Positions 1 to 64,000 of a stretch of 64,000 nt of DNA are shown here, one piece after another (within the stretch, counting starts at the first letter, position 1; every line of letters starts with the position of its first letter). The stretch spans positions 2,534 to 66,533 of the forward strand of contig CAYWGD010000026.1 in NCBI GenBank assembly GCA_964457335.1, read 5' to 3'. The notes beneath the pieces are model-generated. The model did not search any database. It saw only the letters and a list, made by a program, of their open reading frames with translations, and was not told the origin of the DNA. The stretch is from an uncultured Enterobacteriaceae bacterium (lineage in GTDB: Bacteria; Myxococcota_A; UBA796; SXON01). Both the position numbers and the translations under genes were made by a program.

Positions 1-1
1 C

Positions 2-778
2 GGCATCTACGTCGCCACGTACGCGCCCCCCCACGGCAACGCCGCCACGAAGGCGACGCTCACCGCGAAGCTCGCGGGCGGCTCCAAGGCCCAGGTCGAC
101 ACGCGCGACGTGCCGCTCGTGCCCACCCGCGCCACCGGCCTCGCGCTCACCGCCGACCCGCCCGCGCTCCCGGCCGGCGCCACGAGCCTCGCGGTCGTCG
201 CGAAGGTCACGGGCCCCGACGGCGCCGCGCTCGCCGGCCGTACGCTCAAGCTCGCTGCCAACGGCGCGAAGCTCGCCGAGGTCAAGGACCTCAAGAACGG
301 CGAGTACCGCGCCGCCTTCACCCCCACGGGCAAGGGCCCGGTGGAGGTCACCGCCGCGGTGGCGGCCCCGCCCACGCAGAACCCGCTGGCCCGCGTGGTC
401 GTCCTCCCGGCCCGCGAGCGGCTCCCCCCCGACGGCCTCTCGAGCGCGATGCTCACCGTCGCCACCGTGGACGAGTTCGGCTCCCCCGTCGCGGGCGTGC
501 TCGTCGAGCTCCGCGTCGTGAGCGGCGACGGCTCCGTCCCCGCCACGGCCACCACCGACGCCGCGGGCGTCGCCCAGATCTACTACACGGCCGGCCGCAA
601 GAACGGTCTCGTCGGCATCGACGTCGTCGCGGGGGACCGCACCGCCGGCGTCACGCTGATCCAGGCCCCGCCCGACCTCGCGCTCCCCGACCTGCCCATG
701 CCCACCTCGGCGGCCACGCGCGCGCTCGCCGACGAGCTCGCCGCCACGACCGCCACCATCCGGATCGAGCGGCAGTAG
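2..778 (+). CDS. Ig-like (invasin/Big_1-type) domain protein, 5'-truncated by the window edge
   Basis: Frame is open from position 2 (GIYVATYAPP...). Repeated beta-rich motifs DLKNGEYRAAFTP and TTDAAGVAQIYYTAG resemble bacterial Ig-like domains. Confidence 0.55.
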   Translation, partial: GIYVATYAPPHGNAATKATLTAKLAGGSKAQVDTRDVPLVPTRATGLALTADPPALPAGATSLAVVAKVTGPDGAALAGRTLKLAANGAKLAEVKDLKNGEYRAAFTPTGKGPVEVTAAVAAPPTQNPLARVVVLPARERLPPDGLSSAMLTVATVDEFGSPVAGVLVELRVVSGDGSVPATATTDAAGVAQIYYTAGRKNGLVGIDVVAGDRTAGVTLIQAPPDLALPDLPMPTSAATRALADELAATTATIRIERQ

Positions 779-906
779 CGCTCCGATCTCGGGGCACCTC
801 CTCCGGAGTGCGGCGGCGTGGGTGCCTCCGGCGCGCGTCGGTGGTTCCCGTGCCTTCGGCGGCGCCCCCCGGGATGCCGAGCCGCTCGGGACCCGCGCGA
901 CGCCGA

Positions 907-1109
907 AGGAGCCGGGTCGAATACGACAAGCGTCCTGAGGAGCGGCACCGAATACGACAACGGCGCCCCGAACGGCGGCGTGGCCGGCGGCCCGCTCAAA
1001 AAAAGCACGCTTGGTCCGTTGGCCCGGGAGCGCGCGCCCCCGCCGGAAGGGACGGTTGTCGTACTCGGTGCCGCTCCTGAGCCGGCTTGTCGTATTCGAG
1101 GCCGCTCCT
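907..1109. repeat. Intergenic element with four 23-bp units AGGAGC-N5-CGAATACGACAA, two direct and two inverted, 31-bp period
   Basis: Units at 907-929 and 938-960 (+), and 1056-1078 and 1087-1109 (-). One mismatch among the fixed positions. Lies between convergent genes. Confidence 0.9.
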
Positions 1110-1152
1110 GGGGCGGCGGGCGGCCGATCGGCCCCCCGCGCCCCGGCCCGGC

Positions 1153-4100
1153 CTACTTCACGATCACCCGGTCCCCGCCGCTCCGCCCGAAGGTCTCGGG
1201 GCTGTACATCTCCTCGGCCTTGGCGGGCGGCACCACGAAGTCGCCCGGCGTGGTGGCGCGCGCGACGTAGGTGTAGGCGTGCACGCCCTCCCAGAGGAGC
1301 GACGAGAAGGCCTCCACGCGCTCGTCGCGGAGGTTCTCGTGCTCGTACCAGGGCCGCATCCACCACCAGTACGCCGGCTTGGCGTCCGGGTCGGCGGGGA
1401 GCGTGCCGGTCACCGCGAGGTCGGGGTTCAGCACCTCGAGGCCGGCGGGGAGCGGATCGACCAGCGCGACGTGGTAGCGCCGCATCGGCGTGGCCATCTC
1501 GACGCGGACGCGCACGCGCGCGCCGGCCTTGATGCGCCAGGTGCCGTCGGCGTCGCGGGTCACGTCGGCGGGGTCGTCGATGGGCTCGTAGCGGCGGCTC
1601 ACGGCGAAGCCGCGGTCGGCGGCGTCGGGATCGAGGTCGGTAGGCGCGTAGCGTAGGCCGAGCCGGTAGTAGAGCCGGCCGGCGCCCTGCTTCCCGACGA
1701 CGAGGTCGGCGTCCCCGTGGTCCTGGAGCCAGGCCATCGGCACGTCCACCTGCGCGCGCTCGGTCGAGCGGCCCGCGAAGGTGCGCTCGCCGGCGAGGCC
1801 GCTCCCGAGCCACACGCGCGCCACGAAGTCGGGCGTGGTGCCCTCGTAGGCCTTGAAGTAGCGGTCGAGCGCCAGCAGGATGTGGGCGTTCTCGGTCGTG
1901 CTGTTCCAGCGGCCGGCGACGCGGTGCGCAAGGAGCCCGTTCACGAGCTTGGGGACCAGCTCGTCCTTCGGGGCGGTCCGGACGAGCGCCTCGAGCAGCA
2001 CGCCGTCGGCGACGCGGTCGGAGGTCAGGAGCACCTGCTCCCCGTCGGTGTAGCCGGTGACGAAGTGCGCGCCGGCCGCGCTCTCGGTGACGTGGTTGTT
2101 CAGCCAGGCGCGGATGGTCGCGACCTCCTTGTTCGCCTTCGCGTCGACCAGCGTGGGCAGCACCCAGCCGAGGCCCTGCGCACCGAGCCCGTCGGGGCCG
2201 GCCTCCGCGAGCAGCGCCTTCGCCTTGGCGGGGGCGGGCTCCCCTGCGAGGGAGAGCACGTGCACCGCGTAGGCGCGGATCGCGCGGCGCGACTCGGGGG
2301 AGTACCACCGCGGGATGTGCGTCTCGATGGCGCGCGTGTAGTCGAGCGCGCGGTCGAGGCTCCGCGCGTCGATCGGGAGCTTCGCGTCGCGGGCCCGCAC
2401 GAGCGCGTGCGTGACGTGCACGCCCAGGTAGGGCCAGCCCTCGTCGCCGCGTCGCCAGAACGCCCAGCCGCCGTCGGGGTTCTGACGCCGCGCGAGGCGC
2501 TCCACGTCGGCGCGCATCGTGGCGTCGATCTCGGCCTGGGAGGGGAGCCCCTCGGCCTCGAACGCGCCGAGCACGTCCTTGAGCGCGGCCACCGACAGGA
2601 GCCGCGAGGCGAGCTGCTCGTTGCACTCGAAGGGGTAGGTCTGGAGGTAGAGGAAGGCGTCGGTGAGCGCCTGGAGCTGGGTGGAGGAGAGCGTCACCTC
2701 GAGCCCGCCGAACTGCGGCCACACGTCCTTCGGGGGGGCGAGCGGCTGGGCGATCGCGCCGTCCTGGTCGAAGGTGCCGTAGGTGGCGAAGGCCTCGGTG
2801 GTGGCGGGGGTCCAGACGGGCAGCTCGCCGGAGGCGGCGTCGGCGTAGGTGCCCGACGCGGCGGCGAGCTGGTAGCGCGCGGTGCCGGCGCGGGCCGCGG
2901 CCACGGGGAAGCGCACCTCCACGCGATCGTTGGCGGGCACGACGAGCCGCCGCCCCGCCCGATCCGTGCCCGACGTGAGCCCGGCCGACACGTCGGGGAG
3001 CACGCCGAGGTTGGCAGCGCGGAGCGCCACGTCCACGGTGAGCGGGGCGTCGGTCTGGTTCTGGAGCACCACGGGCAGCTCGGCGCGGTCGCCGAAGTTC
3101 AGGAAGCGCGGCGCGGAGGGGCGCACCATGAGCGGCAGGCGCGCGGTCACGTCGGCGGAGCCGGTGCCGAAGGCGCGCTCGCGGGCCACCGCCACGACCA
3201 TCACGCGGTAGCGCGTGAGCGAGTCGGGGAGGGCGAGCGGCACGGTCGCGCGGCCGCTCCGGTCGGTGACGACGCTCGGTGCCCACAGGGCGACGGCGGA
3301 GAAGTCGGCGCGGACCTGGATGGCCGGCGCGGCCTCGCCGCCCTCGGCCTTCGCCTTCTTCTGGGGCTCCATCGGAGCGGCGCTCCGCGCGACCGGCGCC
3401 GCCTCGTCCGCCATCTCGGCCATCGGCGCCGCCATCGGGGCGGACTGGAGGAGCACGAGGTCTCGCCCGCCGCCCCCCGGGCCCATGCCGCGTGCACCGA
3501 GCCCGCCGATCGCGAGCGCGCCGGGGTCGGCGAGGGTCACCCACTGGCGGAGGTGCTCGGCCTGGATCGCGTCGCCGCGCGGCGCGTAGAAGACGGTGAG
3601 CGGATCGGGCAGCTCGTACCCGGTGAGCGCGAGGACGGCCTCGTCGACGGCGACCACGGCGAGCTCCGCGCCGGGCTCGGGCGCGCCGGTCGGGCCGGTG
3701 ACGGTGAGCTGAATCTCGGTCTTCCCGCCCGGGGTGAGGCGGGCCTCGACCGGGGCCACCTGCACCGAGAGCGTGCGAGTGAGGCGCGACACGTCGAAGG
3801 TCAGCGTGCCGCCCGCGTAGGCCGCGCGCTTCGGGAGGTCGGCGCGCGGCTTCCCGTCGTCGCCGGTGCGGGTGCGCGCCCCGACCACGTCGACGGCCAC
3901 CGTGAAGTCGGGGACGTGTGCCTCGCCGACGGCCACCTCGAGCGGGGTGGTGGCCTCGGTGATCACGAAGGGGCGGGTCTCCAGCAGGTTCCCGCCGGCG
4001 CGCACGGTGAGGAGGCCCTCCGCGGGCCAGAACGGCGCCTGCACGAGGAAGCGCGCCGTCTCGCCCACGGCCCAGCTCTTCTTCTCGGGCACCAGCGTGA

Positions 4101-7100
4101 CGCGCTCCTGCTCGACGCCCCGATCGGGCACGAGCTGCTCGCCGGCCACCCACACGCGGATCTCCGTCGTGTTCTTGCGGCCGTGCGGGTCGGTGACGGT
4201 GGCCACGACCGCGTAGGTCCCGCCCGCGTCGGGCGTGAACGTCGCGGTGCCGGCCCCCGCGTCGAGTCGCTTGGACGCCACCTCCTCCGGCACCTCCTTC
4301 CACTCGCCGCCCACGCGCCGCCACACGAGGCGGCGGAACGAGACCTCGATCGCGCCGGTGCCCGCGGCCTTGCCGGCACGGTCCACGACCAGGGCCTCGA
4401 CCTCGACCGGGGACTTCGCGGCGACGTACGGCTTCGCGGTCTTCAGCCCGACGTACCAGGCGGCGGGGTGCACGAGGAAGTCGCGCGACGCGGTCCACGC
4501 CTGCCGGTTCACGTCTTCGACGGTGGCCTGCGCGTGCACGGTCATCGGGCGCGTCGGGGTGAGCGCGGCGAAGTGCACGCCGAGGTGGTGCTCGCCGGCG
4601 GCGTCGGTGACGCCCTCGAGCGTCACGGGCGGCGTGTAGGGCTCCGGCTCGAACCACCACTTCCACCACGGCGACCAGGGGCCGAAGCTCCAGTCCTCGC
4701 GGCCCGGCGGCACGAAGGTCGCGGGCGTGGCCGACACCTCCCAGCGGACGGGCGCGCTCGCGAGGCCCCCGCCGGCGTAGTAGCGGGCGGCCACGTCGAC
4801 CGTCGCGTCCTCGCCGAGCGCGTAGATGCCGTCGGCCCCGGCGGCCGACACCTCGAACTCCGGCGTTCGGTACTCCTGGATCTCGAAGGCGTGCCAGGTC
4901 GAGCCTTCGTCGGCCACGAGCTCGATCTGGGCGGCGCCGAGGTCGGGGGTGTCGGGGAGCTTCAGGTCGAAGGTGAAGCCGCCGAGGCCGGACATCTTCG
5001 CCACGCCCTCGCCGAGCGGGTTGCCGAGGCTCGACTTCGCGATCCAGCGCACCGTCGCGCCCTCCGCGCGGCGGAGCGTCGTCTCCGGGTCGGGCTCGGC
5101 CATGCGGAGCCAGCCGCGCACGTGCACGGTCTCGCCGGGCTTGTAGAGGTGCTTGTCGTCGAACACGTACCAGCGGAGCTGGTCCATCTGTTCGGCGCCG
5201 ATCCAGCTGCCCTCGTACGCCCACGGCACCGCGGGGAGCAGCGCCGTGTCGTCGCCCACGCGCGCGACGAGCCCGAGCGCGTCGTCCACCTTCAGGCGGG
5301 CGAGGCCGTGCGCGTCGCTCTTCGTCGCGCCCTCCTGGCCCAGGAGCTCGACGGTGGCGCCGTCGACCGCGCGGCCGTCCGCGAGGCTCGTCACCCAGGC
5401 GGTCACGGCGGCGGGCTCGCGGATCGCGGTCAGCCCGAGCTTCGTGACCTGCACCCAGCCGATCCACTCGGTGCGCTCCCAGCGGCTCTTCGGCTGGTTC
5501 GTGGGCTCGACCTGCACGACGAAGTGGCCCGTGCCGCCGCCCAGGTACGGGGCGAGGTCGATGCGGGTCTCCACCTTGCGGTCGGGGTCGCTCGCGACGG
5601 GCACGGTCCCGGCGAACACGCGCGTCCCGGGGAGCTCGCCCTTCCGCGCGTCCTCCCAGCGCCAGCGGCTCCACCACTGCGTCCAGGCCTTCCAGTCCGC
5701 CGGCGTGACCTCGTGGATCTTCACGCGGAGCGAGGCGTGGTTGGTCGTGAAGACGGAGACGGAGGGGGTGCCCGCCGGCTCGACCACGACGAAGGGGTTG
5801 GGGGGCCCGGTGAAGCTCTTGTCGGCGGCGCCCACGTCCACCGAGAAGGTGCGGGCCTCGGGCAGCGCCTGGCCGAAGGTGTCGCGGATCCCGGCGGCGA
5901 CGCGCACCTTGTAGGTGGTGCGGGGGGCGAACGCACCGTGGATGCCGACGGTGTTCCCCGAGGGCACGAGCGCGAGGCCGGCGACGGTGGGCTCGATCGT
6001 GATCGTCGCGGGGTCGAAGGCCTCCTCGTCGAGCGGGTTCGAGAACTCCATGGCCCAGGAGGCGTCGGGCGGGCAGGGGTTCTGCCAGCACGTAGGCGCC
6101 GACACGGTGAGCGGGCCGAAGGTCCGGAAGGAGAAGGACTGCTCGCCGGTGGTGGGGAGCGGGCCTTCGGCGGAGGGCGCGCCCTTCGCGACCACGACGG
6201 AGTAGCTCGTGCCGTTGGAGAGGCGCTCGGTCGGCACCACGACGACCTGGCGGTCCGGGTGCTCGGGCGGACGCGCCGCGAAGGCGGGAGGGACCTCGTC
6301 CGGGCGCGCGAGGCGCACGGGGACGGTGCGGCCGCCGCCGCGCACCTGGATCGAGGCGAGGAGCGCGTCGGCGGTGACGGCCTGGTCGAAGCCGAGCACG
6401 AGCGCGGGCTCGAGGGGCTGGGGCGTGTGCTCGTCGGGCCAGGTGCTCGTGAGCGAGAGCGGCGGGGTGGCGAAGGTCCACGAGACCGCGGCGTCGAGCG
6501 CGGTCCCGTCGGCGGCGCGCGTGCCGGCGGGGATCTCCGCGGTGTAGCGCGTCGCCATCGGGAAGCGTCCCTCGGGCTGGAAGACCACCGTCTTCGTGCC
6601 GAGCCAGCGCCACTCGCCGGGCGGCGTCGGCGTGAGCTTCACCGGCACCGTGGCGGCGGCGGTGTCCGCGTCGGTGAGCGGCACCATGGGCCGCGAGAAG
6701 GTCGCGGAGAGGTGCGGGGCGAGGGGGACGTCGCCCTCGGGGGCGCGCCGGAGCACGGTGAGCGGGCCGGTCGCGACCTCGGGGGCCTCCGCGGTCGCCG
6801 GCGGCGGGAAGGGGAGGTTCGTCGTGGCGCCGGTGCGCGGCGGGGGCGTGGGGCCCTTGCGGAGGGCGAATTCGACGGCGTCGTCGGCGTCCGCGGGCAG
6901 CGGCGGCAGGCGGCCGAGCAGCGCGTCGGTCTCCGCGGCGGAGAGCGGCGTCGCGGGCGGGAGCGGGAGCGTGGTGGAGGCGCCCGCGGCCGGGCGCGCC
7001 TCGTAGAGCTCCATGACGAGGCCCTCGGCCTCGGGATCCTCGACGAACATCACCTTTCCCTCCGAGGCCGCGGTCGGGGTCACGGGCGCCGAGGACGCCG

Positions 7101-7182
7101 GGGCCTCCGGCTGCACGGGCGCGCGGAGGCACGCCGCGAGGAGCGCGAAGCCGGCGGAAGAACGGAGCGGGGACCAGCGCAT
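1153..7182 (-). CDS. Alpha-2-macroglobulin family lipoprotein with N-terminal Ig-like repeats
   Basis: Start re-assigned to MRWSPLRSSAGFALLAAC (lipobox). MG2-type motif DKHLYKPGETVH, IQEYRTPEFEV, LPDSLTRYRVMVVA, thioester-type YPFECNEQ, C-terminal EERDERVEAF-like segment and PPAKAEEMYSPE. Confidence 0.92.
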   Translation of the reverse strand: MRWSPLRSSAGFALLAACLRAPVQPEAPASSAPVTPTAASEGKVMFVEDPEAEGLVMELYEARPAAGASTTLPLPPATPLSAAETDALLGRLPPLPADADDAVEFALRKGPTPPPRTGATTNLPFPPPATAEAPEVATGPLTVLRRAPEGDVPLAPHLSATFSRPMVPLTDADTAAATVPVKLTPTPPGEWRWLGTKTVVFQPEGRFPMATRYTAEIPAGTRAADGTALDAAVSWTFATPPLSLTSTWPDEHTPQPLEPALVLGFDQAVTADALLASIQVRGGGRTVPVRLARPDEVPPAFAARPPEHPDRQVVVVPTERLSNGTSYSVVVAKGAPSAEGPLPTTGEQSFSFRTFGPLTVSAPTCWQNPCPPDASWAMEFSNPLDEEAFDPATITIEPTVAGLALVPSGNTVGIHGAFAPRTTYKVRVAAGIRDTFGQALPEARTFSVDVGAADKSFTGPPNPFVVVEPAGTPSVSVFTTNHASLRVKIHEVTPADWKAWTQWWSRWRWEDARKGELPGTRVFAGTVPVASDPDRKVETRIDLAPYLGGGTGHFVVQVEPTNQPKSRWERTEWIGWVQVTKLGLTAIREPAAVTAWVTSLADGRAVDGATVELLGQEGATKSDAHGLARLKVDDALGLVARVGDDTALLPAVPWAYEGSWIGAEQMDQLRWYVFDDKHLYKPGETVHVRGWLRMAEPDPETTLRRAEGATVRWIAKSSLGNPLGEGVAKMSGLGGFTFDLKLPDTPDLGAAQIELVADEGSTWHAFEIQEYRTPEFEVSAAGADGIYALGEDATVDVAARYYAGGGLASAPVRWEVSATPATFVPPGREDWSFGPWSPWWKWWFEPEPYTPPVTLEGVTDAAGEHHLGVHFAALTPTRPMTVHAQATVEDVNRQAWTASRDFLVHPAAWYVGLKTAKPYVAAKSPVEVEALVVDRAGKAAGTGAIEVSFRRLVWRRVGGEWKEVPEEVASKRLDAGAGTATFTPDAGGTYAVVATVTDPHGRKNTTEIRVWVAGEQLVPDRGVEQERVTLVPEKKSWAVGETARFLVQAPFWPAEGLLTVRAGGNLLETRPFVITEATTPLEVAVGEAHVPDFTVAVDVVGARTRTGDDGKPRADLPKRAAYAGGTLTFDVSRLTRTLSVQVAPVEARLTPGGKTEIQLTVTGPTGAPEPGAELAVVAVDEAVLALTGYELPDPLTVFYAPRGDAIQAEHLRQWVTLADPGALAIGGLGARGMGPGGGGRDLVLLQSAPMAAPMAEMADEAAPVARSAAPMEPQKKAKAEGGEAAPAIQVRADFSAVALWAPSVVTDRSGRATVPLALPDSLTRYRVMVVAVARERAFGTGSADVTARLPLMVRPSAPRFLNFGDRAELPVVLQNQTDAPLTVDVALRAANLGVLPDVSAGLTSGTDRAGRRLVVPANDRVEVRFPVAAARAGTARYQLAAASGTYADAASGELPVWTPATTEAFATYGTFDQDGAIAQPLAPPKDVWPQFGGLEVTLSSTQLQALTDAFLYLQTYPFECNEQLASRLLSVAALKDVLGAFEAEGLPSQAEIDATMRADVERLARRQNPDGGWAFWRRGDEGWPYLGVHVTHALVRARDAKLPIDARSLDRALDYTRAIETHIPRWYSPESRRAIRAYAVHVLSLAGEPAPAKAKALLAEAGPDGLGAQGLGWVLPTLVDAKANKEVATIRAWLNNHVTESAAGAHFVTGYTDGEQVLLTSDRVADGVLLEALVRTAPKDELVPKLVNGLLAHRVAGRWNSTTENAHILLALDRYFKAYEGTTPDFVARVWLGSGLAGERTFAGRSTERAQVDVPMAWLQDHGDADLVVGKQGAGRLYYRLGLRYAPTDLDPDAADRGFAVSRRYEPIDDPADVTRDADGTWRIKAGARVRVRVEMATPMRRYHVALVDPLPAGLEVLNPDLAVTGTLPADPDAKPAYWWWMRPWYEHENLRDERVEAFSSLLWEGVHAYTYVARATTPGDFVVPPAKAEEMYSPETFGRSGGDRVIVK

Positions 7183-7354
7183 GGGGGCTCTCCGACGCGC
7201 ACAACGCGCGCGACGCCGGGAGCTTACGTCGGGGCACCCCCGCGCGCCGGTCTCGGACTGTCGAGCCAGGGGTGGCGGGGCACGCCGGAAGCCGCGGCCT
7301 CGCGGAGCGCGCGGCCGCTTCCGTGCGACACTTCCGAGAGTCCGGAGCTCGTCC

Positions 7355-9367
7355 ATGCTCGCCTTCCTGCTCGGCGCGGCCTGCTTCGCCGAGAAGCCGC
7401 CGACCGACGGGCCCTGCACCGGCACCCGCACCTACGCCGACGCCGACGGGGACGGCTTCGGGGACCCCGACGCGCCGGTCTCCTCCTGCGAGCGCTCCCC
7501 GAGCGACGTGGACGACGCCTCCGACTGCGACGACGCCGACGCCACGGCCTTCCCCGGGGCCGTCGAGGTCTGCGACGGGGACGACGACGACTGCGACGGC
7601 GCCATCGACGAGCCGGACGCCGCCGACGCGCTCCCCTGGTACCGGGACGACGACGGGGACGGCTTCGGGGACGCCGCTACCACGACGCGCGCCTGCGCGG
7701 CGCCCGAGGGCTACGTCGGGGACGCCACCGACTGCGACGACGACGGCGCGACCGACTTCCCCGGCGCCGGCGAGGTGTGTGACGGCGACGACGACGACTG
7801 CGACGGCCTCGTCGACGACGAGGACCCCGACCTGCTCGATCGCCCGACCTGGTACGTCGACGCCGACGGCGACGGCTTCGGCGACACCACCACCGCGGTG
7901 GTCCAGTGCGACGCGGCCGTCGGGTACGTCGGCGACCCCGGGGACTGCGACGACGCGGACGCGGCGATCAGCCCCGGCGCCGACGACGCCTGCTGGGACG
8001 GCGTCGACCAGGACTGCGACGGCGCCGACGTGTCCTGCCCCATCGAGGGGAACCTCGGCGTCGCGACCGCGGACGTGACGCTCCTGGGCGAGATCTACGC
8101 GGGTCTCGCGGGGGAGGCGCTCGCCGGCGGCGGTGACCTCGACGGCGACGGGCTCGACGACGTGCTGATCGCGGACGAGCACCGCGTGTACGTCGTGCTC
8201 GGCCCGCTCACCGCGGGCTCGCTGGCCTCCGTGCCGGCGCGGACCACCCCCAAGGCCACCGACCTCGACTACGGGGACGCGCTGGCGATCGGCCCGGACT
8301 TCGACGGCGACGGCGCGACCGACTGGGCCGTCGGGGCCCCCGGCGCGGATGACGGCTACGGCGTGGCCTACCTCTCGAGCGGCGCGCCCGTCCCCCGCAG
8401 CGTGCCCGCCTACGACGTGGCCGTCCAGCTCTTCCAGGGCGAGGCGTACGGCGACGGGTTCGGGTCGGCGGTCGCGCTCCTGCCGAGCCTCGACGGCGAC
8501 GGCTACGCCGAGCTGCTCGTCGGCGCCTACGGCGTGGACACGGCGGGTTCGGGGGCAGGCGCGGCCTACGTCTTCGCCGGGCCGACGACGGGCACGCTGG
8601 AGCGGAGCGCCTCGTCGGCCGAGGTCGTCCTGCTCGGCGAGGACGCGGACGACCGCTTCGGCTGGCGCGTCGCGGCCGCCGGCGACGTGGACGGTGACGG
8701 GCTCGGGGACCTCCTCGTGGGGGCGTTCCTGAGCGACGCGGGCGGGGTGTCGGCGGGCGCCGGCTACCTGTTCACGACACCGGCGGCCGGGACGGTCGAC
8801 GCGTCCGCGGCGGACGCGACGCTCACGGGGGCCGAAGGGGACTACCTCGGCTACGCGATCGCCGCGGCGGGCGACGTGGACGGGGACGGCCTCGCCGACC
8901 TGCTCCTCGGCGCTCCGGGCGACGACTCCACGGATGACGCGGCCGGGGCGGCCTACCTCGTGCCCGGCGGGATCACGGGGGCGAGCCCGGTGTCCGCGGT
9001 CTGCGTCGCCCAGGTGCTCGGGGACGTCGCCGACGACGAGGCGGGCGAGTCGGTGGCCGGCGCCGGGGACGTGGACGGCGACGGCTTCGCCGACCTCCTC
9101 GTCGGGGCGGCCGGCAACGACGCGGCCGGCCCGGGTTTCGGCGCCGCGTGCCTGCGGTACGGCCCAGCGTCGGGCGCCGTCTCCCTCTCGAAATGCGACG
9201 CGCTCCTGGTGGGTGACGCGACCGGAGACGCGACCGGCACGCCCGTCGCGGCCGCCGGGGACACGGACGGCGACGGCCTCGCCGACATCCTGGTCGGCGC
9301 CTGGAGCGACGACACGGCCCACACCGCCGCCGGCGCGATCCACCTCTGGTACGGCCGCCCGCGCTGA
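7355..9367 (+). CDS. Lipoprotein with 3 MopE-type (putative metal-binding) repeats and an FG-GAP/integrin-like beta-propeller
   Basis: Start re-assigned to MLAFLLGAAC. Repeats PGAxExCDGxDxDCDG, then multiple AGDVDGDGxxDLLVGA motifs. Ends HLWYGRPR. Confidence 0.85.
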   Translation: MLAFLLGAACFAEKPPTDGPCTGTRTYADADGDGFGDPDAPVSSCERSPSDVDDASDCDDADATAFPGAVEVCDGDDDDCDGAIDEPDAADALPWYRDDDGDGFGDAATTTRACAAPEGYVGDATDCDDDGATDFPGAGEVCDGDDDDCDGLVDDEDPDLLDRPTWYVDADGDGFGDTTTAVVQCDAAVGYVGDPGDCDDADAAISPGADDACWDGVDQDCDGADVSCPIEGNLGVATADVTLLGEIYAGLAGEALAGGGDLDGDGLDDVLIADEHRVYVVLGPLTAGSLASVPARTTPKATDLDYGDALAIGPDFDGDGATDWAVGAPGADDGYGVAYLSSGAPVPRSVPAYDVAVQLFQGEAYGDGFGSAVALLPSLDGDGYAELLVGAYGVDTAGSGAGAAYVFAGPTTGTLERSASSAEVVLLGEDADDRFGWRVAAAGDVDGDGLGDLLVGAFLSDAGGVSAGAGYLFTTPAAGTVDASAADATLTGAEGDYLGYAIAAAGDVDGDGLADLLLGAPGDDSTDDAAGAAYLVPGGITGASPVSAVCVAQVLGDVADDEAGESVAGAGDVDGDGFADLLVGAAGNDAAGPGFGAACLRYGPASGAVSLSKCDALLVGDATGDATGTPVAAAGDTDGDGLADILVGAWSDDTAHTAAGAIHLWYGRPR

Positions 9368-9369
9368 CG

Positions 9370-9390
9370 CCCCCCTGAAAGGGGGATGTA
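9370..9390. repeat. Hairpin motif CCCCCCTGAAAGGGGGATGTA (copy 1)
   Basis: 20/21 identical to 40227-40247. Confidence 0.7.
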
Positions 9391-9452
9391 CTGGTTTCGG
9401 GACGTAGCCGGCCGGCAGTTCGTGGCACACTGACCGGACGCCGGAGTGACCG

Positions 9453-11411
9453 ATGCTCGTCCTGCTCTCCCTGTTCGCCGCCCGCGCGACGGAGATGACG
9501 TTCAGCTGCCCCTCGGTGAGCGCGCCTCCCGACGCGCGGCCGTACTACGACACCGATCCCGTCGCCGTTGCCGACACGGCGTGGGACGAGGTGTACGCCT
9601 GGTTCGACGCGAGCTGCCTCACGACGTGCACGTCGGCGTACCCGGGCGGGACCTGCGAGTCGGCCTCCTGCGTCACCGGGGCCGGCGCGACGCTCGTGTG
9701 GGAGGAGGAGACCCACGAGGACGGCGACTCCATCGACGGGGAGCGGACCACCACCTACACGCTCGAGGTCACGCCGCCCGCCTCGTCCGGGCTGGCGTGG
9801 ACCTCGGCCGCGATCGCGTGGACGAGCGTGGAGTGGTGGTCGGGGAGCTTCAACGACGGCACCAGCGAGACCTACGCCGTCTCCTGGAGCGGAGAGCTGC
9901 AGTCCGGCTGGACCGTGGACGGCTGGTTCGACGCGTACGGGTACGAGTCCCAGAGCACGGGCTCAACGTACGTGACCTACGCGGGGTGGACGTGGAGCTC
10001 CGACGGCTGCGAGTGGGCCGCGGACCACGTCGACGACTTCGACGTCGGCGAGACGATCACCGTCGCGGTGAACGCCGACCCGACCATCGAGGTCGTGTAC
10101 CCCTACTACGTGAGCGAGACCTGCGACACCGAGGGCCCCGGCACCTGGCGCGGGTACATCGACGGGGCGCTCTACGGGGTGGTGGACGAGACCACCTGGG
10201 AGCTCGCCGGGGACGCCGACGGGGACGGCTTCGCCACGACCGACTGCGACGACGGCGACGCCTCGGTGAACCCCTGCGCCGCCGAGGTCGCGCTCGACGG
10301 CGTGGACTCCGACTGCGACGGCGCGGAGGACGTCGACGGCGACGGCGGGGTGGGCGGGGCCGAGGGCGGCGACGACTGCGACGACACCGACCCCACCATC
10401 TACGCCGGCGCTCCCGAGACGCCCTACGACGGCGTCGACCAGGACTGCGACGGCGCGGACCTCACCGACGCGGACGGCGACGGCGCCGACGCGCTGGTCG
10501 CCGGCGGGACGGACTGCGACGACACCGACCCGGCGACCTACGTGGGCGCCCCCGAGACGCCGTATGACCGCGTCGACCAGGACTGCAGCGGCGCGGACCT
10601 CACCGACGTGGACGGCGACGGCTTCGACGCCATCGTGACGGGCGGCAGCGACTGCGACGACACCGACCCCGACGTGGGGGCGGGCCTGGCCGAGGTGCCC
10701 TACGACGGGGTCGACCAGGACTGCGACGGCGCCGACCTCACCGACGTGGACGGCGACGGGGCGGACGCGATCGCCGTCGGGGGCGACGACTGCGACGACG
10801 AGGACGCCACCGCGTTCGTCGGGGGCGCGGAGGTCGCCTACGACGGCGTCGACCAGGACTGCGACGGCGCCGATCTCACCGACGTGGACGGCGACGGCGA
10901 CGCCGCGATCGCGGCCGGCGGCGACGACTGCGACGACGGCGACGCCGACGTCTACGCCGGGGCGGCCGAGGTCGCGTACGACGGCGTCGACCAGGACTGC
11001 GACGGCGCGGACCTCACCGACGTGGACGGCGACGGCGGGGACGCCCTGGCCGCGGGCGGTGACGACTGCGACGACGCCGACGCGAGCGTGTACGCGGGCG
11101 CCACCGAGGTGCGCTACGACGGCGTCGACCAGGACTGCGACGGCGCGGACCTCACCGACGCCGACGGCGACGGCGCCCACGCGCCCGGCGTGGGCGGCGA
11201 CGACTGCGACGACAACGACCCCGACGCCTACATCGGCGCCCCCGAGGTGGAGTGTGACGGCGTCGACCAGGACTGCGACGGGGTGGACAGCTGCCCGCCC
11301 CCCTCCGCGGGCCCGCCCGAGGAGGAGGACACCGGCTGCGGGGGCGGCGGCGCGGCCTTCCTGCTCTCGCTGGGCGTGCTCGCGGCCCCGCGTCGGCGGG
11401 CGCGCCGGTGA
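9453..11411 (+). CDS. Secreted protein: unknown N-terminal domain, 46-aa Asp/Cys-rich MopE-like tandem repeats and MYXO-CTERM-like tail
   Basis: Signal-like MLVLLSLFAARA; repeats YDGVDQDCDGADLTD; C-terminus GCGGGGAAFLLSLGVLAAPRRRARR. Confidence 0.8.
   Translation: MLVLLSLFAARATEMTFSCPSVSAPPDARPYYDTDPVAVADTAWDEVYAWFDASCLTTCTSAYPGGTCESASCVTGAGATLVWEEETHEDGDSIDGERTTTYTLEVTPPASSGLAWTSAAIAWTSVEWWSGSFNDGTSETYAVSWSGELQSGWTVDGWFDAYGYESQSTGSTYVTYAGWTWSSDGCEWAADHVDDFDVGETITVAVNADPTIEVVYPYYVSETCDTEGPGTWRGYIDGALYGVVDETTWELAGDADGDGFATTDCDDGDASVNPCAAEVALDGVDSDCDGAEDVDGDGGVGGAEGGDDCDDTDPTIYAGAPETPYDGVDQDCDGADLTDADGDGADALVAGGTDCDDTDPATYVGAPETPYDRVDQDCSGADLTDVDGDGFDAIVTGGSDCDDTDPDVGAGLAEVPYDGVDQDCDGADLTDVDGDGADAIAVGGDDCDDEDATAFVGGAEVAYDGVDQDCDGADLTDVDGDGDAAIAAGGDDCDDGDADVYAGAAEVAYDGVDQDCDGADLTDVDGDGGDALAAGGDDCDDADASVYAGATEVRYDGVDQDCDGADLTDADGDGAHAPGVGGDDCDDNDPDAYIGAPEVECDGVDQDCDGVDSCPPPSAGPPEEEDTGCGGGGAAFLLSLGVLAAPRRRARR
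10296..11285 (+). repeat. Intragenic 138-bp (46-aa) tandem repeat
   Basis: Anchor GTCGACCAGGAC at 10434, 10572, 10710, 10848, 10986, 11124 and 11262 (exact 138-bp spacing), plus a degenerate unit at about 10302. Confidence 0.9.
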
Positions 11412-14272
11412 GGGCGCTCGTCTTCTTCGGCCTCGCCGCGTGCGTGGCGGAGAAGCCGCCCGGGGACACCGCCGATCCCTGCGCGGGCGTCGTGCTCTAC
11501 GCGGACGCGGACGGGGACGGCTTCGGTGACGACGGGCGCCCGGGGAGCGGGTGCGACCTGGACGGGTACGTCTCGACCGGCGGCGACTGCGACGACGCCG
11601 CCCCCGCGGTGCGCCCCGGCGCGCCCGAGACCTGCGACGGCGTGGACGAGGACTGCGACGGCGCGATCGACGAGGGCGACGCGATCGACCCATCCACCTT
11701 CTACGCCGACACCGACGGCGACGGCTTCGGCGACGCCGCGTCCACCACCCGCGCGTGCGCCGCGCCCGAGGGCCACGTCGCGGACGCCACGGACTGCGAC
11801 GACGCCGACGCCACCGAGTTCCCCGGCGCCGCCGAGGTGTGCGACGGCGACGACGACGACTGCGACTTCCAGGTGGACGAGGACGACGCCACCGACGCGC
11901 CCACCTGGTACGCGGACCTCGACGCGGACGGCTACGGCGACGCCGGCACGGTCGCGGTCTCGTGCCACCCGCCGCCCCGCCACGTCTCGAACGCCGCCGA
12001 CTGCGACGACGGCGACGCGCGGCGCTCCCCCGACGCCAGCGAGCGCTGCGACGGTGAGGACGACGACTGCGACGGGGTCGTGGACGAGGACGCGATCGAC
12101 GCGCCCACCTGGTACACCGACCTCGACGCGGACGGCTTCGGCGACCCCGGCACGCCGGTGGCCGCCTGCGCGCTCTCCGTCGGCTTCACCGACGACGCCT
12201 CCGACTGCGACGACGACGACGGGCGCGTGAACCCCGCCGCCACGGAGATCTGCGACGGCGTCGACGACGACTGCGACGGCACCGTCGACGAGCCCGACGC
12301 CGCCGACGCGCCCCCCTGGTACGCGGACGCCGACGGGGACGGCCACGGCGACGCGGGCGTCGTCACGGCGGCCTGCACGGAGCCCGCCGGCTACGTCGCG
12401 TCCGCCGCCGACTGCGACGACACCGACGCCACGATCAGCCCGGACGCTACGGAGCGCTGCGACGACGTGGACGTCGACGAGGACTGCGACGGGCTCGTGG
12501 ACGACGCCGACAGCGGCGCCCTGGACCCGACGACCTGGTATTCCGACGCCGACGCCGACGGTTACGGCGATCCCGCCGTCACCACGAGCGCGTGCGCGGC
12601 CCCCGCCGCCCACGTCGCGAACGCCGAGGATTGCGACGACACGAGCGCCGCCGTGAGCCCCGCCGCGGACGAGACCTGCGACGAGGTCGACGACGACTGC
12701 GACGGCGCGGTCGACGACGCCGACGACGACGTGGTGGGCGCGCCGAGCTGGTACACGGACGCGGACGCCGACGGCTGGGGGGACGGCGTCGCCGCGGCGT
12801 CCTGCGAGGCGCCCGCCGGCGCGGTGGCCGACGAGGGCGACTGCGACGACACCGACGACACCGTGAGCCCCGACGCCGAGGAGATCTGCGGGGACGGCGT
12901 GGACCAGGACTGCAACGGCGCGGACGCCTCCTGCTCGCTGGAGGGCGCGTACGGCGTGGCGGACGCGGACCTCACCCTCTACGGCGAGGGGTACCGTCAC
13001 TACGCGGGGCGTTCCCTCGCCGGTGGGGGCGACCTGGACGGGGACGGGTACGACGACGTGTTGATCAGCGCGAACGACAGCGTCTACATCGCGATGGGAC
13101 CGCTCGCTGCGGGGACGCTCGCCGACGTGCCCGCGCGGTCCACGTCGACGTCCGCGAGCGACGACTACGGGGACTCCGTGACGATCGGCCCCGACTTCGA
13201 CGGCGACGGCACGGCGGACTGGGCCGCGGGCGCGCGGTATGCCGACGGGGGTGGGGCGAGCTCGGGGGAGGTGTACCTGTTCTCGGGCGCTCCCGCCGCG
13301 GCGAGCACCCGTGCACTCGACGAGGCGGCGCACGTGTTCGTCGGGGCGATGTCCGGCGACTTCCTCGGGTGTGCCGTGGCGCTGCTGCCGAGCCTCGACG
13401 GGGACGGCTACGGGGAGCTCCTGGTCGGGGCGTACGGCGAGAGCCCGCTGAGCGGGGGGGCGGGCGTGGCGTACCTCTTCTCCGGCCCGACGACCGGGAG
13501 CGTCGAGCGCGCCGTGTCCACCGCCGACGCCGTCCTCGTCGGGGAGGCGGCCGACGACTACTTCGGCGCCCGGCTGGCGTCCGCGGGCGACCTCGACGGG
13601 GATGGGCTGGGTGACATCGTGGTCGGCGCGCCCCGGCACGACGCGGGCGGGACCAACACGGGCGCCGTGTACGTATTCACGACGCCGCCCGCCGGGACGG
13701 TATACGCCTCGGCCGCGGACGCGAAGCTCACGGGCTCTTTGGCCGGCACGGTCGGCTACGCGACGGCGGGGGCCGGTGACGTCGACGGGGACGGCCTCGA
13801 CGACCTGCTCGTCGGCGTGTACGACGACGACACCGCCGGCTCGTCCGCCGGCGCGGCGTACCTCGTTGGCGGCGGGCTCGCGGGGGAGAGCGCGGTCGCC
13901 TCGTCCTACACCGCCCGGGTGCTCGGCGACGCGGCGAGCGACCTGGCGGGCACTTCGGTGGCGGGGGCCGGAGACGTGGACGGCGACGGGTTCGCCGACT
14001 TCCTCGTCGGGGCGTACGGCAACGACGCGGGCGGCTCCCGAGCGGGCGCGAGCTGCCTGCGGTACGGCCCCGTGTCCGGCAGCGTTTCCCTCTCGTCGTG
14101 CGACGCGGTCTTCGTCGGGGCCGCCACGGACGACCTCGTCGGCTTCGCGGTGGCCACCGCCGGCGACGTGGACGGGGACGGCTTCTCCGACCTGTTGATC
14201 CCCGCCTACGCGGACGACACGGTCGCCAGCGACGCCGGCGCGATCCACCTGTGGTACGGCCGCCCGCGGTAG
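11408..14272 (+). CDS. Lipoprotein with 7 MopE-type repeats and an FG-GAP beta-propeller (paralog of 7355-9367)
   Basis: GTG start overlaps the upstream stop (GTGA). MRALVFFGLAAC lipobox; same FG-GAP region as the paralog and identical end HLWYGRPR. Confidence 0.85.
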   Translation: MRALVFFGLAACVAEKPPGDTADPCAGVVLYADADGDGFGDDGRPGSGCDLDGYVSTGGDCDDAAPAVRPGAPETCDGVDEDCDGAIDEGDAIDPSTFYADTDGDGFGDAASTTRACAAPEGHVADATDCDDADATEFPGAAEVCDGDDDDCDFQVDEDDATDAPTWYADLDADGYGDAGTVAVSCHPPPRHVSNAADCDDGDARRSPDASERCDGEDDDCDGVVDEDAIDAPTWYTDLDADGFGDPGTPVAACALSVGFTDDASDCDDDDGRVNPAATEICDGVDDDCDGTVDEPDAADAPPWYADADGDGHGDAGVVTAACTEPAGYVASAADCDDTDATISPDATERCDDVDVDEDCDGLVDDADSGALDPTTWYSDADADGYGDPAVTTSACAAPAAHVANAEDCDDTSAAVSPAADETCDEVDDDCDGAVDDADDDVVGAPSWYTDADADGWGDGVAAASCEAPAGAVADEGDCDDTDDTVSPDAEEICGDGVDQDCNGADASCSLEGAYGVADADLTLYGEGYRHYAGRSLAGGGDLDGDGYDDVLISANDSVYIAMGPLAAGTLADVPARSTSTSASDDYGDSVTIGPDFDGDGTADWAAGARYADGGGASSGEVYLFSGAPAAASTRALDEAAHVFVGAMSGDFLGCAVALLPSLDGDGYGELLVGAYGESPLSGGAGVAYLFSGPTTGSVERAVSTADAVLVGEAADDYFGARLASAGDLDGDGLGDIVVGAPRHDAGGTNTGAVYVFTTPPAGTVYASAADAKLTGSLAGTVGYATAGAGDVDGDGLDDLLVGVYDDDTAGSSAGAAYLVGGGLAGESAVASSYTARVLGDAASDLAGTSVAGAGDVDGDGFADFLVGAYGNDAGGSRAGASCLRYGPVSGSVSLSSCDAVFVGAATDDLVGFAVATAGDVDGDGFSDLLIPAYADDTVASDAGAIHLWYGRPR

Positions 14273-14345
14273 CGCGCCGGGAGGGCACCGGAACCGCCGA
14301 CGTCCCCCGGAGGCACGGCTGCCGACGCACCGCGGAGCGGGTGCC

Positions 14346-15401
14346 CTACTCCGCCCCCGACACCCGCGCGGCGAGCATCCCGCACGCGGAGTTCTGCTCG
14401 CTCCCCACGGAGTAGCGCCGCACGATCGGCACCCGCATGGCCTGCAGCCCGTCCCGGAGCGCGTCCAGCTCCTCCGGGGTCGCGCGCCGGTAGCCGTCGG
14501 GGCGCGGGTCGTTCACGTCGATGAGGTTGATGCGCACGGGGATGCCGGCGAGGGCGGCGCGGAGGGCCTCGACGTCCTCGTCGCCGGTGTTCACGCCCCC
14601 CATCACCACCCAGGCGACCGTGACGCGGTCCCGGGTGGCCTCGGCATGCGCGCGGATCGCGTCCACGAGCTCGGAGAGGTCGGTCCGGCCGGCCACCGGG
14701 AGGAGCGTGCGCCGCTTGTGCGGGACCGCCGAGGTCAGCGAGACGATCAGCTTGTAGGGGTGCCCCTCGCGCGTGTACCGGCGGATCTGCGGGACGAGGC
14801 CGACCGTGGAGATGGTGATGGCCTCCTTCGCGACGCGCCCGCCCGAGGGGTCGGAGAGCACGCGGGCGGCCTGGACGACGGCGTCGTAGTTGTGGAGGGG
14901 CTCGCCCTGCCCCATGAACACCGCCCCGCTCACGCGGCCGCCGGCCGCGCGGGCCTCGTCGCGCACGGTCAGGAAGGCCGACAGGATCTCCCACGGCGCG
15001 AGGTTGCGCGTGAGCCCGAGGCGGCCCGTCGCGCAGAAGGCGCATTGCATCGCGCAGCCGACCTGCGAGGAGAGGCACACCGTGTAGTGGTCGGGCTTGT
15101 GGAGGCCGATGCGCACGGCCTCGGAGAGCGCGCCGTCCGGCGACCTGAACAGGTATCGAACGCTCTTGCCCTCGGTGTCGGGCACGCGCTCGATCAGCTC
15201 GAGGCGGGTCCAGGTCGTGTGGCGGCGGAGCGCCTCCACCAGCGCCCTCCGCGGAACGCGCCGGGGGGCCGGGTCGTCGTCCCCGTCCGAGACGATCCGC
15301 GAGAGCACCTGCCGCGCCTCCGCCTCCGAGCAGACCTCGCCCACCGACGCGAGGTGCGCCACGAGGTCGGCGGGGAGCATTCCGAGGAGGTTCGGGGACA
15401 T
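14346..15401 (-). CDS. rlmN: RlmN/Cfr-family radical SAM RNA methyltransferase
   Basis: CLSSQVGCAMQCAFCATG (CxxxCxxC), VFMGQGEPL, ISTVG and C-terminal SACGML. Start uncertain (15401 or 15416). May be a secondary paralog. Confidence 0.8.
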   Translation of the reverse strand: MSPNLLGMLPADLVAHLASVGEVCSEAEARQVLSRIVSDGDDDPAPRRVPRRALVEALRRHTTWTRLELIERVPDTEGKSVRYLFRSPDGALSEAVRIGLHKPDHYTVCLSSQVGCAMQCAFCATGRLGLTRNLAPWEILSAFLTVRDEARAAGGRVSGAVFMGQGEPLHNYDAVVQAARVLSDPSGGRVAKEAITISTVGLVPQIRRYTREGHPYKLIVSLTSAVPHKRRTLLPVAGRTDLSELVDAIRAHAEATRDRVTVAWVVMGGVNTGDEDVEALRAALAGIPVRINLIDVNDPRPDGYRRATPEELDALRDGLQAMRVPIVRRYSVGSEQNSACGMLAARVSGAE

Positions 15402-15508
15402 CGCCGCCGCGGGCATAACGCGGGGGGTGGCCGGCCTGGCTCGAGCCGTTCCCGCCGGCGGCGGATGCTTCCCGCCGAAGGTTGGGCTATGCTCGGAAAT
15501 AATCAGCC

Positions 15509-16025
15509 ATGAACCTATATCTTCGCCTAATCGCGGTCGTCGCCGCCGCATTGCGGGGCCCGCCGTTACGCCCGCTCGACACGTCGCGCCTGCCGTTCCG
15601 GACGATGCCGGGCGACCTCGACCTGAACGGTCACATGAACAACGGACGCTACCTCACGCTGATGGACCTCGGCCGCATCGACCTGTGCGTCCGCAACGGG
15701 ATGCACCGCGCGCTGATGTCCAACGGCTGGAAGCCGGTGGTGGGCTCCGTGATGATCCGCTTCCGCAAGTCCCTGCACCTGGGCGTGCGCTTCGAGCTCG
15801 CGACGCGCGTGCTGGGGTGGGACCAGCGCGCCTTGTACATGGAGCACCGCGTCGAGCGGGACGACGAGGTCTTCGCCATCGGGGTCGTCCGCGGGGTGTT
15901 CGCCAGTCGCGACGGGTTGATCCCGCCCGAGCGCCTCGCCCGCCTCGTCGGCTACCAGGGGCGCTCGCCCGACCTCCCCCCCGCGGTCGCGGCGTGGCGC
16001 GACACCGAGCAGGACCTCCTGGCGA

Positions 16026-16042
<17 letters not shown>
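15509..16042 (+). CDS. Thioesterase family (hotdog fold, 4HBT-like) protein
   Basis: DLDLNGHMNNGRYLTLMDLGR motif; FRKSL. Confidence 0.88.
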
Positions 16043-17234
<1,192 letters not shown>

Positions 17235-17431
17235 GTCGGACTCGGGGAGGAAGCCGATGATACCGCGAATCACGTCGCGGCTGGCTCCGGTCCCCCCATC
17301 CGGGGGGACTTCCCTCCGGCCCGGCCCGGGCGTAGACTGACCTCGTCATCACCTTCGCCGGTGACCGGCGGCCACGGACCCCCGCGGGGGAACACGGAGC
17401 CCGCGCCCGTGGACGCAAACGGCACTCTGCT

Positions 17432-18256
17432 CTACGGGCACCGTGGGGCGTGGTCGCCGGTCGCGGCGAATCGCAGCACCAGGAACTTCACGCGGCGCCG
17501 ATCCCCGGGCGCCACCCCGAACACGGCCTCCACCTCCGCCCCGGGGCAGTCCCCGGGGTCGAAGGAGGGCGGCACCTTCGCCCAGACCGCCGCGAAGCGC
17601 CCCGCGGCGAGCGGCAGGAGCTCCGCGAGCAGCGGCAGGTCGGAGAGCCCCACGCGCTCGCGGCTCCAGTCCACCCCCCACGGCGGGTCCACGAACAACA
17701 CGTCGCCGGAGAGCGTCGGGACGACCTCGCGGGCGTCTCCGCGCACGAGCCGCACCCGGTCGGCGACGCCGTAGGCCGCGAGGTTGGCCCGCGCGAGCGC
17801 GAGGCGACCCGCGTCCCGGTCGATCGCGACGACATCGGCGCCGGCGCGCGCGAAGCCGATGGTGTTCCCCCCGGCGCCGCACGTCGCGTCGACGACGCGC
17901 TTGCCGGCCAGCGGGCGGGCGAGCGCCAGGGCGAGCGCCTCGGGGGTGAGCGAGACGCGCCCCTCTTCGTCGAGCCGGACGCCGGGGCGCGTGAAGCCCG
18001 GGGACGTGTCCCGGCGGCGCCGCGCGTCCTCGGTGCGGGCGGCGCGCACGGCCGCGCGGGGGAGCGGGGGGTCGGTCTCGACGACGAGCGGGCCGCCCCC
18101 GAAGCCGAGCCCGCGGAGCCGCGCCGCCACGTCGGCCGCCTCCGCCACCGTGAGGTCCGCGGTGGCCAACGCCCCGTCGCGCACGAACCCGGGACCCAGC
18201 AGGCGCTCCACGGGCAGCCAGGCGGGGAGCGGCGCTACGCGGACACGGACGGGCAT
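17432..18256 (-). CDS. Class I SAM-dependent methyltransferase resembling trimethylguanosine synthase (Tgs1)
   Basis: LDEEGRVSLTPEALA, VVDATCGAGGNTIGFA, VVAIDRD, LARANLAAYGVADRV, VLFVDPPWG. Start re-assigned to MPVRVRVAP. Confidence 0.75.
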   Translation of the reverse strand: MPVRVRVAPLPAWLPVERLLGPGFVRDGALATADLTVAEAADVAARLRGLGFGGGPLVVETDPPLPRAAVRAARTEDARRRRDTSPGFTRPGVRLDEEGRVSLTPEALALALARPLAGKRVVDATCGAGGNTIGFARAGADVVAIDRDAGRLALARANLAAYGVADRVRLVRGDAREVVPTLSGDVLFVDPPWGVDWSRERVGLSDLPLLAELLPLAAGRFAAVWAKVPPSFDPGDCPGAEVEAVFGVAPGDRRRVKFLVLRFAATGDHAPRCP

Positions 18257-18376
18257 CGCGCCCGGCTCTATCCCGCCTCCGAGGTGCGTCGCCGCCCGGC
18301 GGCCCCCGGCCCCCCCTGTCCCGTCTCCGGCTCGCCGGCTACAGTTCGCGACCGGAGGTCCGATGTCGCGAGCGGC

Positions 18377-19090
18377 ATGGCGTTCGGGAGGGGGGAGACA
18401 GCCGTGTCCGTCGGGAAGGTAGGCCGGACCAGCCTGGACGCCCCGGCGCACGTCCTCGCGGGGGCGATCGCGCACGACATCAACAACGCGCTCACGGGCA
18501 TCTTCGGCGGGCTCGACTTCGCCCGGGTGTCCGCCGCGAGCGGCCAGCACGACCGGCTCGCGGAGGACCTGCAGCAGATCCGGGAGGGGGCCGACCGCCT
18601 CCTCGCGCTCTCCCGGCTCCTCGAGGCGCGCGCGAGCGTGACCGGCCCGCCGCTCCCGACCGCGCTCCCGACCGCCCCCCAGGCCGCCCCGCCGATCGCC
18701 GTGGGCGCCTCGCGCGGCCGGGTGCTCGTCATCGACGACGAGCCCACCCTCGTCGAGCTCGTCGTGCAGGCGCTCACCGGGGCGCACGACGTCGTCACGT
18801 GCTCCTCCGCGCGCGTCGGGCTCGGGCGCATCGCCGCCGGCGAGCACTTCGACGCCATCCTCTGCGACCTCATGCTGCCGGAGCTCGACGGCCCCGCCAT
18901 GTACGAGGCGCTGCACGCGGTCTCGCCCGAGCTGACCCGGCGGCTCGTGTTCATGACGGGCGGCGCGTTCACCCCGCGGGCGCGCGCCTTCCTCGAGGGG
19001 CACCCGGGCACCACGCTGGCCAAGCCCTTCGGCATCCTGGCGCTCCGCGAGGCCGTGGCCCACGCGGTGGCGCGGTCGCGCGGGGAGTAG
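18377..19090 (+). CDS. HisKA (DHp) plus receiver domain protein with no HATPase domain
   Basis: H-box AIAHDINNALTGI, Pro-rich linker, then REC (RVLVIDDEP, ILCDLMLP, FMTGG, LAKPF). Confidence 0.8.
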   Translation: MAFGRGETAVSVGKVGRTSLDAPAHVLAGAIAHDINNALTGIFGGLDFARVSAASGQHDRLAEDLQQIREGADRLLALSRLLEARASVTGPPLPTALPTAPQAAPPIAVGASRGRVLVIDDEPTLVELVVQALTGAHDVVTCSSARVGLGRIAAGEHFDAILCDLMLPELDGPAMYEALHAVSPELTRRLVFMTGGAFTPRARAFLEGHPGTTLAKPFGILALREAVAHAVARSRGE

Positions 19091-19132
19091 CGCGGACCCC
19101 GCGGCGCCCTCGCGTCCGCGATAGACGCGCGC

Positions 19133-19627
19133 ATGCGCACGCTCCTGCTCCTCCCCCTCCTCGCCGCCTGCGCGGGCGACGAGGGCGGCCCCGCCTCCAC
19201 CTGCACCGACGCCGACTCCCTCGCCGAGGGCGTCGTCACCGCGACCGTGTCCGGCTCGACCTGGGAGAGCGACGCGACCTGGCTCTGGCAGGGCGAGAGC
19301 GTGCAGATCACGGCCGCCGCCGCCGACGGGTGGAACATCACCTTCGTCGGGCGCACGCTCGCGGACGGGACCACCGTGAAGGCCGCGGCGGACGCCGGGA
19401 GCTTCCCGATCGAGGTCGTCCTGGCCGAGGGCGGGGGCGGCTGGGCGCTCGCCTACCCGAGCGACGGGGACTCCTACTCCACGGACGCGGGGAGCGGCAC
19501 GCTCGTCCTGACGGGGCTCGCGGACGACGTCCTCGCGGCCTGCTTCGACTTCGTGGCCGCGCGTGAGAACGGGGACGAGGTCGAGGTCGTCGACGGCGCC
19601 GTGCGGGCCGTGCCCTTCGAGATGTGA
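19133..19627 (+). CDS. Hypothetical lipoprotein
   Basis: MRTLLLLPLLAAC lipobox; codon usage typical of the host. Confidence 0.7.
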   Translation: MRTLLLLPLLAACAGDEGGPASTCTDADSLAEGVVTATVSGSTWESDATWLWQGESVQITAAAADGWNITFVGRTLADGTTVKAAADAGSFPIEVVLAEGGGGWALAYPSDGDSYSTDAGSGTLVLTGLADDVLAACFDFVAARENGDEVEVVDGAVRAVPFEM

Positions 19628-19720
19628 CCCGCGCCGCCGGCCGCGCCCCCTTCCCGAGGCGCCGCGGGGGGCCTATCTCCCCGTTGCCGGGCTCGGTTCC
19701 GGCGCGCTCGGGGGGACGCA

Positions 19721-20770
19721 TTGCGCATCGCCATGATCGCCCCGCCGTTCGTCGCGGTGCCGCCGGTCCGGTATGGGGGCACGGAGCTCGTGCTCGCCGC
19801 GCTCGTGGACGGCCTCGTGGCCCGCGGGCACGCGGTCACGCTCTACGCCTCCGGCGACTCGAGCGTGAGCGCCACCGCGCTGCGGCCGTACTTCAGCCGC
19901 GCCGTCTGGCCACCGGACCCGCAGTTCGAGCTCGTCCAGTCCGCGACGGCCGTGTGGGATCTCCTCGACCGCGGGGACGCCGACATCGTGCACGCCCACG
20001 CCGGCACCGCCCTCGCGTTCGCGCCGCTGATCGGCCGGCCGATGATCTACACGATCCACCACGACCGCGAGGAGGGCATCTGCGAGCTCATCCGGGCCGC
20101 CGGGCGCGCGCCGCTCACCTGCGTCGCGATCAGCCACCGCCAGCGGGCGCGGCTCGAAGGGCTCCCCGCGGAGGTCATCCACCACGGGCTCCCGCCGGAC
20201 CGCTACCCGCCGGGGAGCGGAAAGGGGGCGTACGCGGCCTTCCTCGGCCGATTCGCCCGGGAGAAGGGCGTGGCGGAGGCGCTGGACGCCGCGCGCGAGG
20301 CCGGCGTGCCCATCCACCTCGCGGGCCGCCCGCATCCCCCGGACGCCGAGTACTACCGCGAGGAGGTGGCGTCGCGCCTGCACGGCAAGGACGTGCGCTG
20401 GTTCGGCGAGATCGGGCACGAAGGCAAGGTCCGGTTGCTCGGCAACGCCTTCGCCACGCTCTTCCCCATCGGCTGGGAGGAGCCCTTCGGCCTCGTGATG
20501 ATCGAGTCGATGCTCTGCGGAACGCCGGTCATCGCGTACGAGCAGGGGAGCGTCCCCGAGGTGGTGGAGGAGGGCGTCACGGGCTTCGTCGTGCGCGACC
20601 GCCACGAGATGGCCCAGCGCCTCCGCCAGCTCGGCACCGTGTCCTTCGACCGCGCGCGCTGCCGCGCCGCCGCCCTCGCCCGCTTCGGCGTCGAGCGGAT
20701 GGTGAGCGCGTACCTGGGCGTGTACGGGGCCGCGATGGCGCGCCGCGCCCCCCGCGTGGAGGCCCGATGA
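19721..20770 (+). CDS. Glycosyltransferase family 4
   Basis: MRIAMIAPPFVAVPPVRYGGTE; WEEPFGLVMIESMLCGTPVIA (EX7E). Confidence 0.92.
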   Translation: MRIAMIAPPFVAVPPVRYGGTELVLAALVDGLVARGHAVTLYASGDSSVSATALRPYFSRAVWPPDPQFELVQSATAVWDLLDRGDADIVHAHAGTALAFAPLIGRPMIYTIHHDREEGICELIRAAGRAPLTCVAISHRQRARLEGLPAEVIHHGLPPDRYPPGSGKGAYAAFLGRFAREKGVAEALDAAREAGVPIHLAGRPHPPDAEYYREEVASRLHGKDVRWFGEIGHEGKVRLLGNAFATLFPIGWEEPFGLVMIESMLCGTPVIAYEQGSVPEVVEEGVTGFVVRDRHEMAQRLRQLGTVSFDRARCRAAALARFGVERMVSAYLGVYGAAMARRAPRVEAR

Positions 20771-22959
20771 GCGAGGCCGAAGACGAACCGACCCTCGCGC
20801 CCGCCCCTCCGCTCGAGCTGCCGCACGCGCTCGGCGTCTCCCGGCTCGTCCTGTCGCGCGGGAACACGTTCCTCGTGACCGGCGCGGCCGGGAACATCGC
20901 GCCCGCCGGCGCCCGCGAGCTCGGCCTGTTCCATCGCGACACGCGGCACCTCTCCGCGTACGAGCTCGCGCTGCCCGGCCCGCCGCCCACGCTGCTCTCG
21001 TCGGAGACCGAGTCCGCGCTGACCTCGCAGATCGACCTCACCACCACGGACGAGGAGTTCGGCGGGCTCCTGGACGAGCCCATCAACTTCCTGCACGTGC
21101 GGCGCCGCCAGCTGCTCGACGGCGACTTCGTCGACCACATCGCGCTGACGAACCACCTCGGCCGCCCGGTCGAGTTCAGCTTCGAGGTGCACTTCGGGGC
21201 GGACTTCGCCGACATCTTCGAGGTGCGCGGCGCGCGGCGCGCCGGCCGCGGGTGGATCCGCCCCGCGGAGGTCGGGACGGACTCGGTGCGCCTCGGCTAC
21301 CGCGGCCTCGACGGCGACGACTACGTCACCGCGCTGCACTTCACGCCGGCCCCGACCATGCTCCTCGCGGATCGGGCGCGGATCCACGTCTCGCTCGCCC
21401 CGGGCGCCACCTTCAACCAGGAGGTGCTCGTCCGCTGCTGGCGCGGGGCCCGCCCGTCCGACCGGCCGCGCCGCTCGTTCGCCACGCGGCTCTCCGTGGT
21501 GCGCGGCGAGATCTGCCACTTCCTCGGGGACAACACGCGCGTGCGCTGCGACAACGAGCTCGTGCAGCGCGCGCTCGAGCGCTCCATGGCCGACGTGTAC
21601 GCGCTCCGCGTCCAGGAGGCCGATCGCTGGGTGGTGGGCGCCGGCATCCCCTGGTTCGCCGCGCCCTTCGGGCGCGACTCGCTCATCACCTCCGCCCAGG
21701 TGCTCGCCTTCGCGCCGAACCTCGCCGCGGAGACGATGCGCTTCCTCGCCGCCTTCCAAGGCCAGGAGCACGACGCCTTCCGCGAGGAGGAGCCGGGGAA
21801 GATCCTCCACGAGCTGCGGCGCGGCGAGATGGTGCGCGCCGGCGAGATCCCGCACGCGCCCTACTACGGCTCCGTCGACAGCACGCCGCTCTTCGTCGTC
21901 CTCGCCGGCGAGTACATGCGCTGGACGGGGGACATGTCCCTGCTGGACGAGCTCTGGCCCACCATCCGGGCGGCGATCGCCTGGCTCGACGCGAACACGG
22001 CCGAGGGCTCCGACTTCCTGCGCTACGAGTGCAAGAGCCCGCGGGGCCTGCGCAACCAGGGCTGGAAGGACAGCCGCGACGGCGTGCCCCACGTGGACGG
22101 CGCCTCGGCCGAGCCCCCGATCGCGCTCGTCGAGGTGCAGGGCTACGCGGTGGACGCCTGGCGCCACGCGGCCGCCCTCGCCCGGCTCCGCGGCGACGCG
22201 GAGAACGCGCGCATCTGGAGCGAGCGCGCCGCCTCCTTCGGCGTGGCGTTGGAGCGGGCGTTCTGGCTCCCCGAGGAGGACTTCTACGCGCTCGCGCTCG
22301 ACGGGCACGGCCGGCAGGTCCGCACCATCACGTCGAACCCCGGGCACCTCCTCTGGAGCCGCGCCATCGGCGAGGAGCGCGCGCGTCGGGTCGTGGGGAT
22401 GCTCCTGTCCCCCGAGATGTACTCCGGGTGGGCCATCCGCACGCTCAAGCGCGGACAGCGCCCCTACAACCCCATCAGCTACCACAACGGGAGCGTGTGG
22501 CCGCACGACAACGCCATCATCGCGCTCGGGATGGCGCGGTACGGCCTCGGCCGCACGGTCAACAAGGTGCTCGGCGGGCTCCTCGCCGCCACCGAGCACT
22601 TCGCCCACCAGCGCCTCCCGGAGCTCTTCTGCGGGATGGAGCGCGGCGAGCGCGAGTTCCTCGTGCACTACCCGGTGTCGTGCAGCCCCCAGGCCTGGGC
22701 GGCGGGCGCGCTGCTCATGGGCGTCCAGGCCGCGCTCGGCCTCGACCCCTGCGCGCTGGAGGGCCGCCTGCAGATCCGCAACCCCCGCCTCCCGCCGGGG
22801 GTGGGGTCGCTCGAGCTGCGGGACATGCGCGTCGGCGCCGCGCGGGTGGACCTGCGCTTCGTGCGCGTCGGGACCCACACCCACGCCGAGGTGCTCGACA
22901 TCCGCGAGGGGCCGATCCGGGTGGAGATCGAGGTCAGCCCGGCGGGGCGCGCGGACTAG
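20767..22959 (+). CDS. Amylo-alpha-1,6-glucosidase / glycogen-debranching-type glycoside hydrolase
   Basis: ATGA overlap with GT4. AGIPWFAAPFGRDS, EEPGKILHELR, YYGSVDSTPLF, NQGWKDS, YHNGSVWPHDN, RLPELFCG, CSPQAWA. Confidence 0.9.
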   Translation: MSEAEDEPTLAPAPPLELPHALGVSRLVLSRGNTFLVTGAAGNIAPAGARELGLFHRDTRHLSAYELALPGPPPTLLSSETESALTSQIDLTTTDEEFGGLLDEPINFLHVRRRQLLDGDFVDHIALTNHLGRPVEFSFEVHFGADFADIFEVRGARRAGRGWIRPAEVGTDSVRLGYRGLDGDDYVTALHFTPAPTMLLADRARIHVSLAPGATFNQEVLVRCWRGARPSDRPRRSFATRLSVVRGEICHFLGDNTRVRCDNELVQRALERSMADVYALRVQEADRWVVGAGIPWFAAPFGRDSLITSAQVLAFAPNLAAETMRFLAAFQGQEHDAFREEEPGKILHELRRGEMVRAGEIPHAPYYGSVDSTPLFVVLAGEYMRWTGDMSLLDELWPTIRAAIAWLDANTAEGSDFLRYECKSPRGLRNQGWKDSRDGVPHVDGASAEPPIALVEVQGYAVDAWRHAAALARLRGDAENARIWSERAASFGVALERAFWLPEEDFYALALDGHGRQVRTITSNPGHLLWSRAIGEERARRVVGMLLSPEMYSGWAIRTLKRGQRPYNPISYHNGSVWPHDNAIIALGMARYGLGRTVNKVLGGLLAATEHFAHQRLPELFCGMERGEREFLVHYPVSCSPQAWAAGALLMGVQAALGLDPCALEGRLQIRNPRLPPGVGSLELRDMRVGAARVDLRFVRVGTHTHAEVLDIREGPIRVEIEVSPAGRAD

Positions 22960-23152
22960 GAACGGGTGCCGATCCGCGGCGGGATCGGCGAGGTCGTCCT
23001 CGGCGCTCGGGCAGCCGGCCCGCCCGAAGACGGGCGGCCGCCGCGGCGACGTCGGCGCGGGGAGCGATCGCAGGCGGCTCCGTGCCCGGTCGCGCTACGA
23101 TGGGCGGAGGAGGTCCTCCCTGCTCGAGACCGGCGAGGAGCGTCGCGACCGG

Positions 23153-23623
23153 ATGAACCGCGAGGAGCGCGAGGAGCACCGCCGCTGGCGGCGGCGCCGG
23201 CGCCACTCCGGCACCCACGCGCTCGGGGGGCTGATCGCGGGGCTCTTCCTGACCGGCGCGGGCGTCGGGCTCTACGCCGCGGCGCAGGGGGTCGAGCTCC
23301 GGGCGCAGCGGGGCGAGCTCGCGGACAGCCTCGGCTCGCTCGTCACCGCGCTCCGCTCCTACGAGGCGGCCAACGGGCGCTACATCTCGGTCGGCAGCCC
23401 CGTCGAGGCCTACGACGCGCTCGACGCGGGCCGGGCCTACGCCCCCGCCGACGTGCTCGGCTGGCGCGCGGACGGCGTGCGCGGCGTGTACTGGGTGCTC
23501 GGCCGGGAGAACAGCTTCGAGGCCCACGGCATGCTCGACGCCGACGGCGACGGCCTGCCCGCGCACTGGATGGCGACCGAGTCCCGGCCGCCCTACCCGA
23601 TCACGGACGACGGGGTGTACTGA
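23153..23623 (+). CDS. Type IV pilin-like protein with degenerate N-terminal motif
   Basis: Basic leader ending in Gly, hydrophobic segment, then RAQRGE...L..L.TA..SY.....RY in pilin register; C-terminal FEAHGMLDADGDG. Confidence 0.55.
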   Translation: MNREEREEHRRWRRRRRHSGTHALGGLIAGLFLTGAGVGLYAAAQGVELRAQRGELADSLGSLVTALRSYEAANGRYISVGSPVEAYDALDAGRAYAPADVLGWRADGVRGVYWVLGRENSFEAHGMLDADGDGLPAHWMATESRPPYPITDDGVY

Positions 23624-25605
23624 TGGCTCGTCTCCTCGCGCGCGCCGGCGCGGTCCCCCTCGCGCTGCTCGCCGCCTGCATCGACTACAACCCGACCGGA
23701 AAGCCGGAGGACTCGGTGCCGTGGGGCATCGACGACACGGAGCCCCCCGACAGCGGCCCGCCGGACACGTCCGACGACACCGCGCCGCCGCCCGAGGAGT
23801 CGTGCGACGGCGTCGACAACGACGGCGACGGCGAGGTCGACGAGGGCTTCCCCGACGCGGACGCCGACGCGGTTGCGGACTGTGTGGACACCGAGTGTGT
23901 CGTCGCGCTCGACGGGGACGAGGCGGTGTCGGACACGTACACGTGCACGAACGTCGTGGCGCCGCCCGCCGACCCCTGGAACGTGGAGCTGATGTGGGAG
24001 GCGGACCCGATGGTGACGTGCCGGTTCGCCGCGGTCGCGGACCTCGACGCCGACGGCACCGTCGAGATCGTCTGCACCGGGGCGTACGAGGGGGACCGGG
24101 CGTGGGTGCTGGACGGGGCCACCGGCGCGATCGAGGCGCGCTGGGACGTCTTCCGCGAGGAGTCGCACGTCGCGATCGCCGACCTGGACCGGGACGGCGA
24201 CCTGGAGGTCGTCGGCTTCGACCCGGACTTCTACCCGGTGGTGGTCGACGCGGCGGGCGCGCCCGTCTGGCGCGGGGCCATGGCGCTCGCGCAGGGGACC
24301 TACTCCTCGCACCTGGAGATCCGCGATCTCGGCGCCGACGGCGAGCCGGAGGTGGTCACGCACAAGGGTGCCGTCCGCGGGACCGACGGCGCCGTGGTGG
24401 GCCGCTTCGACGCCTCGGGCGAGGCGCAGCCCCTCGAGTTCCAGATCGCGGCGGAGGACCTCGATCTCGACGGTGATCTCGAGCTCGCCTACCAGTGGTC
24501 CGCCTGGGACACGGCCAGCGGGCTCCTCTGGCAGGTGCGGCCCTCGGGGTCGGACCACGGCTTCGCGATCCCCCTGCCCGTGCAGGCCGACGCGGACGAC
24601 GAGGCCGAGCTCTTCTGGACCACGATGGACCACTTCCAGCTCGCCGAGGCGGACGGCACGGTCGTCGACGGGCGCGCCTACTCCGGCACGGACGCCACGA
24701 CGGTGTCGGTCCCGTGCGCGGGCGACATCGACGGGGACGGCGAGATGGAGGTGGTCAGCGTCGGCTCGAACGCCTTCCACGCCTGGAGCGCCCTCGGCGA
24801 GCTGGAGTGGACGGTCCCGATGCTCGACGAGACGCCGAACTGGGGCGGCTGCACCACCTTCGACTTCGATCTCGACGGCGCGAAGGAGGTCGTCGCGCTC
24901 GACCAGGACGCGGTCTACGTGCTCGACGGCCGCACCGGCGCCACGCTCGTCCGCGCGGACGACGGCTTCGACTCCGCGACCATGGGGGACCAGCCGCTCG
25001 TCGTCGACCTCGACGGGGACGGCTCGGTGGAGATCCTGGTCACGAGCCCGTCGACCCTCTACGACACAGCGCTCCACGCCTGGCGCAACGTGAACCGCGA
25101 CTGGCCGCCCGGCACGCAGATGTGGCCGTCGGCCACGTGGTCCGGCACGAGCCTGCTGCCCGACGGGCGCGTGCCGCGCACGCCGCATGCGCCGTGGCTG
25201 ACCACGCAGGTCTGGCGCGGCCAGCCCGAGGCGCCGGTGTTCGGCGCGGACCTGCGGCCCGTGGTGGGGGACACCTGCGTGGCGTCCTGCGCGGACGACG
25301 GCGGCGAGGTGCGCGTGGAGGTGCGCCTGGAGAACCTCGGCCCCGACGAGGCCGAGGCGGGCGCGCCGCTCGCGGTGTACGGGCTCGACACCGGCGGCGG
25401 GCGCGTGCTCCTGTCGGTCCTGACGCTCCCCGACTGGCTCGACGACGGGCGCGCCGCGGCCTCCTGGGAGGTGGTCACGACCACGGAGCAGGCGAAGCGC
25501 GGCCTCGTCTTCGTGGCCGGGGACGACGGCACCGGCTCGTTGGTGTCCGACGACTGCGAGACGGGCAACAACGAGCTCACGTGGGTGCTCACGGCCTGTC
25601 CGTAG
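23623..25605 (+). CDS. Lipoprotein with one MopE repeat, FG-GAP/VCBS repeats and a C-terminal CARDB-like domain
   Basis: TGATG overlap with the upstream gene; LALLAAC lipobox; ESCDGVDNDGDG; repeated DLDxDGxxEIV; C-terminal V.LENLGP...E...GNNEL. Confidence 0.8.
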   Translation: MARLLARAGAVPLALLAACIDYNPTGKPEDSVPWGIDDTEPPDSGPPDTSDDTAPPPEESCDGVDNDGDGEVDEGFPDADADAVADCVDTECVVALDGDEAVSDTYTCTNVVAPPADPWNVELMWEADPMVTCRFAAVADLDADGTVEIVCTGAYEGDRAWVLDGATGAIEARWDVFREESHVAIADLDRDGDLEVVGFDPDFYPVVVDAAGAPVWRGAMALAQGTYSSHLEIRDLGADGEPEVVTHKGAVRGTDGAVVGRFDASGEAQPLEFQIAAEDLDLDGDLELAYQWSAWDTASGLLWQVRPSGSDHGFAIPLPVQADADDEAELFWTTMDHFQLAEADGTVVDGRAYSGTDATTVSVPCAGDIDGDGEMEVVSVGSNAFHAWSALGELEWTVPMLDETPNWGGCTTFDFDLDGAKEVVALDQDAVYVLDGRTGATLVRADDGFDSATMGDQPLVVDLDGDGSVEILVTSPSTLYDTALHAWRNVNRDWPPGTQMWPSATWSGTSLLPDGRVPRTPHAPWLTTQVWRGQPEAPVFGADLRPVVGDTCVASCADDGGEVRVEVRLENLGPDEAEAGAPLAVYGLDTGGGRVLLSVLTLPDWLDDGRAAASWEVVTTTEQAKRGLVFVAGDDGTGSLVSDDCETGNNELTWVLTACP

Positions 25606-25708
25606 GCCTCACCGTCGGACGGGTCGAACCACCTTCGCGGAGCCGTCGGCACCCGCGCCTGCTCCACGAGCGGGTCGCCTGATACGATGCGGCGGCTTGG
25701 AGGCGAGG

Positions 25709-27223
25709 ATGCACCTTGATGAGCGGCGGCTGCGCGGCCTGCTCCGGACGGCGATACGCGGCGACGAGGCCGAGTGGCTGAGCCTGGCGGCCTGGTGCTA
25801 CGCGACCGCGTGGGTGGGCCGGATGTTCGGCCCCGTGCCGCTGCGCGTCCCGTTGCCCGAGCCGGACCCCGACGACGAGCCGCGGGGCGAGACCGCCGTG
25901 GAGATCTTCGAGGAGCTCGTCGCGCGTCCCCTCGACACGGAGGTCGCGCGGCACGTCGCGTGTCTGCAGGTGCTCCGCGCCGTCGATGCCCAGCTCGCGC
26001 GCGTGGCGCCCGGCTACCGGCAGCGCGTGCCGTTGCCGCCCGAGGGTGGGCACTCCGGCACCGTCGAGATCCGCAAGGCGCACTGGTCCACGATGCGGGC
26101 GCTCCGGGAGGAGTACGCGCCGCGCGGCCACGGCCGCATGCGGTACGACACGCTCCCCGGGGACGTGCTCCGCCACCTCCGCTTCCACTGGGAGGAGGCG
26201 CCCGAGCGGGAGCTCGTGCTCCACGATCACGAGCGGGACGACGACGACGCGCTCCTCCGGCTCGAGCCGGTCGTCACCCAGGTGGACGCCGCGGCGTATC
26301 GCGTCGCGCTCTGCCCGCTGCTCGGGGCGGCGCCCCGCTTCGTCACCCGCCAGACCGCGTCCGACGGACTGCACGACCACTTCCGGGCCCTCGACCACGA
26401 CCCCCTGCGCCAGGGCGCGGTCGACGCGCTGCTGGCGGAGGCCGCGAAGACCGGCGTGGGGGTGGTCGTCCTGCCGGAGCTCGGCGTGCGGCCGAGCGAT
26501 GGCGATCTGCGGCGGTGGCGGGGGAAGGTGCGGCTCCTGGTCGCCGGGAGCTGGCACGTCGGGGGGGACGAGGCCCCGGCGAACCGGGCCCCGGTCGTGG
26601 GGCGCCGCATCCTGTGGCGACACGACAAGAGCGGGGAGTTCCGCCTCCAGAAGAAGTACGTCCGCCGCCCGCTCTTTCCCGACGCCCCCGACGTGTCGCT
26701 GCTCGACGAGGAGGTGGAGGAGCGCATCCGCCGCGGGCGGCAGCTCCGCACGCTCGACTCCGCGGTGTGGGGCCGTTTCGGGATCGCGATCTGCGCCGAC
26801 GTGCTCTCGCCGAACGGCGCACGCGCGTGCCTGCACGACGCGCAACGCAGGGTGGACACGCTGTTCGTGCCGTCGCTGTCCCCCGACACGGACGGCTTCG
26901 TGAGCTTCGCCCAGGAAGCGGCCGGCGTGGGGCTCTCGCTCCTCTACGTCAACAACGGCGTGGTGCTCGAAGGCGCCGCCGCGCCCGTCGTGCTCGCGTT
27001 TGCCTCGTTGGCGTTCGGCGACAGCGCCGACCCGCCGCTCGTCCGGTGGTCGGCGGTGGGGGGAGCGCCTCGGGACCACGTGGAGGCCTGGAACTGGAAG
27101 GCGAAGGTGTGGGAGCGGATCGACCGGTCGGAGGCCTATCGACTGGACCCGTCGCTCGGGCTCGTGGTGGACCTCACACCCATCCGCCGAAAGCGCTTGC
27201 CTTCAGAAGCGAAGGGAAGATAA
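25709..27223 (+). CDS. Divergent carbon-nitrogen hydrolase (nitrilase-fold) protein with unknown N-terminal domain
   Basis: Catalytic-type motifs VVVLPEL (Glu), LVAGS, WRHDK (Lys) and GIAICADVL (Cys). SD-like GGAGG upstream of ATG 25709. Confidence 0.7.
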   Translation: MHLDERRLRGLLRTAIRGDEAEWLSLAAWCYATAWVGRMFGPVPLRVPLPEPDPDDEPRGETAVEIFEELVARPLDTEVARHVACLQVLRAVDAQLARVAPGYRQRVPLPPEGGHSGTVEIRKAHWSTMRALREEYAPRGHGRMRYDTLPGDVLRHLRFHWEEAPERELVLHDHERDDDDALLRLEPVVTQVDAAAYRVALCPLLGAAPRFVTRQTASDGLHDHFRALDHDPLRQGAVDALLAEAAKTGVGVVVLPELGVRPSDGDLRRWRGKVRLLVAGSWHVGGDEAPANRAPVVGRRILWRHDKSGEFRLQKKYVRRPLFPDAPDVSLLDEEVEERIRRGRQLRTLDSAVWGRFGIAICADVLSPNGARACLHDAQRRVDTLFVPSLSPDTDGFVSFAQEAAGVGLSLLYVNNGVVLEGAAAPVVLAFASLAFGDSADPPLVRWSAVGGAPRDHVEAWNWKAKVWERIDRSEAYRLDPSLGLVVDLTPIRRKRLPSEAKGR

Positions 27224-27246
27224 ATATCTCGACCGACGGAGGAGAC

Positions 27247-28215
27247 ATGTCCGCATCGAGAAAGCCAAAGATAGCAGGCGAGGCAGGGAACCAGCCGTCT
27301 CGCGCGCCGTCGAGCAATCTCGCGGTCCTTACACGGCAGCTTCACGAAGCGCTCCCGGGCACCGGCCACGAGGCTGGGCTGGACGGGTGGCGACGGTACC
27401 GGGACGCGCTCGTCGCCGAGGTGACGCGCGCCGTGGCGCTCGGCAAGCTGGACGTCCCGGCCGAGCAGCACCGGCGCATGAGCGTGTTCCTGGAGTACGT
27501 CGAGGACCACCTGGACGGGGAGGGCGACGCGCGCGCGGCGGCGGTGGCCCTGCGGGAGCTGATCGTCATCCTGGAGGTGCAGGCGCACACGCTCGAGATC
27601 CCTCGGATGGAGCAGATGCTGGAGCACCCCACCGCCTTGCAGCGCCGCGTGCTCGCCGCGTTGTGCAAGGCCGACGCGCCGCTCGACGCGACACGGGTCT
27701 GCGCCCGCCTTCCGCCCGTCGACGCGCCCGCCACCCGAGCGGCGGGGCGTCCCCAGCGAGAGGAGGGGCCGACGCGGGAGCGCGTGTACCAGGTGCTCGA
27801 GGACCTGCGGAAGCTGGGCCTCGTCGTCCGGAGTGACTTCCCGGGCCCGAACGGCCGCCTCACGGCGCACTACCGGCTCTGGGGCACCGGGCGGGAGCTC
27901 TGCGAGCGGGTGGGGATCACCCCCGAAGTAGCTCAATCGGACGAGCGGGGCCCCGTCGGCCTCGTGATCCAGCTGGCGCCCGCCGAGCTCACGGCCTTGG
28001 CGCTCGACCCAGCGACGCCCGGGCGTGACCTCCTGGTGAAACAGGTCCTCTCCATCCTGCGGGTCGAGACCGCCCTGCGCGTCGCCTTCCGCGTCTGCGT
28101 CGCGCAATTCGACGCGGGGGAGCTTCGCGCGGTGGACGGCCTCGGGCGGCAGGTCGAGGCGCACGTGCGGCGGTTGGCAACGCCACCCCTCCAAGAACCC
28201 TCGCGGGGTGCGTGA
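27247..28215 (+). CDS. Protein with central winged helix-turn-helix domain
   Basis: GGAGGA SD before ATG 27247. LQRRVLAALCKA...TRERVYQVLEDLRKLGLVVRS...HYRLWGTG matches a MarR-like wHTH pattern. Confidence 0.6.
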   Translation: MSASRKPKIAGEAGNQPSRAPSSNLAVLTRQLHEALPGTGHEAGLDGWRRYRDALVAEVTRAVALGKLDVPAEQHRRMSVFLEYVEDHLDGEGDARAAAVALRELIVILEVQAHTLEIPRMEQMLEHPTALQRRVLAALCKADAPLDATRVCARLPPVDAPATRAAGRPQREEGPTRERVYQVLEDLRKLGLVVRSDFPGPNGRLTAHYRLWGTGRELCERVGITPEVAQSDERGPVGLVIQLAPAELTALALDPATPGRDLLVKQVLSILRVETALRVAFRVCVAQFDAGELRAVDGLGRQVEAHVRRLATPPLQEPSRGA

Positions 28216-30207
28216 GTGCCCTTCTCAGGGGTCAGCGCCGCGCTCCTGAAATATTTCGACTCGGAGCGCCCCGACACGCAGAAGCTCGTCGACACGCTCG
28301 CCGAGGGGTTCACCGGCTCTTCCGTCTCGCTCTTCTGGAGCCTGCATGGGGTGTTGTACCTGTCCGCGACGACGGACCCCGAGCTGCGTGCCAAGGCGGA
28401 GCGCGAAGACGTTTGTAACGAGCCGGGGGACGGGCTCACCGGGCAGGTGATGGCCACCGGCCGCGCGCTGCGGTTCGTCAACGCGAACGATCCGCTCGAG
28501 GTCGGCCCCGTCGCGCCCGACCGCGCGGGGCCGCTCCACCCCGAGGCGACCGGCCTGGACGGCCGGGTGCAACGGTCCCTGCTCGTGCCCGTCCGGCACA
28601 CCGAGCAGACCCGAGGGGTGCTCCGGCTCTCGCGGAACGCGCCCCACGAACCCTACTCCGCGTCCGACGAGCGCGTGCTCCAGCGCTTCGCCGACCTCCT
28701 GGGCCGCGTGATGGGCGACTTCTGGGAGCTGCAGGTGCTGAGGACGATCTGGCGCGCGCCCAGCTTCTCCGCGATGGTGTCCCACGAGGGAGAGGGCCCG
28801 AAGGGCGCCTCGCGCATCGTCGCCGTCAGCCCCGGGGCCCACGCGCTGATCGGGTACACCGAGGAGCAGCTCGGCGGCTCGCCGCCCTCGAGGCTCTACG
28901 CCGATCGGGACGCCGCCCGGCAGACGATCGGGTTGGCCCGGGCCAGCGGCGCCCCCGTCCGGCTCGTCGCGCGGCGGGAGGACCAGCGGCTCCTCCCGGT
29001 GACGATCCACTACCAGGACGTGGTGAACAGCCTGGTCGTGCCGCCCCAGCGACACACCATCGGCATCGCGTACGACGACACGGCGCGGACGCAGGCCGAG
29101 GCGGTGAACGAGCGCTTCGAGGAGGTCCTGGATGAACTCGACATGGTGTACTTCCGATGGGAGGTCAGCGGCCGTGCGCTCCATCCTTCACGGACGGAGC
29201 GGCGGCTGACGGGATTCCGCCCGGAGGAGCTGCGGGACGTCACCCGCCTGTGGCCGAGCCGCCAGGCTCGCGAAGCGCTCGTCCGGGCGCTGAGGGCGGC
29301 TCCCGATCGGAAGGTCCGCGACCAGGTCGTCCAGCTCAGGCACAAGGACGGCCATCCGCTCATCGTGTCCGCGGACGTGCGCCTCGTCGTGGACCCCGAG
29401 ACCGGCCGGGAGGTGCTCGAGGGGGTGTACCGCGACATCTCGGACCGCATCGCCCTCCAGCGCTCGCTCGACGCGCCGACGGACCGCCAGCTCCCTGACG
29501 CCGAGCTGCACGAGCGCCTGCTCCATCACCAGGAGGCGCAGAACGCCTTCGTCGCGTCCGTGGGGCACCAGCTGAAGGCGCCCCTCGCGAACGTGCTGGA
29601 CGGCCTCCGCAACGCCCAGGAGGGGCGGATCCCCGGCGAGTTCCTGATGGAGCGGCTCGGCCGGCTCGCGGCGCAGGTCCAGCGCTGCCTCGACATCGTG
29701 CTCGGGCTGTCCATGCTCCACCAGGTGCTGCGCGGGAGCCCGGCCCGGCGCCGATCCGTGACCCTGGCCCGGCTCTGCCGCCAGCTGGCGGACGACTTCA
29801 ACCCCACCCTCCGGAACGCGCGCCTCCGCCTCGACGTGGAGGTCGGGCCCCAGGTCGTCGTGCAGGCCGACCCGGACCTGCTGCGTCAGATCCTGTACAA
29901 CCTCCTCGACAACGCCGTGAAGTACTCCGATACGGGCACGACGATCCGCGTTCGCGCCAACGTGACTCCCCCCTGGGTCGACGTCATGAACCGGGGGCTC
30001 CCCATCGAGGGGAGCGAGCGGGAGCGCGTGTTCGAGCGGGGCTACCGGCTGGTGCAGGCCCGGGCGGTGCAGGCGCAGGGAACGGGGCTGGGCCTGTGGC
30101 TCGCGCGCGAGTTGTGCCGCGCGATGGGAGCGAGCGTCTCGTTCCTGGAGGAGTGGGAGGGCAGCGATCGGTGGAACGTGTTCCGAGTGACGTTCGAGCG
30201 GAGGTGA
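28216..30207 (+). CDS. Cytoplasmic GAF-PAS-PAS sensor histidine kinase
   Basis: GAF-like GDGLTGQV...SLLVPV...GVLRLS; PAS-like LIGYTEEQL and LTGFRPEEL; H-box VGHQLKAPL, N-box NLLDNAVKYS, G2 GTGLGL. Confidence 0.88.
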   Translation: MPFSGVSAALLKYFDSERPDTQKLVDTLAEGFTGSSVSLFWSLHGVLYLSATTDPELRAKAEREDVCNEPGDGLTGQVMATGRALRFVNANDPLEVGPVAPDRAGPLHPEATGLDGRVQRSLLVPVRHTEQTRGVLRLSRNAPHEPYSASDERVLQRFADLLGRVMGDFWELQVLRTIWRAPSFSAMVSHEGEGPKGASRIVAVSPGAHALIGYTEEQLGGSPPSRLYADRDAARQTIGLARASGAPVRLVARREDQRLLPVTIHYQDVVNSLVVPPQRHTIGIAYDDTARTQAEAVNERFEEVLDELDMVYFRWEVSGRALHPSRTERRLTGFRPEELRDVTRLWPSRQAREALVRALRAAPDRKVRDQVVQLRHKDGHPLIVSADVRLVVDPETGREVLEGVYRDISDRIALQRSLDAPTDRQLPDAELHERLLHHQEAQNAFVASVGHQLKAPLANVLDGLRNAQEGRIPGEFLMERLGRLAAQVQRCLDIVLGLSMLHQVLRGSPARRRSVTLARLCRQLADDFNPTLRNARLRLDVEVGPQVVVQADPDLLRQILYNLLDNAVKYSDTGTTIRVRANVTPPWVDVMNRGLPIEGSERERVFERGYRLVQARAVQAQGTGLGLWLARELCRAMGASVSFLEEWEGSDRWNVFRVTFERR

Positions 30208-30209
30208 GC

Positions 30210-30644
30210 ATGCGCGTCCTGCTGGTCGACGACGAGGCGTACGACATGGAGTGGATCGCGGACCTGGTCAGCAGATCCGGGCACCAACTGGTCGTGGCGA
30301 CGAACCGGGCCGACGGCGAACGTCGTCTCCGCGAGCACGCCCGCGGGGAGCGCTTCGGTCTCGCGATCATCGACGTGATGATGGCGACCCACGGGCTGTC
30401 CGAGCTGCGCGAGTGGAACGCGCAGGTCGCGGCCAACTCGATGCGGTCGGGGCTCGACCTCATCGCGTTCGCCCGTCGCGAGCTGGGCATCCCCGCGAGG
30501 GACCTGCCGATCTTCTGCTACACCGCCCGCGACGACGTCGAGGACGAGGCCGTCGCCCTCGGCTCCGAGTACTTCGCCCGGGACGGCTCCCCGGCGTTCC
30601 GGGACCGGCTGAAGCAGTTCCTGGGCCTCGAGAAGACCCCGTAG
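30210..30644 (+). CDS. Single-domain response regulator (atypical receiver)
   Basis: MRVLLVDDE, IIDVMM, FCYTA. The beta5 Lys appears to be replaced by Arg (EYFAR). Confidence 0.8.
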   Translation: MRVLLVDDEAYDMEWIADLVSRSGHQLVVATNRADGERRLREHARGERFGLAIIDVMMATHGLSELREWNAQVAANSMRSGLDLIAFARRELGIPARDLPIFCYTARDDVEDEAVALGSEYFARDGSPAFRDRLKQFLGLEKTP

Positions 30645-30652
30645 CGCCCCGA

Positions 30653-31306
30653 TCAGAGATCGCCGCACCCCGCCGCCCCGTCCACCCGCCACATCGCGAA
30701 GGTGCTCCGCGACGGGTCGGGGCGCGTGTCGGGGGTGAAGTCGAAGAGGGGATGGCTCGCGCCGAGCGTGGCCTGACGCTGCTCGAGGAGGACCACGCGC
30801 CCCTCGACGCGGTCGGGGCCGACGAGCGCGCCCTCCAGCCGGCTGTGCCCGCGCTGGGCGACCCACACCTCGGCCGCGCCGAAGCCGGGCACCACCACGC
30901 GCACGGTCGCGCCGGGCTTCCCGTCGCGGTCGGCGTCGACGACGTGGGGCTCGTCGGCGCGGGCGGGGAGATCGCCGCGGGCGGGGTCGTAGCCGACCAC
31001 CTGCACGCCGGTGTCGGCCCGCCACGTCCAGGTGTCGCCCGCGCGCGTGAGCTCCACCGGGTAGGTGCGGTCGGGGAGCGCCGCGCGCCAGCCGTCCGGG
31101 AGCGTCGTGCGCGCGAGCTTCGTGCCGCCCTCGAGCACGGTGTTGCACACGGTCTGGCGCTGAACCCAGCCGTCGCCGTCCCGGGTGACGCGCACGAGCA
31201 GGGTGCTCCGCGACGCGCTCCGCGTCTCGCCGAACAGGGGCGCCCGGGTGATCGCCGCCACGACCACCTCCAGGGCCCAGGTGCCGCCGAGGTCCACCAC
31301 GTCCAT
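30653..31306 (-). CDS. Hypothetical protein, translationally coupled to the acyltransferase
   Basis: ATG at 31306 overlaps the upstream TGA (TGATG). Plausible protein MDVVDLGGTWALE... Confidence 0.6.
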   Translation of the reverse strand: MDVVDLGGTWALEVVVAAITRAPLFGETRSASRSTLLVRVTRDGDGWVQRQTVCNTVLEGGTKLARTTLPDGWRAALPDRTYPVELTRAGDTWTWRADTGVQVVGYDPARGDLPARADEPHVVDADRDGKPGATVRVVVPGFGAAEVWVAQRGHSRLEGALVGPDRVEGRVVLLEQRQATLGASHPLFDFTPDTRPDPSRSTFAMWRVDGAAGCGDL

Positions 31307-32037
31307 CACGCGCTCCGGCTGAAGAGGGAGAGGAGCCGCGCGCCGAGGCCGCGGTCGGTCCGCGACGAGGCGGAGGCGACGATGGGGAAGAAGCCTGCCG
31401 AAGCGGGGGGGGGCGTTGCGGGGGGGCTCGGCCCCCCCGCCCCAGGATCCAGGAACCGATCCACCACCTCCAGGCCCGCGACGAGCGCTTCTTCGAGCCG
31501 ATCGGCGGGGACCGGCGAGCCGAGGTGCACGAGCGCGGCGGGTCGGTCGCCCTCCCGGAAGGTGTAGGTGAGCGCCACCGGGACGATGGGGGCGCCGCTC
31601 GCGCGGGCGACGAGCCCGACGCCGGGCCGGATGCCGAGCGGCCGGAGCCACGGCGGCCGCTGTCGGCCCTGCGGGAAGATCCAGACCGCGCGGCCCGGCC
31701 GGTCGAGCACCGCCGCCGCGGCCCGGAGCCCCGCCCGCGCCGCGAGCCCGCCCCGGTCGAGCGCGAGGGCGCCGACGGAGCGCAGCCAGGGGAGGCGCCG
31801 GAGCGTGGAGGCCTCGACGAGCACGTGGCCCTCGGCGCCCAGGGCCTCGTCCACGAGCAGCATGACGAGGCCGTCCCACCACGCGACGTGCGTGGCCGCG
31901 AAGACGACGGGGCCCTCGGCCAGCCGCGCCCGCGTCTCGGCGAGCCCCGCGACGTACACGCCGTCGAGGCCCCGGCGCACGCGCCACCGGGTGTACAGGC
32001 GCCAGGCGGCGACCGCGAGCGGGCTCCGGGCGCTCAC
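31306..32037 (-). CDS. PlsC-like acyltransferase, probable carotenoid glucoside acyltransferase (CruD-like)
   Basis: THVAWWD (HxxxxD), WIFPQG, PIVPVAL. GTGA overlap with the GT2 gene; adjacent to crt genes. Confidence 0.8.
   Translation of the reverse strand: MSARSPLAVAAWRLYTRWRVRRGLDGVYVAGLAETRARLAEGPVVFAATHVAWWDGLVMLLVDEALGAEGHVLVEASTLRRLPWLRSVGALALDRGGLAARAGLRAAAAVLDRPGRAVWIFPQGRQRPPWLRPLGIRPGVGLVARASGAPIVPVALTYTFREGDRPAALVHLGSPVPADRLEEALVAGLEVVDRFLDPGAGGPSPPATPPPASAGFFPIVASASSRTDRGLGARLLSLFSRSA
31403..31444. repeat. REP-like hairpin GGGGCGTTGCGGGGGGG-CTCGG-CCCCCCCGCCCC (copy 1)
   Basis: Near-identical to 49085-49121; 9-bp stem at 31418-31440. Confidence 0.65.
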
Positions 32038-33137
32038 GCCGTACGCTCGTGCCGCGGGCGGTACGCGCGCCCGCGCCACCGGATGACCCCGCGGCGGCTC
32101 CACGCCCACGAGTTCACGGCGAGGGCCAGCATCCACGCGATGCCGACGGCGTGGAGCGGCACGGTCCAGGGCGCGTGCCCGAAGCGCGCCGCGAGGAGCG
32201 CGCGCTGGGCGAGGTTCGCGGCCACGCCGACCGCGGCGGGCGCGGGCGCGAAGGGGAGCGCGAGCCAGGGGAGGAGGAAACACGTCACGTGGAGGGCGAG
32301 CGTGGCGACGAGCGCGGCGGGGGTGCCGCCGATGCCCTCGTAGAGGTTCTTGGAGAAGCCCTCCCAGGCCTCGCGCCCGCTCCGGTACATCCGGCAGCGG
32401 GCGATCGCGGCGCCGTCCACGAAGTCGACGCGCAGGCCCGCCCGCTTGGCCGCCCGGCACAACGCCATGTCGTCGACGACCTCGGTGGCCACGGCCCCAT
32501 GCCCACCGAAGCGCGCGTAGGCGTCGCGACGGACGGCGAGGAGCTGGCCGTTGGCGGCGAGGAAGCGGGGGTCGCGGGTGGCGCGCACGAGCGGGAGCGG
32601 GAGCCAGGAGAGGTAGGTGAGGTGCAGGAGCGGCAGCACGAGGCGCTCCGCGGCGCTCCCGGCCTCCTGGCGGGGGAGGAGCGAGACGACGTCGGCGTCC
32701 ACGGCGGCGGCGGCGATGCCGGCGAGGGCGCCGGGGGCCAGCACGGTGTCGGCGTCGACGAAGACGAGCAGGTCGCCGGTGGCGGCCGCGGCGAGCTGCT
32801 GGCAGGCGTGGGGCTTCCCGACCGCGCCGCGCGGCAGGGGGCGGCCGGTGATCACGCGCAGGCGCGGGTCGCCGGCTGCGAGGGCCGCGAGGATCGCCGG
32901 GGTGCCGTCGGTGGAGCGGTCGTCGCAGACGATCACCTCGTCGAAGGGCTCGGCGAGCAGGGCCTGCACGCAGCGCGCGATGCCGCGCTCCTCGTCGCGG
33001 GCGGGCACGAGCGCGCTGGCCCGCGTCCGGGGGGCGTGCGCAGGCTTTGCGGCGGCCGGCCGCCACGAAGCGAGGTTGAACAGGGTGAGGGCCAACGGGA
33101 GGGTTGGCGGAAGTGCGAGCAGGAACCAGGAGATCAC
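32034..33137 (-). CDS. Glycosyltransferase family 2, probable carotenoid glucosyltransferase (CruC/CrtQ-like)
   Basis: LVPARDEE, DDRSTDGT, GKPHAC, LVFVDAD, ANGQLL, DDMAL, CRMY. Divergent from crtE. Confidence 0.85.
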   Translation of the reverse strand: MISWFLLALPPTLPLALTLFNLASWRPAAAKPAHAPRTRASALVPARDEERGIARCVQALLAEPFDEVIVCDDRSTDGTPAILAALAAGDPRLRVITGRPLPRGAVGKPHACQQLAAAATGDLLVFVDADTVLAPGALAGIAAAAVDADVVSLLPRQEAGSAAERLVLPLLHLTYLSWLPLPLVRATRDPRFLAANGQLLAVRRDAYARFGGHGAVATEVVDDMALCRAAKRAGLRVDFVDGAAIARCRMYRSGREAWEGFSKNLYEGIGGTPAALVATLALHVTCFLLPWLALPFAPAPAAVGVAANLAQRALLAARFGHAPWTVPLHAVGIAWMLALAVNSWAWSRRGVIRWRGRAYRPRHERTA

Positions 33138-33166
33138 GGACCCTCCGCCGTCGAGACCCCTTGGGG

Positions 33167-33195
33167 TTGCAGGGTCTCCGAACACCGTGTATATG
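33167..33195 (+). promoter_or_regulatory. Sigma70-type promoter for the crtE operon
   Basis: TTGCAG-N17-TATATG; SD GGAGG at 33231-33235. Confidence 0.6.
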
Positions 33196-33227
33196 CTTTG
33201 CACTGGCTTTGAACAAGTTGTGCAAGG
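33184..33227 (+). promoter_or_regulatory. CarH-type operator: four tandem 11-bp direct repeats
   Basis: ACCGTGTATAT / GCTTTGCACTG / GCTTTGAACAA / GTTGTGCAAGG fit the nnnnTnnACAn CarH repeat; a carH-like gene lies in the operon. Confidence 0.75.
33188..33216 (-). promoter_or_regulatory. Sigma70-type promoter for the GT2/acyltransferase operon
   Basis: Minus strand TTGTTC-N17-TATACA; the -10 box overlaps that of the opposite promoter. Confidence 0.5.
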
Positions 33228-33239
33228 CCCGGAGGACGA

Positions 33240-34304
33240 ATGCTCCAGCCCTCGAACCGCCGCTCGGCGGCCCGCTCCCCGGCCGCCCCTCCCCTGGACC
33301 CGCAGGAGGTCGACCCCCTGGGCCTCTGGGCGGACGACGCGCTCTCCGAGGTCGAGGACGTGATGAGCCGGCTCGCGGTCGGCACGCGGCTCGAGCGCTC
33401 CGGCCACATGGTGCAGGAGCACCTCGCGACGGGCGGCAAGCGGCTCCGGGCACGGCTGGCCCTCGCGGCGGTCGAGGCGATGGGCGGCACCCGCGCCCGC
33501 GCCGTGGGCTGGGCCGCGGCCTGCGAGCTCGTGCACAACGCCACGCTCATCCACGACGACTTGCAGGACGGCGATCGCGTCCGGCGCGGCCGCCCGACCA
33601 CCTGGGTGCGGCACGGCGCGCCGCAGGCGATCAACGCGGGGGACCTGCTCCTCATGCTGCCGTTCCTGGCAGTAGACGCGGTCCCCGCGGACGGCGATGT
33701 GCGCTGGGGCCTCGCGCGGGCCATCGCCCGCCGGGCCGAGGCGACGGTGCGCGGCCAGTCGCTGGAGCTCGACCTGCTCGGGGGCCGGCGGACCGACTGG
33801 GAGACGTGGCTGCGCGCGACGGAGGGCAAGACCGGCGCGCTGCTCGCGCTCCCCGTGGAGGGGGCCGCGCTGCTCGCGGGGCTCTCGCCCGACGCGGCGG
33901 CGCACATCGCGCAGGACTTCGTGCGCATCGGCGTCCTGTTCCAGGTCGCCGACGACGTGCTCGACCTCTACGGCGACAAGGGCCGCGGCGAGCGCGGCAA
34001 CGACCTCCGCGAGGGCAAGGTGAGCGCGCTCGTGGTCGAGCACCTGCGGCTCCACCCCGCCGACGCGCCCTGGCTCCTCGCGCTGCTGGAGGCGCCCCGG
34101 GAGCTCACGCCGGACGGGGAGGTCGCGACGGCGATCGAGGCGTTCCAGGTCGCGGGCGCCTTGGCGGCGGTCGTCGACCGCTTCGAGGTCCTGGCGCGGG
34201 CGGTGCACGACGCGCCGCTCTTGCGGGCCGTGCCGGACCTGCACGCCGTGGCCCTCGAGCTCGTCGAGCAGATCCGATCCACGCTGCCGGCGGTGCGCTC
34301 GTGA
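33240..34304 (+). CDS. crtE: Geranylgeranyl diphosphate synthase (polyprenyl synthetase)
   Basis: FARM LIHDDLQD, RRGRPT, SARM FQVADDVLD, GKRLR. Confidence 0.88.
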   Translation: MLQPSNRRSAARSPAAPPLDPQEVDPLGLWADDALSEVEDVMSRLAVGTRLERSGHMVQEHLATGGKRLRARLALAAVEAMGGTRARAVGWAAACELVHNATLIHDDLQDGDRVRRGRPTTWVRHGAPQAINAGDLLLMLPFLAVDAVPADGDVRWGLARAIARRAEATVRGQSLELDLLGGRRTDWETWLRATEGKTGALLALPVEGAALLAGLSPDAAAHIAQDFVRIGVLFQVADDVLDLYGDKGRGERGNDLREGKVSALVVEHLRLHPADAPWLLALLEAPRELTPDGEVATAIEAFQVAGALAAVVDRFEVLARAVHDAPLLRAVPDLHAVALELVEQIRSTLPAVRS

Positions 34305-35821
34305 GCGCGCGGCCGTACGTCGTGGTCGGCGCCGGCTTCGGCGGCCTCGCGGCCGCGGTGCGCCTTCGCGCGATGGGCCACCCCGTCGTCGTGCTGGAGG
34401 CCACCGACCAGCCCGGCGGGCGCGCGAGCGTGTTCCGGCAGGACGGCTTCACCTTCGACGCCGGCCCGACCGTCATCACGGCGCCCTACCTGGTCGACGA
34501 GCTCTTCGCGCTCGTGGGCCGGAACGCCGCCGACTACTACGAGCTGATGCCGGTCGACCCGTTCTACCGGGTCGTGTTCCCCGACGGGTCGAGGTTCGAC
34601 TACGTGGGCGAGGAGGAGCGGATCCTCGCCCAGATCGCGGCGATGTCCCCGCGGGACGTGGACGGCTACCGCAAGCTCGCCGCCCAGGCGAAGCGCATCT
34701 TCGACGTGGGCTACACCCGGCTCGTCGATCAGCCCTTCGACCGGCTCTCGGACATGCTCCGCGTCGCCCCCGACATGATCAAGCTGCGGAGCTTCCGGTC
34801 CGTGTACGGGCTCGTGTCGTCGTTCATCGAGGACGAGCGGCTCCGGCAGGTGTTCACCTTCCAGCCGCTGCTCGTGGGCGGGAACCCCTACGCGACGTCC
34901 TCGATCTACCTGCTCATCCACTGGCTCGAGCGGAAGTGGGGGGTGTGGTTCCCCAAGGGCGGCACGGGCGCGCTCGTGACCGCGCTCGTGCGGCTCCTGG
35001 GCGAGCTCGACGTGCCCGTGCGGCTGAACAGCCCGGTCGAGCGCATCGAGGTGGAGAACGGGAAGGCCGTCGCGGTGCGGCTCGCGGGCGGCGAGCGCGT
35101 GCCCTGCGCGGGCGTCGTGAGCAACGCCGACCCGTCGTTCGTCTACAAGCACCTCGTCGACGGGGCGCACCGCCGCACCCACACAGACGCCGCGGTGGCG
35201 CGCAAGAAGCCGTCGATGAGCCTGTGGGTGGCCTACTTCGGCGTCGACCGCACGTACGAGGACGTGGCGCACCACACCATCCTCCTCGGCCCCCGCTACA
35301 AGGGGCTGCTCGACGACATCTTCGAGAACAAGGTCCTCGCCGAGGACTTCTCGCTCTACCTGCACCGCCCCACGGCGAGCGACCCGAGCCTCGCGCCCGT
35401 GGGCAAGGAGGCGTTCTACGTGCTCTCGCCGGTGCCGAACCAGCGGAGCGGGCTCGACTGGGACAACGCCCTCCCCGCGTACACGGACCGGATCATGTCG
35501 TTCCTCGACCGGGGCGCGCTCCCCGGCATCAAGGGCTCGATCGCGTCGATGAAGACGATCGACCCGCGCTACTTCGCGAACCAGATGCGGTCGGTGGACG
35601 GCGCGGCGTTCGGCATCGAGCCGACCCTGCTCCAGTCGGCCTGGTTCCGCTACCACAACCGCTCCGAGGACGTCGACGGGCTCTACTTCGTCGGCGCGAG
35701 CACCCACCCCGGCGCGGGCGTGCCGGGCGTGCTCAACTCCGCGCGGGTGCTCGAGAAGGTGGTGCCCCGGCCGGCGTCGCCGATCTCCGTCCCACCGGCC
35801 CTGCGGATCGTCGCGTCCTGA
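34301..35821 (+). CDS. crtI: Phytoene desaturase
   Basis: VVGAGFGGLAAA, FTFDAGPTVITAP, LLVGGNP..TSSIY.LIH.LER.WGVWFPKGG, GLYFVGASTHPGAGVPG. Confidence 0.93.
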   Translation: MSARPYVVVGAGFGGLAAAVRLRAMGHPVVVLEATDQPGGRASVFRQDGFTFDAGPTVITAPYLVDELFALVGRNAADYYELMPVDPFYRVVFPDGSRFDYVGEEERILAQIAAMSPRDVDGYRKLAAQAKRIFDVGYTRLVDQPFDRLSDMLRVAPDMIKLRSFRSVYGLVSSFIEDERLRQVFTFQPLLVGGNPYATSSIYLLIHWLERKWGVWFPKGGTGALVTALVRLLGELDVPVRLNSPVERIEVENGKAVAVRLAGGERVPCAGVVSNADPSFVYKHLVDGAHRRTHTDAAVARKKPSMSLWVAYFGVDRTYEDVAHHTILLGPRYKGLLDDIFENKVLAEDFSLYLHRPTASDPSLAPVGKEAFYVLSPVPNQRSGLDWDNALPAYTDRIMSFLDRGALPGIKGSIASMKTIDPRYFANQMRSVDGAAFGIEPTLLQSAWFRYHNRSEDVDGLYFVGASTHPGAGVPGVLNSARVLEKVVPRPASPISVPPALRIVAS

Positions 35822-35834
35822 ACCGGGGGAAACG

Positions 35835-36758
35835 ATGGGCTACCGGGTCAAGACGGTCTCGGCGATGACGGGGATCCCGCGGGGGACCCTGCTCTCGTGG
35901 GAGCGTCGGTACGACATCCTCGAGCCCGACCGGTCGGCGGCGGGGTACCGCGACTACAGCGACGCCGACGTGGCCGTGTTCAAGCGGCTCAAGGCGCTCG
36001 TGGACGCCGGCTACAGCATCAGCGAGGCCGTCGACCTCGCGCGGCCGCCGAAGGCGGCGGAGGGAGGGCGCACGGAGCCTCCGCGCGTCGAGGCGAGCGG
36101 GGACGTGGTCGACGCGATCCTCCGCGCGCTCCTCGCGTTCGACCGCGGCGCCGCCGACCGGCTCGTGCCGCGGTTCGGGCAGGTGTCGTTCCTCGCGGTG
36201 ATCGACGAGGTGCTCGTGCCGCTGCTCCACCGGCTCGGCGAGGCCTGGGAGCGCGGCGAGGTCAGCGTCGCGCAGGAGCACTTCGTCTCCGGGTTCTGTC
36301 GGGAGCACCTGCTCGCGATGTATCACGGGCTCGGCGGCGGCCCCGAGGGCGGCGTGGCCGTGGCGTGCGCGACGCCTCCCGGCGAGCGGCACGAGCTCGG
36401 GCTCCTGGTGCTCGCGCTCAAGCTCGCGCTCGGGGGGCACCGGGTCGTGTGGCTCGGCGCCGACCTCCCGGTGCCCGACCTCTGCGCCTACCTCGCGGTG
36501 CACAACCCGCGCTTCGTGTGCCTCTCGTTCACGCGGCTCGTGTCGCGGGACACGCTGCTCGGCTTCGCGCGGGCGCTCCGCGCGGGCGCGCCCACGACCG
36601 GGATCATCTTCGGCGGCCCGGGCCTCGCGGGTATGGAGGGCGCGCTGCTCGACGGCGTGCGCGTCCTGACCAGGTCCGCGGAGCTCGAGGCCCTGCTCGC
36701 GGACGCGAGCCCGGGCGGGTGGGCTGCGCGTGCCCGGGTCGCCCGGGCGTCCGGGTGA
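35835..36758 (+). CDS. carH: MerR-type, B12-binding photoreceptor repressor (CarH/LitR family)
   Basis: MerR HTH with SWERRY..L.P.RS..GYR.Y; Wx9EH motif (WERGEVSVAQEH); ExHxxG (GERHELG); WLGADLP. Confidence 0.88.
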   Translation: MGYRVKTVSAMTGIPRGTLLSWERRYDILEPDRSAAGYRDYSDADVAVFKRLKALVDAGYSISEAVDLARPPKAAEGGRTEPPRVEASGDVVDAILRALLAFDRGAADRLVPRFGQVSFLAVIDEVLVPLLHRLGEAWERGEVSVAQEHFVSGFCREHLLAMYHGLGGGPEGGVAVACATPPGERHELGLLVLALKLALGGHRVVWLGADLPVPDLCAYLAVHNPRFVCLSFTRLVSRDTLLGFARALRAGAPTTGIIFGGPGLAGMEGALLDGVRVLTRSAELEALLADASPGGWAARARVARASG

Positions 36759-36761
36759 CAC

Positions 36762-37712
36762 ATGACTGAACCACGAGATGTGTCGGTGGCCGTGGTGGAG
36801 GAGAGCCGCGCCGTGCTCGCGCGGCACGCGCGCAGCTTCCGCTGGGCGTCCATGTTCCTGCCGGCCGCCGCGCGGGACGACGCCGCGGTGGTCTACAACT
36901 TCTGCCGACTCGCCGACGACCTCGTGGACGAGGCGCCCGACGCCGCGACGGGCGCCCGCGACCTCGCCCGCCTGGACGCCGAGCTCGGCGGCGAGGCCCC
37001 CCCGCGCCCGCTCGTGGCGGCGTTCCGCGCGGTCGTGGAGCGCCGGGGCATCGAGCTCGCCGCCGCGCAGGACCTGCTCGTGGGCATCGCCGGGGACCAG
37101 GGCCGCGTGCGCGTGGCCGACGACCCCGAGCTGCTCCGGTACTGCTACCGCGTGGCCGGCACGGTGGGGCTCCTGATGTGTGGGGTCCTCGGCGTGACGC
37201 GCCGGGAGGCCTGGCCGCACGCCGTCGACCTCGGCATCGGCATGCAGCTCACCAACATCTGCCGCGACGTGCTCGAGGACACCCGGCGCGACCGCGTGTA
37301 CCTGCCCGCGGCCCGCCTCCGCGCGGTGGGGGTCGATCCCGAGGAGCTCGTCGCCGGCACCGCCGACCGCGCCCGCGTGGCCGCGGTCGTGCGCGACCTG
37401 CTCGCCCTCGCCGAGCGCTACTACGCGAGCGCCGACGACGGGATGCGTGCCATCCCGCTGCGGAGCCGCCTCGCGATCCTCGTGGCGAGCCGCGTCTACC
37501 GCGCCATCGGGCGCCGCCTGCTCCGGCGGGGCTGTGACGCGCTGGCCGGCCGGACGATCGTGCCCGCCTGGGAGAAGCTCGGGTGGCTCGTGGCGGGGCT
37601 GCTCGCCGCGCTGCGCCCGCGCGTGGCGGGGCTCCTCGCCGCGCCGCCGCACGACGCGGCGCTGCACACGGGGCTGGAAGGGCTCGTCCCGGGACCGACG
37701 TGCTCGCGCTGA
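36762..37712 (+). CDS. crtB: Phytoene synthase
   Basis: HARSFRWAS, YNFCRLADDLVD, YCYRVAGTVG, LGIGMQLTNICRDVLED, RVYLP. Confidence 0.93.
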   Translation: MTEPRDVSVAVVEESRAVLARHARSFRWASMFLPAAARDDAAVVYNFCRLADDLVDEAPDAATGARDLARLDAELGGEAPPRPLVAAFRAVVERRGIELAAAQDLLVGIAGDQGRVRVADDPELLRYCYRVAGTVGLLMCGVLGVTRREAWPHAVDLGIGMQLTNICRDVLEDTRRDRVYLPAARLRAVGVDPEELVAGTADRARVAAVVRDLLALAERYYASADDGMRAIPLRSRLAILVASRVYRAIGRRLLRRGCDALAGRTIVPAWEKLGWLVAGLLAALRPRVAGLLAAPPHDAALHTGLEGLVPGPTCSR

Positions 37713-38779
37713 CGCCCCCGGACGCGGCACCCTGCCGCGAGGTGCTCGTGTCCCCAGGCGGGTTCTCGTGGTGGTACGCGGACATCGTCGACGACGCGGG
37801 CGACGGCGTCGTGCTCATCGGGGCGTGGGGCCTGCCGTTCCTCCCCGGGTACGCGGCGGCGGCCCGGCGGGGCGAGGCGCAGCGCCCTGAGGAGCGCCCC
37901 TCGCTGAACCTCGCGGTGTACCGGGCGGGCCGCCCCTGCTTCTACCTGCTCCAGGAGGGCGCGGGAGTGTGGGAGTCGCCCACGGTGTGGCGCTTCGGGG
38001 ACTCGGTGGTCGAGAGCGTGGTCGTGGACGGCGAGCGCCGGCTGCGCGCCGCGCTCGACTGCCCGGTGGCCGGCTCGTTGGACCGCCTCCGCGGGACCGT
38101 CGAGGTGCGGGGCGCCGCGCGACGGGCCTCCCCGATGGAGGTGGCGGAGGGTGAGCACCGCTGGACGCCGCTCACCGGGCCCGCGAGCGGGCAGGCCACG
38201 CTCCACGCCGGCGAGTGGCGCTTCGCCGTGCGCGGCCGCGGCTACCACGACCGCAACGAGTCGCGGGCGCCGCTCGACGCGCTCGGCATCGGGGAGTGGC
38301 TGTGGGGGCGCGCGCCGCTCGGCGACCGGGAGGTGGTGTGGTACCTGCTCTGGCCCGCTGACGGCGGGCCCGTGGTCGCCTGGGGGCTCCTGCTCCACGC
38401 CGACGGGGGGACCACGCCGATCGAGGGGCTCACCGTCGAGCTCGGGGCGCGTCGCCGGGGCGCGTACGGCCTCGGGTGGTGGGACCGCGTGCGCCTCCGA
38501 CACGCCGGTGAGACATGGCTCCATGTGTCACACGGTTCGGCGGTCGAGGACGGGCCGTTCTACCTGCGGTTCCTGCCCGTCGTGGAGGGCGTCGGGAGCC
38601 GCGGGCGGGGCGTCGCGGAGCTCGTGCGGCCCGACCGCGTGGACCTCGACTGGATGCGGCCGTTCGTGCGGATGCGCGTGCGCCCGGGGGAGGGGCGGCC
38701 GTCGAGGTGGCTGCCCCTCTTCGAGGGGCCGGCCTCGGACCGGCTCGGGCGCCTCTGGAGCGGGTGGCTCGGTGGCTGA
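37700..38779 (+). CDS. crtC: Carotenoid 1,2-hydratase
   Basis: GGFSWWYADIVDD, GRGYHDRN. GTG start overlaps the crtB end. Confidence 0.72.
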   Translation: MLALTPPDAAPCREVLVSPGGFSWWYADIVDDAGDGVVLIGAWGLPFLPGYAAAARRGEAQRPEERPSLNLAVYRAGRPCFYLLQEGAGVWESPTVWRFGDSVVESVVVDGERRLRAALDCPVAGSLDRLRGTVEVRGAARRASPMEVAEGEHRWTPLTGPASGQATLHAGEWRFAVRGRGYHDRNESRAPLDALGIGEWLWGRAPLGDREVVWYLLWPADGGPVVAWGLLLHADGGTTPIEGLTVELGARRRGAYGLGWWDRVRLRHAGETWLHVSHGSAVEDGPFYLRFLPVVEGVGSRGRGVAELVRPDRVDLDWMRPFVRMRVRPGEGRPSRWLPLFEGPASDRLGRLWSGWLGG

Positions 38780-40235
38780 CGCCGTCGTCGTGGGGAGCGG
38801 GCTCGGCGGGCTCGCGGCGGCGATCGAGCTCGCCGCGCTGGGCTGGGACGTGCGGGTGCTGGAGGCGGGGCCGATGCCCGGCGGGAAGGCGGGGGTCGTG
38901 GAGCTCGACGGGGTGGAGGTCGACACCGGGCCGAGCGTGCTGACGCTGCCCGAGGTGCTCGACGGGGTGCTGCGGGCCGGCGGGTCGAGCCTCGCCGACC
39001 AGCTCGAGCTCGTGTATGCGTCGCCGGCCTTCCGATACATCTGGCCGGGTGCTGACACATTCGACGTGTATCAGGCGCCCGAGGAGACGCTCGCCAGCGC
39101 CGCGCGGGCGTTCGGAAGCGACGCCGAGCGCGAGCTCGCCGCGTTCCTGGCCTACGCCCGGCGCATCTGGGACGCGGCGGCGCCCAACTTCGTGCTCGGG
39201 CCGGCGCCGACGGTCGCGGGGCTGACCCGGCTCGGGGTGCGCGCGTTCGGGCTCGTGGCCGACATCGACGGGCTGCGGTCGATGGACCGCGCGATCCGCG
39301 CCCGCGTGCGGCACCCGCGGCTCCGCGACGTGCTCGCCCGCTACGCGACGTACAACGGCTCGGACCTACGGGCCGCGCCGGCCACCCTCAACTGCATCGC
39401 GCACGTCGAGCTCGGGCTCGGGGGCTACGGCGTACGGGGCGGCATCTACGCGATCGTACGGGCGCTCGTGCGCGTGGCCGAGCGGCTCGGCGTCACGATC
39501 ACCTGCGGCCGCCCCGTGACGCGCGTGCGCGTGCAGGACGGCCGCGTCGCGGGTGTCGACACCCCTGAGGGGCCCGTCGACGCCGCGGTGGTGGTCGTGA
39601 ACGCGGACGTGGGCGCGCTCGCGGAGGGCCTCGTGGAGGCGCGGACGGGCGTGGGGGTGACCGAGCCGCGGTCGACGTCGGGCTGGACGGCGATCGTGCG
39701 GGCGCGCCGCCGCGTCGGGGCCGATGCACGGGTGGCGCACACGGTGCTCTTCCCGGAGCGGCCGTACGTCGAGGAGTTCGTGGACCTCTTCGACCGGGGG
39801 CGGCCGCCGGCGGACCCGACCGTGTACCTGTGCGCGCAGGAGGCGTGCCACGGGCGGCGCGGGTGGCAGGAGGAGGAGCCCGTCTTCGTCATGGTGAACG
39901 CGCCCGCCGAGCCGCGGGGCGGCGCGTCGACCGACTGGGCGGCCGTCGAGGCCGGCGTCCTCGGGCGTCTCCGGGGCGCGGGGCTCCTCGACGCGGGCGA
40001 CGCGGTCGTGTGGCGGCGCACCCCGGCCGAGCTGGCGGCGCGCTTCCCGGGGAGCCGCGGGGCGCTCTACGGGGCGGCCAGCAACGGTCTGGGCGCGGCG
40101 TTCCGACGCCCGCCGAACGCGGTCGCACGGGTCCCGGGGTTGTACCTGGCGTCCGGGAGCGCACACCCGGGCGGCGGCATCCCCTTGTGCCTGCAGTCCG
40201 GGCGGCAGGCCGCGGCGGAGGTGGGGCCCCCCTGA
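38772..40235 (+). CDS. crtD: CrtI-family desaturase, probably 1-hydroxycarotenoid 3,4-desaturase
   Basis: VVVGSGLGGLAAA, DTGPSVLT, RYATYNGS...APATL..IAHVE, GLYLASGSAHPGGG. Located directly after crtC. Confidence 0.65.
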   Translation: MADAVVVGSGLGGLAAAIELAALGWDVRVLEAGPMPGGKAGVVELDGVEVDTGPSVLTLPEVLDGVLRAGGSSLADQLELVYASPAFRYIWPGADTFDVYQAPEETLASAARAFGSDAERELAAFLAYARRIWDAAAPNFVLGPAPTVAGLTRLGVRAFGLVADIDGLRSMDRAIRARVRHPRLRDVLARYATYNGSDLRAAPATLNCIAHVELGLGGYGVRGGIYAIVRALVRVAERLGVTITCGRPVTRVRVQDGRVAGVDTPEGPVDAAVVVVNADVGALAEGLVEARTGVGVTEPRSTSGWTAIVRARRRVGADARVAHTVLFPERPYVEEFVDLFDRGRPPADPTVYLCAQEACHGRRGWQEEEPVFVMVNAPAEPRGGASTDWAAVEAGVLGRLRGAGLLDAGDAVVWRRTPAELAARFPGSRGALYGAASNGLGAAFRRPPNAVARVPGLYLASGSAHPGGGIPLCLQSGRQAAAEVGPP

Positions 40236-40247
40236 AAGGGGGGTGTA
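40227..40247. repeat. Hairpin motif CCCCCCTGAAAGGGGGGTGTA (copy 2), containing the crtD stop codon
   Basis: 20/21 identical to 9370-9390. Confidence 0.7.
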
Positions 40248-40282
40248 GCTGTGGTCCGCGCCATTCTGAGATAGGGGAGCGC

Positions 40283-42745
40283 ATGCGCATCCGTTCGCTG
40301 CTCCCGCTCGTGCTGGCTTCGGCCTGCAACGAGCCGAAGGAGCGGACGCCGGCGGACCCCGCGGACACCGACTCCGGCGCGGCCGACTCCGAGACGGGCG
40401 ACACGGACACCGGCGGCCCCGACACCGGCGACACCGGCCCCACCGAGCCGATCGCGCACGCATGGGCCGACGAGCTCGAGGACGCCGACCTGGTCGTCGG
40501 CTCCTGCGGCAGCGACGACGAAGGCACCCACGTGGTGGCGCCCGGGCCCGACCTCGACGGGGATGGGCTCCCCGAGCTCGCCATCGGCGCGCCGGGGCAC
40601 GACCTCTCCCGCGTCAGCGGCGGGGCCGTGTACTTCTTCCGCGGGAGCGACGTGGTGGACGGGCTCGGCGCGTGGGACGCCTACGCGGTGGTCCACACGG
40701 ACGAGCGCGAGATGGGCTTCGGCTCCCGCGTGTCGTGGGTCGGCGACCGCGACGGCGACGGCGTGGACGACCTCGTGGTCGGCTACGAAAGGGGGTTCTC
40801 GACCGTGCCGGGGGCGGACCTGCTCGCCGGCGGCGACGTGACGCCGTCCGCGAGCTTCGTCCCCTCGTCCGAGCTCACCTTCGTCCGCTGGGCCGACGTG
40901 GACCGCGACGGCGTGGACGACTGGCTGTTCGGGCACTCCGGGCGCTACGGCGAGGGCGCCGTCTCGGTGGTGCGGGACGCGGACTTCACCCTCGCGCTGG
41001 TCACGGCGAGCGAGTCGGCGTACGGCTCGACCGCCTCCGACGACGCGGGGCGGACGCTCGTGGCGCTCCACGAGGACTGGGACGGGGACGGCATCCCCGA
41101 ATTCGCGACGATCCTCTACGACACGCTGCACGTCATCGGCTCGGCGCGGCTCCTGGCGGGCGAGGATCAGCTCGCCGACGCGGCCCTGACGGGGGCGCCG
41201 TACCTCTCCGGTCACCAGGTGCTCGCGCCCGGGGACATCGACGGCGACGGGCTCGACGAGCTCCTCGTGTTCCAGGCGGGCAACAAGCTCTGCGTGCTGA
41301 ACGGCGCCGACTACACCGGCGAGTCGAAGATCTGCATCCGCGACGAGGGCCTGGGCCCGGACGAGGCGGTGCTCGGTGACGACCTCGACGGCGACGGCGT
41401 CCCCGAGGTGTGGTTCACCCGCGACGGTTGGCTCGTGGCCCAGGACGTGGGCGCGCTCGCGCAGGGCATCGAGCTCGAGCTGGCGCGGATGGCGCTCCCG
41501 GGCACCGCGGAGCGGCTGGCGGCCGCCGACGGGGTCGTCTGGGCGAGCCCCGAGGTCGCGTCCGAGGACCCGGAGGCCGAGATCGCCTGGGCCCACACCG
41601 CGTCGTTCACGCCGCAGCGCGCGGTGACGGTGTACGGCGGGAAGTGGGGCGGCATCCCGGAGATCCCCGCGTGGCGGGACGTGACGGGCGACGGCGTGGT
41701 CGATCTCGTCCTCGACGACGCCGCGGGGGGCGGCCTCGCCGCGTTCGACGGCGCCACGCTCGCCGAGGGGGGCGCGCGCACCTGGTGCGACGCCACCTGG
41801 ACCCGCCCGTGGACCGGCGTGACGACCAGATGGCTCGACGACGTGAACGGCGACGGCGCGGACGACGCGCTGCTCACCCGCTACCAGGACGGCGGCACGT
41901 GGCTCCACGAGGTGTGGTCCGGGCCCGTCGCGATCGGCGCGGTGGAGGGCGACGCCCCGCTCGCGTCGTGGACGTCGGAGGCGGACCTGGAGCCGCTCGC
42001 CGGCTGCGACCTCGACGGGGACGGGCACGAGGACCTCGTCGCGGACGGCGTCGACGGCGCGGAGCTCCTCGCCGGGGGCGCCGTCGGGGCGGACGGCTTC
42101 CGCCGTCTCGGCGCGATCCGCACCGACTCCACGCTCGACTGCCTGCCGGACGCGGACGGGGACGGGGGGGACGAGCTCTACGTCCGGCCGCGGAGCGACC
42201 GCGCCCACCTGTTCCGCTCGTCGCAGCTCGACCCTGCCACCACCCTGGAGGAGGAGGCGGCCGGGCTCACGATCGAGGGCGAGGACCTCTCCGTCGGGGA
42301 GCCGCTGCGCGCGGCGGACGGCAGCGGGCGGGTCGGCTGGTGGCTCCAGGTCGACGGCGACTACCAGCTCTGCCTGTTCGAGCTCGCCGGGCTCGCGGGC
42401 ACCGTGGCCAGCGCCGACGTGCCCAGGAGCTGCCTGGAGGACGTCTACGCCTCCGCGGTGGTCGACACCTGGCTCGACGAAGCGACCGGCGACACGACGC
42501 TCGACATCGTGCTCCACGCCGGTGGATCCGTCCGCGTCGTCGACGGCGCGACGCTGGGGCGCTCGGACCTGCTCGTCTACGTCGACGCGGAGGAGCGCCG
42601 GATCACCGACGTGGGCCCCGGGTCCGACGTCTTCGGGGTCGGCGCCCGCGCCATCTGGACACTCGGGGACGACCCCGATGCCGCCTACCACCTGGACTGG
42701 ACCCGCCTCGACGTGCTCTTTGCCCACCCTCCGGAGGAACCTTGA
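40283..42745 (+). CDS. FG-GAP-like repeat lipoprotein, paralog 1 of 3
   Basis: MRIRSLLPLVLASAC; about 12 DxDGDG loops. Confidence 0.8.
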   Translation: MRIRSLLPLVLASACNEPKERTPADPADTDSGAADSETGDTDTGGPDTGDTGPTEPIAHAWADELEDADLVVGSCGSDDEGTHVVAPGPDLDGDGLPELAIGAPGHDLSRVSGGAVYFFRGSDVVDGLGAWDAYAVVHTDEREMGFGSRVSWVGDRDGDGVDDLVVGYERGFSTVPGADLLAGGDVTPSASFVPSSELTFVRWADVDRDGVDDWLFGHSGRYGEGAVSVVRDADFTLALVTASESAYGSTASDDAGRTLVALHEDWDGDGIPEFATILYDTLHVIGSARLLAGEDQLADAALTGAPYLSGHQVLAPGDIDGDGLDELLVFQAGNKLCVLNGADYTGESKICIRDEGLGPDEAVLGDDLDGDGVPEVWFTRDGWLVAQDVGALAQGIELELARMALPGTAERLAAADGVVWASPEVASEDPEAEIAWAHTASFTPQRAVTVYGGKWGGIPEIPAWRDVTGDGVVDLVLDDAAGGGLAAFDGATLAEGGARTWCDATWTRPWTGVTTRWLDDVNGDGADDALLTRYQDGGTWLHEVWSGPVAIGAVEGDAPLASWTSEADLEPLAGCDLDGDGHEDLVADGVDGAELLAGGAVGADGFRRLGAIRTDSTLDCLPDADGDGGDELYVRPRSDRAHLFRSSQLDPATTLEEEAAGLTIEGEDLSVGEPLRAADGSGRVGWWLQVDGDYQLCLFELAGLAGTVASADVPRSCLEDVYASAVVDTWLDEATGDTTLDIVLHAGGSVRVVDGATLGRSDLLVYVDAEERRITDVGPGSDVFGVGARAIWTLGDDPDAAYHLDWTRLDVLFAHPPEEP

Positions 42746-44031
42746 TCGCTCTTTTGCTCTCCACGTCCGCCTTCGCCGGCCCGCTGTTCACCGACCTGGG
42801 CTTCGTGCTCACCGCGCCGGAGTCCGGCACCTTCAGCAGCGGCGTGAACGCCCCGAGCGTCGCCTGGGACGGCACCCAGTACGTGATGTTCTTCGAGTCG
42901 CCCTCCGCGGAGGTGCCGACCGACTGCGCGAACAGCTACTCGATCGGCCGCGCGACCTCGCCGGACGGCCTCACCTGGACGATGGACGCGGACCCGGTGC
43001 TCACCCCGAACCGCACCGACGCGCTCTCGGTCTACTCCTGCTCCGTGGCGCAGCCCGCCGTCGTCTACGCGGACGGCACGTGGCACCTGCTCTTCGGGAT
43101 GGGCGACGAGAAGCAGGACGCCAGCGCCAGCGTCAACACCCCGGCCGGCATCGGCTACGCGACCAGCACCGACGGCTTCACCTTCACCGTGGTGCAGGCG
43201 CCCACCTCGCTCGGGGACGACGAGGACGGCACGCCGAGCGGCGACTGGCACGCCCCCGACGGCGGGAGCCAGCGGCTCTCCATCGGGATGCCGAGCGCGG
43301 TGATGATCGACGACGTGCTTCACGTCCTGTACATGGAGAGCACGGCGATGTACGCCGGGAAGTACGACACCGTGGCGGGCACCTGGAGCCTCTGGGATCC
43401 CTCGGTCTCGACCCCCTGGCTCGGCACATCCTGGGCGGCCTACGGCGTCTTCTCGCCGTCGCTCACCTGCACCGAGGACGCGATCGGCCTCGTCCTCGGC
43501 GGCTACTCGGACGCCAGCTACGGCCTGCGCGGCGTCGGGACCTCCGACTCGACCGACCTCGTCACCTGGTCCACGGGCGACGCCCTCGACTCCACCTCGG
43601 CGGCCCCCTTCGACTCGCTCAACCACGTCGAGCTCGTGACCGCCGGGGCCGACATGCTCGTGTACTACGGCATGACCGACGCCTCGACGGGCAAGAAGGC
43701 CATCGGCCTCGCCGCGACGGCGGCCTCGTGGGGCACCCCCGACGGCCGCGACTGCGCCTGGGAGAGCGACGCCGACACGGACACGGACACCGACACCGAC
43801 ACCGACACCGATACGGACACCGACACGGACACCGACACGGACAGCGACACCGACGCGGACACCGACACGGATACCGACACGGACACGGATACGGACACCG
43901 ACACCGACGCCGACACCGGCACGCCGGCGAAGGACGAGGGCGGCTGCGGCTGCGCCACCGGCGCCGGCCCGGCGGGGCTGGGGCTCTGGGCGCTGGGCGC
44001 GGCCGCGCTGATCCGCCGTCGGCGGCGCTGA
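42742..44031 (+). CDS. Secreted five-bladed beta-propeller (GH43/32/130-like fold) protein with Asp-Thr linker and MYXO-CTERM tail
   Basis: TTG start overlaps the upstream stop. NAPSV...YVMFFE, IGRATSPDGLTW, AQPAVV...WHLLF, IGYATSTDGFTF; tail GGCGCATG...ALIRRRRR. Confidence 0.7.
   Translation: MIALLLSTSAFAGPLFTDLGFVLTAPESGTFSSGVNAPSVAWDGTQYVMFFESPSAEVPTDCANSYSIGRATSPDGLTWTMDADPVLTPNRTDALSVYSCSVAQPAVVYADGTWHLLFGMGDEKQDASASVNTPAGIGYATSTDGFTFTVVQAPTSLGDDEDGTPSGDWHAPDGGSQRLSIGMPSAVMIDDVLHVLYMESTAMYAGKYDTVAGTWSLWDPSVSTPWLGTSWAAYGVFSPSLTCTEDAIGLVLGGYSDASYGLRGVGTSDSTDLVTWSTGDALDSTSAAPFDSLNHVELVTAGADMLVYYGMTDASTGKKAIGLAATAASWGTPDGRDCAWESDADTDTDTDTDTDTDTDTDTDTDTDSDTDADTDTDTDTDTDTDTDTDADTGTPAKDEGGCGCATGAGPAGLGLWALGAAALIRRRRR
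43768..43917 (+). repeat. Coding (GACACC/GACACG)n hexamer repeat encoding an Asp-Thr linker
   Basis: Directly visible run encoding DADTDTDT... Confidence 0.88.
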
Positions 44032-44036
44032 TACAC

Positions 44037-46514
44037 ATGCGTGTATCGCTGCTCGCTCCATCCCTGGCGCTCGCGCTCCTCTCCGCCTGCGAGGACCCGG
44101 CGGGCGGGGGCAAGCCGGTCCAGCGGGACGAGGACACCGCCGTCGACACCGCGGACACCGGCGACACGGACAGCGGCGACACCGACTCCGGCGACCCACC
44201 CGACACGGGCCCCGCGACCCACGCGTGGCCGGGGTCGCTGGACGCGTCCGACCTGACCGTCACCGGCTGCGGCAGCGAAGACAACGGCGTCCACGCGATC
44301 GCGCCCGGGCCCGACCTCGACGGGGACGGCCTGGGCGAGCTCGCGGTGGGCGCGCCGGGCTACGACGGCGTGCGGAACGCCGGGGGGGCGGTGTACTTCC
44401 ACCGCGGGAGCGCGGTCGCCGACGGCCTCCGCGTGTGGGAGGCCGCGGCCGTCGTGACCCCGGCCGAGAGCACCACCGGCTTCGGCAGCCGCGTCACCTG
44501 GGTGGGCGACCGGGACGGCGACGGCGTGGACGATCTCGTGGTGAGCTCGACCAACGGCGGGCTCTGGACCGTGTCGGGCGCGGACCTGCTCGCGGGCGGC
44601 GAGGTGACGCCGCGCGCGCTCGTCTCCACCACCACCGTGCGCTTCGCGCGTTGGGCGGACGTCGACTACGACGGCGTGGACGACTGGCTCTTCGGGTACA
44701 CGCGGGACAGCGGCAACAAGGGCGCCGTCTCGATCGTGCGGGACGCGGAGTTCACGCTCGACGGGATCACCCGCAGCGAGACGGCCTACGGCACGGACAG
44801 CCGCTCGGGGGCCGGGGAATTCCTGGCGGCGCTGCACGAGGACTGGGACGGCGACGGCCTGCCGGAGCTCGCCACCGTCGTCTACGACGACCTGCACGTC
44901 ATCAGCTCCGCCGCGCTCCTCGCGGGCACCGAGCGGCTGGTCGACGCCGCGCTCACGACGGCGCACTACCTCTCCGACCACCAGCTCCTCGCCCCCGGGG
45001 ATCTCGACGGCGACGGGCTCGACGAGCTCGTCGTGTTCGCGGCCGGGAACAAGGTGTGCGTGCTGAACGGCGCCGACCCCACCGGCGACGCGAAGATCTG
45101 CATCCGCGACGAGGGCCTGGGACCGGCGGAGGCGATCCTCGGCGACGACGTCGATCACGACGGCGTGGGCGACCTCTGGTTCACGCGCGACGGCTGGCTC
45201 GTGGCGCAGGACCTCGGCGCGCTCGCCCAGGGGATCGAGCTGGAGCTCGCGCGGGTGCTCCCGCCGGACACGACCGAGGCGCTGGCCGCCGGGGACGGCA
45301 TCGTGTGGGCCAGCCCGACGGCGGGCCTGGGGGCCGAGGGGGACATCGCCTGGGCCTGGTCCGCGTCGTTCTCGCCGCAGCGCGCGACCACGTTGCGCGG
45401 CGGGAAGTGGGGCGGCACCCCGTCCGTCCCCACCTGGCGCGACGTGACCGGGGACGGCGTCGTCGATCTCGTGCTCGGGGACGCCGATGGGAGCGGCGTG
45501 GCGCTGTTCGACGGGGCGTCGCTGGCCGCCGGCGGGGAGGTCACCTGGTGCGACGCCGCGGCGGACCGCCAGTGGCCGGGCTCCGGCCTCGCCTGGGTCG
45601 ACGACGTCGACGGCGACGGCGCCGACGACGCGCTCCTCACGACCTACCAGGGCGACGGCACGTACCTGCAGGAGGTGTGGTCCGGGCCGGTCGCGGTCGG
45701 CGCGGCCGAGGGCGACACGCCCATCACGTCTTGGGTCACGAGCTCGGAGCTCGAGCCGCTCCCGGGCTGCGACCTCGACGGCGACGGCCAGGAGGACCTC
45801 GTCGCCGGCGACCGCGGCGTGGTGCTCTACAGCGGCGCGCTCGGCGAGGACGGCACGTTCCCGGTGCTGGGCGAGCTCGAGTCCGGCACTTCCACCGGCT
45901 GCATCCCCGACGTGGACGGCGACGGCGGCGACGAGCTCTACAACTACCAGCGCGAGAAGTATCGCTTGTATCGGTCGTCGCAGCTCGACCCCGCGCTCGT
46001 CGTGGCGCAGGAGGACGCCTGGATTGCCCTGGAGGGGGCCTACCTCTCGGTGCCCGCGCCCCTGCGCGCCGCCGACGGGAGCGGGCTCGTCGGCTGGTGG
46101 TTCGAGGCGGTCTACGACTACGAGCTCTGCGTGCTCGACCTCGCCGGGCTCTCCGGGAACGTCGACGCCGACGACGAGGGCGCGCTCCCCCAGCGTTGCG
46201 TGGACGGCCGGTGGGGCAACGGCGCCAGCGTCACCGCCTGGCTCGACGACGTGGAGGGGGACACGACCCCGGACATCGTGCTCTTCGGCGACGACGCGAG
46301 CGGCGCCACCTCGTACCGCGTCGTGGACGGCGCCACGCTCGGCACCGACACGCTGCTGGTCCAGGGCACGCCGGACTACGCGGGCCCCGGCCCGGACGTG
46401 CTCGGCGTGGGCGCGCGCGCCATCTGGGGCCTGGGGGACGATCCCGACCAGTCCGACAGCGACCGGACCCGCCTCGACGTGCTCTACGCCCGCGCGGCGG
46501 AGGAGACCCCGTGA
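44037..46514 (+). CDS. FG-GAP-like repeat lipoprotein, paralog 2 of 3
   Basis: MRVSLLAPSLALALLSAC; collinear with 40283 and 46511 (e.g. KICIRDEGLGP, LAQGIELELAR). Confidence 0.8.
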   Translation: MRVSLLAPSLALALLSACEDPAGGGKPVQRDEDTAVDTADTGDTDSGDTDSGDPPDTGPATHAWPGSLDASDLTVTGCGSEDNGVHAIAPGPDLDGDGLGELAVGAPGYDGVRNAGGAVYFHRGSAVADGLRVWEAAAVVTPAESTTGFGSRVTWVGDRDGDGVDDLVVSSTNGGLWTVSGADLLAGGEVTPRALVSTTTVRFARWADVDYDGVDDWLFGYTRDSGNKGAVSIVRDAEFTLDGITRSETAYGTDSRSGAGEFLAALHEDWDGDGLPELATVVYDDLHVISSAALLAGTERLVDAALTTAHYLSDHQLLAPGDLDGDGLDELVVFAAGNKVCVLNGADPTGDAKICIRDEGLGPAEAILGDDVDHDGVGDLWFTRDGWLVAQDLGALAQGIELELARVLPPDTTEALAAGDGIVWASPTAGLGAEGDIAWAWSASFSPQRATTLRGGKWGGTPSVPTWRDVTGDGVVDLVLGDADGSGVALFDGASLAAGGEVTWCDAAADRQWPGSGLAWVDDVDGDGADDALLTTYQGDGTYLQEVWSGPVAVGAAEGDTPITSWVTSSELEPLPGCDLDGDGQEDLVAGDRGVVLYSGALGEDGTFPVLGELESGTSTGCIPDVDGDGGDELYNYQREKYRLYRSSQLDPALVVAQEDAWIALEGAYLSVPAPLRAADGSGLVGWWFEAVYDYELCVLDLAGLSGNVDADDEGALPQRCVDGRWGNGASVTAWLDDVEGDTTPDIVLFGDDASGATSYRVVDGATLGTDTLLVQGTPDYAGPGPDVLGVGARAIWGLGDDPDQSDSDRTRLDVLYARAAEETP

Positions 46515-48985
46515 TCCGCTTCCCGCTGGCGCTCCTGCTCGCCGCGTGCACTGCGCCGAAGGGCGACGACACCCCGGTGGATCCCGACGACACGGACGTC
46601 GACACGGCGGACACCGCCGACTCCGGCGACACCGACTCCGGCGACACCGACTCCGGCGATACCGACTCCGGCGACACCGCCGCGCCCGACCCGGGCGCGC
46701 ACGCCTGGGGCGCGTCCTTCGACGCGGCCGACCTCACCATCGAGGCGTGCGGCAGCAACGACAACGGCACGCATGCCCTCGCGCCGGGCCCCGACCTCGA
46801 CGGCGACGGCCTCGGCGAGCTCGCGATCGGCGCGCCCGGGAACGACACGCGCGGCACGAACGACGGCGCGGTGTATGTGCTAGCCGGGAGCATGGTGGCC
46901 GACGGCGCGCGGAGCTGGGACGCGATCACGATCGTGGTCCCCGCCGAGAGCACGGAGGGCTTCGGCACGTCCGTGACGTGGGTGGGGGACCGCGACGGCG
47001 ACGGGCTCGACGACCTCGTGGTGGGCTCGAACTCCGGCGGCTTGTGGACCGTCTCGGGCGCGGACCTGCTCGCCGGCGGCGAGGTCACACCTCGCGCGCG
47101 CATCGAGGCCGAGAACGTGCGCTTCGCGCGCTGGGCGGACGTGGACCTCGACGGGGTCGACGACTGGTTGTTCGGCTTCCCGGAGGAGGGGCCCGACGGC
47201 GACTCGTCGGGGGAGGGCGTCATCGCCGTGGTGCGGGACGCCGACTTCACGCTCGACGGCATCACCCGGAGCGAGGTGGCGTACGGGACGGACCTCCGCT
47301 CCGGTGCCGGCGACACGCTCACGGTCCTGCACGAGGACTGGGACGGCGACGGCCTCCCGGAATTCGCCACGATCCTCTACGACGACCTGCACGTCATCGG
47401 CTCTGCGGCCTTTCTGGCCGGGACCGAGCGGCTCGTGGACGCGGCGCTCACCGACGCGACCTGGCTGTCGGGCCACCAGGTCCTCGCGCCCGGGGACATC
47501 GACGGGGACGGGCTCGACGAGCTCGTGGTGTTCGACGACAACAACAAGGTCTGCGTCATCAACGGCACGGACGCCGACGGTGACGAGAAGATCTGCATCC
47601 GGGACGTCGGGCTCGGGCCGAGCGCGGCGGCGCTTGGCGACGACCTCGACGGCGACGGCGTGCCCGAGCTCTGGTTCCGCCGCGACGGCTGGCTCGTCGC
47701 GCAGGATCTGGGCGCCTTGTCCCAGGGCATCGAGCTCGAGCTCGCGCGCGTCGCGACCCCGGACACGCCGTACCGGCTCGCCACGCACGAGGGGCTCGTG
47801 TGGGTGAGCGCCTACCTGATCGACGGGGTCGAGGAGGACCTCGGCTGGGCGTACACCCAGTCGTTCACGCCGCAGCGCACGCTCACGCTGCGCGGCGGGA
47901 AGTACGGCGGCTCCCCGCGCTTCGTCGAGTGGCGCGACGTGACCGGCGACGGCGCGGTCGATCTCCTGCTCGACGACGAGTCGGGTGGCAGCCTCGCGCT
48001 GTTCGACGGCGCGACGCTCGCCGCGGGAGGCACCTACCAGTGGTGCGACGCCACCGCGTCCCGTGCGTGGAGCACCGTCGGCTGGTACTGGCTCGACGAC
48101 GTCGACGGGGACGGCGCCGCGGACGTGTTCTGGGTGGACCAGCAGGAGGACGACAGCTACCTCGTGCAGCTCTGGTCGGGGCGCGTGGCGGTGGGCCTGG
48201 AGGACGGCGAGACCCCGATCGCCTCGTGGACCACGGAGGCGAACCTCGCCCGCCTGGAGCAGTGCGACGTCGACGGAGACGGCCAGGACGACTTCTACGC
48301 CCGGGGCACGGAGTACGCGATCCTGTCGGGCCACCCCTCGCCGGACGGCACGCTCCCGCGGCTCGGTGCTCTGCCCATCTCGGACACCTTGTGGTGCCTG
48401 CCCGACGTGGACGGCGACGGGCGCGACGAGCTCTACACCGAGCAATGGGACGTGTATCACTTGTATCACGCGTCCCAGCTCGACCCGGCGGTCTCCACAC
48501 GCGCGGAGGACGCCTGGCTCACGATCGGCGGCGAGATGGAGGACCCGGAGCCCATCCACGCGCCCGATGGCGTCGGCGGGCGCGTGGGCTGGTGGTTCCG
48601 CGTGGACGGGGGCTACCAGCTCTGCCTGCTCGATCTCGACGGCCTCTCCGGCGACATCGACGTCGCGGACGTGCCGCAGACCTGCCTGCCCGACCTCTAC
48701 TTCCGCGCCGGCACGACTGCCTGGCTCGACGCGGCGGTCGGCGACGCCACGCTCGACATCCTGATCCACGGCACGTCGGCCGCCCGCGACGAGTCCGTGC
48801 GTGTCGTGGACGGCGCGACGCTCGGAGCCTCCACGATCCTGGTCGCCGAGGCCACTGGTCAGGCAGGGCCCGGGCCCGACCTGCTCGGCGTGGGGGCCGG
48901 CGCCATCTGGAGCGTCCGAAACGATCCCGACGGATCCGGCGCGGACATCCTCGACGTGGTCTACGCCCGCGCGTCGGAGGAGTGA
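46511..48985 (+). CDS. FG-GAP-like repeat lipoprotein, paralog 3 of 3
   Basis: GTGA overlap; MIRFPLALLLAAC; collinear with the two upstream paralogs. Confidence 0.8.
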   Translation: MIRFPLALLLAACTAPKGDDTPVDPDDTDVDTADTADSGDTDSGDTDSGDTDSGDTAAPDPGAHAWGASFDAADLTIEACGSNDNGTHALAPGPDLDGDGLGELAIGAPGNDTRGTNDGAVYVLAGSMVADGARSWDAITIVVPAESTEGFGTSVTWVGDRDGDGLDDLVVGSNSGGLWTVSGADLLAGGEVTPRARIEAENVRFARWADVDLDGVDDWLFGFPEEGPDGDSSGEGVIAVVRDADFTLDGITRSEVAYGTDLRSGAGDTLTVLHEDWDGDGLPEFATILYDDLHVIGSAAFLAGTERLVDAALTDATWLSGHQVLAPGDIDGDGLDELVVFDDNNKVCVINGTDADGDEKICIRDVGLGPSAAALGDDLDGDGVPELWFRRDGWLVAQDLGALSQGIELELARVATPDTPYRLATHEGLVWVSAYLIDGVEEDLGWAYTQSFTPQRTLTLRGGKYGGSPRFVEWRDVTGDGAVDLLLDDESGGSLALFDGATLAAGGTYQWCDATASRAWSTVGWYWLDDVDGDGAADVFWVDQQEDDSYLVQLWSGRVAVGLEDGETPIASWTTEANLARLEQCDVDGDGQDDFYARGTEYAILSGHPSPDGTLPRLGALPISDTLWCLPDVDGDGRDELYTEQWDVYHLYHASQLDPAVSTRAEDAWLTIGGEMEDPEPIHAPDGVGGRVGWWFRVDGGYQLCLLDLDGLSGDIDVADVPQTCLPDLYFRAGTTAWLDAAVGDATLDILIHGTSAARDESVRVVDGATLGASTILVAEATGQAGPGPDLLGVGAGAIWSVRNDPDGSGADILDVVYARASEE
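46619..46678 (+). repeat. 15-bp tandem repeat GACTCCGGCGA(C/T)ACC x4 (DSGDT linker)
   Basis: Directly visible. Confidence 0.9.
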
Positions 48986-49084
48986 GCGGGGCAGCCGCTC
49001 CGCGCTGCGGCGACGGGGGTGCCGGGTGGGGCGCCGGCGGCTCGGGTGGCCGCTCGCGCCGCCAGGGTGCAGCGCCACGTGAGT

Positions 49085-49121
49085 GCGGGGGGCGTTGCGG
49101 GGGGCGGAGCCCCCCGCCCCA
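49085..49121. repeat. REP-like hairpin GGGGCGTTGCGGGGGGC-GGA-GCCCCCCGCCCC (copy 2)
   Basis: 9-bp stem at 49097-49117; similar to 31403-31444; lies between convergent genes. Confidence 0.65.
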
Positions 49122-49134
49122 AGAAGAAGCAGCC

Positions 49135-50358
49135 CTACGATCCCGGGAAGGTCGACCGGAGCACGGCGAGGCCCTCGGCGGAGAGGCCGGCCCGGGCGAG
49201 GGACCACTTGAGCGAGGCGGGCACGTCGCGGAAGAGGGTCCATAGGACGCGGCGGAGCGCGGGCGCGGGGTGGCGGTCGGAGAGGTAGCCGGCCCAGTCG
49301 GCGGCGGGGAGGCGGAAGAAGGCGTCGAAGAAGGCGCGGGTGGTGGGCGGATCCATGGCGAGGAGCGCCTCGAGGCCGAAGCGGTACAGCGCGCGGCGGG
49401 CGCGGCGGTCGGGGGGCCAGAGCGCGTCCCAGCCGGCGGCGACGGCGCGGGCGGGGCCGTCGGAGAGGCCGGCCACGACGGCGTCGGCGAGGCGGTCGGC
49501 GGCACCGAGGACGCGCGGGAGGAGGTAGCCGGTGGCGGGGTGGACCATCCCCGCGGCGGCGCCGAAGCCGAGCACGCGCGGGTCGGCGGGGATGGCGCCC
49601 CCCATCGTGATGGAGACCCACTCCTCCTGGGGATCGGCGGGCGCGCGGACGCCGAGGGCGGCGAGGCGGCGATCGAGGCGCGCGCGGAGGAGGTCGGCGG
49701 GGACGGCGGGGCGGGCGGCGAGGGCGGTCTCCTCGACGAAGACGCGGCCGTCGGCGAGCGGGAGGACGTAGAGGAAGGTGGGCGGGGCGTCGTCGGCGCC
49801 GAGGGGCGCGGGGTCGAAGTCCATGAGGACGGCGCGGTCGGCGGGCCAGGGGGTCGGGCCGTCGAGGTGGCGGCCGACGGCGGTCTGGAAGGCGGGCGCG
49901 GGCCGGGACGGGGGGCGAAGGAGCGCGGAGGGCTGGCCGGTGGCGTCGATCACGACGGCGGCGGCGACGGTGCCGTCGGCCAGCGCGAGCTCGGTGTGGG
50001 TGGCGTGGTGGGTGGCGCCGCGCACGGTGGTGGGGAAGCGCGCGGCCGCGGCGGCCCGGGCGGCGAGGCGCGCGGCGAGGCGGGCCTTGTCGACGCGGGC
50101 GTAGGCGCGGTCGAGGTCGTGGCGGCGGCCCCCGCCGAAGGACGCGACGGCGCCGGGCCAGCGCTGGTCGACGACGTCGGCGTGGCCGACCTCCGCGAGC
50201 TCGTCCTCCCAGGCGCAGTAGGTGGGGCGCCAGGCGGGCGGGCCGTCCCCGAGGTCGGGCGCCACGAGCCCGACGCGGAGGCCCCGATCGAGCAGCGCGG
50301 CGGCCACGGCGAGCCCCGCGGGACCGGCGCCGAGCACGAGGACGTCGAGGCCGGGCAT
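49135..50358 (-). CDS. crtY: Lycopene beta-cyclase (monomeric CrtY/CrtL family)
   Basis: DVLVLGAGPAGLA, YCAWEDE, VIDATG, FQTAVG, LMDF, TFLYVLP...FVEET, GAAAGMVHPATGY. Confidence 0.85.
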   Translation of the reverse strand: MPGLDVLVLGAGPAGLAVAAALLDRGLRVGLVAPDLGDGPPAWRPTYCAWEDELAEVGHADVVDQRWPGAVASFGGGRRHDLDRAYARVDKARLAARLAARAAAAARFPTTVRGATHHATHTELALADGTVAAAVVIDATGQPSALLRPPSRPAPAFQTAVGRHLDGPTPWPADRAVLMDFDPAPLGADDAPPTFLYVLPLADGRVFVEETALAARPAVPADLLRARLDRRLAALGVRAPADPQEEWVSITMGGAIPADPRVLGFGAAAGMVHPATGYLLPRVLGAADRLADAVVAGLSDGPARAVAAGWDALWPPDRRARRALYRFGLEALLAMDPPTTRAFFDAFFRLPAADWAGYLSDRHPAPALRRVLWTLFRDVPASLKWSLARAGLSAEGLAVLRSTFPGS

Positions 50359-50440
50359 GGGCGCTCCTAACCTCCGGACGGGCGCGTGCGGACGCCGAGG
50401 AGCTTGACAGCGGCGGCCGGGTGCGCAACGTGCGCCCCCG

Positions 50441-53400
50441 ATGCACCCGGCCCTCGGCGCCAACGACACCCCGGCCGCCCTCGCGGCGAGCGCGACCCGC
50501 CTCGGGCTCGACCCGGTGCTGGACGCGCGGCTGCTCGACTGGTTCGAGGCGAGCGGGCTCTCGCCCCTGACCCTCCGCCTCGTGCAGCGGCTCGCGCTCA
50601 CGCAGGGCTGCGGGACGCCGCGCGCGCTGCTCGAGCAGCCCCGGGTGTGGGACGCGCTCGGGCGGGGCGTGGCGCGCACGGTCCTCGACGACCTGGGCGA
50701 GTGGATGGCGGGCGTGGCGGCGCGGGACGGGCTCCTCGCGAAGGCGCCGGAGGTGGCGCCGGCGGGGGCGGAGCGGGCGGGTGCGGGCCGCGCGGCGTCG
50801 GAGGCGGACGTGGCGCATGCGCGCGCGGGGGTGAACGTGGCCCCGACGGGGGCCGTGCTGGCGCCGGGGATGTCCCTGGCGGCGCTGCGCGCGTGGGCGG
50901 AGGCGCGGCAGGTGACGCCGGAGCTCGCGCGGGGGGCCCGGGTGCTCGACGATCGCGTGGTCGGGCGCGCCCGCCACTGGTTCTGGCGCGCGCCGAGCGC
51001 GACGATCGCCGACGTGGTGACCGCCGCGCCGCGGCGTCCGGGCGCGGACGCGGTGCCCGAGGAGATCCAGGAGGCGGCGGTCGAGTGGCTGGACGAGCGC
51101 GCGAAGCGCGTGGCCCGGGCGCTGCTCGACGAGCGGGCGGCGCTGGAGGGCCGGGCGCCGCCCGAGGAGGCGCCGCTCCGGGCGCTCTGGGAGCGCGTGA
51201 CGGAGGCACGGCGTGTGTTGCGCGAGCAGGTGCTCCCGATCCCGTCGGACGAGGCCGAGCGGATCGTGCTGTTGCGATCGGAGGATCCCCCGACGTGGGC
51301 CGTGCGCGACAGCTGGCTGCGCGTGTGTGACCGCGGGGGCGCGTCGATCGCGGGGGTGCGGCTCCAGGCGGGCGCCGACGAGCCGCTCCTCACGTGCAAC
51401 TGCGGCGGCGAGGCGCGCTGCGCGCTCGGGCTGACGGCCCTCGACTCGCTGCACGACGCGCTGGGGCGGCCGGGCCACCCGGAGCGGGCGTGGCTCCGCG
51501 AGGTGCTCGGCACGCCCGCGTGGCGACGCGCGCTGGCGGACCTGGACGCGTTGCTCGTGACCGAGGAGCCGGACGACGGCGTGCCGGGCTGGCGCGTGGA
51601 CCCCGACCGCGCCGAGGTGACGCCGCTCTGGTGCCGGCCGAAGAAGCGCGGGGAAGGCTGGAAGCTGACGAAGGTGACCCTCGACGAGCTCGTGCAGGCG
51701 CCGGCGCGGTGGTCGTCCCCCGCGGACCGGGACGTGCGCGACCTCTTGCTGGCGGACCGGGAGGGCGTCGCGTTCGCCGCCATGCTCTCGCGGCTCGTCG
51801 GGCACCCGCGCGTGTTCCTCGGGAGCGAGCGGGTGCCGGTGCGGCGCTCGCCGATCGGCGCGGACTGGAACCCCACGGACGACGGCGGCGTGCGCGTCGG
51901 GCTGCGCGTGGGGGAGCGGCCGATCGAGGCGGAGGAGCTGGCCGACCTGCTCGGGGACGACGGCTGGTACGTGCTCCACGACGACGACGGCTTCGACGTG
52001 TTCGCGTCCGACCGCGCGACCGCGGCGTTCGTGCATGCGCTCGCGCGCCGCGGGCAGGTGTTCCCGGCGGAGGCCGCGGAGGCGCTGCTGGCGCGGCTCG
52101 AGCCGCTCTCGCGGGTGATCCCGGCGCGGGTGGCGCCGCAGCTGCGCGGCCGGGCCAAGGAGCCGGACGACCGGCCGTTGTTGCGGCTCGATCCGCTCGG
52201 GGAGGGCGGGCTGCTCGTGACCGCGCTGGTGCGGCCGCTCGCGGGCGGGCCGGCGTTCCCCCCGGGGGAGGGGCCCGACGAGCTGCACGCGGGGGTCGGC
52301 GAGGGGCGGGTGCACGTGCAGCGGGTGCGCGCGGCCGAGCCGGGCCGCGTGCGCGCGGCGATCGCGGGGCTGCCGCTGCCGGCGGGGGCGGAGGGGCCGG
52401 CGTTCACGTGGACGCTCGGCGACGCGGAGGCGGCGCTCGACCTCGCGAGCGCGCTCCAGGGGCGGCCGATCGTGGTGGAGTGGGCCGGCCCGCCGCGCCG
52501 GACGAAGACCGTCGGGGCGCGCGATTTGCGGCTGCAGGTGACGAGCGCGCGGGATTGGCTCGACGTGGGCGGCGGCATCGAGGTGGATGGGGCGACGGTG
52601 CAACTCGGGGCGCTGCTCTCCGCGGTGCTGGCGGGGCGGCGGTACGTGGCCGTGGACGGCGAGTCGTGGGTGCGCATCGGCGACGAGCTCTCGGCGCAGC
52701 TCGCGGCCGTGGCGGAGGTCGCGGAGGCCGGCGGCGGGGGCGCGGAGGTGCCGAAGCTCGCGGCGCCGGTGCTCGACGGGCTCCAGGCCGCGGGCGCGGC
52801 GATCGAGGCCCCGATGGGCTGGGACGACCTGATCCAGCGGGCGCGCGCGGCGGAGGGCTGGGAGCCGGAGGTGCCGGCCGGGCTCGCGGCGGAGCTGCGC
52901 GACTACCAGCGGGCGGGTTTTGCGTGGATGGCGCGGCTCGCGCGCTGGGCGCCCGGGGCCTGCCTCGCCGACGACATGGGCCTGGGCAAGACGGTGCAGG
53001 CGCTGGCGCTGCTCGTGCACCGCGCGGAGCTCGGCCCCGCGCTGATCGTGGCGCCGACGTCCGTGGGCTTCAACTGGATCCGCGAGGCGGCGCGTTTCGC
53101 CCCCGGGCTGCGGGTGCGCGCGCTCCGCGGGGCCGACCGGCGCGCGATGCTGGCGGACCTGGGGCCCGGGGACGTGCTCGTCACGAGCTGGGACCTGCTC
53201 CCGCGCGACATCGACGCGCTGGCGGAGGTGCGCTTCGGGACGGCGGTGCTCGACGAGGCCCAGGCGATGAAGAACGCGACGACGGCCCGGGCGAAGGCCG
53301 CGGCGCGGCTGGTCGCGGACTTCCGCGTGGCGCTCACCGGTACGCCGGTCGAGAACCGGGTGAGCGAGCTCTGGAGCCTGTTCCGCGTGGTCGCGCCGGG

Positions 53401-54283
53401 GCTCCTCGGGAGCTGGGAGCGCTTCCGGACCCGCTTCGCGAGCGCGATCGAGCGCGACGGGGACACGCGGCGGCGGGCGGCGCTGGCGCGGCTCATCCGG
53501 CCGTTCCTCCTGCGGCGCGTGAAGTCCGAGGTCGCGCGCGAGCTGCCGCCACGCACCGACGTGAACGTGGAGGTGCTGCTCTCGCGCGAGGAGCGGCAGC
53601 TCTACGACGCCGCGCGCGCCACGTTCGCGGCCCAGCTCGCCGACGACGCGGGCCCGCCCGAGCAGCGGCGCTTCAAGGTGCTCGCCGCCCTGACGCGGTT
53701 GCGGCAGCTGGCGTGCCATCCCCGCCTGCTGGATCCGGAGACGACCGTGCCCTCGTCCAAGCTCGGGCGGCTCGTGGAGATCGTGGCGGAGCTGCGCGAG
53801 GAGGGGCACCGCGCGCTCGTGTTCAGCCAGTTCACGCGGCAGCTCGCGCTCGTACGGGAGGTTTTGACGGCGGCGGGCGTGCCGCTCCGCTACCTGGACG
53901 GCGAGACGCCCGAGGCGAAGCGGCGCGCGGAGGTCGACGCCTTCCAGCGCGGGGAGGGCGACGTGTTCCTCATCTCGCTCAAGGCGGGCGGCACCGGGCT
54001 CACGCTGACCGCGGCCACGTACGTGATCCACCTCGACCCGTGGTGGAACCCCGCCGTGGAGGACCAGGCCAGCGACCGCGCCCACCGCATCGGGCAGACG
54101 CAGCCCGTCACCGTGTACCGGCTCGTGGCGAAGGGCACGATCGAGGAGAAGATCCTCGCGCTCCACGGGGAGAAGCGGGCGCTCGTGGAGGGGCTGCTCG
54201 AGGGCACGGGCGAGGCCGCCACGCTCGGCACGGACGAGCTGGTCGCGCTCCTGACCGCGCCCGACGAGGCCGACGAGGTGTAG
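50441..54283 (+). CDS. SNF2-family DNA-dependent ATPase with degenerate SWIM-like region
   Basis: LADDMGLGKT, VLDEAQ, LTGTPVEN, FSQF, SLKAGGTGLTLTAA, DPWWNPAVEDQASDRAHRIGQ; CNC...C at the SWIM position. Confidence 0.92.
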   Translation: MHPALGANDTPAALAASATRLGLDPVLDARLLDWFEASGLSPLTLRLVQRLALTQGCGTPRALLEQPRVWDALGRGVARTVLDDLGEWMAGVAARDGLLAKAPEVAPAGAERAGAGRAASEADVAHARAGVNVAPTGAVLAPGMSLAALRAWAEARQVTPELARGARVLDDRVVGRARHWFWRAPSATIADVVTAAPRRPGADAVPEEIQEAAVEWLDERAKRVARALLDERAALEGRAPPEEAPLRALWERVTEARRVLREQVLPIPSDEAERIVLLRSEDPPTWAVRDSWLRVCDRGGASIAGVRLQAGADEPLLTCNCGGEARCALGLTALDSLHDALGRPGHPERAWLREVLGTPAWRRALADLDALLVTEEPDDGVPGWRVDPDRAEVTPLWCRPKKRGEGWKLTKVTLDELVQAPARWSSPADRDVRDLLLADREGVAFAAMLSRLVGHPRVFLGSERVPVRRSPIGADWNPTDDGGVRVGLRVGERPIEAEELADLLGDDGWYVLHDDDGFDVFASDRATAAFVHALARRGQVFPAEAAEALLARLEPLSRVIPARVAPQLRGRAKEPDDRPLLRLDPLGEGGLLVTALVRPLAGGPAFPPGEGPDELHAGVGEGRVHVQRVRAAEPGRVRAAIAGLPLPAGAEGPAFTWTLGDAEAALDLASALQGRPIVVEWAGPPRRTKTVGARDLRLQVTSARDWLDVGGGIEVDGATVQLGALLSAVLAGRRYVAVDGESWVRIGDELSAQLAAVAEVAEAGGGGAEVPKLAAPVLDGLQAAGAAIEAPMGWDDLIQRARAAEGWEPEVPAGLAAELRDYQRAGFAWMARLARWAPGACLADDMGLGKTVQALALLVHRAELGPALIVAPTSVGFNWIREAARFAPGLRVRALRGADRRAMLADLGPGDVLVTSWDLLPRDIDALAEVRFGTAVLDEAQAMKNATTARAKAAARLVADFRVALTGTPVENRVSELWSLFRVVAPGLLGSWERFRTRFASAIERDGDTRRRAALARLIRPFLLRRVKSEVARELPPRTDVNVEVLLSREERQLYDAARATFAAQLADDAGPPEQRRFKVLAALTRLRQLACHPRLLDPETTVPSSKLGRLVEIVAELREEGHRALVFSQFTRQLALVREVLTAAGVPLRYLDGETPEAKRRAEVDAFQRGEGDVFLISLKAGGTGLTLTAATYVIHLDPWWNPAVEDQASDRAHRIGQTQPVTVYRLVAKGTIEEKILALHGEKRALVEGLLEGTGEAATLGTDELVALLTAPDEADEV

Positions 54284-54324
54284 GAGCCCCTGGCGAACGG
54301 CGGAGCCGGCGGTACAGTCTGTCG

Positions 54325-55551
54325 GTGCTCCTCCTCCTCGCCTGCGCGCCGGGCTCCATCGTCCTCCCGCCGGAAGCCACGCCGCCGGTCGTGGACTCCG
54401 GCGTCGTCGAGGCACCCGAGCGCATCGGCGCGGCGCCCGACACCGGCGAGGAGCCCGGGGACGTGCCGGACGTGCTCTTCGAGGAGGGCCGCGTCAACCG
54501 GCTGGCGTTGGAGCTCGACGCGGACGCGCTGAGCGACATCCGGCGGGACGGCTCGCAGTACGTGCCCGCCACGCTCGTGTACGAGGGCCGGAGCTGGGAG
54601 GTGGCGATCCGCGTGAAGGGGTCGAGCACCTGGTCGGACTTCACCGCGAAGCCGTCGCTCGTGGTGGACGTGAACCGGCTCGTGCCCGACCAGGAGTTCA
54701 TGGGGCTGAAGCGGTTCAACCTCCACAACCAGATCATCGACCCGATGATGATGTCGGAGGTGATGTCCTACCGCTACCTGCGCGACGCGGGGCTCCCGGC
54801 GTCGCGCGCGGGCTACGCGCGGCTCACGGTGAACGGCGCGGACTACGGCCTCTACAGCACGGTCGAGGCCATCAACGACGACTTCCTGGAGAGCTGGTTC
54901 GCGGATCCCGACGGCAACCTCTACGAGAACGGCTGGCAGGACTGCGATCTCGACGACGCCGACTGCTTCGAGCCCGAGGAGACCGACGAGGGGGACGACG
55001 ACGCGCTCTACGCGTTGGAGGCGGCCGCGCGCCTGAACGGGGAGGAGTGGGAGGCGGCGATGCGGGAGAAGCTCGATTGGGAGCTGTTCATCCGCTCGCT
55101 CGCCATGGACGCGCTCATCGCCCACTGGGACGGCTACGCCTACGACCGATCCAACTACCACCTCTACCACGACCCCACGGCGGACAAGTGGACGTTCATC
55201 CCGCAGTCCATGGACCTGGACTACGGGTGGCGGCCGTGGAGCTACCCGACCTGCGGCCGCTACGGGGTGGACCCCGCCGACTACACCGAGGGGATGCTCG
55301 GGCGGAAGTGCCTCGCGAGCGAGACGTGCCGCGCCGAGTACGTGGCGGAGCTGCTCCGACTGAACGACCAGTTCGAGGCCGCGGACCCGGTCGCGCGGGT
55401 CGACACGTTGTACGCGCTCATCGCCGACGAGGTCGCGTCCGACCGGCGCAAGGAGTACGACACCGAGGACTTCGAGGCGCACGTCGCATGCGTGCGGGCC
55501 TGGGTCGAGCAGCGCCCGGACGAGATCCGCGCGTGGGCCGCCGGGCAGTAG
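54325..55551 (+). CDS. CotH kinase family lipoprotein
   Basis: IRVKGSS, KPSL, LKRFNLHN, SEVMSY, PASRAGYARLTVNG..YGLY..VE, GNLYE, HWDGY...NYHLY. Start re-assigned to GTG 54325 (MLLLLAC). Confidence 0.82.
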   Translation: MLLLLACAPGSIVLPPEATPPVVDSGVVEAPERIGAAPDTGEEPGDVPDVLFEEGRVNRLALELDADALSDIRRDGSQYVPATLVYEGRSWEVAIRVKGSSTWSDFTAKPSLVVDVNRLVPDQEFMGLKRFNLHNQIIDPMMMSEVMSYRYLRDAGLPASRAGYARLTVNGADYGLYSTVEAINDDFLESWFADPDGNLYENGWQDCDLDDADCFEPEETDEGDDDALYALEAAARLNGEEWEAAMREKLDWELFIRSLAMDALIAHWDGYAYDRSNYHLYHDPTADKWTFIPQSMDLDYGWRPWSYPTCGRYGVDPADYTEGMLGRKCLASETCRAEYVAELLRLNDQFEAADPVARVDTLYALIADEVASDRRKEYDTEDFEAHVACVRAWVEQRPDEIRAWAAGQ

Positions 55552-55595
55552 GCGTCCGGACGCGGCGGGCCCGGAGGCGCTAAGCTCCCGGCGCC

Positions 55596-58500
55596 ATGAC
55601 CACGCTCCTGCTCGTCCTCGCCGCGTTCGCCCACCCCGACGGCCCCGCGCCGCACCTGACGCCGGAGGCGGCCGCGCCGGCGACCGCCGCCGAGCCGGAG
55701 GAGAAGGCCCCGAAGCCCGACTGGAAGGTGGACGAGCCGCACGGCCCCACCCACCCCGTGTCCTTCGACCTGCGCGAGGGCACCTGGATGAGCGTCACCG
55801 TGCACGGCGACCGGGTGGTGTTCGACCTGCTCGGGGACCTCTGGTCGCTCCCGCTCGCGGGCGGGGAGGCCACGCGCCTCACCTCGGGCGCCGCGTGGGA
55901 CACCCAGCCGCGCTTCAGCCCCGACGGCACCCGGATCGCGTTCGCCTCGGACCGGGGCGGCAACGAGCAGCTCTGGGTCATGGACGCCGACGGCACGGAC
56001 GCGCGCCCGATCACCGACGAGGGCGAGGCGCGCGTGACCGAGCCGCTCTGGGACCCGAGCGGCGACTGGGTCATCGGGCGGCGGCGCACGGTCGACACGC
56101 GCAGCATCGGCGTCACGGAGCTCTGGCAGTACCACCTGGAGGGCGGCAAGGGCTTCCGCCTCACCTCGCTCGACGCGCACCCGCACGCCGGCGAGGCCAC
56201 CACCGACGGCCGCTACGTGTGGTTCTCGTCGCGGAGCGGGCGCTTCGAGTACAACCACGATCCGCTCGGCGGCTTGTGGTCCGTGTGGCGGATGGACCGG
56301 CGCACCGGCCAGCAGCTGCCGGTGATCACCGGCGCGGGGAGCGCGTCGCGACCGTTGCTCTCGCCGGACGGGAGGTCGATGGTGTTCGTGTCGCGCGACC
56401 GCGGGCAGGCCCTGCTCGAGGTGGCCGACCTCGCGACCGGCCGGCGTCGCGTGCTCGCGGACTGGCTCGACCGCGACGAGATGGAGGCCTTCGCGCTCCA
56501 CGGCACCTACCCGGCCATGGACTGGACCGACGACGGCCGGCTCGTGCTCTGGGCCAAGGGCAAGTTGTGGCGGGTGGGGTTGGACGGCACCCGCGCCGAG
56601 ATCCCCTTCCACGCGGTCGGGTCGTGGCAGTTCCGGGACGTGACCCGTTGGGAGCGCGAGGTGCCGGACGACGTGCGGGCCAAGGTGGTGCGCTGGCCGA
56701 CCTGGGGCCGCGACGGGAGCGTGGCGTTCTCGGCGATGGGCGTTTTGTGGGTGCGGAAGCCCGACGGCGCCGTGGAGCGGCTCTCCCCGGGGACCGGGTA
56801 CGCGCCGGCCTGGGGTCCCGACGGCTCGCTGGCGTGGACCTCGTGGAGCGACACGGAAGGTGGCCGCCTGCACGTCACCCGCCTCGGGAAGAAGCGCTCC
56901 GACGAGGTGCTCCCCGTCGAGGGGCAGCTCTTGAACCCCGCGTTCGGGGCGGACGGGCGGATCGTGGCGCTCCGGGGCGTCGGTGGCACGGGCTCGCCCG
57001 ACCTCGGCTCCGAGCCGTGGTACGAGATCGTGCTGCTCGAACGCGGGAAGAAGGGTTGGACCTCGCGCGTGGTCACCTCGACGGGCAACCGCGGCTCCGC
57101 GTCGCGCGCGACCCGGCTGTACCTGCACGACGACCGGGTCTGGTTCATGGAGGACCGGCCCGGCGTGGGGCGTGTGCCCGGCAAGACGGCGCTCGTGTCC
57201 GTGGCGTTGGACGGCACGGACGAGCGCACCCACCTGGTGTTCGACGGCGCCGAGGAGATCGCCATCGCGCCCGACTTTCGCCGCGTGGCCTACAAGCAGG
57301 ATCACCAGGCCTGGATCACCGCGCTCCCCACGTGGGGCTCCGAGGTGGCGGTGGACGGGTCCGTGCCGACCCAGCGCCTCACCAAGGTGGTCGGGGACTG
57401 GCTCGGGTGGACGCCCGACGGGAGCGCCGTCACGTGGACGGTGGGGCCGACGCTGCACAAGAAGGTTGTCACGGGGGTCGGTGCGCCTCGGCGGGACCCG
57501 GCGACGGGGGAGGCCCCGAAGCCCGACTACGACGCCGGCGTCGAGAAGCTCGAGGTCGCGCTGAGCGTGCCCCGGGCGCGTCCGGAGGGGGTGATCGCGC
57601 TGACGCACGCGCGGGTGCTCACCATGAACGGCGAGCAGGTGATCGAGGACGCCACCGTGGTGATCGAGCGCGACCGCATCGTGTCGATCGGCGGGCCGGT
57701 GCCCGCGGGCGCCCGGGTGATCGACTGCACCGGGAAGACCGTGATCCCCGGCCTGATCGACGTGCACGCCCACCTGCACTACACCGCGGGTGACATCCTG
57801 CCGGAGCAGGAGTGGCGCTACCAGACGGCGCTCGACTTCGGTGTCACCACCGTGCACGACCCCTCGGCGTCCACGGACCTCGTGTTCACGCAGGCCGAGC
57901 GGGTGGAGGCGGGGTTCGCGCAGGGGCCGCGGGTGTACTCCACCGGCGGGGTGCTCTACGGCGCGCTCTCCAACGACGGCGCCAAGACCGCGGATCCCGA
58001 CGCCGCGCGCGACCACGTGGCCCGGCTCGCCGCGGTCGGCGCGGTGAGCGTGAAGGTGTACCAGCAGAGCCAGCGCGAGCGGCGGCAGTGGTACGTGCAG
58101 GCCTGCAACGAGCTGAAGATCCTGTGCGTCCCCGAGGGGGGTGGGGACTTGTTCCAGAACCTCGGCATGGTGCAGGACGGTTTCCACGCCATCGAGCACT
58201 CGCTGCCCAACTCACCGGTGTACGCCGACGTGGTGCGGTGGATGGCGGGCGGGCGCACGCCGACGAGCGCCGGCACCGCGTGGACGCCCACGCTGCTCGT
58301 CGCCTACGGCGGGCTCATGGGCGAGAATTGGTTCTACCAATACATGAACCCGCTGGACGACGCCCGGCTCTTGCGGCATCACCCCCGGCGCCTGCTCGAC
58401 GCGCAGTCCTGGCGGCGCGACATCCTCGCGCAGGACGCCGAGTGGAACTTCCAGGTCGCCGCCAAGGACGCCGCCAACGTGGCTCGCGCGGGCGGGCTCG

Positions 58501-58769
58501 TGACCCTGGGCGCGCACGGCCAGCTCCAGGGCCTGGGCGTGCACTGGGAGCTCTGGGCGCTGGCCGGCCCGGGGGCGATGACCCCCCTGGAGGCGCTGCG
58601 CGCGGCCACGATCGGCGGGGCGACCTACCTGGGGCTCGAGGAGCAGCTGGGGTCCGTGGAGGTGGGGAAGCTCGCCGACCTCGTGGTGCTCGACGCGGAC
58701 CCGCGCGCGGACGTGCGGAACACGGCGAAGATCGCGTTCGTGGTGAAGAATGGGGTGGTGTGGGAGTAG
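55596..58769 (+). CDS. Amidohydrolase family protein with N-terminal TolB/PD40 beta-propeller
   Basis: QPRFSPDGTRIAFASDRGG; PGLIDVHAH; GAHGQ; ALRAATIGGA..LG...GSVEVGKLADLVVLD. Confidence 0.9.
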   Translation: MTTLLLVLAAFAHPDGPAPHLTPEAAAPATAAEPEEKAPKPDWKVDEPHGPTHPVSFDLREGTWMSVTVHGDRVVFDLLGDLWSLPLAGGEATRLTSGAAWDTQPRFSPDGTRIAFASDRGGNEQLWVMDADGTDARPITDEGEARVTEPLWDPSGDWVIGRRRTVDTRSIGVTELWQYHLEGGKGFRLTSLDAHPHAGEATTDGRYVWFSSRSGRFEYNHDPLGGLWSVWRMDRRTGQQLPVITGAGSASRPLLSPDGRSMVFVSRDRGQALLEVADLATGRRRVLADWLDRDEMEAFALHGTYPAMDWTDDGRLVLWAKGKLWRVGLDGTRAEIPFHAVGSWQFRDVTRWEREVPDDVRAKVVRWPTWGRDGSVAFSAMGVLWVRKPDGAVERLSPGTGYAPAWGPDGSLAWTSWSDTEGGRLHVTRLGKKRSDEVLPVEGQLLNPAFGADGRIVALRGVGGTGSPDLGSEPWYEIVLLERGKKGWTSRVVTSTGNRGSASRATRLYLHDDRVWFMEDRPGVGRVPGKTALVSVALDGTDERTHLVFDGAEEIAIAPDFRRVAYKQDHQAWITALPTWGSEVAVDGSVPTQRLTKVVGDWLGWTPDGSAVTWTVGPTLHKKVVTGVGAPRRDPATGEAPKPDYDAGVEKLEVALSVPRARPEGVIALTHARVLTMNGEQVIEDATVVIERDRIVSIGGPVPAGARVIDCTGKTVIPGLIDVHAHLHYTAGDILPEQEWRYQTALDFGVTTVHDPSASTDLVFTQAERVEAGFAQGPRVYSTGGVLYGALSNDGAKTADPDAARDHVARLAAVGAVSVKVYQQSQRERRQWYVQACNELKILCVPEGGGDLFQNLGMVQDGFHAIEHSLPNSPVYADVVRWMAGGRTPTSAGTAWTPTLLVAYGGLMGENWFYQYMNPLDDARLLRHHPRRLLDAQSWRRDILAQDAEWNFQVAAKDAANVARAGGLVTLGAHGQLQGLGVHWELWALAGPGAMTPLEALRAATIGGATYLGLEEQLGSVEVGKLADLVVLDADPRADVRNTAKIAFVVKNGVVWE

Positions 58770-58808
58770 GATCGCGCGAGGAGCCTGGAGGGCGGCCGCG
58801 CAGCGGCC

Positions 58809-58886
58809 GGTCCGCCCGTCCGCGGGCGGACCAAGCGGCTCCGCCGCGCGCCCGGAAGGGTCCGGCCCCCGCCGCTTCGGCGGGGG
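58809..58886. terminator. Two GC-rich hairpins between convergent genes (possible terminators or RNA stability elements)
   Basis: GGTCCGCCCG-TCCG-CGGGCGGACC (58809-58832) and CCCCCGCCG-CTT-CGGCGGGGG (58866-58886). No U-tract, so the function is uncertain. Confidence 0.4.
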
Positions 58887-58901
58887 ACGCGCCCGGGTGT
58901 G

Positions 58902-60767
58902 TCACTTGGAGAGAGACGAAACGACGGCGCGGCGCACGAACAGGTTACGGTCCGCGCCGGTGGCGTCGACGGTGTCGTCCTCGTAGATGAGGACGATCGC
59001 GTCATGCGCGGCGACCGGGCCGAGGTCGGTGGTGGTGAGTCGCGTCGTGGACTGGGTGTCGACCCGGCGTCCACCGACCAGCACGGTGAAGTTGGCGGGC
59101 CGACCCTCTGCCTCGGTGGCCTGGGTCGTCAGCAGCAGGCGGCCGGGAATGGGCGCGTCGAGGGTGGCACGGCCGTTCGTGTAGAAGGCGAGACCATCCG
59201 CCTCGTGCTGGACCGCAGCGCCCTCGCGGACGGCAGCGGCGAGGTCGAGGTCCTCCTCGTCCGGGAGGGTGAGGCGGACGCGCGCGGGCCACTGGTGGCG
59301 TCCGGTGGCGAGCCCCTGGAGGAGGCGGGCGCGGGCCGTCGGGTCGACGCTCCAGAACACGCTCTCGAACGCGCCGGCGCCCGCGGGGTAGGGAACGAGG
59401 AGACTGCCGGCCTCGCGGAACCCGGTGGGGGGCGCGCCTCCCATCCAGGTGCGGCCGGTGAACGCGATCTGTACGCCGCGGCGCGTGAGCACCTCCGACG
59501 CGCTGTCCGGGGTGAACGCGCCGTCGAGGTGCATGCGGGTGAGCTCGGTGGTGCCGAGGCCCGCGAGGTCGACGAGCGTGGCGTCGGTGTAGAACGCGAG
59601 GGCGCCGAGGTCGTGCGTCGCGACGGTGGCGTCGGGCCATGTGTCCGCGACCCACCGGGCCGTGGCGACGTTCGTGTCGTAGGCGGAGCGGGCACCGACG
59701 TCGTAGCGGTCGAAGGCCTCCGCGGCGCGTACCAGCACCGGTCCGGCGACACACAAGGCGACGGGTGTGACGCGCAGCGCGGATTGGGTTGCGAGCAAAA
59801 GTCGCGCGGGCGTCACGAGCAGCAGGACACCCCACCCGACGAGGTAGGCCTCGTAGCGAAACAACCAACCCACCCGAGCGAGGGCGAGGTGGGTGGCAGC
59901 CACGAGGACGAAGAGCACGACGCGACGGCGGTGGACGCCCGAGGTGTCGAGGAACGCGGCGCCGGCAGCGGCCACGCTCGCCACGGCCAGTATGGGCCCG
60001 CTGGCGTCGATCGCCGACACGAGCGAGGCCCACCAGTCGCGGTCGGCGGCGCCCTTCATGAGCACGCTGTTCGGCAGGAAGAGCCCCCCCTGGTAGACGC
60101 TCCAGGCGCCGAAGCCCAGGACGGCCGTGACGGAGCCGGCGAGGGTGGCAATGGCCGCGCTGGGACGTTCTCTCGCCAGGAGGAGTGCCATCCAACCCGC
60201 GACGAACGCGGTCTCGTAGCGGACGAGCGTAGCGATGCCCGCGATGGCGGCGAGGGCGAGCGTCGGAACCCGCCGGTCGGCCGAGCGGGCGAGGAGCAGC
60301 ACCGTGCCGAGCTGGAGGACGTGCTCCATCCCGAGCGCGGCGAGGTAGGGCACCGGCACCGCCAGCGCGAGGGCGCAGCAGCCGGCGCGGACGGCGGTCT
60401 CGGGGGCGCCCTCGTCGCGGAGCCAGGCCGCGGCGAGCGGGAAGAGCAGGGCGGCTGCGGCCAGGTTGACCCAGAGCGCGACGTCCGCCCGCGGGCCGGT
60501 GAGCGTGAAGATCGCGGCGAGGGTCGCGGTCCAGGCGGGGGAGGACGAGGCCGAGGCGAACTCGCCGGGGTTGACCCCCCACGTCCCGTGCTCGGCGAGC
60601 GTCCGCGCGACGCCGAGGTGGATGTAGGCGTCGTCCAGCGGGTAGGCAAACCAGCCGCCCGTGGCGGCGACCGCGCTGGCCACGAGTGCGCCGACGCCGA
60701 GTCCGGTCAGGACGAACCCGAGCGCGGGGGCGAGCCAGCGGGCAGGTGCAGGCGGGGCGGGTGGCAA
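58902..60767 (-). CDS. Polytopic GT-C-like membrane protein with C-terminal CBM-like domain
   Basis: YPLDDAYIHLGVAR...WGVNPGE.AS.SSSPAWT; many TM segments; C-terminal YEDD...DRNLFV. Confidence 0.7.
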   Translation of the reverse strand: MPPAPPAPARWLAPALGFVLTGLGVGALVASAVAATGGWFAYPLDDAYIHLGVARTLAEHGTWGVNPGEFASASSSPAWTATLAAIFTLTGPRADVALWVNLAAAALLFPLAAAWLRDEGAPETAVRAGCCALALAVPVPYLAALGMEHVLQLGTVLLLARSADRRVPTLALAAIAGIATLVRYETAFVAGWMALLLARERPSAAIATLAGSVTAVLGFGAWSVYQGGLFLPNSVLMKGAADRDWWASLVSAIDASGPILAVASVAAAGAAFLDTSGVHRRRVVLFVLVAATHLALARVGWLFRYEAYLVGWGVLLLVTPARLLLATQSALRVTPVALCVAGPVLVRAAEAFDRYDVGARSAYDTNVATARWVADTWPDATVATHDLGALAFYTDATLVDLAGLGTTELTRMHLDGAFTPDSASEVLTRRGVQIAFTGRTWMGGAPPTGFREAGSLLVPYPAGAGAFESVFWSVDPTARARLLQGLATGRHQWPARVRLTLPDEEDLDLAAAVREGAAVQHEADGLAFYTNGRATLDAPIPGRLLLTTQATEAEGRPANFTVLVGGRRVDTQSTTRLTTTDLGPVAAHDAIVLIYEDDTVDATGADRNLFVRRAVVSSLSK

Positions 60768-60828
60768 GGGGGCGCGAGCTTAGCTGGTTTGGGGGACGGG
60801 GGGGGGGCGGCGGGCTACGCTCGGGGGC

Positions 60829-62832
60829 GTGAGACGGTGGATTGTCGGGACCCGCGCTCTGTTCGGCCCCTCGCTGGCGTCGTGGCTGTCGGGCGTCGTG
60901 GCGATCGCGCTCCTCACCTGGGGGGCTCTCCCGTACCTGTCGGGCCAGATCGACGACAGCTTCATCGTCTTCGCCTACGCCCACCGGATCGTGGAGTACG
61001 GTGAGATCGCCTGGAACACCGGGGTGCGCGTGGAGGGCTACTCGAGCCCCCTGCACCTCTTGCTCATGACGGCTGGCGCCCTCGCCGGTCTGGACCTGGC
61101 GGTCTTCGCGCGGGTCGTCTCCTTCGTGAGCGCGTGCGCGCTGCTCCTCGTCCTCCACCACGCGCGGTTTGGCGACAAGCGTGGGCTCCTCGCCCTCGCG
61201 GTGGCCGCATGGCAGCCGTTCCAGCATTGGGCGGTGGCCGGGCTCGAGACCGCGACGGCGACGCTGATTGGCGCGGCCGGGTGGACCTTGGTCCTGGGGA
61301 CGCGCTGGAGTTGGGCGTGGGGTTGTGCCACGCTGGCGCTGTTCACGCTGGCACGCCCGGAGGGGGCGGCGTGGCTCGCGGCGGGCCTCGCGCGCCGGTT
61401 CGTGCTGCCGCGTGCCTTTGGGGCCCCTGAGAAGGTGGTCATCGGCGCACTCGCCATGCTCGGGGGCTACCACGCGCTGCGGATCGGGTACTTCGGGGAG
61501 GTCTGGCCCACCCCGTTCCTGGTCAAGATCGTGGCGGTCGATGCCTGGCGGGGGGGCCTCGACCAGGGTGGACGCGAGATCCTCTCCGCGGCGGCGATCG
61601 GGATCGTGGTCCTCGCTTCGCGGGCGAAGATCGACCGCTGGGCGTGGGTGCCGCTGCTGATTCAGGCGGGGCTGCTCGTCCGCGCGGGTGGCGACTGGAT
61701 GGGGCATGCGCGGTTCCTCGTTCCCGGGCTGGTTGCGTCGGCCGCCGCCGCGTTCGCCACAGGGAAAAGCCGCTCCTGGCGGCCCGTCGCGGCCGTCGCG
61801 GCCGTCCTGGCGGGGCTCACGTGCTTCTTCTGGGAACCGTCCCGGGAGCGGGGGAAGGAGTCGGGCGCCCGTGATCGTTGGTTCCTGTGGCGCCCGGTCG
61901 CGGCGCTCGGCGTGCCGTGGACCGTGCCGCTCCTGGAGGAAACCCGCTTCCTGGTGGAGCGGGTGCCTCAGGGGGCCGGCGCCTCCATCTCGGACGTAGG
62001 CCTCCCTGGCAACCTTCACGACGTTCGAATCTGGGACGCCGCCGGGCTCACGGACCGCGTGGTCGCCGAGGTGATCGCGAACCCGACGAAGGCGATCACC
62101 ACGGAGCTGAGGGCTCGGTACGACGACGACGATGACCTGTGGTGCGTACGGTACGGCCTGAGCCCGTCGGGGGAGGAGACCGCGCCCGATTGGATGGTGT
62201 CGCGCCTGCCCGAGCGTTCCCCGTCCCCTTCGACGCCCGGGGCCGTCTGGCGTTGTCGGGAAGGCGGGCAACCGGCCTCCGGCGTTGTCGTGGCCCGGTG
62301 GGCGCGGCTCGTGGATCGGTATCCCTCCCAGGATTGGATCCGCTGGCATCACGCCCGGGCGCTCTGGGAGGCTGGGGATGTGGAAGGCGCGCTCGCGTCT
62401 GCGTCCGCCGCGTGGTGGCTGGGCGGCGAGGCCACTGGTTGGCTCGCCTTCGGGGACGACGGCTCCTTCGTTCCGGGTCGGGGTTGGCCGCTCTACACCA
62501 ACGCTTCGTTGGTGTCGCTCCCTGCTTCTTCACCCTTCTGGCAGCGTTTCGAGGTCGCGCTCTCTGCGGACGACCCGGGGACCGAGGGAGCCCGGGTCCG
62601 GTTGGGCTGGGACGATGGTTGTGGGGGGACGACGGAAGTCGTGGTGCACGAGCCGCGGACCACCGCGCCGCCGCATTGTGACGCCGATGGGACGCGCCGC
62701 CTCGCTGTCTCCTTCCTCAACGACGCCGCGGGCCCACACTCCGACCGCAACGTCTACGTCTCCCTCCGAGCCCCTCAGCGGGGAACGGGAATCAGCGTGG
62801 CGCCGCCAGCTTCCTCGGCTCCGCCCGAGTAG
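60829..62832 (+). CDS. Polytopic GT-C-like membrane protein with C-terminal CBM60-like domain
   Basis: IDDSFIVFAYA...WNTGVRVEGYSSPL; LARPEG; GGDWMGHARF; C-terminal FLNDAAGPHSDRNVYV. Confidence 0.7.
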   Translation: MRRWIVGTRALFGPSLASWLSGVVAIALLTWGALPYLSGQIDDSFIVFAYAHRIVEYGEIAWNTGVRVEGYSSPLHLLLMTAGALAGLDLAVFARVVSFVSACALLLVLHHARFGDKRGLLALAVAAWQPFQHWAVAGLETATATLIGAAGWTLVLGTRWSWAWGCATLALFTLARPEGAAWLAAGLARRFVLPRAFGAPEKVVIGALAMLGGYHALRIGYFGEVWPTPFLVKIVAVDAWRGGLDQGGREILSAAAIGIVVLASRAKIDRWAWVPLLIQAGLLVRAGGDWMGHARFLVPGLVASAAAAFATGKSRSWRPVAAVAAVLAGLTCFFWEPSRERGKESGARDRWFLWRPVAALGVPWTVPLLEETRFLVERVPQGAGASISDVGLPGNLHDVRIWDAAGLTDRVVAEVIANPTKAITTELRARYDDDDDLWCVRYGLSPSGEETAPDWMVSRLPERSPSPSTPGAVWRCREGGQPASGVVVARWARLVDRYPSQDWIRWHHARALWEAGDVEGALASASAAWWLGGEATGWLAFGDDGSFVPGRGWPLYTNASLVSLPASSPFWQRFEVALSADDPGTEGARVRLGWDDGCGGTTEVVVHEPRTTAPPHCDADGTRRLAVSFLNDAAGPHSDRNVYVSLRAPQRGTGISVAPPASSAPPE

Positions 62833-64000
62833 TCGGGTGCGCCAACGACGAGGTCGTCCAGGCCATCGCCGTCCACGTCGCCGGCCAGGTCGACGTCGAA
62901 GCCGAACAAGGCGGTCGGGACGACGCTCACCGCGCGTAGAGCTACGTCCTCGGCCGCCATCTCGCCCCCGTACGAGACGTCTCGCCCCTGCAGGATCCAC
63001 GATCGCTGGGTTCCGGAGGCCGACCACGCCTGCGCCACGAAGGTCTCCGAACGCCCGTCGCCATCCCGGTCGCCGAGCGGGATCGCCTTCCGGACCCCGC
63101 CGGACTCCTCCCAGGTGAGGACAAAGCTCGGCAAGTCCATGCCCCTCGTCGGCGCCGCGCCCAACGCGGTGAAGAAGACGAGCTCCTCGGTCGAGCCGAC
63201 GATCGCCACGTCGTCGGCTCCGTCCCCGTCCACGTCCCCGACGTTCACGGCCGAAAGTGCCTCCCCCGTGGTGCCCCCGTACAGCAGGGTGATCGCGACG
63301 TCCTCGAGCCCGCCGCTCGTGTGGCCCGGCACCACGCTCCCGACGAGACCGTCCGTCGCGCTCACCAGCACGTCCGCGAGTCCGTCGCCGTCCTGATCGC
63401 CAGCGCGGTCGACCGCCAGCCCGAAGTAGGCGTTCGGCCAGGGGCCGTCGATCTGTACGTCGGCATCCGCGAGGGTTCCCGAGAAGGTCGGGGCGGAGAA
63501 GATCACAAGCCGGCCCACGCTGCCCGGCCCCCCGTCCGCCGAGCAGCATTCGCCCACCGCGATGTCTTCGACCCCGTCTCCATTCACGTCGCCGAGGAAC
63601 CGGACGGCGCTCGGTCCGTAGGTGCCCGCGGCCTCGGCTCGCACGGTGCCGAGGGAGACCTCGTCGGCCACGGCCGTTCCGGCTTCCCCCCACGCCGTGC
63701 CGCTGACGAGCCACGCCCTTCCCGCGATGTCCGCCTTGCCGCTGGCGACGACCGCGAGGTCGGGCACGCCGTCGTCATTCGCGTCCACGCCCGCATCGAT
63801 GCCGGAGCCGAACGCCGCGCCGGCCTCCGGTGGGAGCAGCGCGGCGGCATCGCGGAGGCTTCCCGACGGGGGGCCTCCGATGCGGTAGAGGGCGCCCCCG
63901 TTCGCGCCCACTGTCGTGTCGTACTCGGAGCCGACGATCACGTCCGGGAGTCCATCGCCGTCGAGGTCTCCCGCACCGGCGACGGTTCGACCCAGCCATT
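62775..64000 (-). CDS. FG-GAP repeat protein, 5' end outside the window
   Basis: Frame is open to the window end (WLGRTVAGAGDLDGDGLPDVIVG); repeated GDVDGDGxDDLVVGAP. Confidence 0.8.
   Translation of the reverse strand, partial: WLGRTVAGAGDLDGDGLPDVIVGSEYDTTVGANGGALYRIGGPPSGSLRDAAALLPPEAGAAFGSGIDAGVDANDDGVPDLAVVASGKADIAGRAWLVSGTAWGEAGTAVADEVSLGTVRAEAAGTYGPSAVRFLGDVNGDGVEDIAVGECCSADGGPGSVGRLVIFSAPTFSGTLADADVQIDGPWPNAYFGLAVDRAGDQDGDGLADVLVSATDGLVGSVVPGHTSGGLEDVAITLLYGGTTGEALSAVNVGDVDGDGADDVAIVGSTEELVFFTALGAAPTRGMDLPSFVLTWEESGGVRKAIPLGDRDGDGRSETFVAQAWSASGTQRSWILQGRDVSYGGEMAAEDVALRAVSVVPTALFGFDVDLAGDVDGDGLDDLVVGAPDYSGGAEEAGGATLIPVPR

Follow-up and report, generated by a model that had tools for sequence, protein, structure and literature searches.

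A multi-copy inverted repeat with four phased 23-bp sites, probably MITE/REPIN-like in kind, from an apparently Polyangiales-like myxobacterium

Several transposable elements carry more than one transposase-binding repeat at each end, among them Tn7, Mu, Tn402/Tn5053, IS21 and the IR/DR transposons of the Sleeping Beauty type of Tc1/mariner. A different arrangement is found in the REP doublets (REPINs), in which conserved arms enclose a spacer of 20–110 bp whose length is kept and whose sequence differs between copies (PMC3337134, PMC3733652). REPINs are extragenic, often lie between convergent genes, show no target duplication and have hairpin potential (PMC3337134, PMC3733652). In the NIMEs of Neisseria, dRS3 repeats (the same as CGTC-1, PMC3733652) bound variable segments of 50–150 bp at many intergenic loci. 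Descriptions of short interspersed repeats in Myxococcota are sparse, and our literature search returned no repeat family of the kind reported here in myxobacteria.

Here we analyse an intergenic element in a 64-kb window, the term used below for the whole stretch of 64,000 nucleotides under study. The element is built from a 23-nt unit, AGGAGC-N5-CGAATACGACAA, which is present four times (Table 1). Three of the units are exact, and the remaining one has a single mismatch (CGAGTACGACAA, 1056-1067). The start-to-start distance within each pair is 31 bp in both arms. With up to three mismatches allowed, the window contains four matches to the unit, compared to 0.02 expected from dinucleotide shuffles. 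The first-pass annotation had described four 23-bp units in >><< order, paired at 31 bp, and all of them lie where it placed them. The same applies to the 95-bp core with an A7 tract and to the position of the element between two convergent genes. The A7 tract (1000-1006) adjoins the symmetry centre of the core (1008).

Table 1 Positions of the element, its parts and the flanking genes in the window
Feature	Position	Strand	Description
Ig-like (Big_1 / Invasin_D3) surface-protein gene, 3' part	2..778	+	Stop codon 128 nt before the element
Weak outward palindrome extension	893..906	.	Pairs with 1110-1123
Unit 1, outer left	907..929	+	AGGAGC-CGGGT-CGAATACGACAA; first base is the sharp left family boundary
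Left linker, 8 nt	930..937	+	GCGTCCTG; length fixed, letters differ between copies
Unit 2, inner left	938..960	+	AGGAGC-GGCAC-CGAATACGACAA
Core, 95 bp	961..1055	.	Edges (961-~978, ~1031-1055) common to some copies; centre private to the window copy
Unit 3, inner right	1056..1078	-	AGGAGC-GGCAC-CGAGTACGACAA
Right linker, 8 nt	1079..1086	.	GAGCCGGC
Unit 4, outer right	1087..1109	-	AGGAGC-GGCCT-CGAATACGACAA; last base is the sharp right family boundary
Right partner of the weak stem extension	1110..1123	.	Pairs with 893-906
Bacterial alpha-2-macroglobulin (A2M) gene, 2009 aa as called	1153..7182	-	Stop codon 43 nt from the element

The conserved part of the element spans 203 bp and is non-coding, crossed by nothing but spurious high-GC ORFs. 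Its 54-nt arms are complementary to each other at 46 of 54 positions. With a longer pairing of 69 nt at 83%, the inverted repeat covers 893-961 / 1055-1123. Neither the rest of the window nor about 1 Mb of related Polyangiales DNA, when scanned, contained a second long inverted repeat.

Within the 64-kb window the element is present once. The exact window sequence is found in three bioreactor metagenome runs (X1–X3), in which the host is present at 14–32x depth and where other copies become visible through the depth, the joints and the consensus loose ends of assembler contigs; the X1 contigs were aligned to positions 880-1136. The word depth in X1 is 28–32 on the unique flanks and in the core centre (970-1030). 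It reaches 490–800 on the left arm (730–800 in the inner left unit), 585–630 in the outer right unit and 860–1180 in the inner right unit. Across X1, X2 and X3, the depth of the arms is 17–40 times that of the unique flanks, with peak ratios of left arm to flank of 28.6, 32.9 and 27.9, respectively, and an absolute depth in X2 and X3 of about half that of X1. The equal ratio in the three runs indicates that the extra copies rise and fall with the host genome.

The joints between contigs locate the ends of the repeat. In X1, 18 contigs part from the window sequence exactly before position 907, while 13, 7 and 2 contigs part from it behind positions 1109, 1110 and 1111. The flanks beyond these points are mutually unlike, with an agreement of about 0.5. 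The contigs diverging at 907 and at 1109-1111 amount to about 18–22 at each boundary, and 13–14 further contigs contain both arms in a like arrangement. Most of the diverging and two-arm contigs have the single-copy depth of the host (23–38). The raised depth of the arms, the contigs with unlike flanks and the two-arm contigs together establish a dispersed family in place of a single copy. The first-pass annotation had proposed a determination of copy number; from metagenome contig depth and joints, we estimate about 20–30 copies in one genome.

Two soil metagenomes and a further bioreactor study also contain low-depth contigs that match the host, together with extra arm copies. In these samples the element occupies the same locus, where an exact contig covers positions 1098-1248. 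The element is a lineage-specific marker in bioreactor and soil metagenomes. As a repeat family, it also leads to fragmented short-read assemblies of the host. The contig recorded for the A2M protein is a single 6.4-kb Logan contig that is broken inside the element. In the Logan short-read assemblies the break falls in the inner right unit, with one contig ending at 1077 and the next starting at 1052.

Comparison of the copies reveals which parts of the element are held constant. Ten observations on other copies, from consensus sequences or joints, all give a length of 8 nt for the linker between the units of a pair. The linker sequence differs (GAGCCGGC, GGCGACGC, GAGGACAC, GAGCCGCC, CCGGCCGC, CAGGCCGA, GCCGGCCG, GGCGCCCC, CGGAGCGG, CCGGGACG, GGGGACGG). 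Since the linker is always 8 nt, the 31-bp phase is a property of the family. The N5 spacer has at least five variants, with CGGGT, GGCAC, GGCCT, CGCCT, GGGGT and GGCCA observed. The two boxes are nearly invariant and contain single-base changes at most, except in one diverged subgroup. In Unit 3, a G is private to the window copy and is replaced by A in most copies, and a C>T change at 1064 is found in 5–6 other contigs. The variable positions, taken from a filtered table of well-aligned copies that is suited to qualitative use only, lie mostly in or beside the linkers: 937, 1080, 1081, 1085 and 1087, with indels at 928-937 (compensating) and 1080-1084. The earlier observation that the spacers vary while boxes and phase are fixed, made on the four units of the window, therefore extends to the whole family.

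The copies remain similar for about 8 nt on the core side of each inner unit, up to ~968 on the left and from ~1048 on the right. The repeat unit is therefore effectively 31 nt long, and the truly variable core measures about 79 nt. According to the X1 depth profile, similarity continues into the core for about 8–18 nt per side, and a 2122-nt contig matches positions 938-978 with five differences. The centre of the core does not align between copies at 80% identity. By contig coordinates, four other copies, on the 363-nt, 400-nt, 2122-nt and 416-nt contigs, have their inner units 96 nt apart, compared to 95 nt in the window copy. By less direct reckoning, two more copies have cores of about 98 and about 109 nt. 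The total length of the element is about 203–209 bp across the family. The consensus flanks of the other copies are mutually, if weakly, inverted (21 of 30 positions match, shuffle p 0.005) and read GGG|element|CCC, which indicates that the palindrome runs slightly past the units in most copies.

The element belongs to none of the named families tested and is, in kind, probably a MITE/REPIN-like interspersed repeat. Similar to REPINs, it is an inverted doublet with a spacer less conserved than the repeats, and the core is 95–96 bp long in five copies including that of the window. The REP sequence itself is an imperfect palindrome of 20–40 bp with a stem of 5–13 bp, whereas the units of the element are non-palindromic; a mini-stem of 3–4 bp (GTCG/CGAC) is present in some units only. 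No unit contains GTAG, and CGTC appears only in the left linker of the window copy, a segment that is variable between copies. The REP/BIME-like candidate named in the first-pass annotation fails on these two points, as the units are not palindromes and lack a GTAG/CGTC tag. An arm of the element comprises two tandem 31-bp units, as opposed to the one REP of a REPIN arm. In addition, the core does not form a hairpin, and about 20–30 copies is at the low end for REPs.

The element resembles bacterial MITEs (Correia, ERIC and the Tn3-derived TIMEs) in being small, with a length below about 500 bp, in being non-coding, multi-copy, dispersed and intergenic, and in having terminal inverted repeats and sharp family boundaries. 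Unlike MITEs, the window copy has no target-site duplication, the interior is much less conserved than the arms, and no parent IS with the ends of the element is known. Since a weak consensus continues past the units, the true tips of the element are uncertain. The likeness to NIMEs, in which short conserved inverted repeats also bound a variable segment, is only architectural: dRS3 is a 20-bp palindrome found in large clusters, while the units of the element are non-palindromic, doubled and arranged in isolated single modules.

The arrangement of two direct repeats per inverted end, >> <<, with fixed spacing, is shared with the ends of Tn7, Mu, Tn402 and IS21 and with IR/DR ends. With TTGTCGT at its beginning, the inner box is reminiscent of the TGT tips of the Mu/Tn7/Tn402 group. 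In each unit, however, the TGT end is turned towards the core, and AGGAGC/GCTCCT stands at the outer tips in place of TG...CA. In contrast to these transposons, the window copy has no 5-bp target duplication, and the element has no DNA similarity to plasmid-borne transposons. The analogy to IS21, Tn7 and Mu drawn in the first-pass annotation therefore breaks down on the sequence and the orientation of the tips. Read outward from the core, the inner box (T-TGTCGTATTCG) in the units of 907-960 and 1056-1109 fits TGTCGTnTTC, which we take to be the start of the Tn402/Tn5053 terminal repeat. A Tn402-like end was rejected, as the orientation is opposite to that of a transposon tip and blastn against plasmids gave no match. 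We treat the resemblance as a coincidence for now.

Signs of mobility were sought at the window copy and in its relatives. No target-site duplication is present at 907/1109 in the window copy. A single 5-mer, GCCGA, is shared by the flanks (902-906 and 1123-1127), no more than chance would give over the 960 boundary combinations scanned. Among 80 Myxococcota A2M loci (the best at 77% amino-acid identity), none contains the unit and none has the same downstream neighbour, which leaves no empty site for comparison. Accordingly, the relatives examined yielded no empty site, and the other samples carry the element at the same locus. None of the 27 window ORFs tested against Pfam encodes a transposase or recombinase, and the window contains no RAYT (HUH Y1 transposase) gene. 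The searches for target duplications at the window copy and for transposases or recombinases in the window, both suggested in the first-pass annotation, were thus negative. Its proposal of a non-autonomous multi-copy element is borne out by the copy number and the sharp boundaries, and gains nothing from target duplication, empty sites or a transposase in the window. Its alternative of a partition or recombination site is unlikely, given about 20–30 dispersed chromosomal copies. Iterons or a plasmid origin, and likewise a parS/partition site, were rejected in view of the chromosomal context and the dispersed copies.

The family is absent from public catalogues. Scans for the exact unit in GTDB representative genomes, JGI metagenome contigs and IMG/VR returned isolated single matches only. 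These fall in unrelated low- and mid-GC taxa, none has neighbouring units, and we dismissed them as chance matches. Plasmid and phage collections, searched with the element by blastn, contained no match. A synthetic peptide derived from the arm ORFs, intended to detect spurious ORFs across other copies, had no match in a set of 5.8 billion proteins. In a Bacteroidales MAG, the 23-mer pattern is matched exactly or nearly so nine times between positions 557 and 4626, at intervals of about 273, 537–546 and 789 bp. This array was rejected as a member of the family; it is a repeat of its own in a genome of 47% GC.

The sequence of 885-1130 is predicted to form a very stable hairpin on either strand (-158 and -159 kcal/mol, z -7.6 and -7.7), the stability of which stems from the boxes. 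Neither the linkers nor the outer N5 spacers pair between the arms of the window copy, with complementarity at only 4 of the 8 and 2 of the 5 positions, respectively. The arms folded alone are no better than shuffles (z -0.4 to -2.8), and the core folded alone is worse than shuffles (z +2.1 and +2.3). Box sequence and spacing are thus kept and overall complementarity is not, which favours recognition of duplex DNA by a protein. The first-pass annotation had argued for protein-binding sites rather than RNA pairing alone. The fixed boxes and spacing and the unpaired linkers and outer N5 spacers agree with that view, and binding itself would follow from them as an interpretation.

In a search of the whole window, no Rfam family reached its gathering score, neither a known RNA family that would have removed the novelty claimed in the first-pass annotation nor one that could back its suggestion of a structured non-coding RNA; the long hairpin is all that speaks for the latter. 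Below the threshold, the only matches are to miRNA hairpins derived from plant MITEs, with 39 bits where 168 are required and 37 where 197 are required, and they mean merely 'long hairpin'. An intrinsic-terminator consensus was not found in the element, nor was a sigma-70-like promoter consensus in the element or its core. RNA from the locus is represented by one 151-nt metatranscriptome contig (1070-1220), which runs from the 3' end of the A2M gene across the outer right unit into the inner right unit. The contig is apparently identical in two runs, with very low coverage and without strand information, and DNA carry-over is possible. No RNA contig covers the core, and RNA contigs are not deeper on the arms to the extent that the copy number would predict. 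The transcript data are too slight to build on.

With somewhat better than even confidence, we favour the explanation that the element is a copy of a lineage-restricted, non-autonomous family of short interspersed palindromic repeats, MITE/REPIN-like, whose phased sites are bound by a protein. Each arm consists of two tandem 31-bp repeats, each with a putative bipartite 6+12-bp recognition site (AGGAGC-N5-CGAATACGACAA), and the two arms face each other over the core of about 95–96 bp. The four phased sites would be recognised in duplex DNA by a sequence-specific protein whose gene lies elsewhere, a transposase being the most plausible candidate. Once bound, this protein could join the two arms, and copies might thereby be spread or maintained. 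The long 3' hairpin available to both convergent genes would be a by-product. Protein binding, mobility and the identity of the partner protein are what we infer from the architecture and its conservation. The doubled, phased and non-palindromic sites point to protein recognition of double-stranded DNA and not to single-strand hairpin chemistry.

The main difficulty for a purely selfish insertion is that even decay would be expected, while the arms are far better kept than the core. This suggests selection at each locus or gene conversion. Conserved arms around a spacer that is kept in length and free in sequence would be odd for a transposon, yet the same combination is documented for REP doublets. 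The main alternative, which the pattern would also fit, is that the modules are a binding array with a function for the host, each kept at its locus by a host protein on the four phased sites, with movement rare or absent. Possible proteins of this type are architectural or nucleoid factors and, by analogy with REPIN-RAYT systems, a transposase that has become domesticated. In addition to the contrast between arms and core, this explanation would account for the fixed geometry (8-nt linkers and a 95–96-bp core), for the conservation of sequence and not of pairing, and for the central A7 tract, since bending at the midpoint of symmetry would make it easier for the arms to meet. For REPINs, populations that are inherited vertically and associated with the host have been proposed. 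Against it, no candidate protein is known, the locus read here lies between two 3' gene ends with no obvious regulatory position, and none of the related genomes sampled contains the family, as expected of a young selfish family and not of an old host function. On balance, we regard a host-function array as rather unlikely. A bolder proposal, speculative and less probable still, is that the about 20–30 four-site modules, with their 31-bp phase, 95–96-bp spacer and central A-tract, form a maintained genome-wide set and not simply a decaying MITE. They would be served by a dedicated dsDNA-binding protein, possibly a domesticated transposase, and would represent a myxobacterial analogue of REPIN-RAYT on non-palindromic bipartite sites.

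Other readings place the function in RNA, in inversion or nowhere at all. The element might act mainly as RNA, either as a long 3'-UTR hairpin (a bidirectional terminator or an mRNA stabiliser) or as a structured non-coding RNA family. The stable hairpin on both strands, the convergent genes with stops 43 and 128 nt away and the metatranscriptome contig that joins the 3' end of the A2M gene to the right arm are consistent with this. However, neither an Rfam family at gathering score nor a terminator consensus was found, the linkers and outer N5 spacers are unpaired while the boxes are kept in sequence, the core is less structured than shuffles, and RNA depth does not follow copy number on the arms or yield a contig over the core. 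The conservation pattern disfavours RNA as the primary constraint, and we consider a mainly RNA-based role decidedly improbable; a 3' hairpin, terminator or stabiliser activity may exist as a side effect. An invertible DNA switch, in which the arms are recombinase sites and the core flips, would explain conserved inverted repeats around a short copy-specific segment at many loci. The core has no promoter-like site, though, and the element sits between two 3' gene ends. The contigs of three DNA runs, which drop rare variants, contain no strand-changing joints or flipped core, the depth of the core equals that of the flanks, and the 27 window ORFs tested include no recombinase. We therefore hold an inverton to be very unlikely. 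Finally, a chance local duplication, single and meaningless, would agree with the one copy in the 64-kb window, and the first-pass annotation had named a single copy, with no conservation in related genomes and no binding or transcription, as its mark. It is refuted by the depth of the arms in all three runs, by the dozens of contigs with unlike flanks and by the other two-arm contigs.

The preferred explanation, a non-autonomous and protein-bound repeat family, bears on how such repeats persist. The family displays the puzzling REPIN-like pattern on another architecture of doubled, helically phased, non-palindromic bipartite sites. If its partner protein is found, it would provide a second, independent case for the persistence of repeat populations in bacterial genomes.

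The host is, to judge from the genes of the window, an uncultured Polyangiales-like myxobacterium. The G+C content of the window is 74.6%. The A2M proteins closest to that of the window come from uncultured Myxococcota MAGs (77% and 75% identity), and those of Labilithrix and Polyangiaceae are about 58% identical. Genes typical of myxobacteria include a CarH-like MerR/B12-binding regulator beside a phytoene synthase and many proteins with FG-GAP and Cys-rich repeats. The regulator, with its B12-binding domains (35835-36755), is clustered at 33240-37709 with a polyprenyl synthetase and a phytoene/squalene synthase (36762-37709), and the region looks like a light- or B12-controlled carotenoid cluster of the myxobacterial kind. 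Large secreted-type proteins with FG-GAP repeats and Cys-rich 'MopE' metal-binding motifs are unusually dense at 7013-14272, 22966-25602, 39830-48000 and 62775-63941. Paralogous segments lie at about 40.3, 44.0 and 46.5 kb; the three share 65–82% identity. Within coding sequence, positions 43719-43934 contain a tandem (GACACC/GACACG)n array of 6/12-nt period, the predicted product of which is a long Asp-Thr repeat. At 50441-54280, the window encodes a large SNF2-family helicase, in which a long N-terminal region without a Pfam match accompanies the SNF2-related domain and Helicase_C.

Follow-up and report, generated by a model that had tools for sequence, protein, structure and literature searches.

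The window that we analyzed, a 64-kb stretch of DNA, contains a module of four genes (g1 to g4) at positions 25709-30644. The window's proteins are singletons, and the sequencing runs come from bioreactor metagenomes. The genes lie on the + strand in the order g1-g2-g3-g4, and their ORF coordinates bear out the co-directional arrangement, with intergenic gaps of 23, 0, and 2 nt, that a sequence-only reading of this DNA had described (Table 1). Annotation of the neighbors on both sides agreed with that reading's claim that the flanks differ in function from the module. A glycosyltransferase, a GDE-like glycosidase, and an FG-GAP lipoprotein lie upstream, and a hypothetical gene, an acyltransferase, a GT2, and a polyprenyl synthase lie downstream in convergent orientation; these flanks are carotenoid, glycan, and lipoprotein genes. 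A patch richer in A/T had also been noticed around 27180-27350; in sliding windows across the 64 kb, these 170 nt have a GC content of 0.59 relative to a mean of 0.747 (standard deviation, 0.037), and the patch proved to be the GC minimum among ~6,400 such windows. Scanning 25300-31000 for promoters and terminators gave no site, and neither the low-GC junction nor the region upstream of g1 contains an operator-like inverted repeat, save a weak 11-nt pair at 25651-25675. In metatranscriptome data, short contigs span portions of g1 and g3 (depth, 2-6), a weak sign of transcription that may reflect DNA carry-over.

Table 1. Positions of the module's genes and features in the 64-kb window
Feature	Position (nt)	Strand	Description
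g1	25709-27223	+	504 aa; ATG start, GGAGG ahead of ATG
g1 tetrad codons	26477..26794	+	Glu257 (26477), Lys307 (26627), Glu338 (26720), Cys362 (26792)
Low-GC junction	27080..27370	none	g1 3' end, 23-nt spacer with GGAGGAG, and g2 5' end
g2	27247-28215	+	322 aa; GGAGGAG ahead of start
Putative winged helix of g2	27634-27921	+	about residues 130-225; sub-threshold matches
g3	28216-30207	+	663 aa
g4	30210-30644	+	144 aa

The g1 protein consists of an N-terminal domain (residues 1 to ~190) followed by a nitrilase-superfamily domain (~193-490). Its first ~190 aa had no match in Pfam, NCBIfam, or the PDB sequences, a family profile of this domain gave nothing credible against the PDB sequences, and the whole of g1 used as a single query found no match among the PDB sequences either. 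An AF2 model of g1 built with an 82-sequence alignment had a pLDDT of 85.4 and a pTM of 0.89, whereas a single-sequence model reached a pLDDT of only 34. In the former, the N-terminal domain is predicted to form a helical bundle plus a beta-hairpin. Foldseek comparison of this model with the PDB returned Nit3, Nit2, and amidases at a probability of 1.0 and E values down to 1.2e-9, with yeast Nit3 (1f89; E = 1e-9; TM score on the target, 0.60) as the top match. Based on this model, g1 is a member of the nitrilase superfamily with the four-layer alpha-beta-beta-alpha fold. The window's g1 scored 18.9 bits against Pfam CN_hydrolase (PF00795), for which the gathering cutoff is 23.2, and the same Pfam model matched 35 of 48 g1 relatives at E ≤ 0.01 (best E, 2.9e-9). 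Glu257-Lys307-Glu338-Cys362 is invariant in g1 family alignments of 48 and 82 members, which confirms the Glu-Lys-Cys triad previously seen behind an unrecognized ~190-aa domain and adds Glu338 as a fourth residue.

When g1, g2, or the g1 alignment served as the query, word-index searches recovered essentially nothing but the query itself, probably because Ala/Arg-rich words swamped them, and an exhaustive HMMER search was used instead. This search defined a g1 family of ~118 cluster representatives that share the two-domain length and that no NCBIfam model matches. Viral contigs searched for g1 relatives contained none, and a BFVD search gave nothing beyond a generic phage CN hydrolase. The concern that g1 might group with ordinary metabolic amidases was not borne out, since it belongs to a separate family with its own N-domain and a constant g2 neighbor; this distinctness and the obligatory linkage to g2 rule out an ordinary metabolic amidase. 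Judging from its alignments and model, g1 looks like an active enzyme of its own family.

The g2 protein comprises an N-terminal helical domain, a putative winged helix, and a ~95-aa C-terminal tail that varies across the family alignment. Regarding the earlier placement of a winged helix-turn-helix between helical regions, the helical N-domain stood, and the winged helix is suggested by matches that all fall below threshold. The window's g2 matched PadR at an E value of 0.024, the g2 family profile weakly matched Fur and PadR chains among the PDB sequences (E, 0.05 to 1), a weak BlaI-like match was also seen, and two g2 homologues gave weak Trans_reg_C matches. None of the PADLOC-DB v2.0.0 models matched any of 11 g2 family members, and no description of the g1-g2 pair was found in PADLOC or in the literature searched on nitrilases and carbon-nitrogen hydrolases in connection with phage defense, histidine kinases, conflict systems, CARF, and defense islands, or on KGGVGR. 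The g1 N-domain and g2 are two protein families currently without annotation.

The Pfam matches of g3 are GAF (residues 22-165), PAS_9 (PAS domains at 199-264 and 319-411), HisKA with His451 (codon at 29566), and HATPase_c (552-660). Since its highest 19-residue Kyte-Doolittle mean is 1.08, g3 is predicted to have no membrane segment, as had been claimed for this kinase. All six aligned kinases retain the H-box His451, the N-box Asn566, and the G2-box GTGLGL (at 622). The G1-box Asp (DxGxG) is replaced in all six, by Asn592 in g3 and by Asn or Ser in the five orthologues (motif N/S-x-G-x-P), and ordinary ATP-dependent kinase activity is therefore not assured.

The receiver g4 matched Pfam Response_reg at 21.1 bits (cutoff, 30.2) over residues 3-60 only; its NCBIfam matches were likewise confined to the N-terminal half, with OmpR-family receivers as the closest named ones, and the g4 family profile matched CheY and RR468 chains at an E value of 1.6e-4. 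In an alignment of 14 orthologues, g4 keeps Asp7/Asp8, the phospho-acceptor Asp55 (codon at 30372), and Thr105, and the conserved Lys position is Arg124 in g4 and K or R in the orthologues. The protein is a receiver only and has no output domain. It also carries ~25 inserted aa following strand 3, and its earlier description as an atypical receiver was borne out. PADLOC models matched neither g3 nor g4, apart from a generic HATPase match (PDC-M43B) to g3.

A search for related loci with a 12-sequence subset of the g1 family showed that the order g1-g2-kinase-receiver, first proposed as a module from the window itself, recurs in ~12 further distinct loci, mostly in Acidobacteriota metagenome-assembled genomes (MAGs) and metagenome contigs. 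The four-gene order is present in L009, L010, L011, L012/L023, L014, L015/L021, L022, L024, L029, L031, and L034; L026 has the kinase-receiver order with g2 fused to an ATPase, and L047 has the full gene set with g1 divergent on the opposite strand. The g1 proteins of the other four-gene loci are just 25-28% identical to that of the window, and the flanks differ at every related locus, with none conserved. Since the order recurs at such low g1 identity and between unrelated flanks, it marks a functional unit rather than a chance neighborhood. The window's kinase matches its counterparts in the kinase-type loci at an E value of 4e-106 (34.5% identity over 666 aa with the L009 kinase) and its receiver matches at 2e-23; by these matches, g3 and g4 are true orthologues of the kinase and receiver in related loci.

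The g1 gene adjoins g2 in 24 of the 24 distinct loci with enough contig to test. Judged from gene content, g1 and g2 are the invariant core, and the kinase and receiver are one among several swappable third modules. The claim of a four-gene module therefore stood as far as a recurring unit is concerned, but the conserved unit is g1-g2, with the kinase and receiver being interchangeable. The third slot is occupied by a KGGVGR-type ParA-like ATPase fused to TPR repeats in L002 and L007 and by a KGGVGR ParA-like ATPase without Pfam-detected TPR repeats in L048. A KGGVGR ATPase is fused to g2 in L026, L027, L033, and L047, and the KGGVGR domains of all these loci were identified by NF047398. The third slot of L033 also holds a KaiC-like ATPase. 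In L003, this slot holds a SecB-like protein (Pfam E, 7e-10), and the resulting order, in which the effector is followed by an HTH-like partner that ends in a C-terminal tail and then by the SecB-family protein, is that of toxin-antitoxin-chaperone (TAC) modules. In a g1 tree, the kinase type appears on several deep branches and the closest neighbor of the window's g1 comes from an ATPase-TPR-type locus; by this tree, the association of g1 with the kinase is either old or repeatedly acquired. The g1 family is spread patchily over phyla. In the Acidobacteriota MAGs, module GC3 is 0.67-0.78 versus 0.85-0.96 for neighboring genes, a difference in composition that suggests transfer.

Several non-kinase relatives adjoin restriction, DISARM-like, TIR, PIN/MazE, or MoxR genes. 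Neighbors include an MmeI-type RM, helicase+DUF1998+PLD, CHAT, and HNH at L003; a PLD/NgoFVII endonuclease at L004; fvmX/bpMoxR, PIN/MazE, and Uma2 at L007; HTH+M78 and PLD at L045; and TIR and GT4-conflict at L046. In contrast, the 47 flanking ORFs of five kinase-type Acidobacteriota loci were mostly housekeeping, with one CHAT-TPR and a few weak PADLOC matches. Thus, the suggested defense island context holds for some relatives but not for most kinase-type loci, including the window, which lie outside recognizable islands. No transporter or pathway gene accompanies the module across loci.

Among the closest known systems is Detocs, a two-component system acting in defense that comprises the DtcA kinase, the stand-alone receiver DtcB, and the receiver-effector DtcC (10.1101/2023.01.24.525353). 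Both combine a kinase, a lone receiver, and an enzymatic effector in a compact operon with modular sensors and effectors (10.1101/2023.01.24.525353), and the implied logic, phosphotransfer gating a harmful enzyme, would be the same. In the kinase and stand-alone receiver, the resemblance is one of form, not of sequence as far as the analysis showed. However, DtcC carries a receiver and g1 does not, which leaves g4 as the sole receiver; the g1 N-domain had no match to Response_reg in Pfam, NCBIfam, or the PDB sequences, and its model is not a five-stranded receiver. The module also needs the extra winged-helix partner g2, its sensor is GAF-PAS rather than TPR, its effector has a nitrilase fold rather than being a PNP ATP nucleosidase, and its kinase and receiver are dispensable in relatives of g1-g2. 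Membership in Detocs was rejected because g1 lacks a receiver domain.

A nitrilase domain is the defense effector of DRT1 (PMC13275509), and in class 3 UG/Abi RTs (DRT1, UG5, and RT-associated nitrilase) a nitrilase with an intact tetrad is the presumed effector (PMC13275509, PMC13436386). The g1 protein shares such a domain with an intact tetrad; unlike the class 3 systems, it has an N-domain of its own and no RT fused or adjacent to it. RT families matched none of the four module proteins, as the sequence-only reading had claimed, and none of the annotated neighbors of relatives, so membership in class 3 DRT was rejected. The PADLOC model RTasNitrilase weakly matched 19 of 48 g1 relatives (best E, 7.9e-9; window g1, 5e-3), and the g1 family is no closer to these defense nitrilases than to generic CN_hydrolase (35 of 48; 2.9e-9). 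The proposed parallel with defense nitrilases thus retains its weak PADLOC matches but not a specific affinity. The PADLOC CARF-nitrilase match to g1 (E = 7e-4) covers only nitrilase residues 342-416, and a type III CRISPR ancillary CARF-nitrilase was rejected because g1 has no CARF match. Overall, the PADLOC-DB v2.0.0 signature models gave only weak nitrilase-domain matches in the g1 family and the generic HATPase match in g3.

In TAC modules of the HigB-HigA-SecB-like type, the tail of the partner is the target of the third protein (PMC5105189, PMC6377645, 10.1101/2024.02.24.581848), and in TAC systems that sense phage, antitoxins are gated by SecB-like chaperones (10.1101/2024.02.24.581848). 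The relative L003 resembles them in its effector, tailed HTH-like partner, and SecB-family protein, although the window lacks a SecB-like gene, which among relatives was seen in L003 only, and neither g1 nor g2 is related to HigB/HigA or to any other TAC pair. MinD/ParA-like, predicted inactive domains recur in vWA-MoxR conflict systems (Kaur et al., PMC7159879); the relatives' ATPase domains, whether fused to g2, fused to TPR repeats, or lacking Pfam-detected repeats, resemble these KGGVGR conflict ATPases, but the window has no such domain and the vWA-MoxR core is not part of the module. With Nit2, Nit3, aliphatic amidases, and N-carbamoyl hydrolases, g1 shares the fold and Glu-Lys-Glu-Cys chemistry; it differs from these branches in its identity to them of just 12-18%, in its additional ~190-aa N-domain, and in its obligatory link to g2 and sensor modules.

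Judged from its genes, the module is a credible candidate for a system of stress response or phage defense that would be new. Our best reading, to which we give about an even chance of being correct, is a horizontally mobile, signal-gated, toxin-like effector system with g1-g2 as its invariant core. In this reading, we infer that g1 is toxic and that g2 inhibits it, as well as which way control runs, what the cue and the substrate are, and any role against phage. The g1 protein would be a latent C-N hydrolase, its nitrilase domain packed against the N-domain, and would probably be harmful once released. Its dedicated partner g2 would bind it through the conserved helical domain and keep it in check, the winged helix may autoregulate the operon, and the variable C-terminal tail could be the handle for a third component. 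In the window, that component would be the cytoplasmic GAF-PAS-PAS kinase g3 together with the single-domain receiver g4. An intracellular cue would alter autophosphorylation at His451 of g3, the phosphoryl group would move to Asp55 of g4, and phospho-g4, by acting on either g2 or the N-domain of g1, would release the hydrolase or switch it on. The hydrolase would then destroy an essential amide- or nitrile-bearing metabolite or modify a protein, and growth would stop, a logic like that of abortive infection or toxin-antitoxin (TA) modules. We hold only tentatively, and lean somewhat against, the further claim that g1-g2 is a new anti-phage (abortive-infection) family with a nitrilase effector linked to neither an RT nor CRISPR and with a varied sensor slot.

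The same genes could instead form a regulatory or metabolic unit with no conflict role, in which g3 phosphorylates g4, the receiver g4 and the winged-helix DNA binder g2 together make up a split response regulator that induces the amidase g1, and g1 degrades or matures a particular small molecule, which could be a signal, a secondary metabolite, or a nitrogen source. Most two-component systems and winged-helix proteins are transcriptional regulators, and the OmpR-family receivers matched by g4, the weak Trans_reg_C matches of two g2 homologues, the housekeeping or biosynthetic flanks of the window and most kinase-type loci, and the metabolic amidases and Nit proteins heading the structural matches of g1 are all consistent with such a unit. 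Yet g1 and g2 also occur without the kinase and receiver; their partner is then a KGGVGR ATPase-TPR, KaiC-like, or SecB-like protein, none of them a typical regulator of metabolism. Moreover, no transporter or pathway gene moves with the module, the flanks are never conserved, several relatives lie in defense islands, and the g1 family, which has no NCBIfam model, is patchy over phyla. We consider this unit rather unlikely but deserving of weight.

A TA-type addiction or stress module without a specific anti-phage role, in which g1 would be the toxin, g2 a labile antitoxin, and the third components would only tune how stable or active the antitoxin is under physiological stress, is in our view quite unlikely. 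The gene order of L003 mirrors that of the HigB-HigA-SecB TAC (PMC5105189, PMC6377645), g1 and g2 are strictly linked, the g2 tails vary, and the pair behaves as a mobile, patchily distributed one; nevertheless, the two-domain g1 is far bigger than typical toxins, and sensors as elaborate as the GAF-PAS kinase and the TPR ATPases suggest that a specific cue is recognized. Since TAC and many TA modules defend against phage, this explanation overlaps the signal-gated effector system that we prefer. That the four genes are chance neighbors and g1 a decayed or ordinary amidase is scarcely credible: the window's g1 does fall under the Pfam cutoff and word-index searches gave no relatives, but 118 relatives of the same two-domain length, the invariant tetrad, and a four-gene order that recurs at a dozen distant loci refute it.

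If the defense or toxin reading is true, the module would provide a second, independent setting for nitrilase-fold immune effectors, and a small, RT-free system could ease the search for the substrate of nitrilase effectors, that of DRT1 included. It would also represent a new wiring in which two-component signaling reaches an effector by way of a lone receiver plus an adaptor, and its swappable third slot would be a natural experiment on the coupling of a single effector-adaptor pair to various sensors. Should the role be anti-phage, the window would hold the second type of two-component immune system after Detocs, with the receiver acting in trans on an adaptor. If the regulatory unit is real instead, the locus would encode a member of an uncharacterized amidase family that has a new N-terminal domain and a split regulator of its own.

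The window is ~75% G+C, so spurious frames are abundant in ORF lists; g1 to g4 were told from other frames by GC3 and homology. They are, as had been proposed from the sequence, four co-directional genes separated by gaps of 23, 0 and 2 nt. The A/T-richer patch noticed around 27180-27350 is likewise real: the g1/g2 junction (27080-27370) has the lowest GC of the entire 64 kb (0.59 versus a mean of 0.747). Promoter-like, terminator-like, and palindromic elements were looked for in this junction, and none were detected.

Positions of the module genes, the g2-ATPase fusions (g2 C-terminally fused to a KGGVGR ParA/MinD-like ATPase), and conflict genes near related loci
Feature	Locus	Coordinates	Strand	Details
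g1, nitrilase-fold candidate effector	window	25709-27223	+	504 aa; GGAGG eight bases before ATG
g2, putative winged-helix partner	window	27247-28215	+	322 aa; GGAGGAG upstream
g3, soluble histidine kinase	window	28216-30207	+	663 aa
g4, lone receiver	window	30210-30644	+	144 aa
g2-ATPase fusion	L026	8684-10669		
g2-ATPase fusion	L027	about 1734-4004		
g2-ATPase fusion	L033	2815-4644		
g2-ATPase fusion	L047	4562-6172	-	
Conflict neighbors	L003	1918-9396 and 13547-20921		
Conflict neighbors	L007	8073-9862 and 16128-20082		

Loci carrying g1 relatives (numbered with an L prefix) were gathered by looking up individual relatives and by pattern scans in which a 12-sequence g1 sub-alignment was compared with GTDB genomes and JGI metagenomes. 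The six-frame ORFs of all loci were then searched with HMMs for five components: g1, the g2 core, the kinase, the receiver, and the ParA-like domain. A g2 gene adjoined every full-length g1 that had downstream sequence (24 distinct loci, with duplicates removed and the window counted). The sequence-only reading had left co-occurrence of the four genes to a search of other genomes, and the order g1-g2-kinase-receiver does recur: L009 (near copy L020), L010, L011, L012/L023, L014, L015/L021, L022, L024, L029, L031, and L034, which come from Thermoanaerobaculia and other Acidobacteriota MAGs and from soil and other metagenome contigs. L047 keeps the four-gene set with g1 on the opposite strand. 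The window g1 is 25 to 28% identical to the g1 proteins of kinase-type loci, and in a crude neighbor-joining tree it groups with L002, whose third component is an ATPase-TPR protein. Since the kinase type falls on several deep branches of this tree, the association is either ancient or was assembled more than once.

The component that follows g1 and g2 is replaceable. In L002 and L007 (a Competibacteraceae MAG), it is a 760- to 795-aa protein with an N-terminal KGGVGR-motif ATPase, a variant of the ParA/MinD-like type (NCBIfam NF047398, E values of 1e-35 to 4e-40), and TPR repeats; the 872-aa protein of L048 has the same ATPase domain, with no TPR repeats detected by Pfam. L003 carries a SecB-family protein in this position (Pfam E value, 7e-10), L004 a 142-aa protein not assigned to a family, and L045 and L046 other small or extended partners. 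The KGGVGR ATPase is on a separate protein in L002, L007, and L048 and is fused to g2 in four loci (see the table). The fusion is followed by a KaiC-like ATPase in L033 and by a kinase in L026 and L027; L026 also has a receiver, and the L027 sequence ends inside the kinase. As a Rosetta-stone link, these fusions are direct evidence for g2 as the site at which the third component docks.

The g1 protein was recognizable by profile only below threshold (Pfam CN_hydrolase, 18.9 bits against a cutoff of 23.2); it had no match in NCBIfam, and a word-index homology search returned the query alone. HMMER run exhaustively against 1.84 billion representatives yielded 118 relatives, mostly of 470 to 570 aa, so the two-domain length is common to them, and 35 of 48 relatives matched CN_hydrolase (best E value, 2.9e-9). 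The Glu-Lys-Cys triad that had been read from the sequence is kept: Glu257, Lys307, and Cys362, together with Glu338, are invariant in alignments of 48 and 82 relatives and constitute the nitrilase-superfamily tetrad. AF2 run with the 82-sequence alignment gave a confident model (pLDDT, 85.4; pTM, 0.89), whose C-terminal two-thirds matched Nit3, Nit2, and amidases with a Foldseek probability of 1.0 at 12 to 18% identity. The first ~190 residues, described earlier as an unrecognized domain, form four helices, a beta-hairpin, and a short helix-strand unit in the model, and their profile found nothing credible among PDB sequences. PADLOC matches of the g1 family were weak and covered only the nitrilase domain (RTasNitrilase in 19 of 48 members, best E value, 7.9e-9; CARF-nitrilase in 13 of 48).

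The g2 protein was an orphan in the word-index search, its homologues coming instead from the related loci, and it matched no PADLOC model. The family begins with a conserved helical domain of ~125 aa. The winged helix proposed for g2 would lie in the segment following this domain, which has weak matches to PadR, Fur, and BlaI-type winged helices; the presumed recognition helix has an invariant Arg and Gln, and the wing is conserved as G-N-x-x-A-x-F-Y-A-L-S. The C-terminal tail varies with the third component: kinase-type g2 proteins share a tail domain of ~100 to 170 aa that shorter g2 types lack.

In the window, the third slot is filled by g3 and g4. Pfam assigned GAF, two PAS, HisKA, and HATPase_c domains to g3, and a search for a hydrophobic segment found none, in line with the original description of a kinase without a transmembrane segment. 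The protein is 34.5% identical to the L009 kinase over 666 aa (E value, 4e-106), and its H-box His451, N box, and G2 box are conserved. In the G1 box (DxGxG), Asn592 (window 29989-29991) takes the place of the Asp, each of the five aligned orthologues (L009, L010, L011, L014, and L015) has Asn or Ser there, and the second Gly is Pro in every aligned kinase of the module type; these changes may alter nucleotide use or weaken kinase activity. In L011 (10888-13434; a Thermoanaerobaculaceae MAG), kinase profile matches run across three successive reading frames, which indicates either assembly frameshift errors or a decaying gene. The lone receiver g4 (39% identity to that of L009; E value, 2e-23) retains Asp55, Thr105, and the acidic pair; at the conserved Lys position, the window protein has Arg and its orthologues have K or R, and an insertion of ~25 residues follows strand 3. 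A profile built from 14 orthologues matched CheY and RR468 chains (E value, 1.6e-4).

Taken together, these data firmly show that the module is self-contained, with an invariant enzyme-partner core, a replaceable sensor or regulator, and all catalytic residues retained. Its design is an effector plus a dedicated partner with a DNA-binding-like fold plus diverse NTP-dependent or chaperone third parts. This design, the patchy phyletic spread, and the occasional defense islands fit the pattern of toxin-antitoxin and abortive-infection systems. Its closest functional precedents are Detocs, a defense system of kinase, buffer receiver, and receiver-effector (10.1101/2023.01.24.525353); TAC modules, whose SecB-like chaperone holds the antitoxin tail (PMC5105189, PMC6377645) and, in recent work, senses phage (10.1101/2024.02.24.581848); DRT1, whose nitrilase domain is the effector and has no known substrate (PMC13275509); and the MinD/ParA-like, predicted inactive domains that Kaur et al. 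reported to recur in conflict systems (PMC7159879). The module was not classed as Detocs, because its effector carries no receiver domain; as class 3 DRT, because it has no reverse transcriptase; as CARF-nitrilase, because it has no CARF domain; or as TAC, because the window has no SecB-like gene. Given the module design, the patchy spread, the defense islands, and these precedents, we favor a signal-gated, toxin-like hydrolase system, a reading that we hold with about even confidence. In such a system, g2 would restrain g1, and the kinase-receiver pair would act on g2.

The main competing explanation, which we consider rather improbable, sees the module as a plain regulatory unit, with an amidase gene under a split response regulator made up of g4 and g2. 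Genomic context bears on both. Relatives without a kinase tend to sit among conflict genes: a CHAT protein, an MmeI-type RM enzyme, DUF7002, HNH, and a DISARM-like helicase+DUF1998+PLD trio in L003; a PLD/NgoFVII endonuclease in L004; fvmX1/2/3/7, bpMoxR, AAA ATPases, Uma2, and PIN/MazE in L007; HTH+M78 and PLD in L045; and a TIR protein and GT4-conflict in L046. Those of L003 and L007 are conflict systems in their own right. Kinase-type loci, in contrast, lie mostly outside such surroundings. Around five Acidobacteriota kinase-type loci, the 47 flanking ORFs were mainly housekeeping (EF-hand, AMP-binding, aminotransferase, and glycosyltransferase), and they included a single TPR-CHAT protein plus a few weak matches to PADLOC. 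The window flanks are biosynthetic. The defense-island setting thus applies to several non-kinase relatives but not to the window or most kinase-type loci. Housekeeping flanks fit the split regulator, which nevertheless leaves the ATPase-TPR, KaiC-like, and SecB-like versions unexplained. The proposal that two-component signaling controls a hydrolase in stress or defense stands in part, backed by the conserved module and the retained tetrad and weakened by the mostly housekeeping flanks of kinase-type loci. None of the papers found by literature searches describes the g1+g2 pair. The module would best be filed as a modular effector-plus-sensor conflict system, a known design, built here from two unannotated protein families.

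Flanks were never conserved between loci. Module GC3 was below that of neighboring genes in the Acidobacteriota MAGs (0.67 to 0.78 versus 0.85 to 0.96 in L009, L010, L011, L014, and L015), which suggests recent horizontal acquisition; the difference was small in the window (0.89 to 0.95 versus 0.94 to 0.99). A search of IMG/VR found no relatives. Several bioreactor metagenomes contain the window stretch, and three metatranscriptome runs of those studies gave short contigs on g1 (25862-26669) and g3 (28425-29982) at a depth of 2 to 6; g2, g4, and the downstream genes had none. These contigs are weak evidence of low-level transcription and may instead reflect DNA carryover.

The window flanks are, as first described, functionally unrelated to the module. 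On the upstream side, the flanking genes encode a GT1 glycosyltransferase, a GDE-like glycosidase, and an FG-GAP lipoprotein. On the downstream side, three genes are convergent with the module (a 217-aa hypothetical gene, an acyltransferase, and a GT2), and a polyprenyl synthase on the + strand comes after them. The acyltransferase and GT2 (- strand) and the polyprenyl synthase (+ strand) belong to a carotenoid-type cluster (31306-35818) adjoining the module, in which a long ORF (34330-35818) resembles phytoene desaturase by sequence, with no Pfam match at an E value of 0.001. Farther upstream, 6.6 kb from the module, is another kinase-like gene (17336-19087), which encodes HisKA and a C-terminal receiver domain; no link between this gene and the module was seen. 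In DNA contigs of run X1, the FG-GAP repeat gene (23000-25300) contained many alternative joints, and depth spiked over a short G/C-rich stretch near 31407-31444; both probably reflect repeats in the assembly graph, or strain variants there, rather than module biology.

Follow-up and report, generated by a model that had tools for sequence, protein, structure and literature searches.

The 102-bp gap between two divergent carotenoid operons appears to contain the promoter of the crtE operon and, overlapping it, a CarH operator made of tandem 11-bp repeats that probably also silences the GT2 operon on the other side; on balance, we consider this overall reading probable. Its parts carry different weight: a CarH operator at PcrtE, considered alone and judged from motifs, conservation and gene content, is a claim we hold with good confidence, and the bidirectional part (that is, one operator covering two overlapping divergent promoters) is a tentative one that falls slightly short of an even chance. 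The window referred to throughout is the whole stretch of DNA analysed (64 kb, 74.6% GC), which was recovered in full from bioreactor metagenome runs and has uncultured Myxococcota MAGs as its closest relatives. Ten loci from uncultured Myxococcota (L001, L002 and L166-L173, the latter eight retrieved through CrtE homologues of 73-84% identity) were compared with it, giving eleven loci in all.

Gene calls based on GC3 frame analysis and on Pfam and NCBIfam scans resolved two divergent operons, in which successive genes are separated by no more than 13 bp or overlap. The gap between GT2 and crtE (33138-33239) has 60% GC in a genome of 75% GC. Carotenoid operons lie on both sides of it, and the divergent pair of GT2 (- strand) and crtE (+ strand) is kept in all ten relatives. 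The genes of the two arms are as follows.

30653-31309, - strand, orfY, an open reading frame of 218 aa without an assigned function, leftward operon
31306-32037, - strand, acyltransferase, leftward operon
32034-33137, - strand, GT2 glycosyltransferase, closest to the carotenoid 2'-O-glycosyltransferase CruG
33240-34304, + strand, crtE, first gene of the rightward operon
34301-35821, + strand, crtI, second gene
35835-36758, + strand, carH, third gene
36762-37712, + strand, crtB, fourth gene
37700-38779, + strand, crtC-like gene, fifth gene
38772-40235, + strand, crtD, sixth gene

GT2, the first gene of the leftward operon, has a GTG start codon and a GGAGG ribosome-binding site, and the acyltransferase and the 218-aa open reading frame (together 30653-32037, - strand) are translationally coupled to it through GTGA overlaps; the same trio is found in relatives. 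The rightward operon spans 33240-40235 (+ strand). On that strand, 3' of crtD, large FG-GAP repeat proteins occupy 39830-46514, with no obvious link to carotenoid synthesis.

The product of carH bears out what had been said of the local regulator from its Wx9EH and ExHxxG motifs, as both are intact: Wx9EH occupies residues 138-149, and the full B12-binding motif ([DE]xHxxG-x41-SxT-x26-GG) residues 184-261. Its Pfam domains are MerR_1, B12-binding_2 and B12-binding, so that a cognate CarH with a MerR-type DNA-binding domain, Wx9EH and a B12-binding motif is encoded close to the site. The closest solved relative is CarH of T. thermophilus (5C8D/5C8E; E = 6e-29), and the NCBIfam CarH model matches with E = 5e-38, yet below the cut-off of that model. 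Among the relatives L001, L002 and L166-L173, the gene follows crtI wherever the contig reaches that far, and it lies inside the rightward operon in the window, in L001, L002, L169 and L173 and in the more distant locus L181; identity to the CarH of the window is 65-69% in L001 and L002 and 50% in L181.

The candidate operator consists of four phased 11-bp units, whose coordinates are those originally predicted.

33184-33194, R2, predicted CarH operator unit
33195-33205, R3, predicted CarH operator unit
33206-33216, R4, predicted CarH operator unit
33217-33227, R5, predicted CarH operator unit

Read in order (ACCGTGTATAT, GCTTTGCACTG, GCTTTGAACAA and GTTGTGCAAGG), all four of these head-to-tail repeats carry T as their fifth letter and A as their eighth, and the 11-bp period is also seen in the spacing between GCTTTGCAC and GCTTTGAAC. 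The only full nnnnTnnACAn repeat on the + strand is R4; the flanking units R2, R3 and R5 each match the consensus at two or three of four positions. On the - strand, AGCATATACAC (33197-33187) and GCCTTGCACAA (33228-33218) are full repeats in two registers 2 bp apart, so that each register holds only one. The TGCA, TGTACA and TGTATA cores are palindromes, which lets the consensus be read on either strand and leaves orientation and register ambiguous. The strict form of the operator known from T. thermophilus and B. megaterium (three or four repeats, all nnnnTnnACAn) is thus absent, and the relaxed myxobacterial form (at least one full repeat together with in-phase degenerate ones) is present.

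Tandem 11-mers on both strands of the 64-kb window were scored for T5, A8, C9 and A10, as defined by the published unit nnnnTnnACAn. The intergenic site is the top match on both strands, at 13/16 on the - strand (from 33228) and 12/16 on the + strand (from 33184). The same scorer placed both positive controls first: the gap between carH and crtB of T. thermophilus (GAGATGTACAA AAGCTTGACAA AACCTATACAT) reached 12/12 and the four repeats upstream of carH in P. megaterium reached 16/16, against best scores of 10/12 and 13/16 in the window. The next-best CarH-like site of the window (59033-59077) sits in GC-rich coding sequence and was rejected as a chance match. One might suppose that the repeats are a by-product of an AT-richer intergenic region with no regulatory role beyond the promoter, given that 60% GC within a 75% GC genome raises the frequency of T- and A-containing motifs. 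Shuffles of the region itself, however, almost never reach the observed score: 13/16 was attained in none of 5,000 dinucleotide-preserving shuffles of the intergenic region (P <= 2e-4) and in 0.02% of shuffles of the intergenic core, the three-repeat version gave P = 0.0014, and three TnnACA hexamers are seen in 45 bp where 0.07 are expected. As the units downstream of the -10 are, in addition, conserved like the promoter hexamers across eleven loci whose flanks are unalignable, we consider chance a very improbable explanation.

The repeats overlap a predicted rightward promoter, for which the original prediction of TTGCAG-N17-TATATG towards crtE holds as to position.

33167-33172, + strand, predicted -35 of the crtE operon (TTGCAG), with TTGC invariant in 11/11 orthologues
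33190-33195 (TATATG, N17) or 33192-33197 (TATGCT, N19), + strand, predicted -10 of the crtE operon

The N19 reading of the -10 keeps TAnnnT in 11/11 loci, and the alternative reading is TATAnn at N17. The transcript of the crtE operon is predicted to start near 33202 (+ strand), which would give a leader of about 38 nt. Both this promoter and its leftward counterpart are weak matches (3/6 plus 4/6), and a strict sigma-70 and terminator scan of 32900-33500 gave no promoter or terminator call; the operator overlaps a conserved TTGC-N17-TATA promoter-like core, in which the promoter is predicted and fails the strict scan.

Conservation within the region is concentrated on this core. With GTATA as the anchor, the alignment of all eleven intergenic regions is gapless between the -35 and the fourth repeat, and the mean pairwise identities are as follows.

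33143-33166, left flank, 0.33
33167-33172, -35 hexamer, 0.80
33173-33189, spacer, 0.53
33190-33195, -10 hexamer, 0.82
33196-33214, 19 bp downstream of the -10 (GTTTGcaTcGgGTTTGCAC), 0.81
33215-33233, rest of the leader, 0.36

The block at 33196-33214 comprises two GTTTGCA units just downstream of the -10, and an early-transcribed block of two 11-bp units that is conserved as strongly as promoter hexamers is the signature of a protein-binding site. In the relatives, R1 lies in the promoter spacer (TGTACA, TGCACA or TGTATA), R2 coincides with the -10 (TGTATA), R3 reads GTTTGCATC and R4 reads GTTTGCAC. The window differs in having lost R1 (CCGAACAC), changed R4 to TTTGAACAA and gained R5 (GTTGTGCAAGG); the four-repeat set R2-R5 is therefore specific to the window, the relatives use R1-R4, and R2-R4 form a conserved three-repeat core. 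The site is the best CarH-consensus match of the whole 7-13-kb locus in L001, L002, L169 and L173 (four of the four scanned loci that reach the intergenic region), and relatives score 10-14/16 (14/16 in L002), slightly better on the - strand. A strict pattern for the operator core, run across GTDB species genomes, returned only the L001 and L002 contigs and two chance matches, and an alignment-based genome scan for distant CarH loci was swamped by Bacillaceae. The window also has an inverted repeat of its own, GCTTTGCAC (33195-33203) and GTGCAAGGC (33220-33228), with arms 89% complementary and 16 nt apart; it is built from R3 and the extra R5 and is absent from all relatives.

The 11-bp phasing, uniqueness within the window, conservation in eleven loci and presence of carH in the operon together support the originally predicted CarH-type operator over the crtE promoter. 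The GTTTGCA repeats might instead be the target of a different regulator, such as a response regulator with specificity for direct repeats, or might be promoter-proximal or leader elements unrelated to CarH. Direct repeats spaced 10-11 bp apart are also typical of OmpR/PhoB-family sites, the match of the repeats to TnnACA is only partial, and a histidine kinase and a receiver protein adjoin the left arm in the window. We rejected this pair as the alternative regulator, as it is not syntenic in the relatives, the receiver domain is matched only weakly (E = 8.6e-4; 19.9 bits, below the Pfam cut-off of 30.2) and no DNA-binding domain was found. Given further that the regulator gene accompanying the site is carH, that Rfam yielded no matching family and that the predicted leader is only about 38 nt long, an operator or leader element of this other kind seems improbable. 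As to the genes themselves, the GAF-PAS histidine kinase (28216-30207) and the open reading frame with the weak receiver match (30096-30644) run convergently towards the end of the GT2 operon, where relatives have a glycogen-debranching-like gene.

We infer CarH binding, and its dependence on B12 and light, from these observations, and envision the circuit as follows. A sigma-A-type promoter in the 102-bp gap (TTGCAG, a spacer of 17-19 bp, and TATATG or TATGCT) would drive crtE-crtI-carH-crtB-crtC-crtD, and the tandem 11-bp repeats that extend from the -10 to approximately +25 would serve as operator for the CarH that the operon itself encodes. AdoCbl-bound CarH would, in darkness, oligomerize on three or four successive repeats along one face of the helix, occupying R2-R4 together with R5 in the window or with R1 in the relatives. 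The bound protein would occlude the -10 and the early transcribed region, block binding or escape of RNA polymerase and thereby repress both the carotenoid genes and carH, which, being part of the operon, would make the circuit autoregulated. Photolysis of AdoCbl on illumination would make the oligomer fall apart and leave the promoter accessible. As the GT2-acyltransferase-orfY operon starts 50 bp to the left of the -10, and its candidate promoter shares the TGTATA/TATACA core, the same bound CarH would probably silence this operon as well, which would turn the region into a bidirectional light switch.

The leftward half of such a switch can be traced to the following elements.

33193-33188, - strand, candidate leftward -10 (TATACA), kept in 10/11 orthologues
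33216-33211, - strand, candidate leftward -35 (TTGTTC), with TTGnnC in only 3/11 orthologues
33153-33159 and 33172-33178, inverted repeat GAGACCC-N12-GGGTCTC, with 7-nt arms that are 100% complementary

The original prediction had taken these as a promoter towards GT2 (TTGTTC-N17-TATACA) with the inverted repeat in its leader, and the whole as a compact bidirectional switch. All the elements are where they had been placed, and those of the rightward promoter are conserved, but conservation does not extend to the leftward -35 or to the inverted repeat, and the conservation of TATACA only reflects that of TGTATA, its mirror image. The opposite-strand -10 boxes, TATATG and TATACA, overlap by 4 bp, and at relaxed thresholds the - strand of the intergenic region yields a single sigma-70-like candidate, TTGTTC-N17-TATACA. 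In a leftward leader, the inverted repeat would form a hairpin of -18.8 kcal/mol; it spans the -35 of crtE, with its left arm within the flank of 33% identity and its right arm within the spacer of the crtE promoter. An RNA element was rejected, since an Rfam search at a permissive threshold gave two sub-threshold chance matches only.

Alternatively, CarH might control the crtE operon only, with GT2 transcribed from a weak or differently regulated promoter outside CarH control. The retention of the leftward -35 in only 3 of the 11 orthologues fits this view, as do RNA contigs that match the right arm only: metatranscriptome contigs from three runs thinly cover 33316-36946 (crtE to crtB) and not the intergenic region or the GT2 arm, and three further RNA runs from the same studies gave no matches to the region. 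The same view gains from four relatives in which the intergenic region is about 85 bp longer between the GT2 start and the crtE -35, as no convincing second CarH-like site was found beside GT2 in them; control of the left arm may thus not be clade-wide, and the extra sequence may hold a separate GT2 promoter. The short gaps, however (95-102 bp, and 41 bp in L181), leave no space for a GT2 promoter clear of the core, and the only - strand candidate uses the shared TATACA. Moreover, the right arm supplies the substrates of GT2 and the acyltransferase, and it would make sense for the two arms to be co-induced. On balance, we regard a switch confined to the crtE operon as unlikely and co-repression of both arms as plausible. 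In the four longer regions (L166 1729-1830, L168 2817-2920, L169 2827-2920 and L172 2815-2920), the extra stretch carries GTGTAYACG-like elements of its own and, in L169, also a GC-rich inverted repeat.

The gap is shorter still in L181 (3703-3744), where a TTGCAA-N17-TATAAGGTTTG core fills the 41 bp between the divergent start codons of crtC and crtY. It separates crtC-GT2-acyltransferase from crtY-crtE-crtI-crtB-carH, and overlapping divergent promoters are unavoidable in a gap of this length. The ATG lies 9 nt after the -10 hexamer in this locus, which implies that the crtY mRNA is leaderless or nearly so. A search for near-identical strain variants of the window in other metagenomes found none that span the operator.

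Overlapping divergent promoters have been described elsewhere: in the account of Warman et al. 2021 given in PMC10268837, bidirectional promoters with a near-symmetric -10 have divergent starts 7-25 bp apart, most commonly in an 18-bp geometry with reciprocal -11A/-7T. The window resembles these in that the -10s of opposite strands overlap and the predicted starts, near 33202 on the + strand and near 33181 on the - strand and about 21 bp apart, fall within the 7-25 bp of that account; it differs in lacking the 18-bp, reciprocal -11A/-7T geometry reported there as commonest, as neither TATATG nor TATACA has T at -7.

Among CarH systems, the closest counterpart by description is S. cellulosum, in which a single footprinted CarH operator covers two overlapping divergent promoters, responsive to light and B12, at crtI|carH (Pcrt-Sc1) and again at crtE|crtD (Pcrt-Sc2) (Perez-Castano et al. 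2022, PMC9304148). More generally, some validated myxobacterial CarH operators have one or two full repeats and degenerate ones, overlap the -35 or -10 and serve two divergent promoters (PMC9304148). The divergent-promoter design is thus already known from S. cellulosum, and the window falls within the documented plasticity (PMC9304148). In both cases, a single set of tandem 11-bp repeats lies between divergent carotenoid operons and overlaps putative -35 and -10 elements in both directions, carH is part of one arm, and one of the two S. cellulosum sites likewise has one full repeat and degenerate ones. In contrast to S. cellulosum, the window has one predicted operator rather than two, carH is third in a crtE operon, the genes of the partner arm are for glycosyl and acyl tailoring, and the repeats extend downstream of the -10. 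Pcrt-Ho of H. ochraceum precedes a crt cluster with carH, and its -35 and -10 are overlapped by 11-bp repeats in tandem, of which two are full and two degenerate (PMC9304148); as described, it shares with the window the four tandem repeats at a crt cluster that contains carH, but concerns a single upstream region and not a divergent pair.

The T. thermophilus operator (PDB 5C8E; L174 1933-1965) also consists of 11-bp direct repeats, with TGTACA/TATACA cores identical to R1 and R2 of the clade, and also lies in a divergent intergenic region (there carH|crtB) with carH autoregulated. Its three perfect nAnnTnnACAn repeats are, however, centred on the -35 of PcarH only, whereas the degenerate repeats of the window are centred on the -10 and the early transcribed region. 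In the same T. thermophilus locus, ldrP is annotated next to carH, and crtB is controlled indirectly through LdrP. The CarH/CarA operator at Pcrt (PB) of M. xanthus resembles that of the window in placing 11-bp TnnACA repeats over the sigma-A promoter of a crtE-led operon that encodes carH. The layout nevertheless differs from that of M. xanthus, as the original prediction had stated: the M. xanthus operator has five repeats in about 55 bp around a TTGACA -35, its promoter is unidirectional, carA and carH stand in tandem in its operon, and M. xanthus has a parallel CarA/CarS pathway, whereas no carA was seen in the window.

If confirmed, these predictions would place carotenogenesis under B12 and light control in a further lineage, uncultured Myxococcota of very high GC content from bioreactors and freshwater, and would add a natural variant of the CarH operator in which degenerate repeats over the -10 and leader control two divergent operons. 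Such variants help to define the rules of CarH-DNA recognition and could inform compact light-controlled cassettes for bidirectional expression; the current picture of CarH action would be unchanged. Compared with the known systems, the modest distinctions of the window are a predicted operator centred on the -10 and leader, a partner arm devoted to tailoring, and an inversion of crtB relative to all relatives that puts the whole pathway under one control region. A more far-reaching version is doubtful but conceivable, namely that CarH of this clade recognizes a shifted unit, with a GTTTGCA/TGYA core and no fixed positions other than T5 and A8, that its operator has its centre over the -10 and early transcribed region instead of the -35, that a mirror-symmetric TGTATA/TATACA -10 fires both ways, and that one oligomer controls the operons for backbone synthesis and tailoring together, from a stretch as short as 41 bp in relatives such as L181.

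The inversion of crtB is seen by comparison with every relative that reaches that far (L001 7106-7969, L002 7001-7930 and L086 1544-2470). The window gene (36762-37712) directly follows carH on the same strand, which leaves the whole pathway in one operon behind the predicted operator; in the relatives, crtB points the other way (carH>, <crtB | crtC> crtD>). The resulting divergent gap between crtB and crtC in the relatives (approximately 44-65 bp; L001 7970-8013, L002 7927-7987, L086 2468-2530) contained no second operator or 11-bp CarH-like repeats, and carries a conserved CGCTAACGCG motif that is possibly a promoter element of another sigma factor. In L180, a crtE homologue (66% identical) stands alone, without a neighbouring carH, and has two elements upstream of it (1183-1215 and 1320-1353). 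They comprise three GATGTnTCAC units in 11-bp phase and the perfect palindrome GATACATGTATC, and may represent a different operator type on the same TGTATC/GATACA core.
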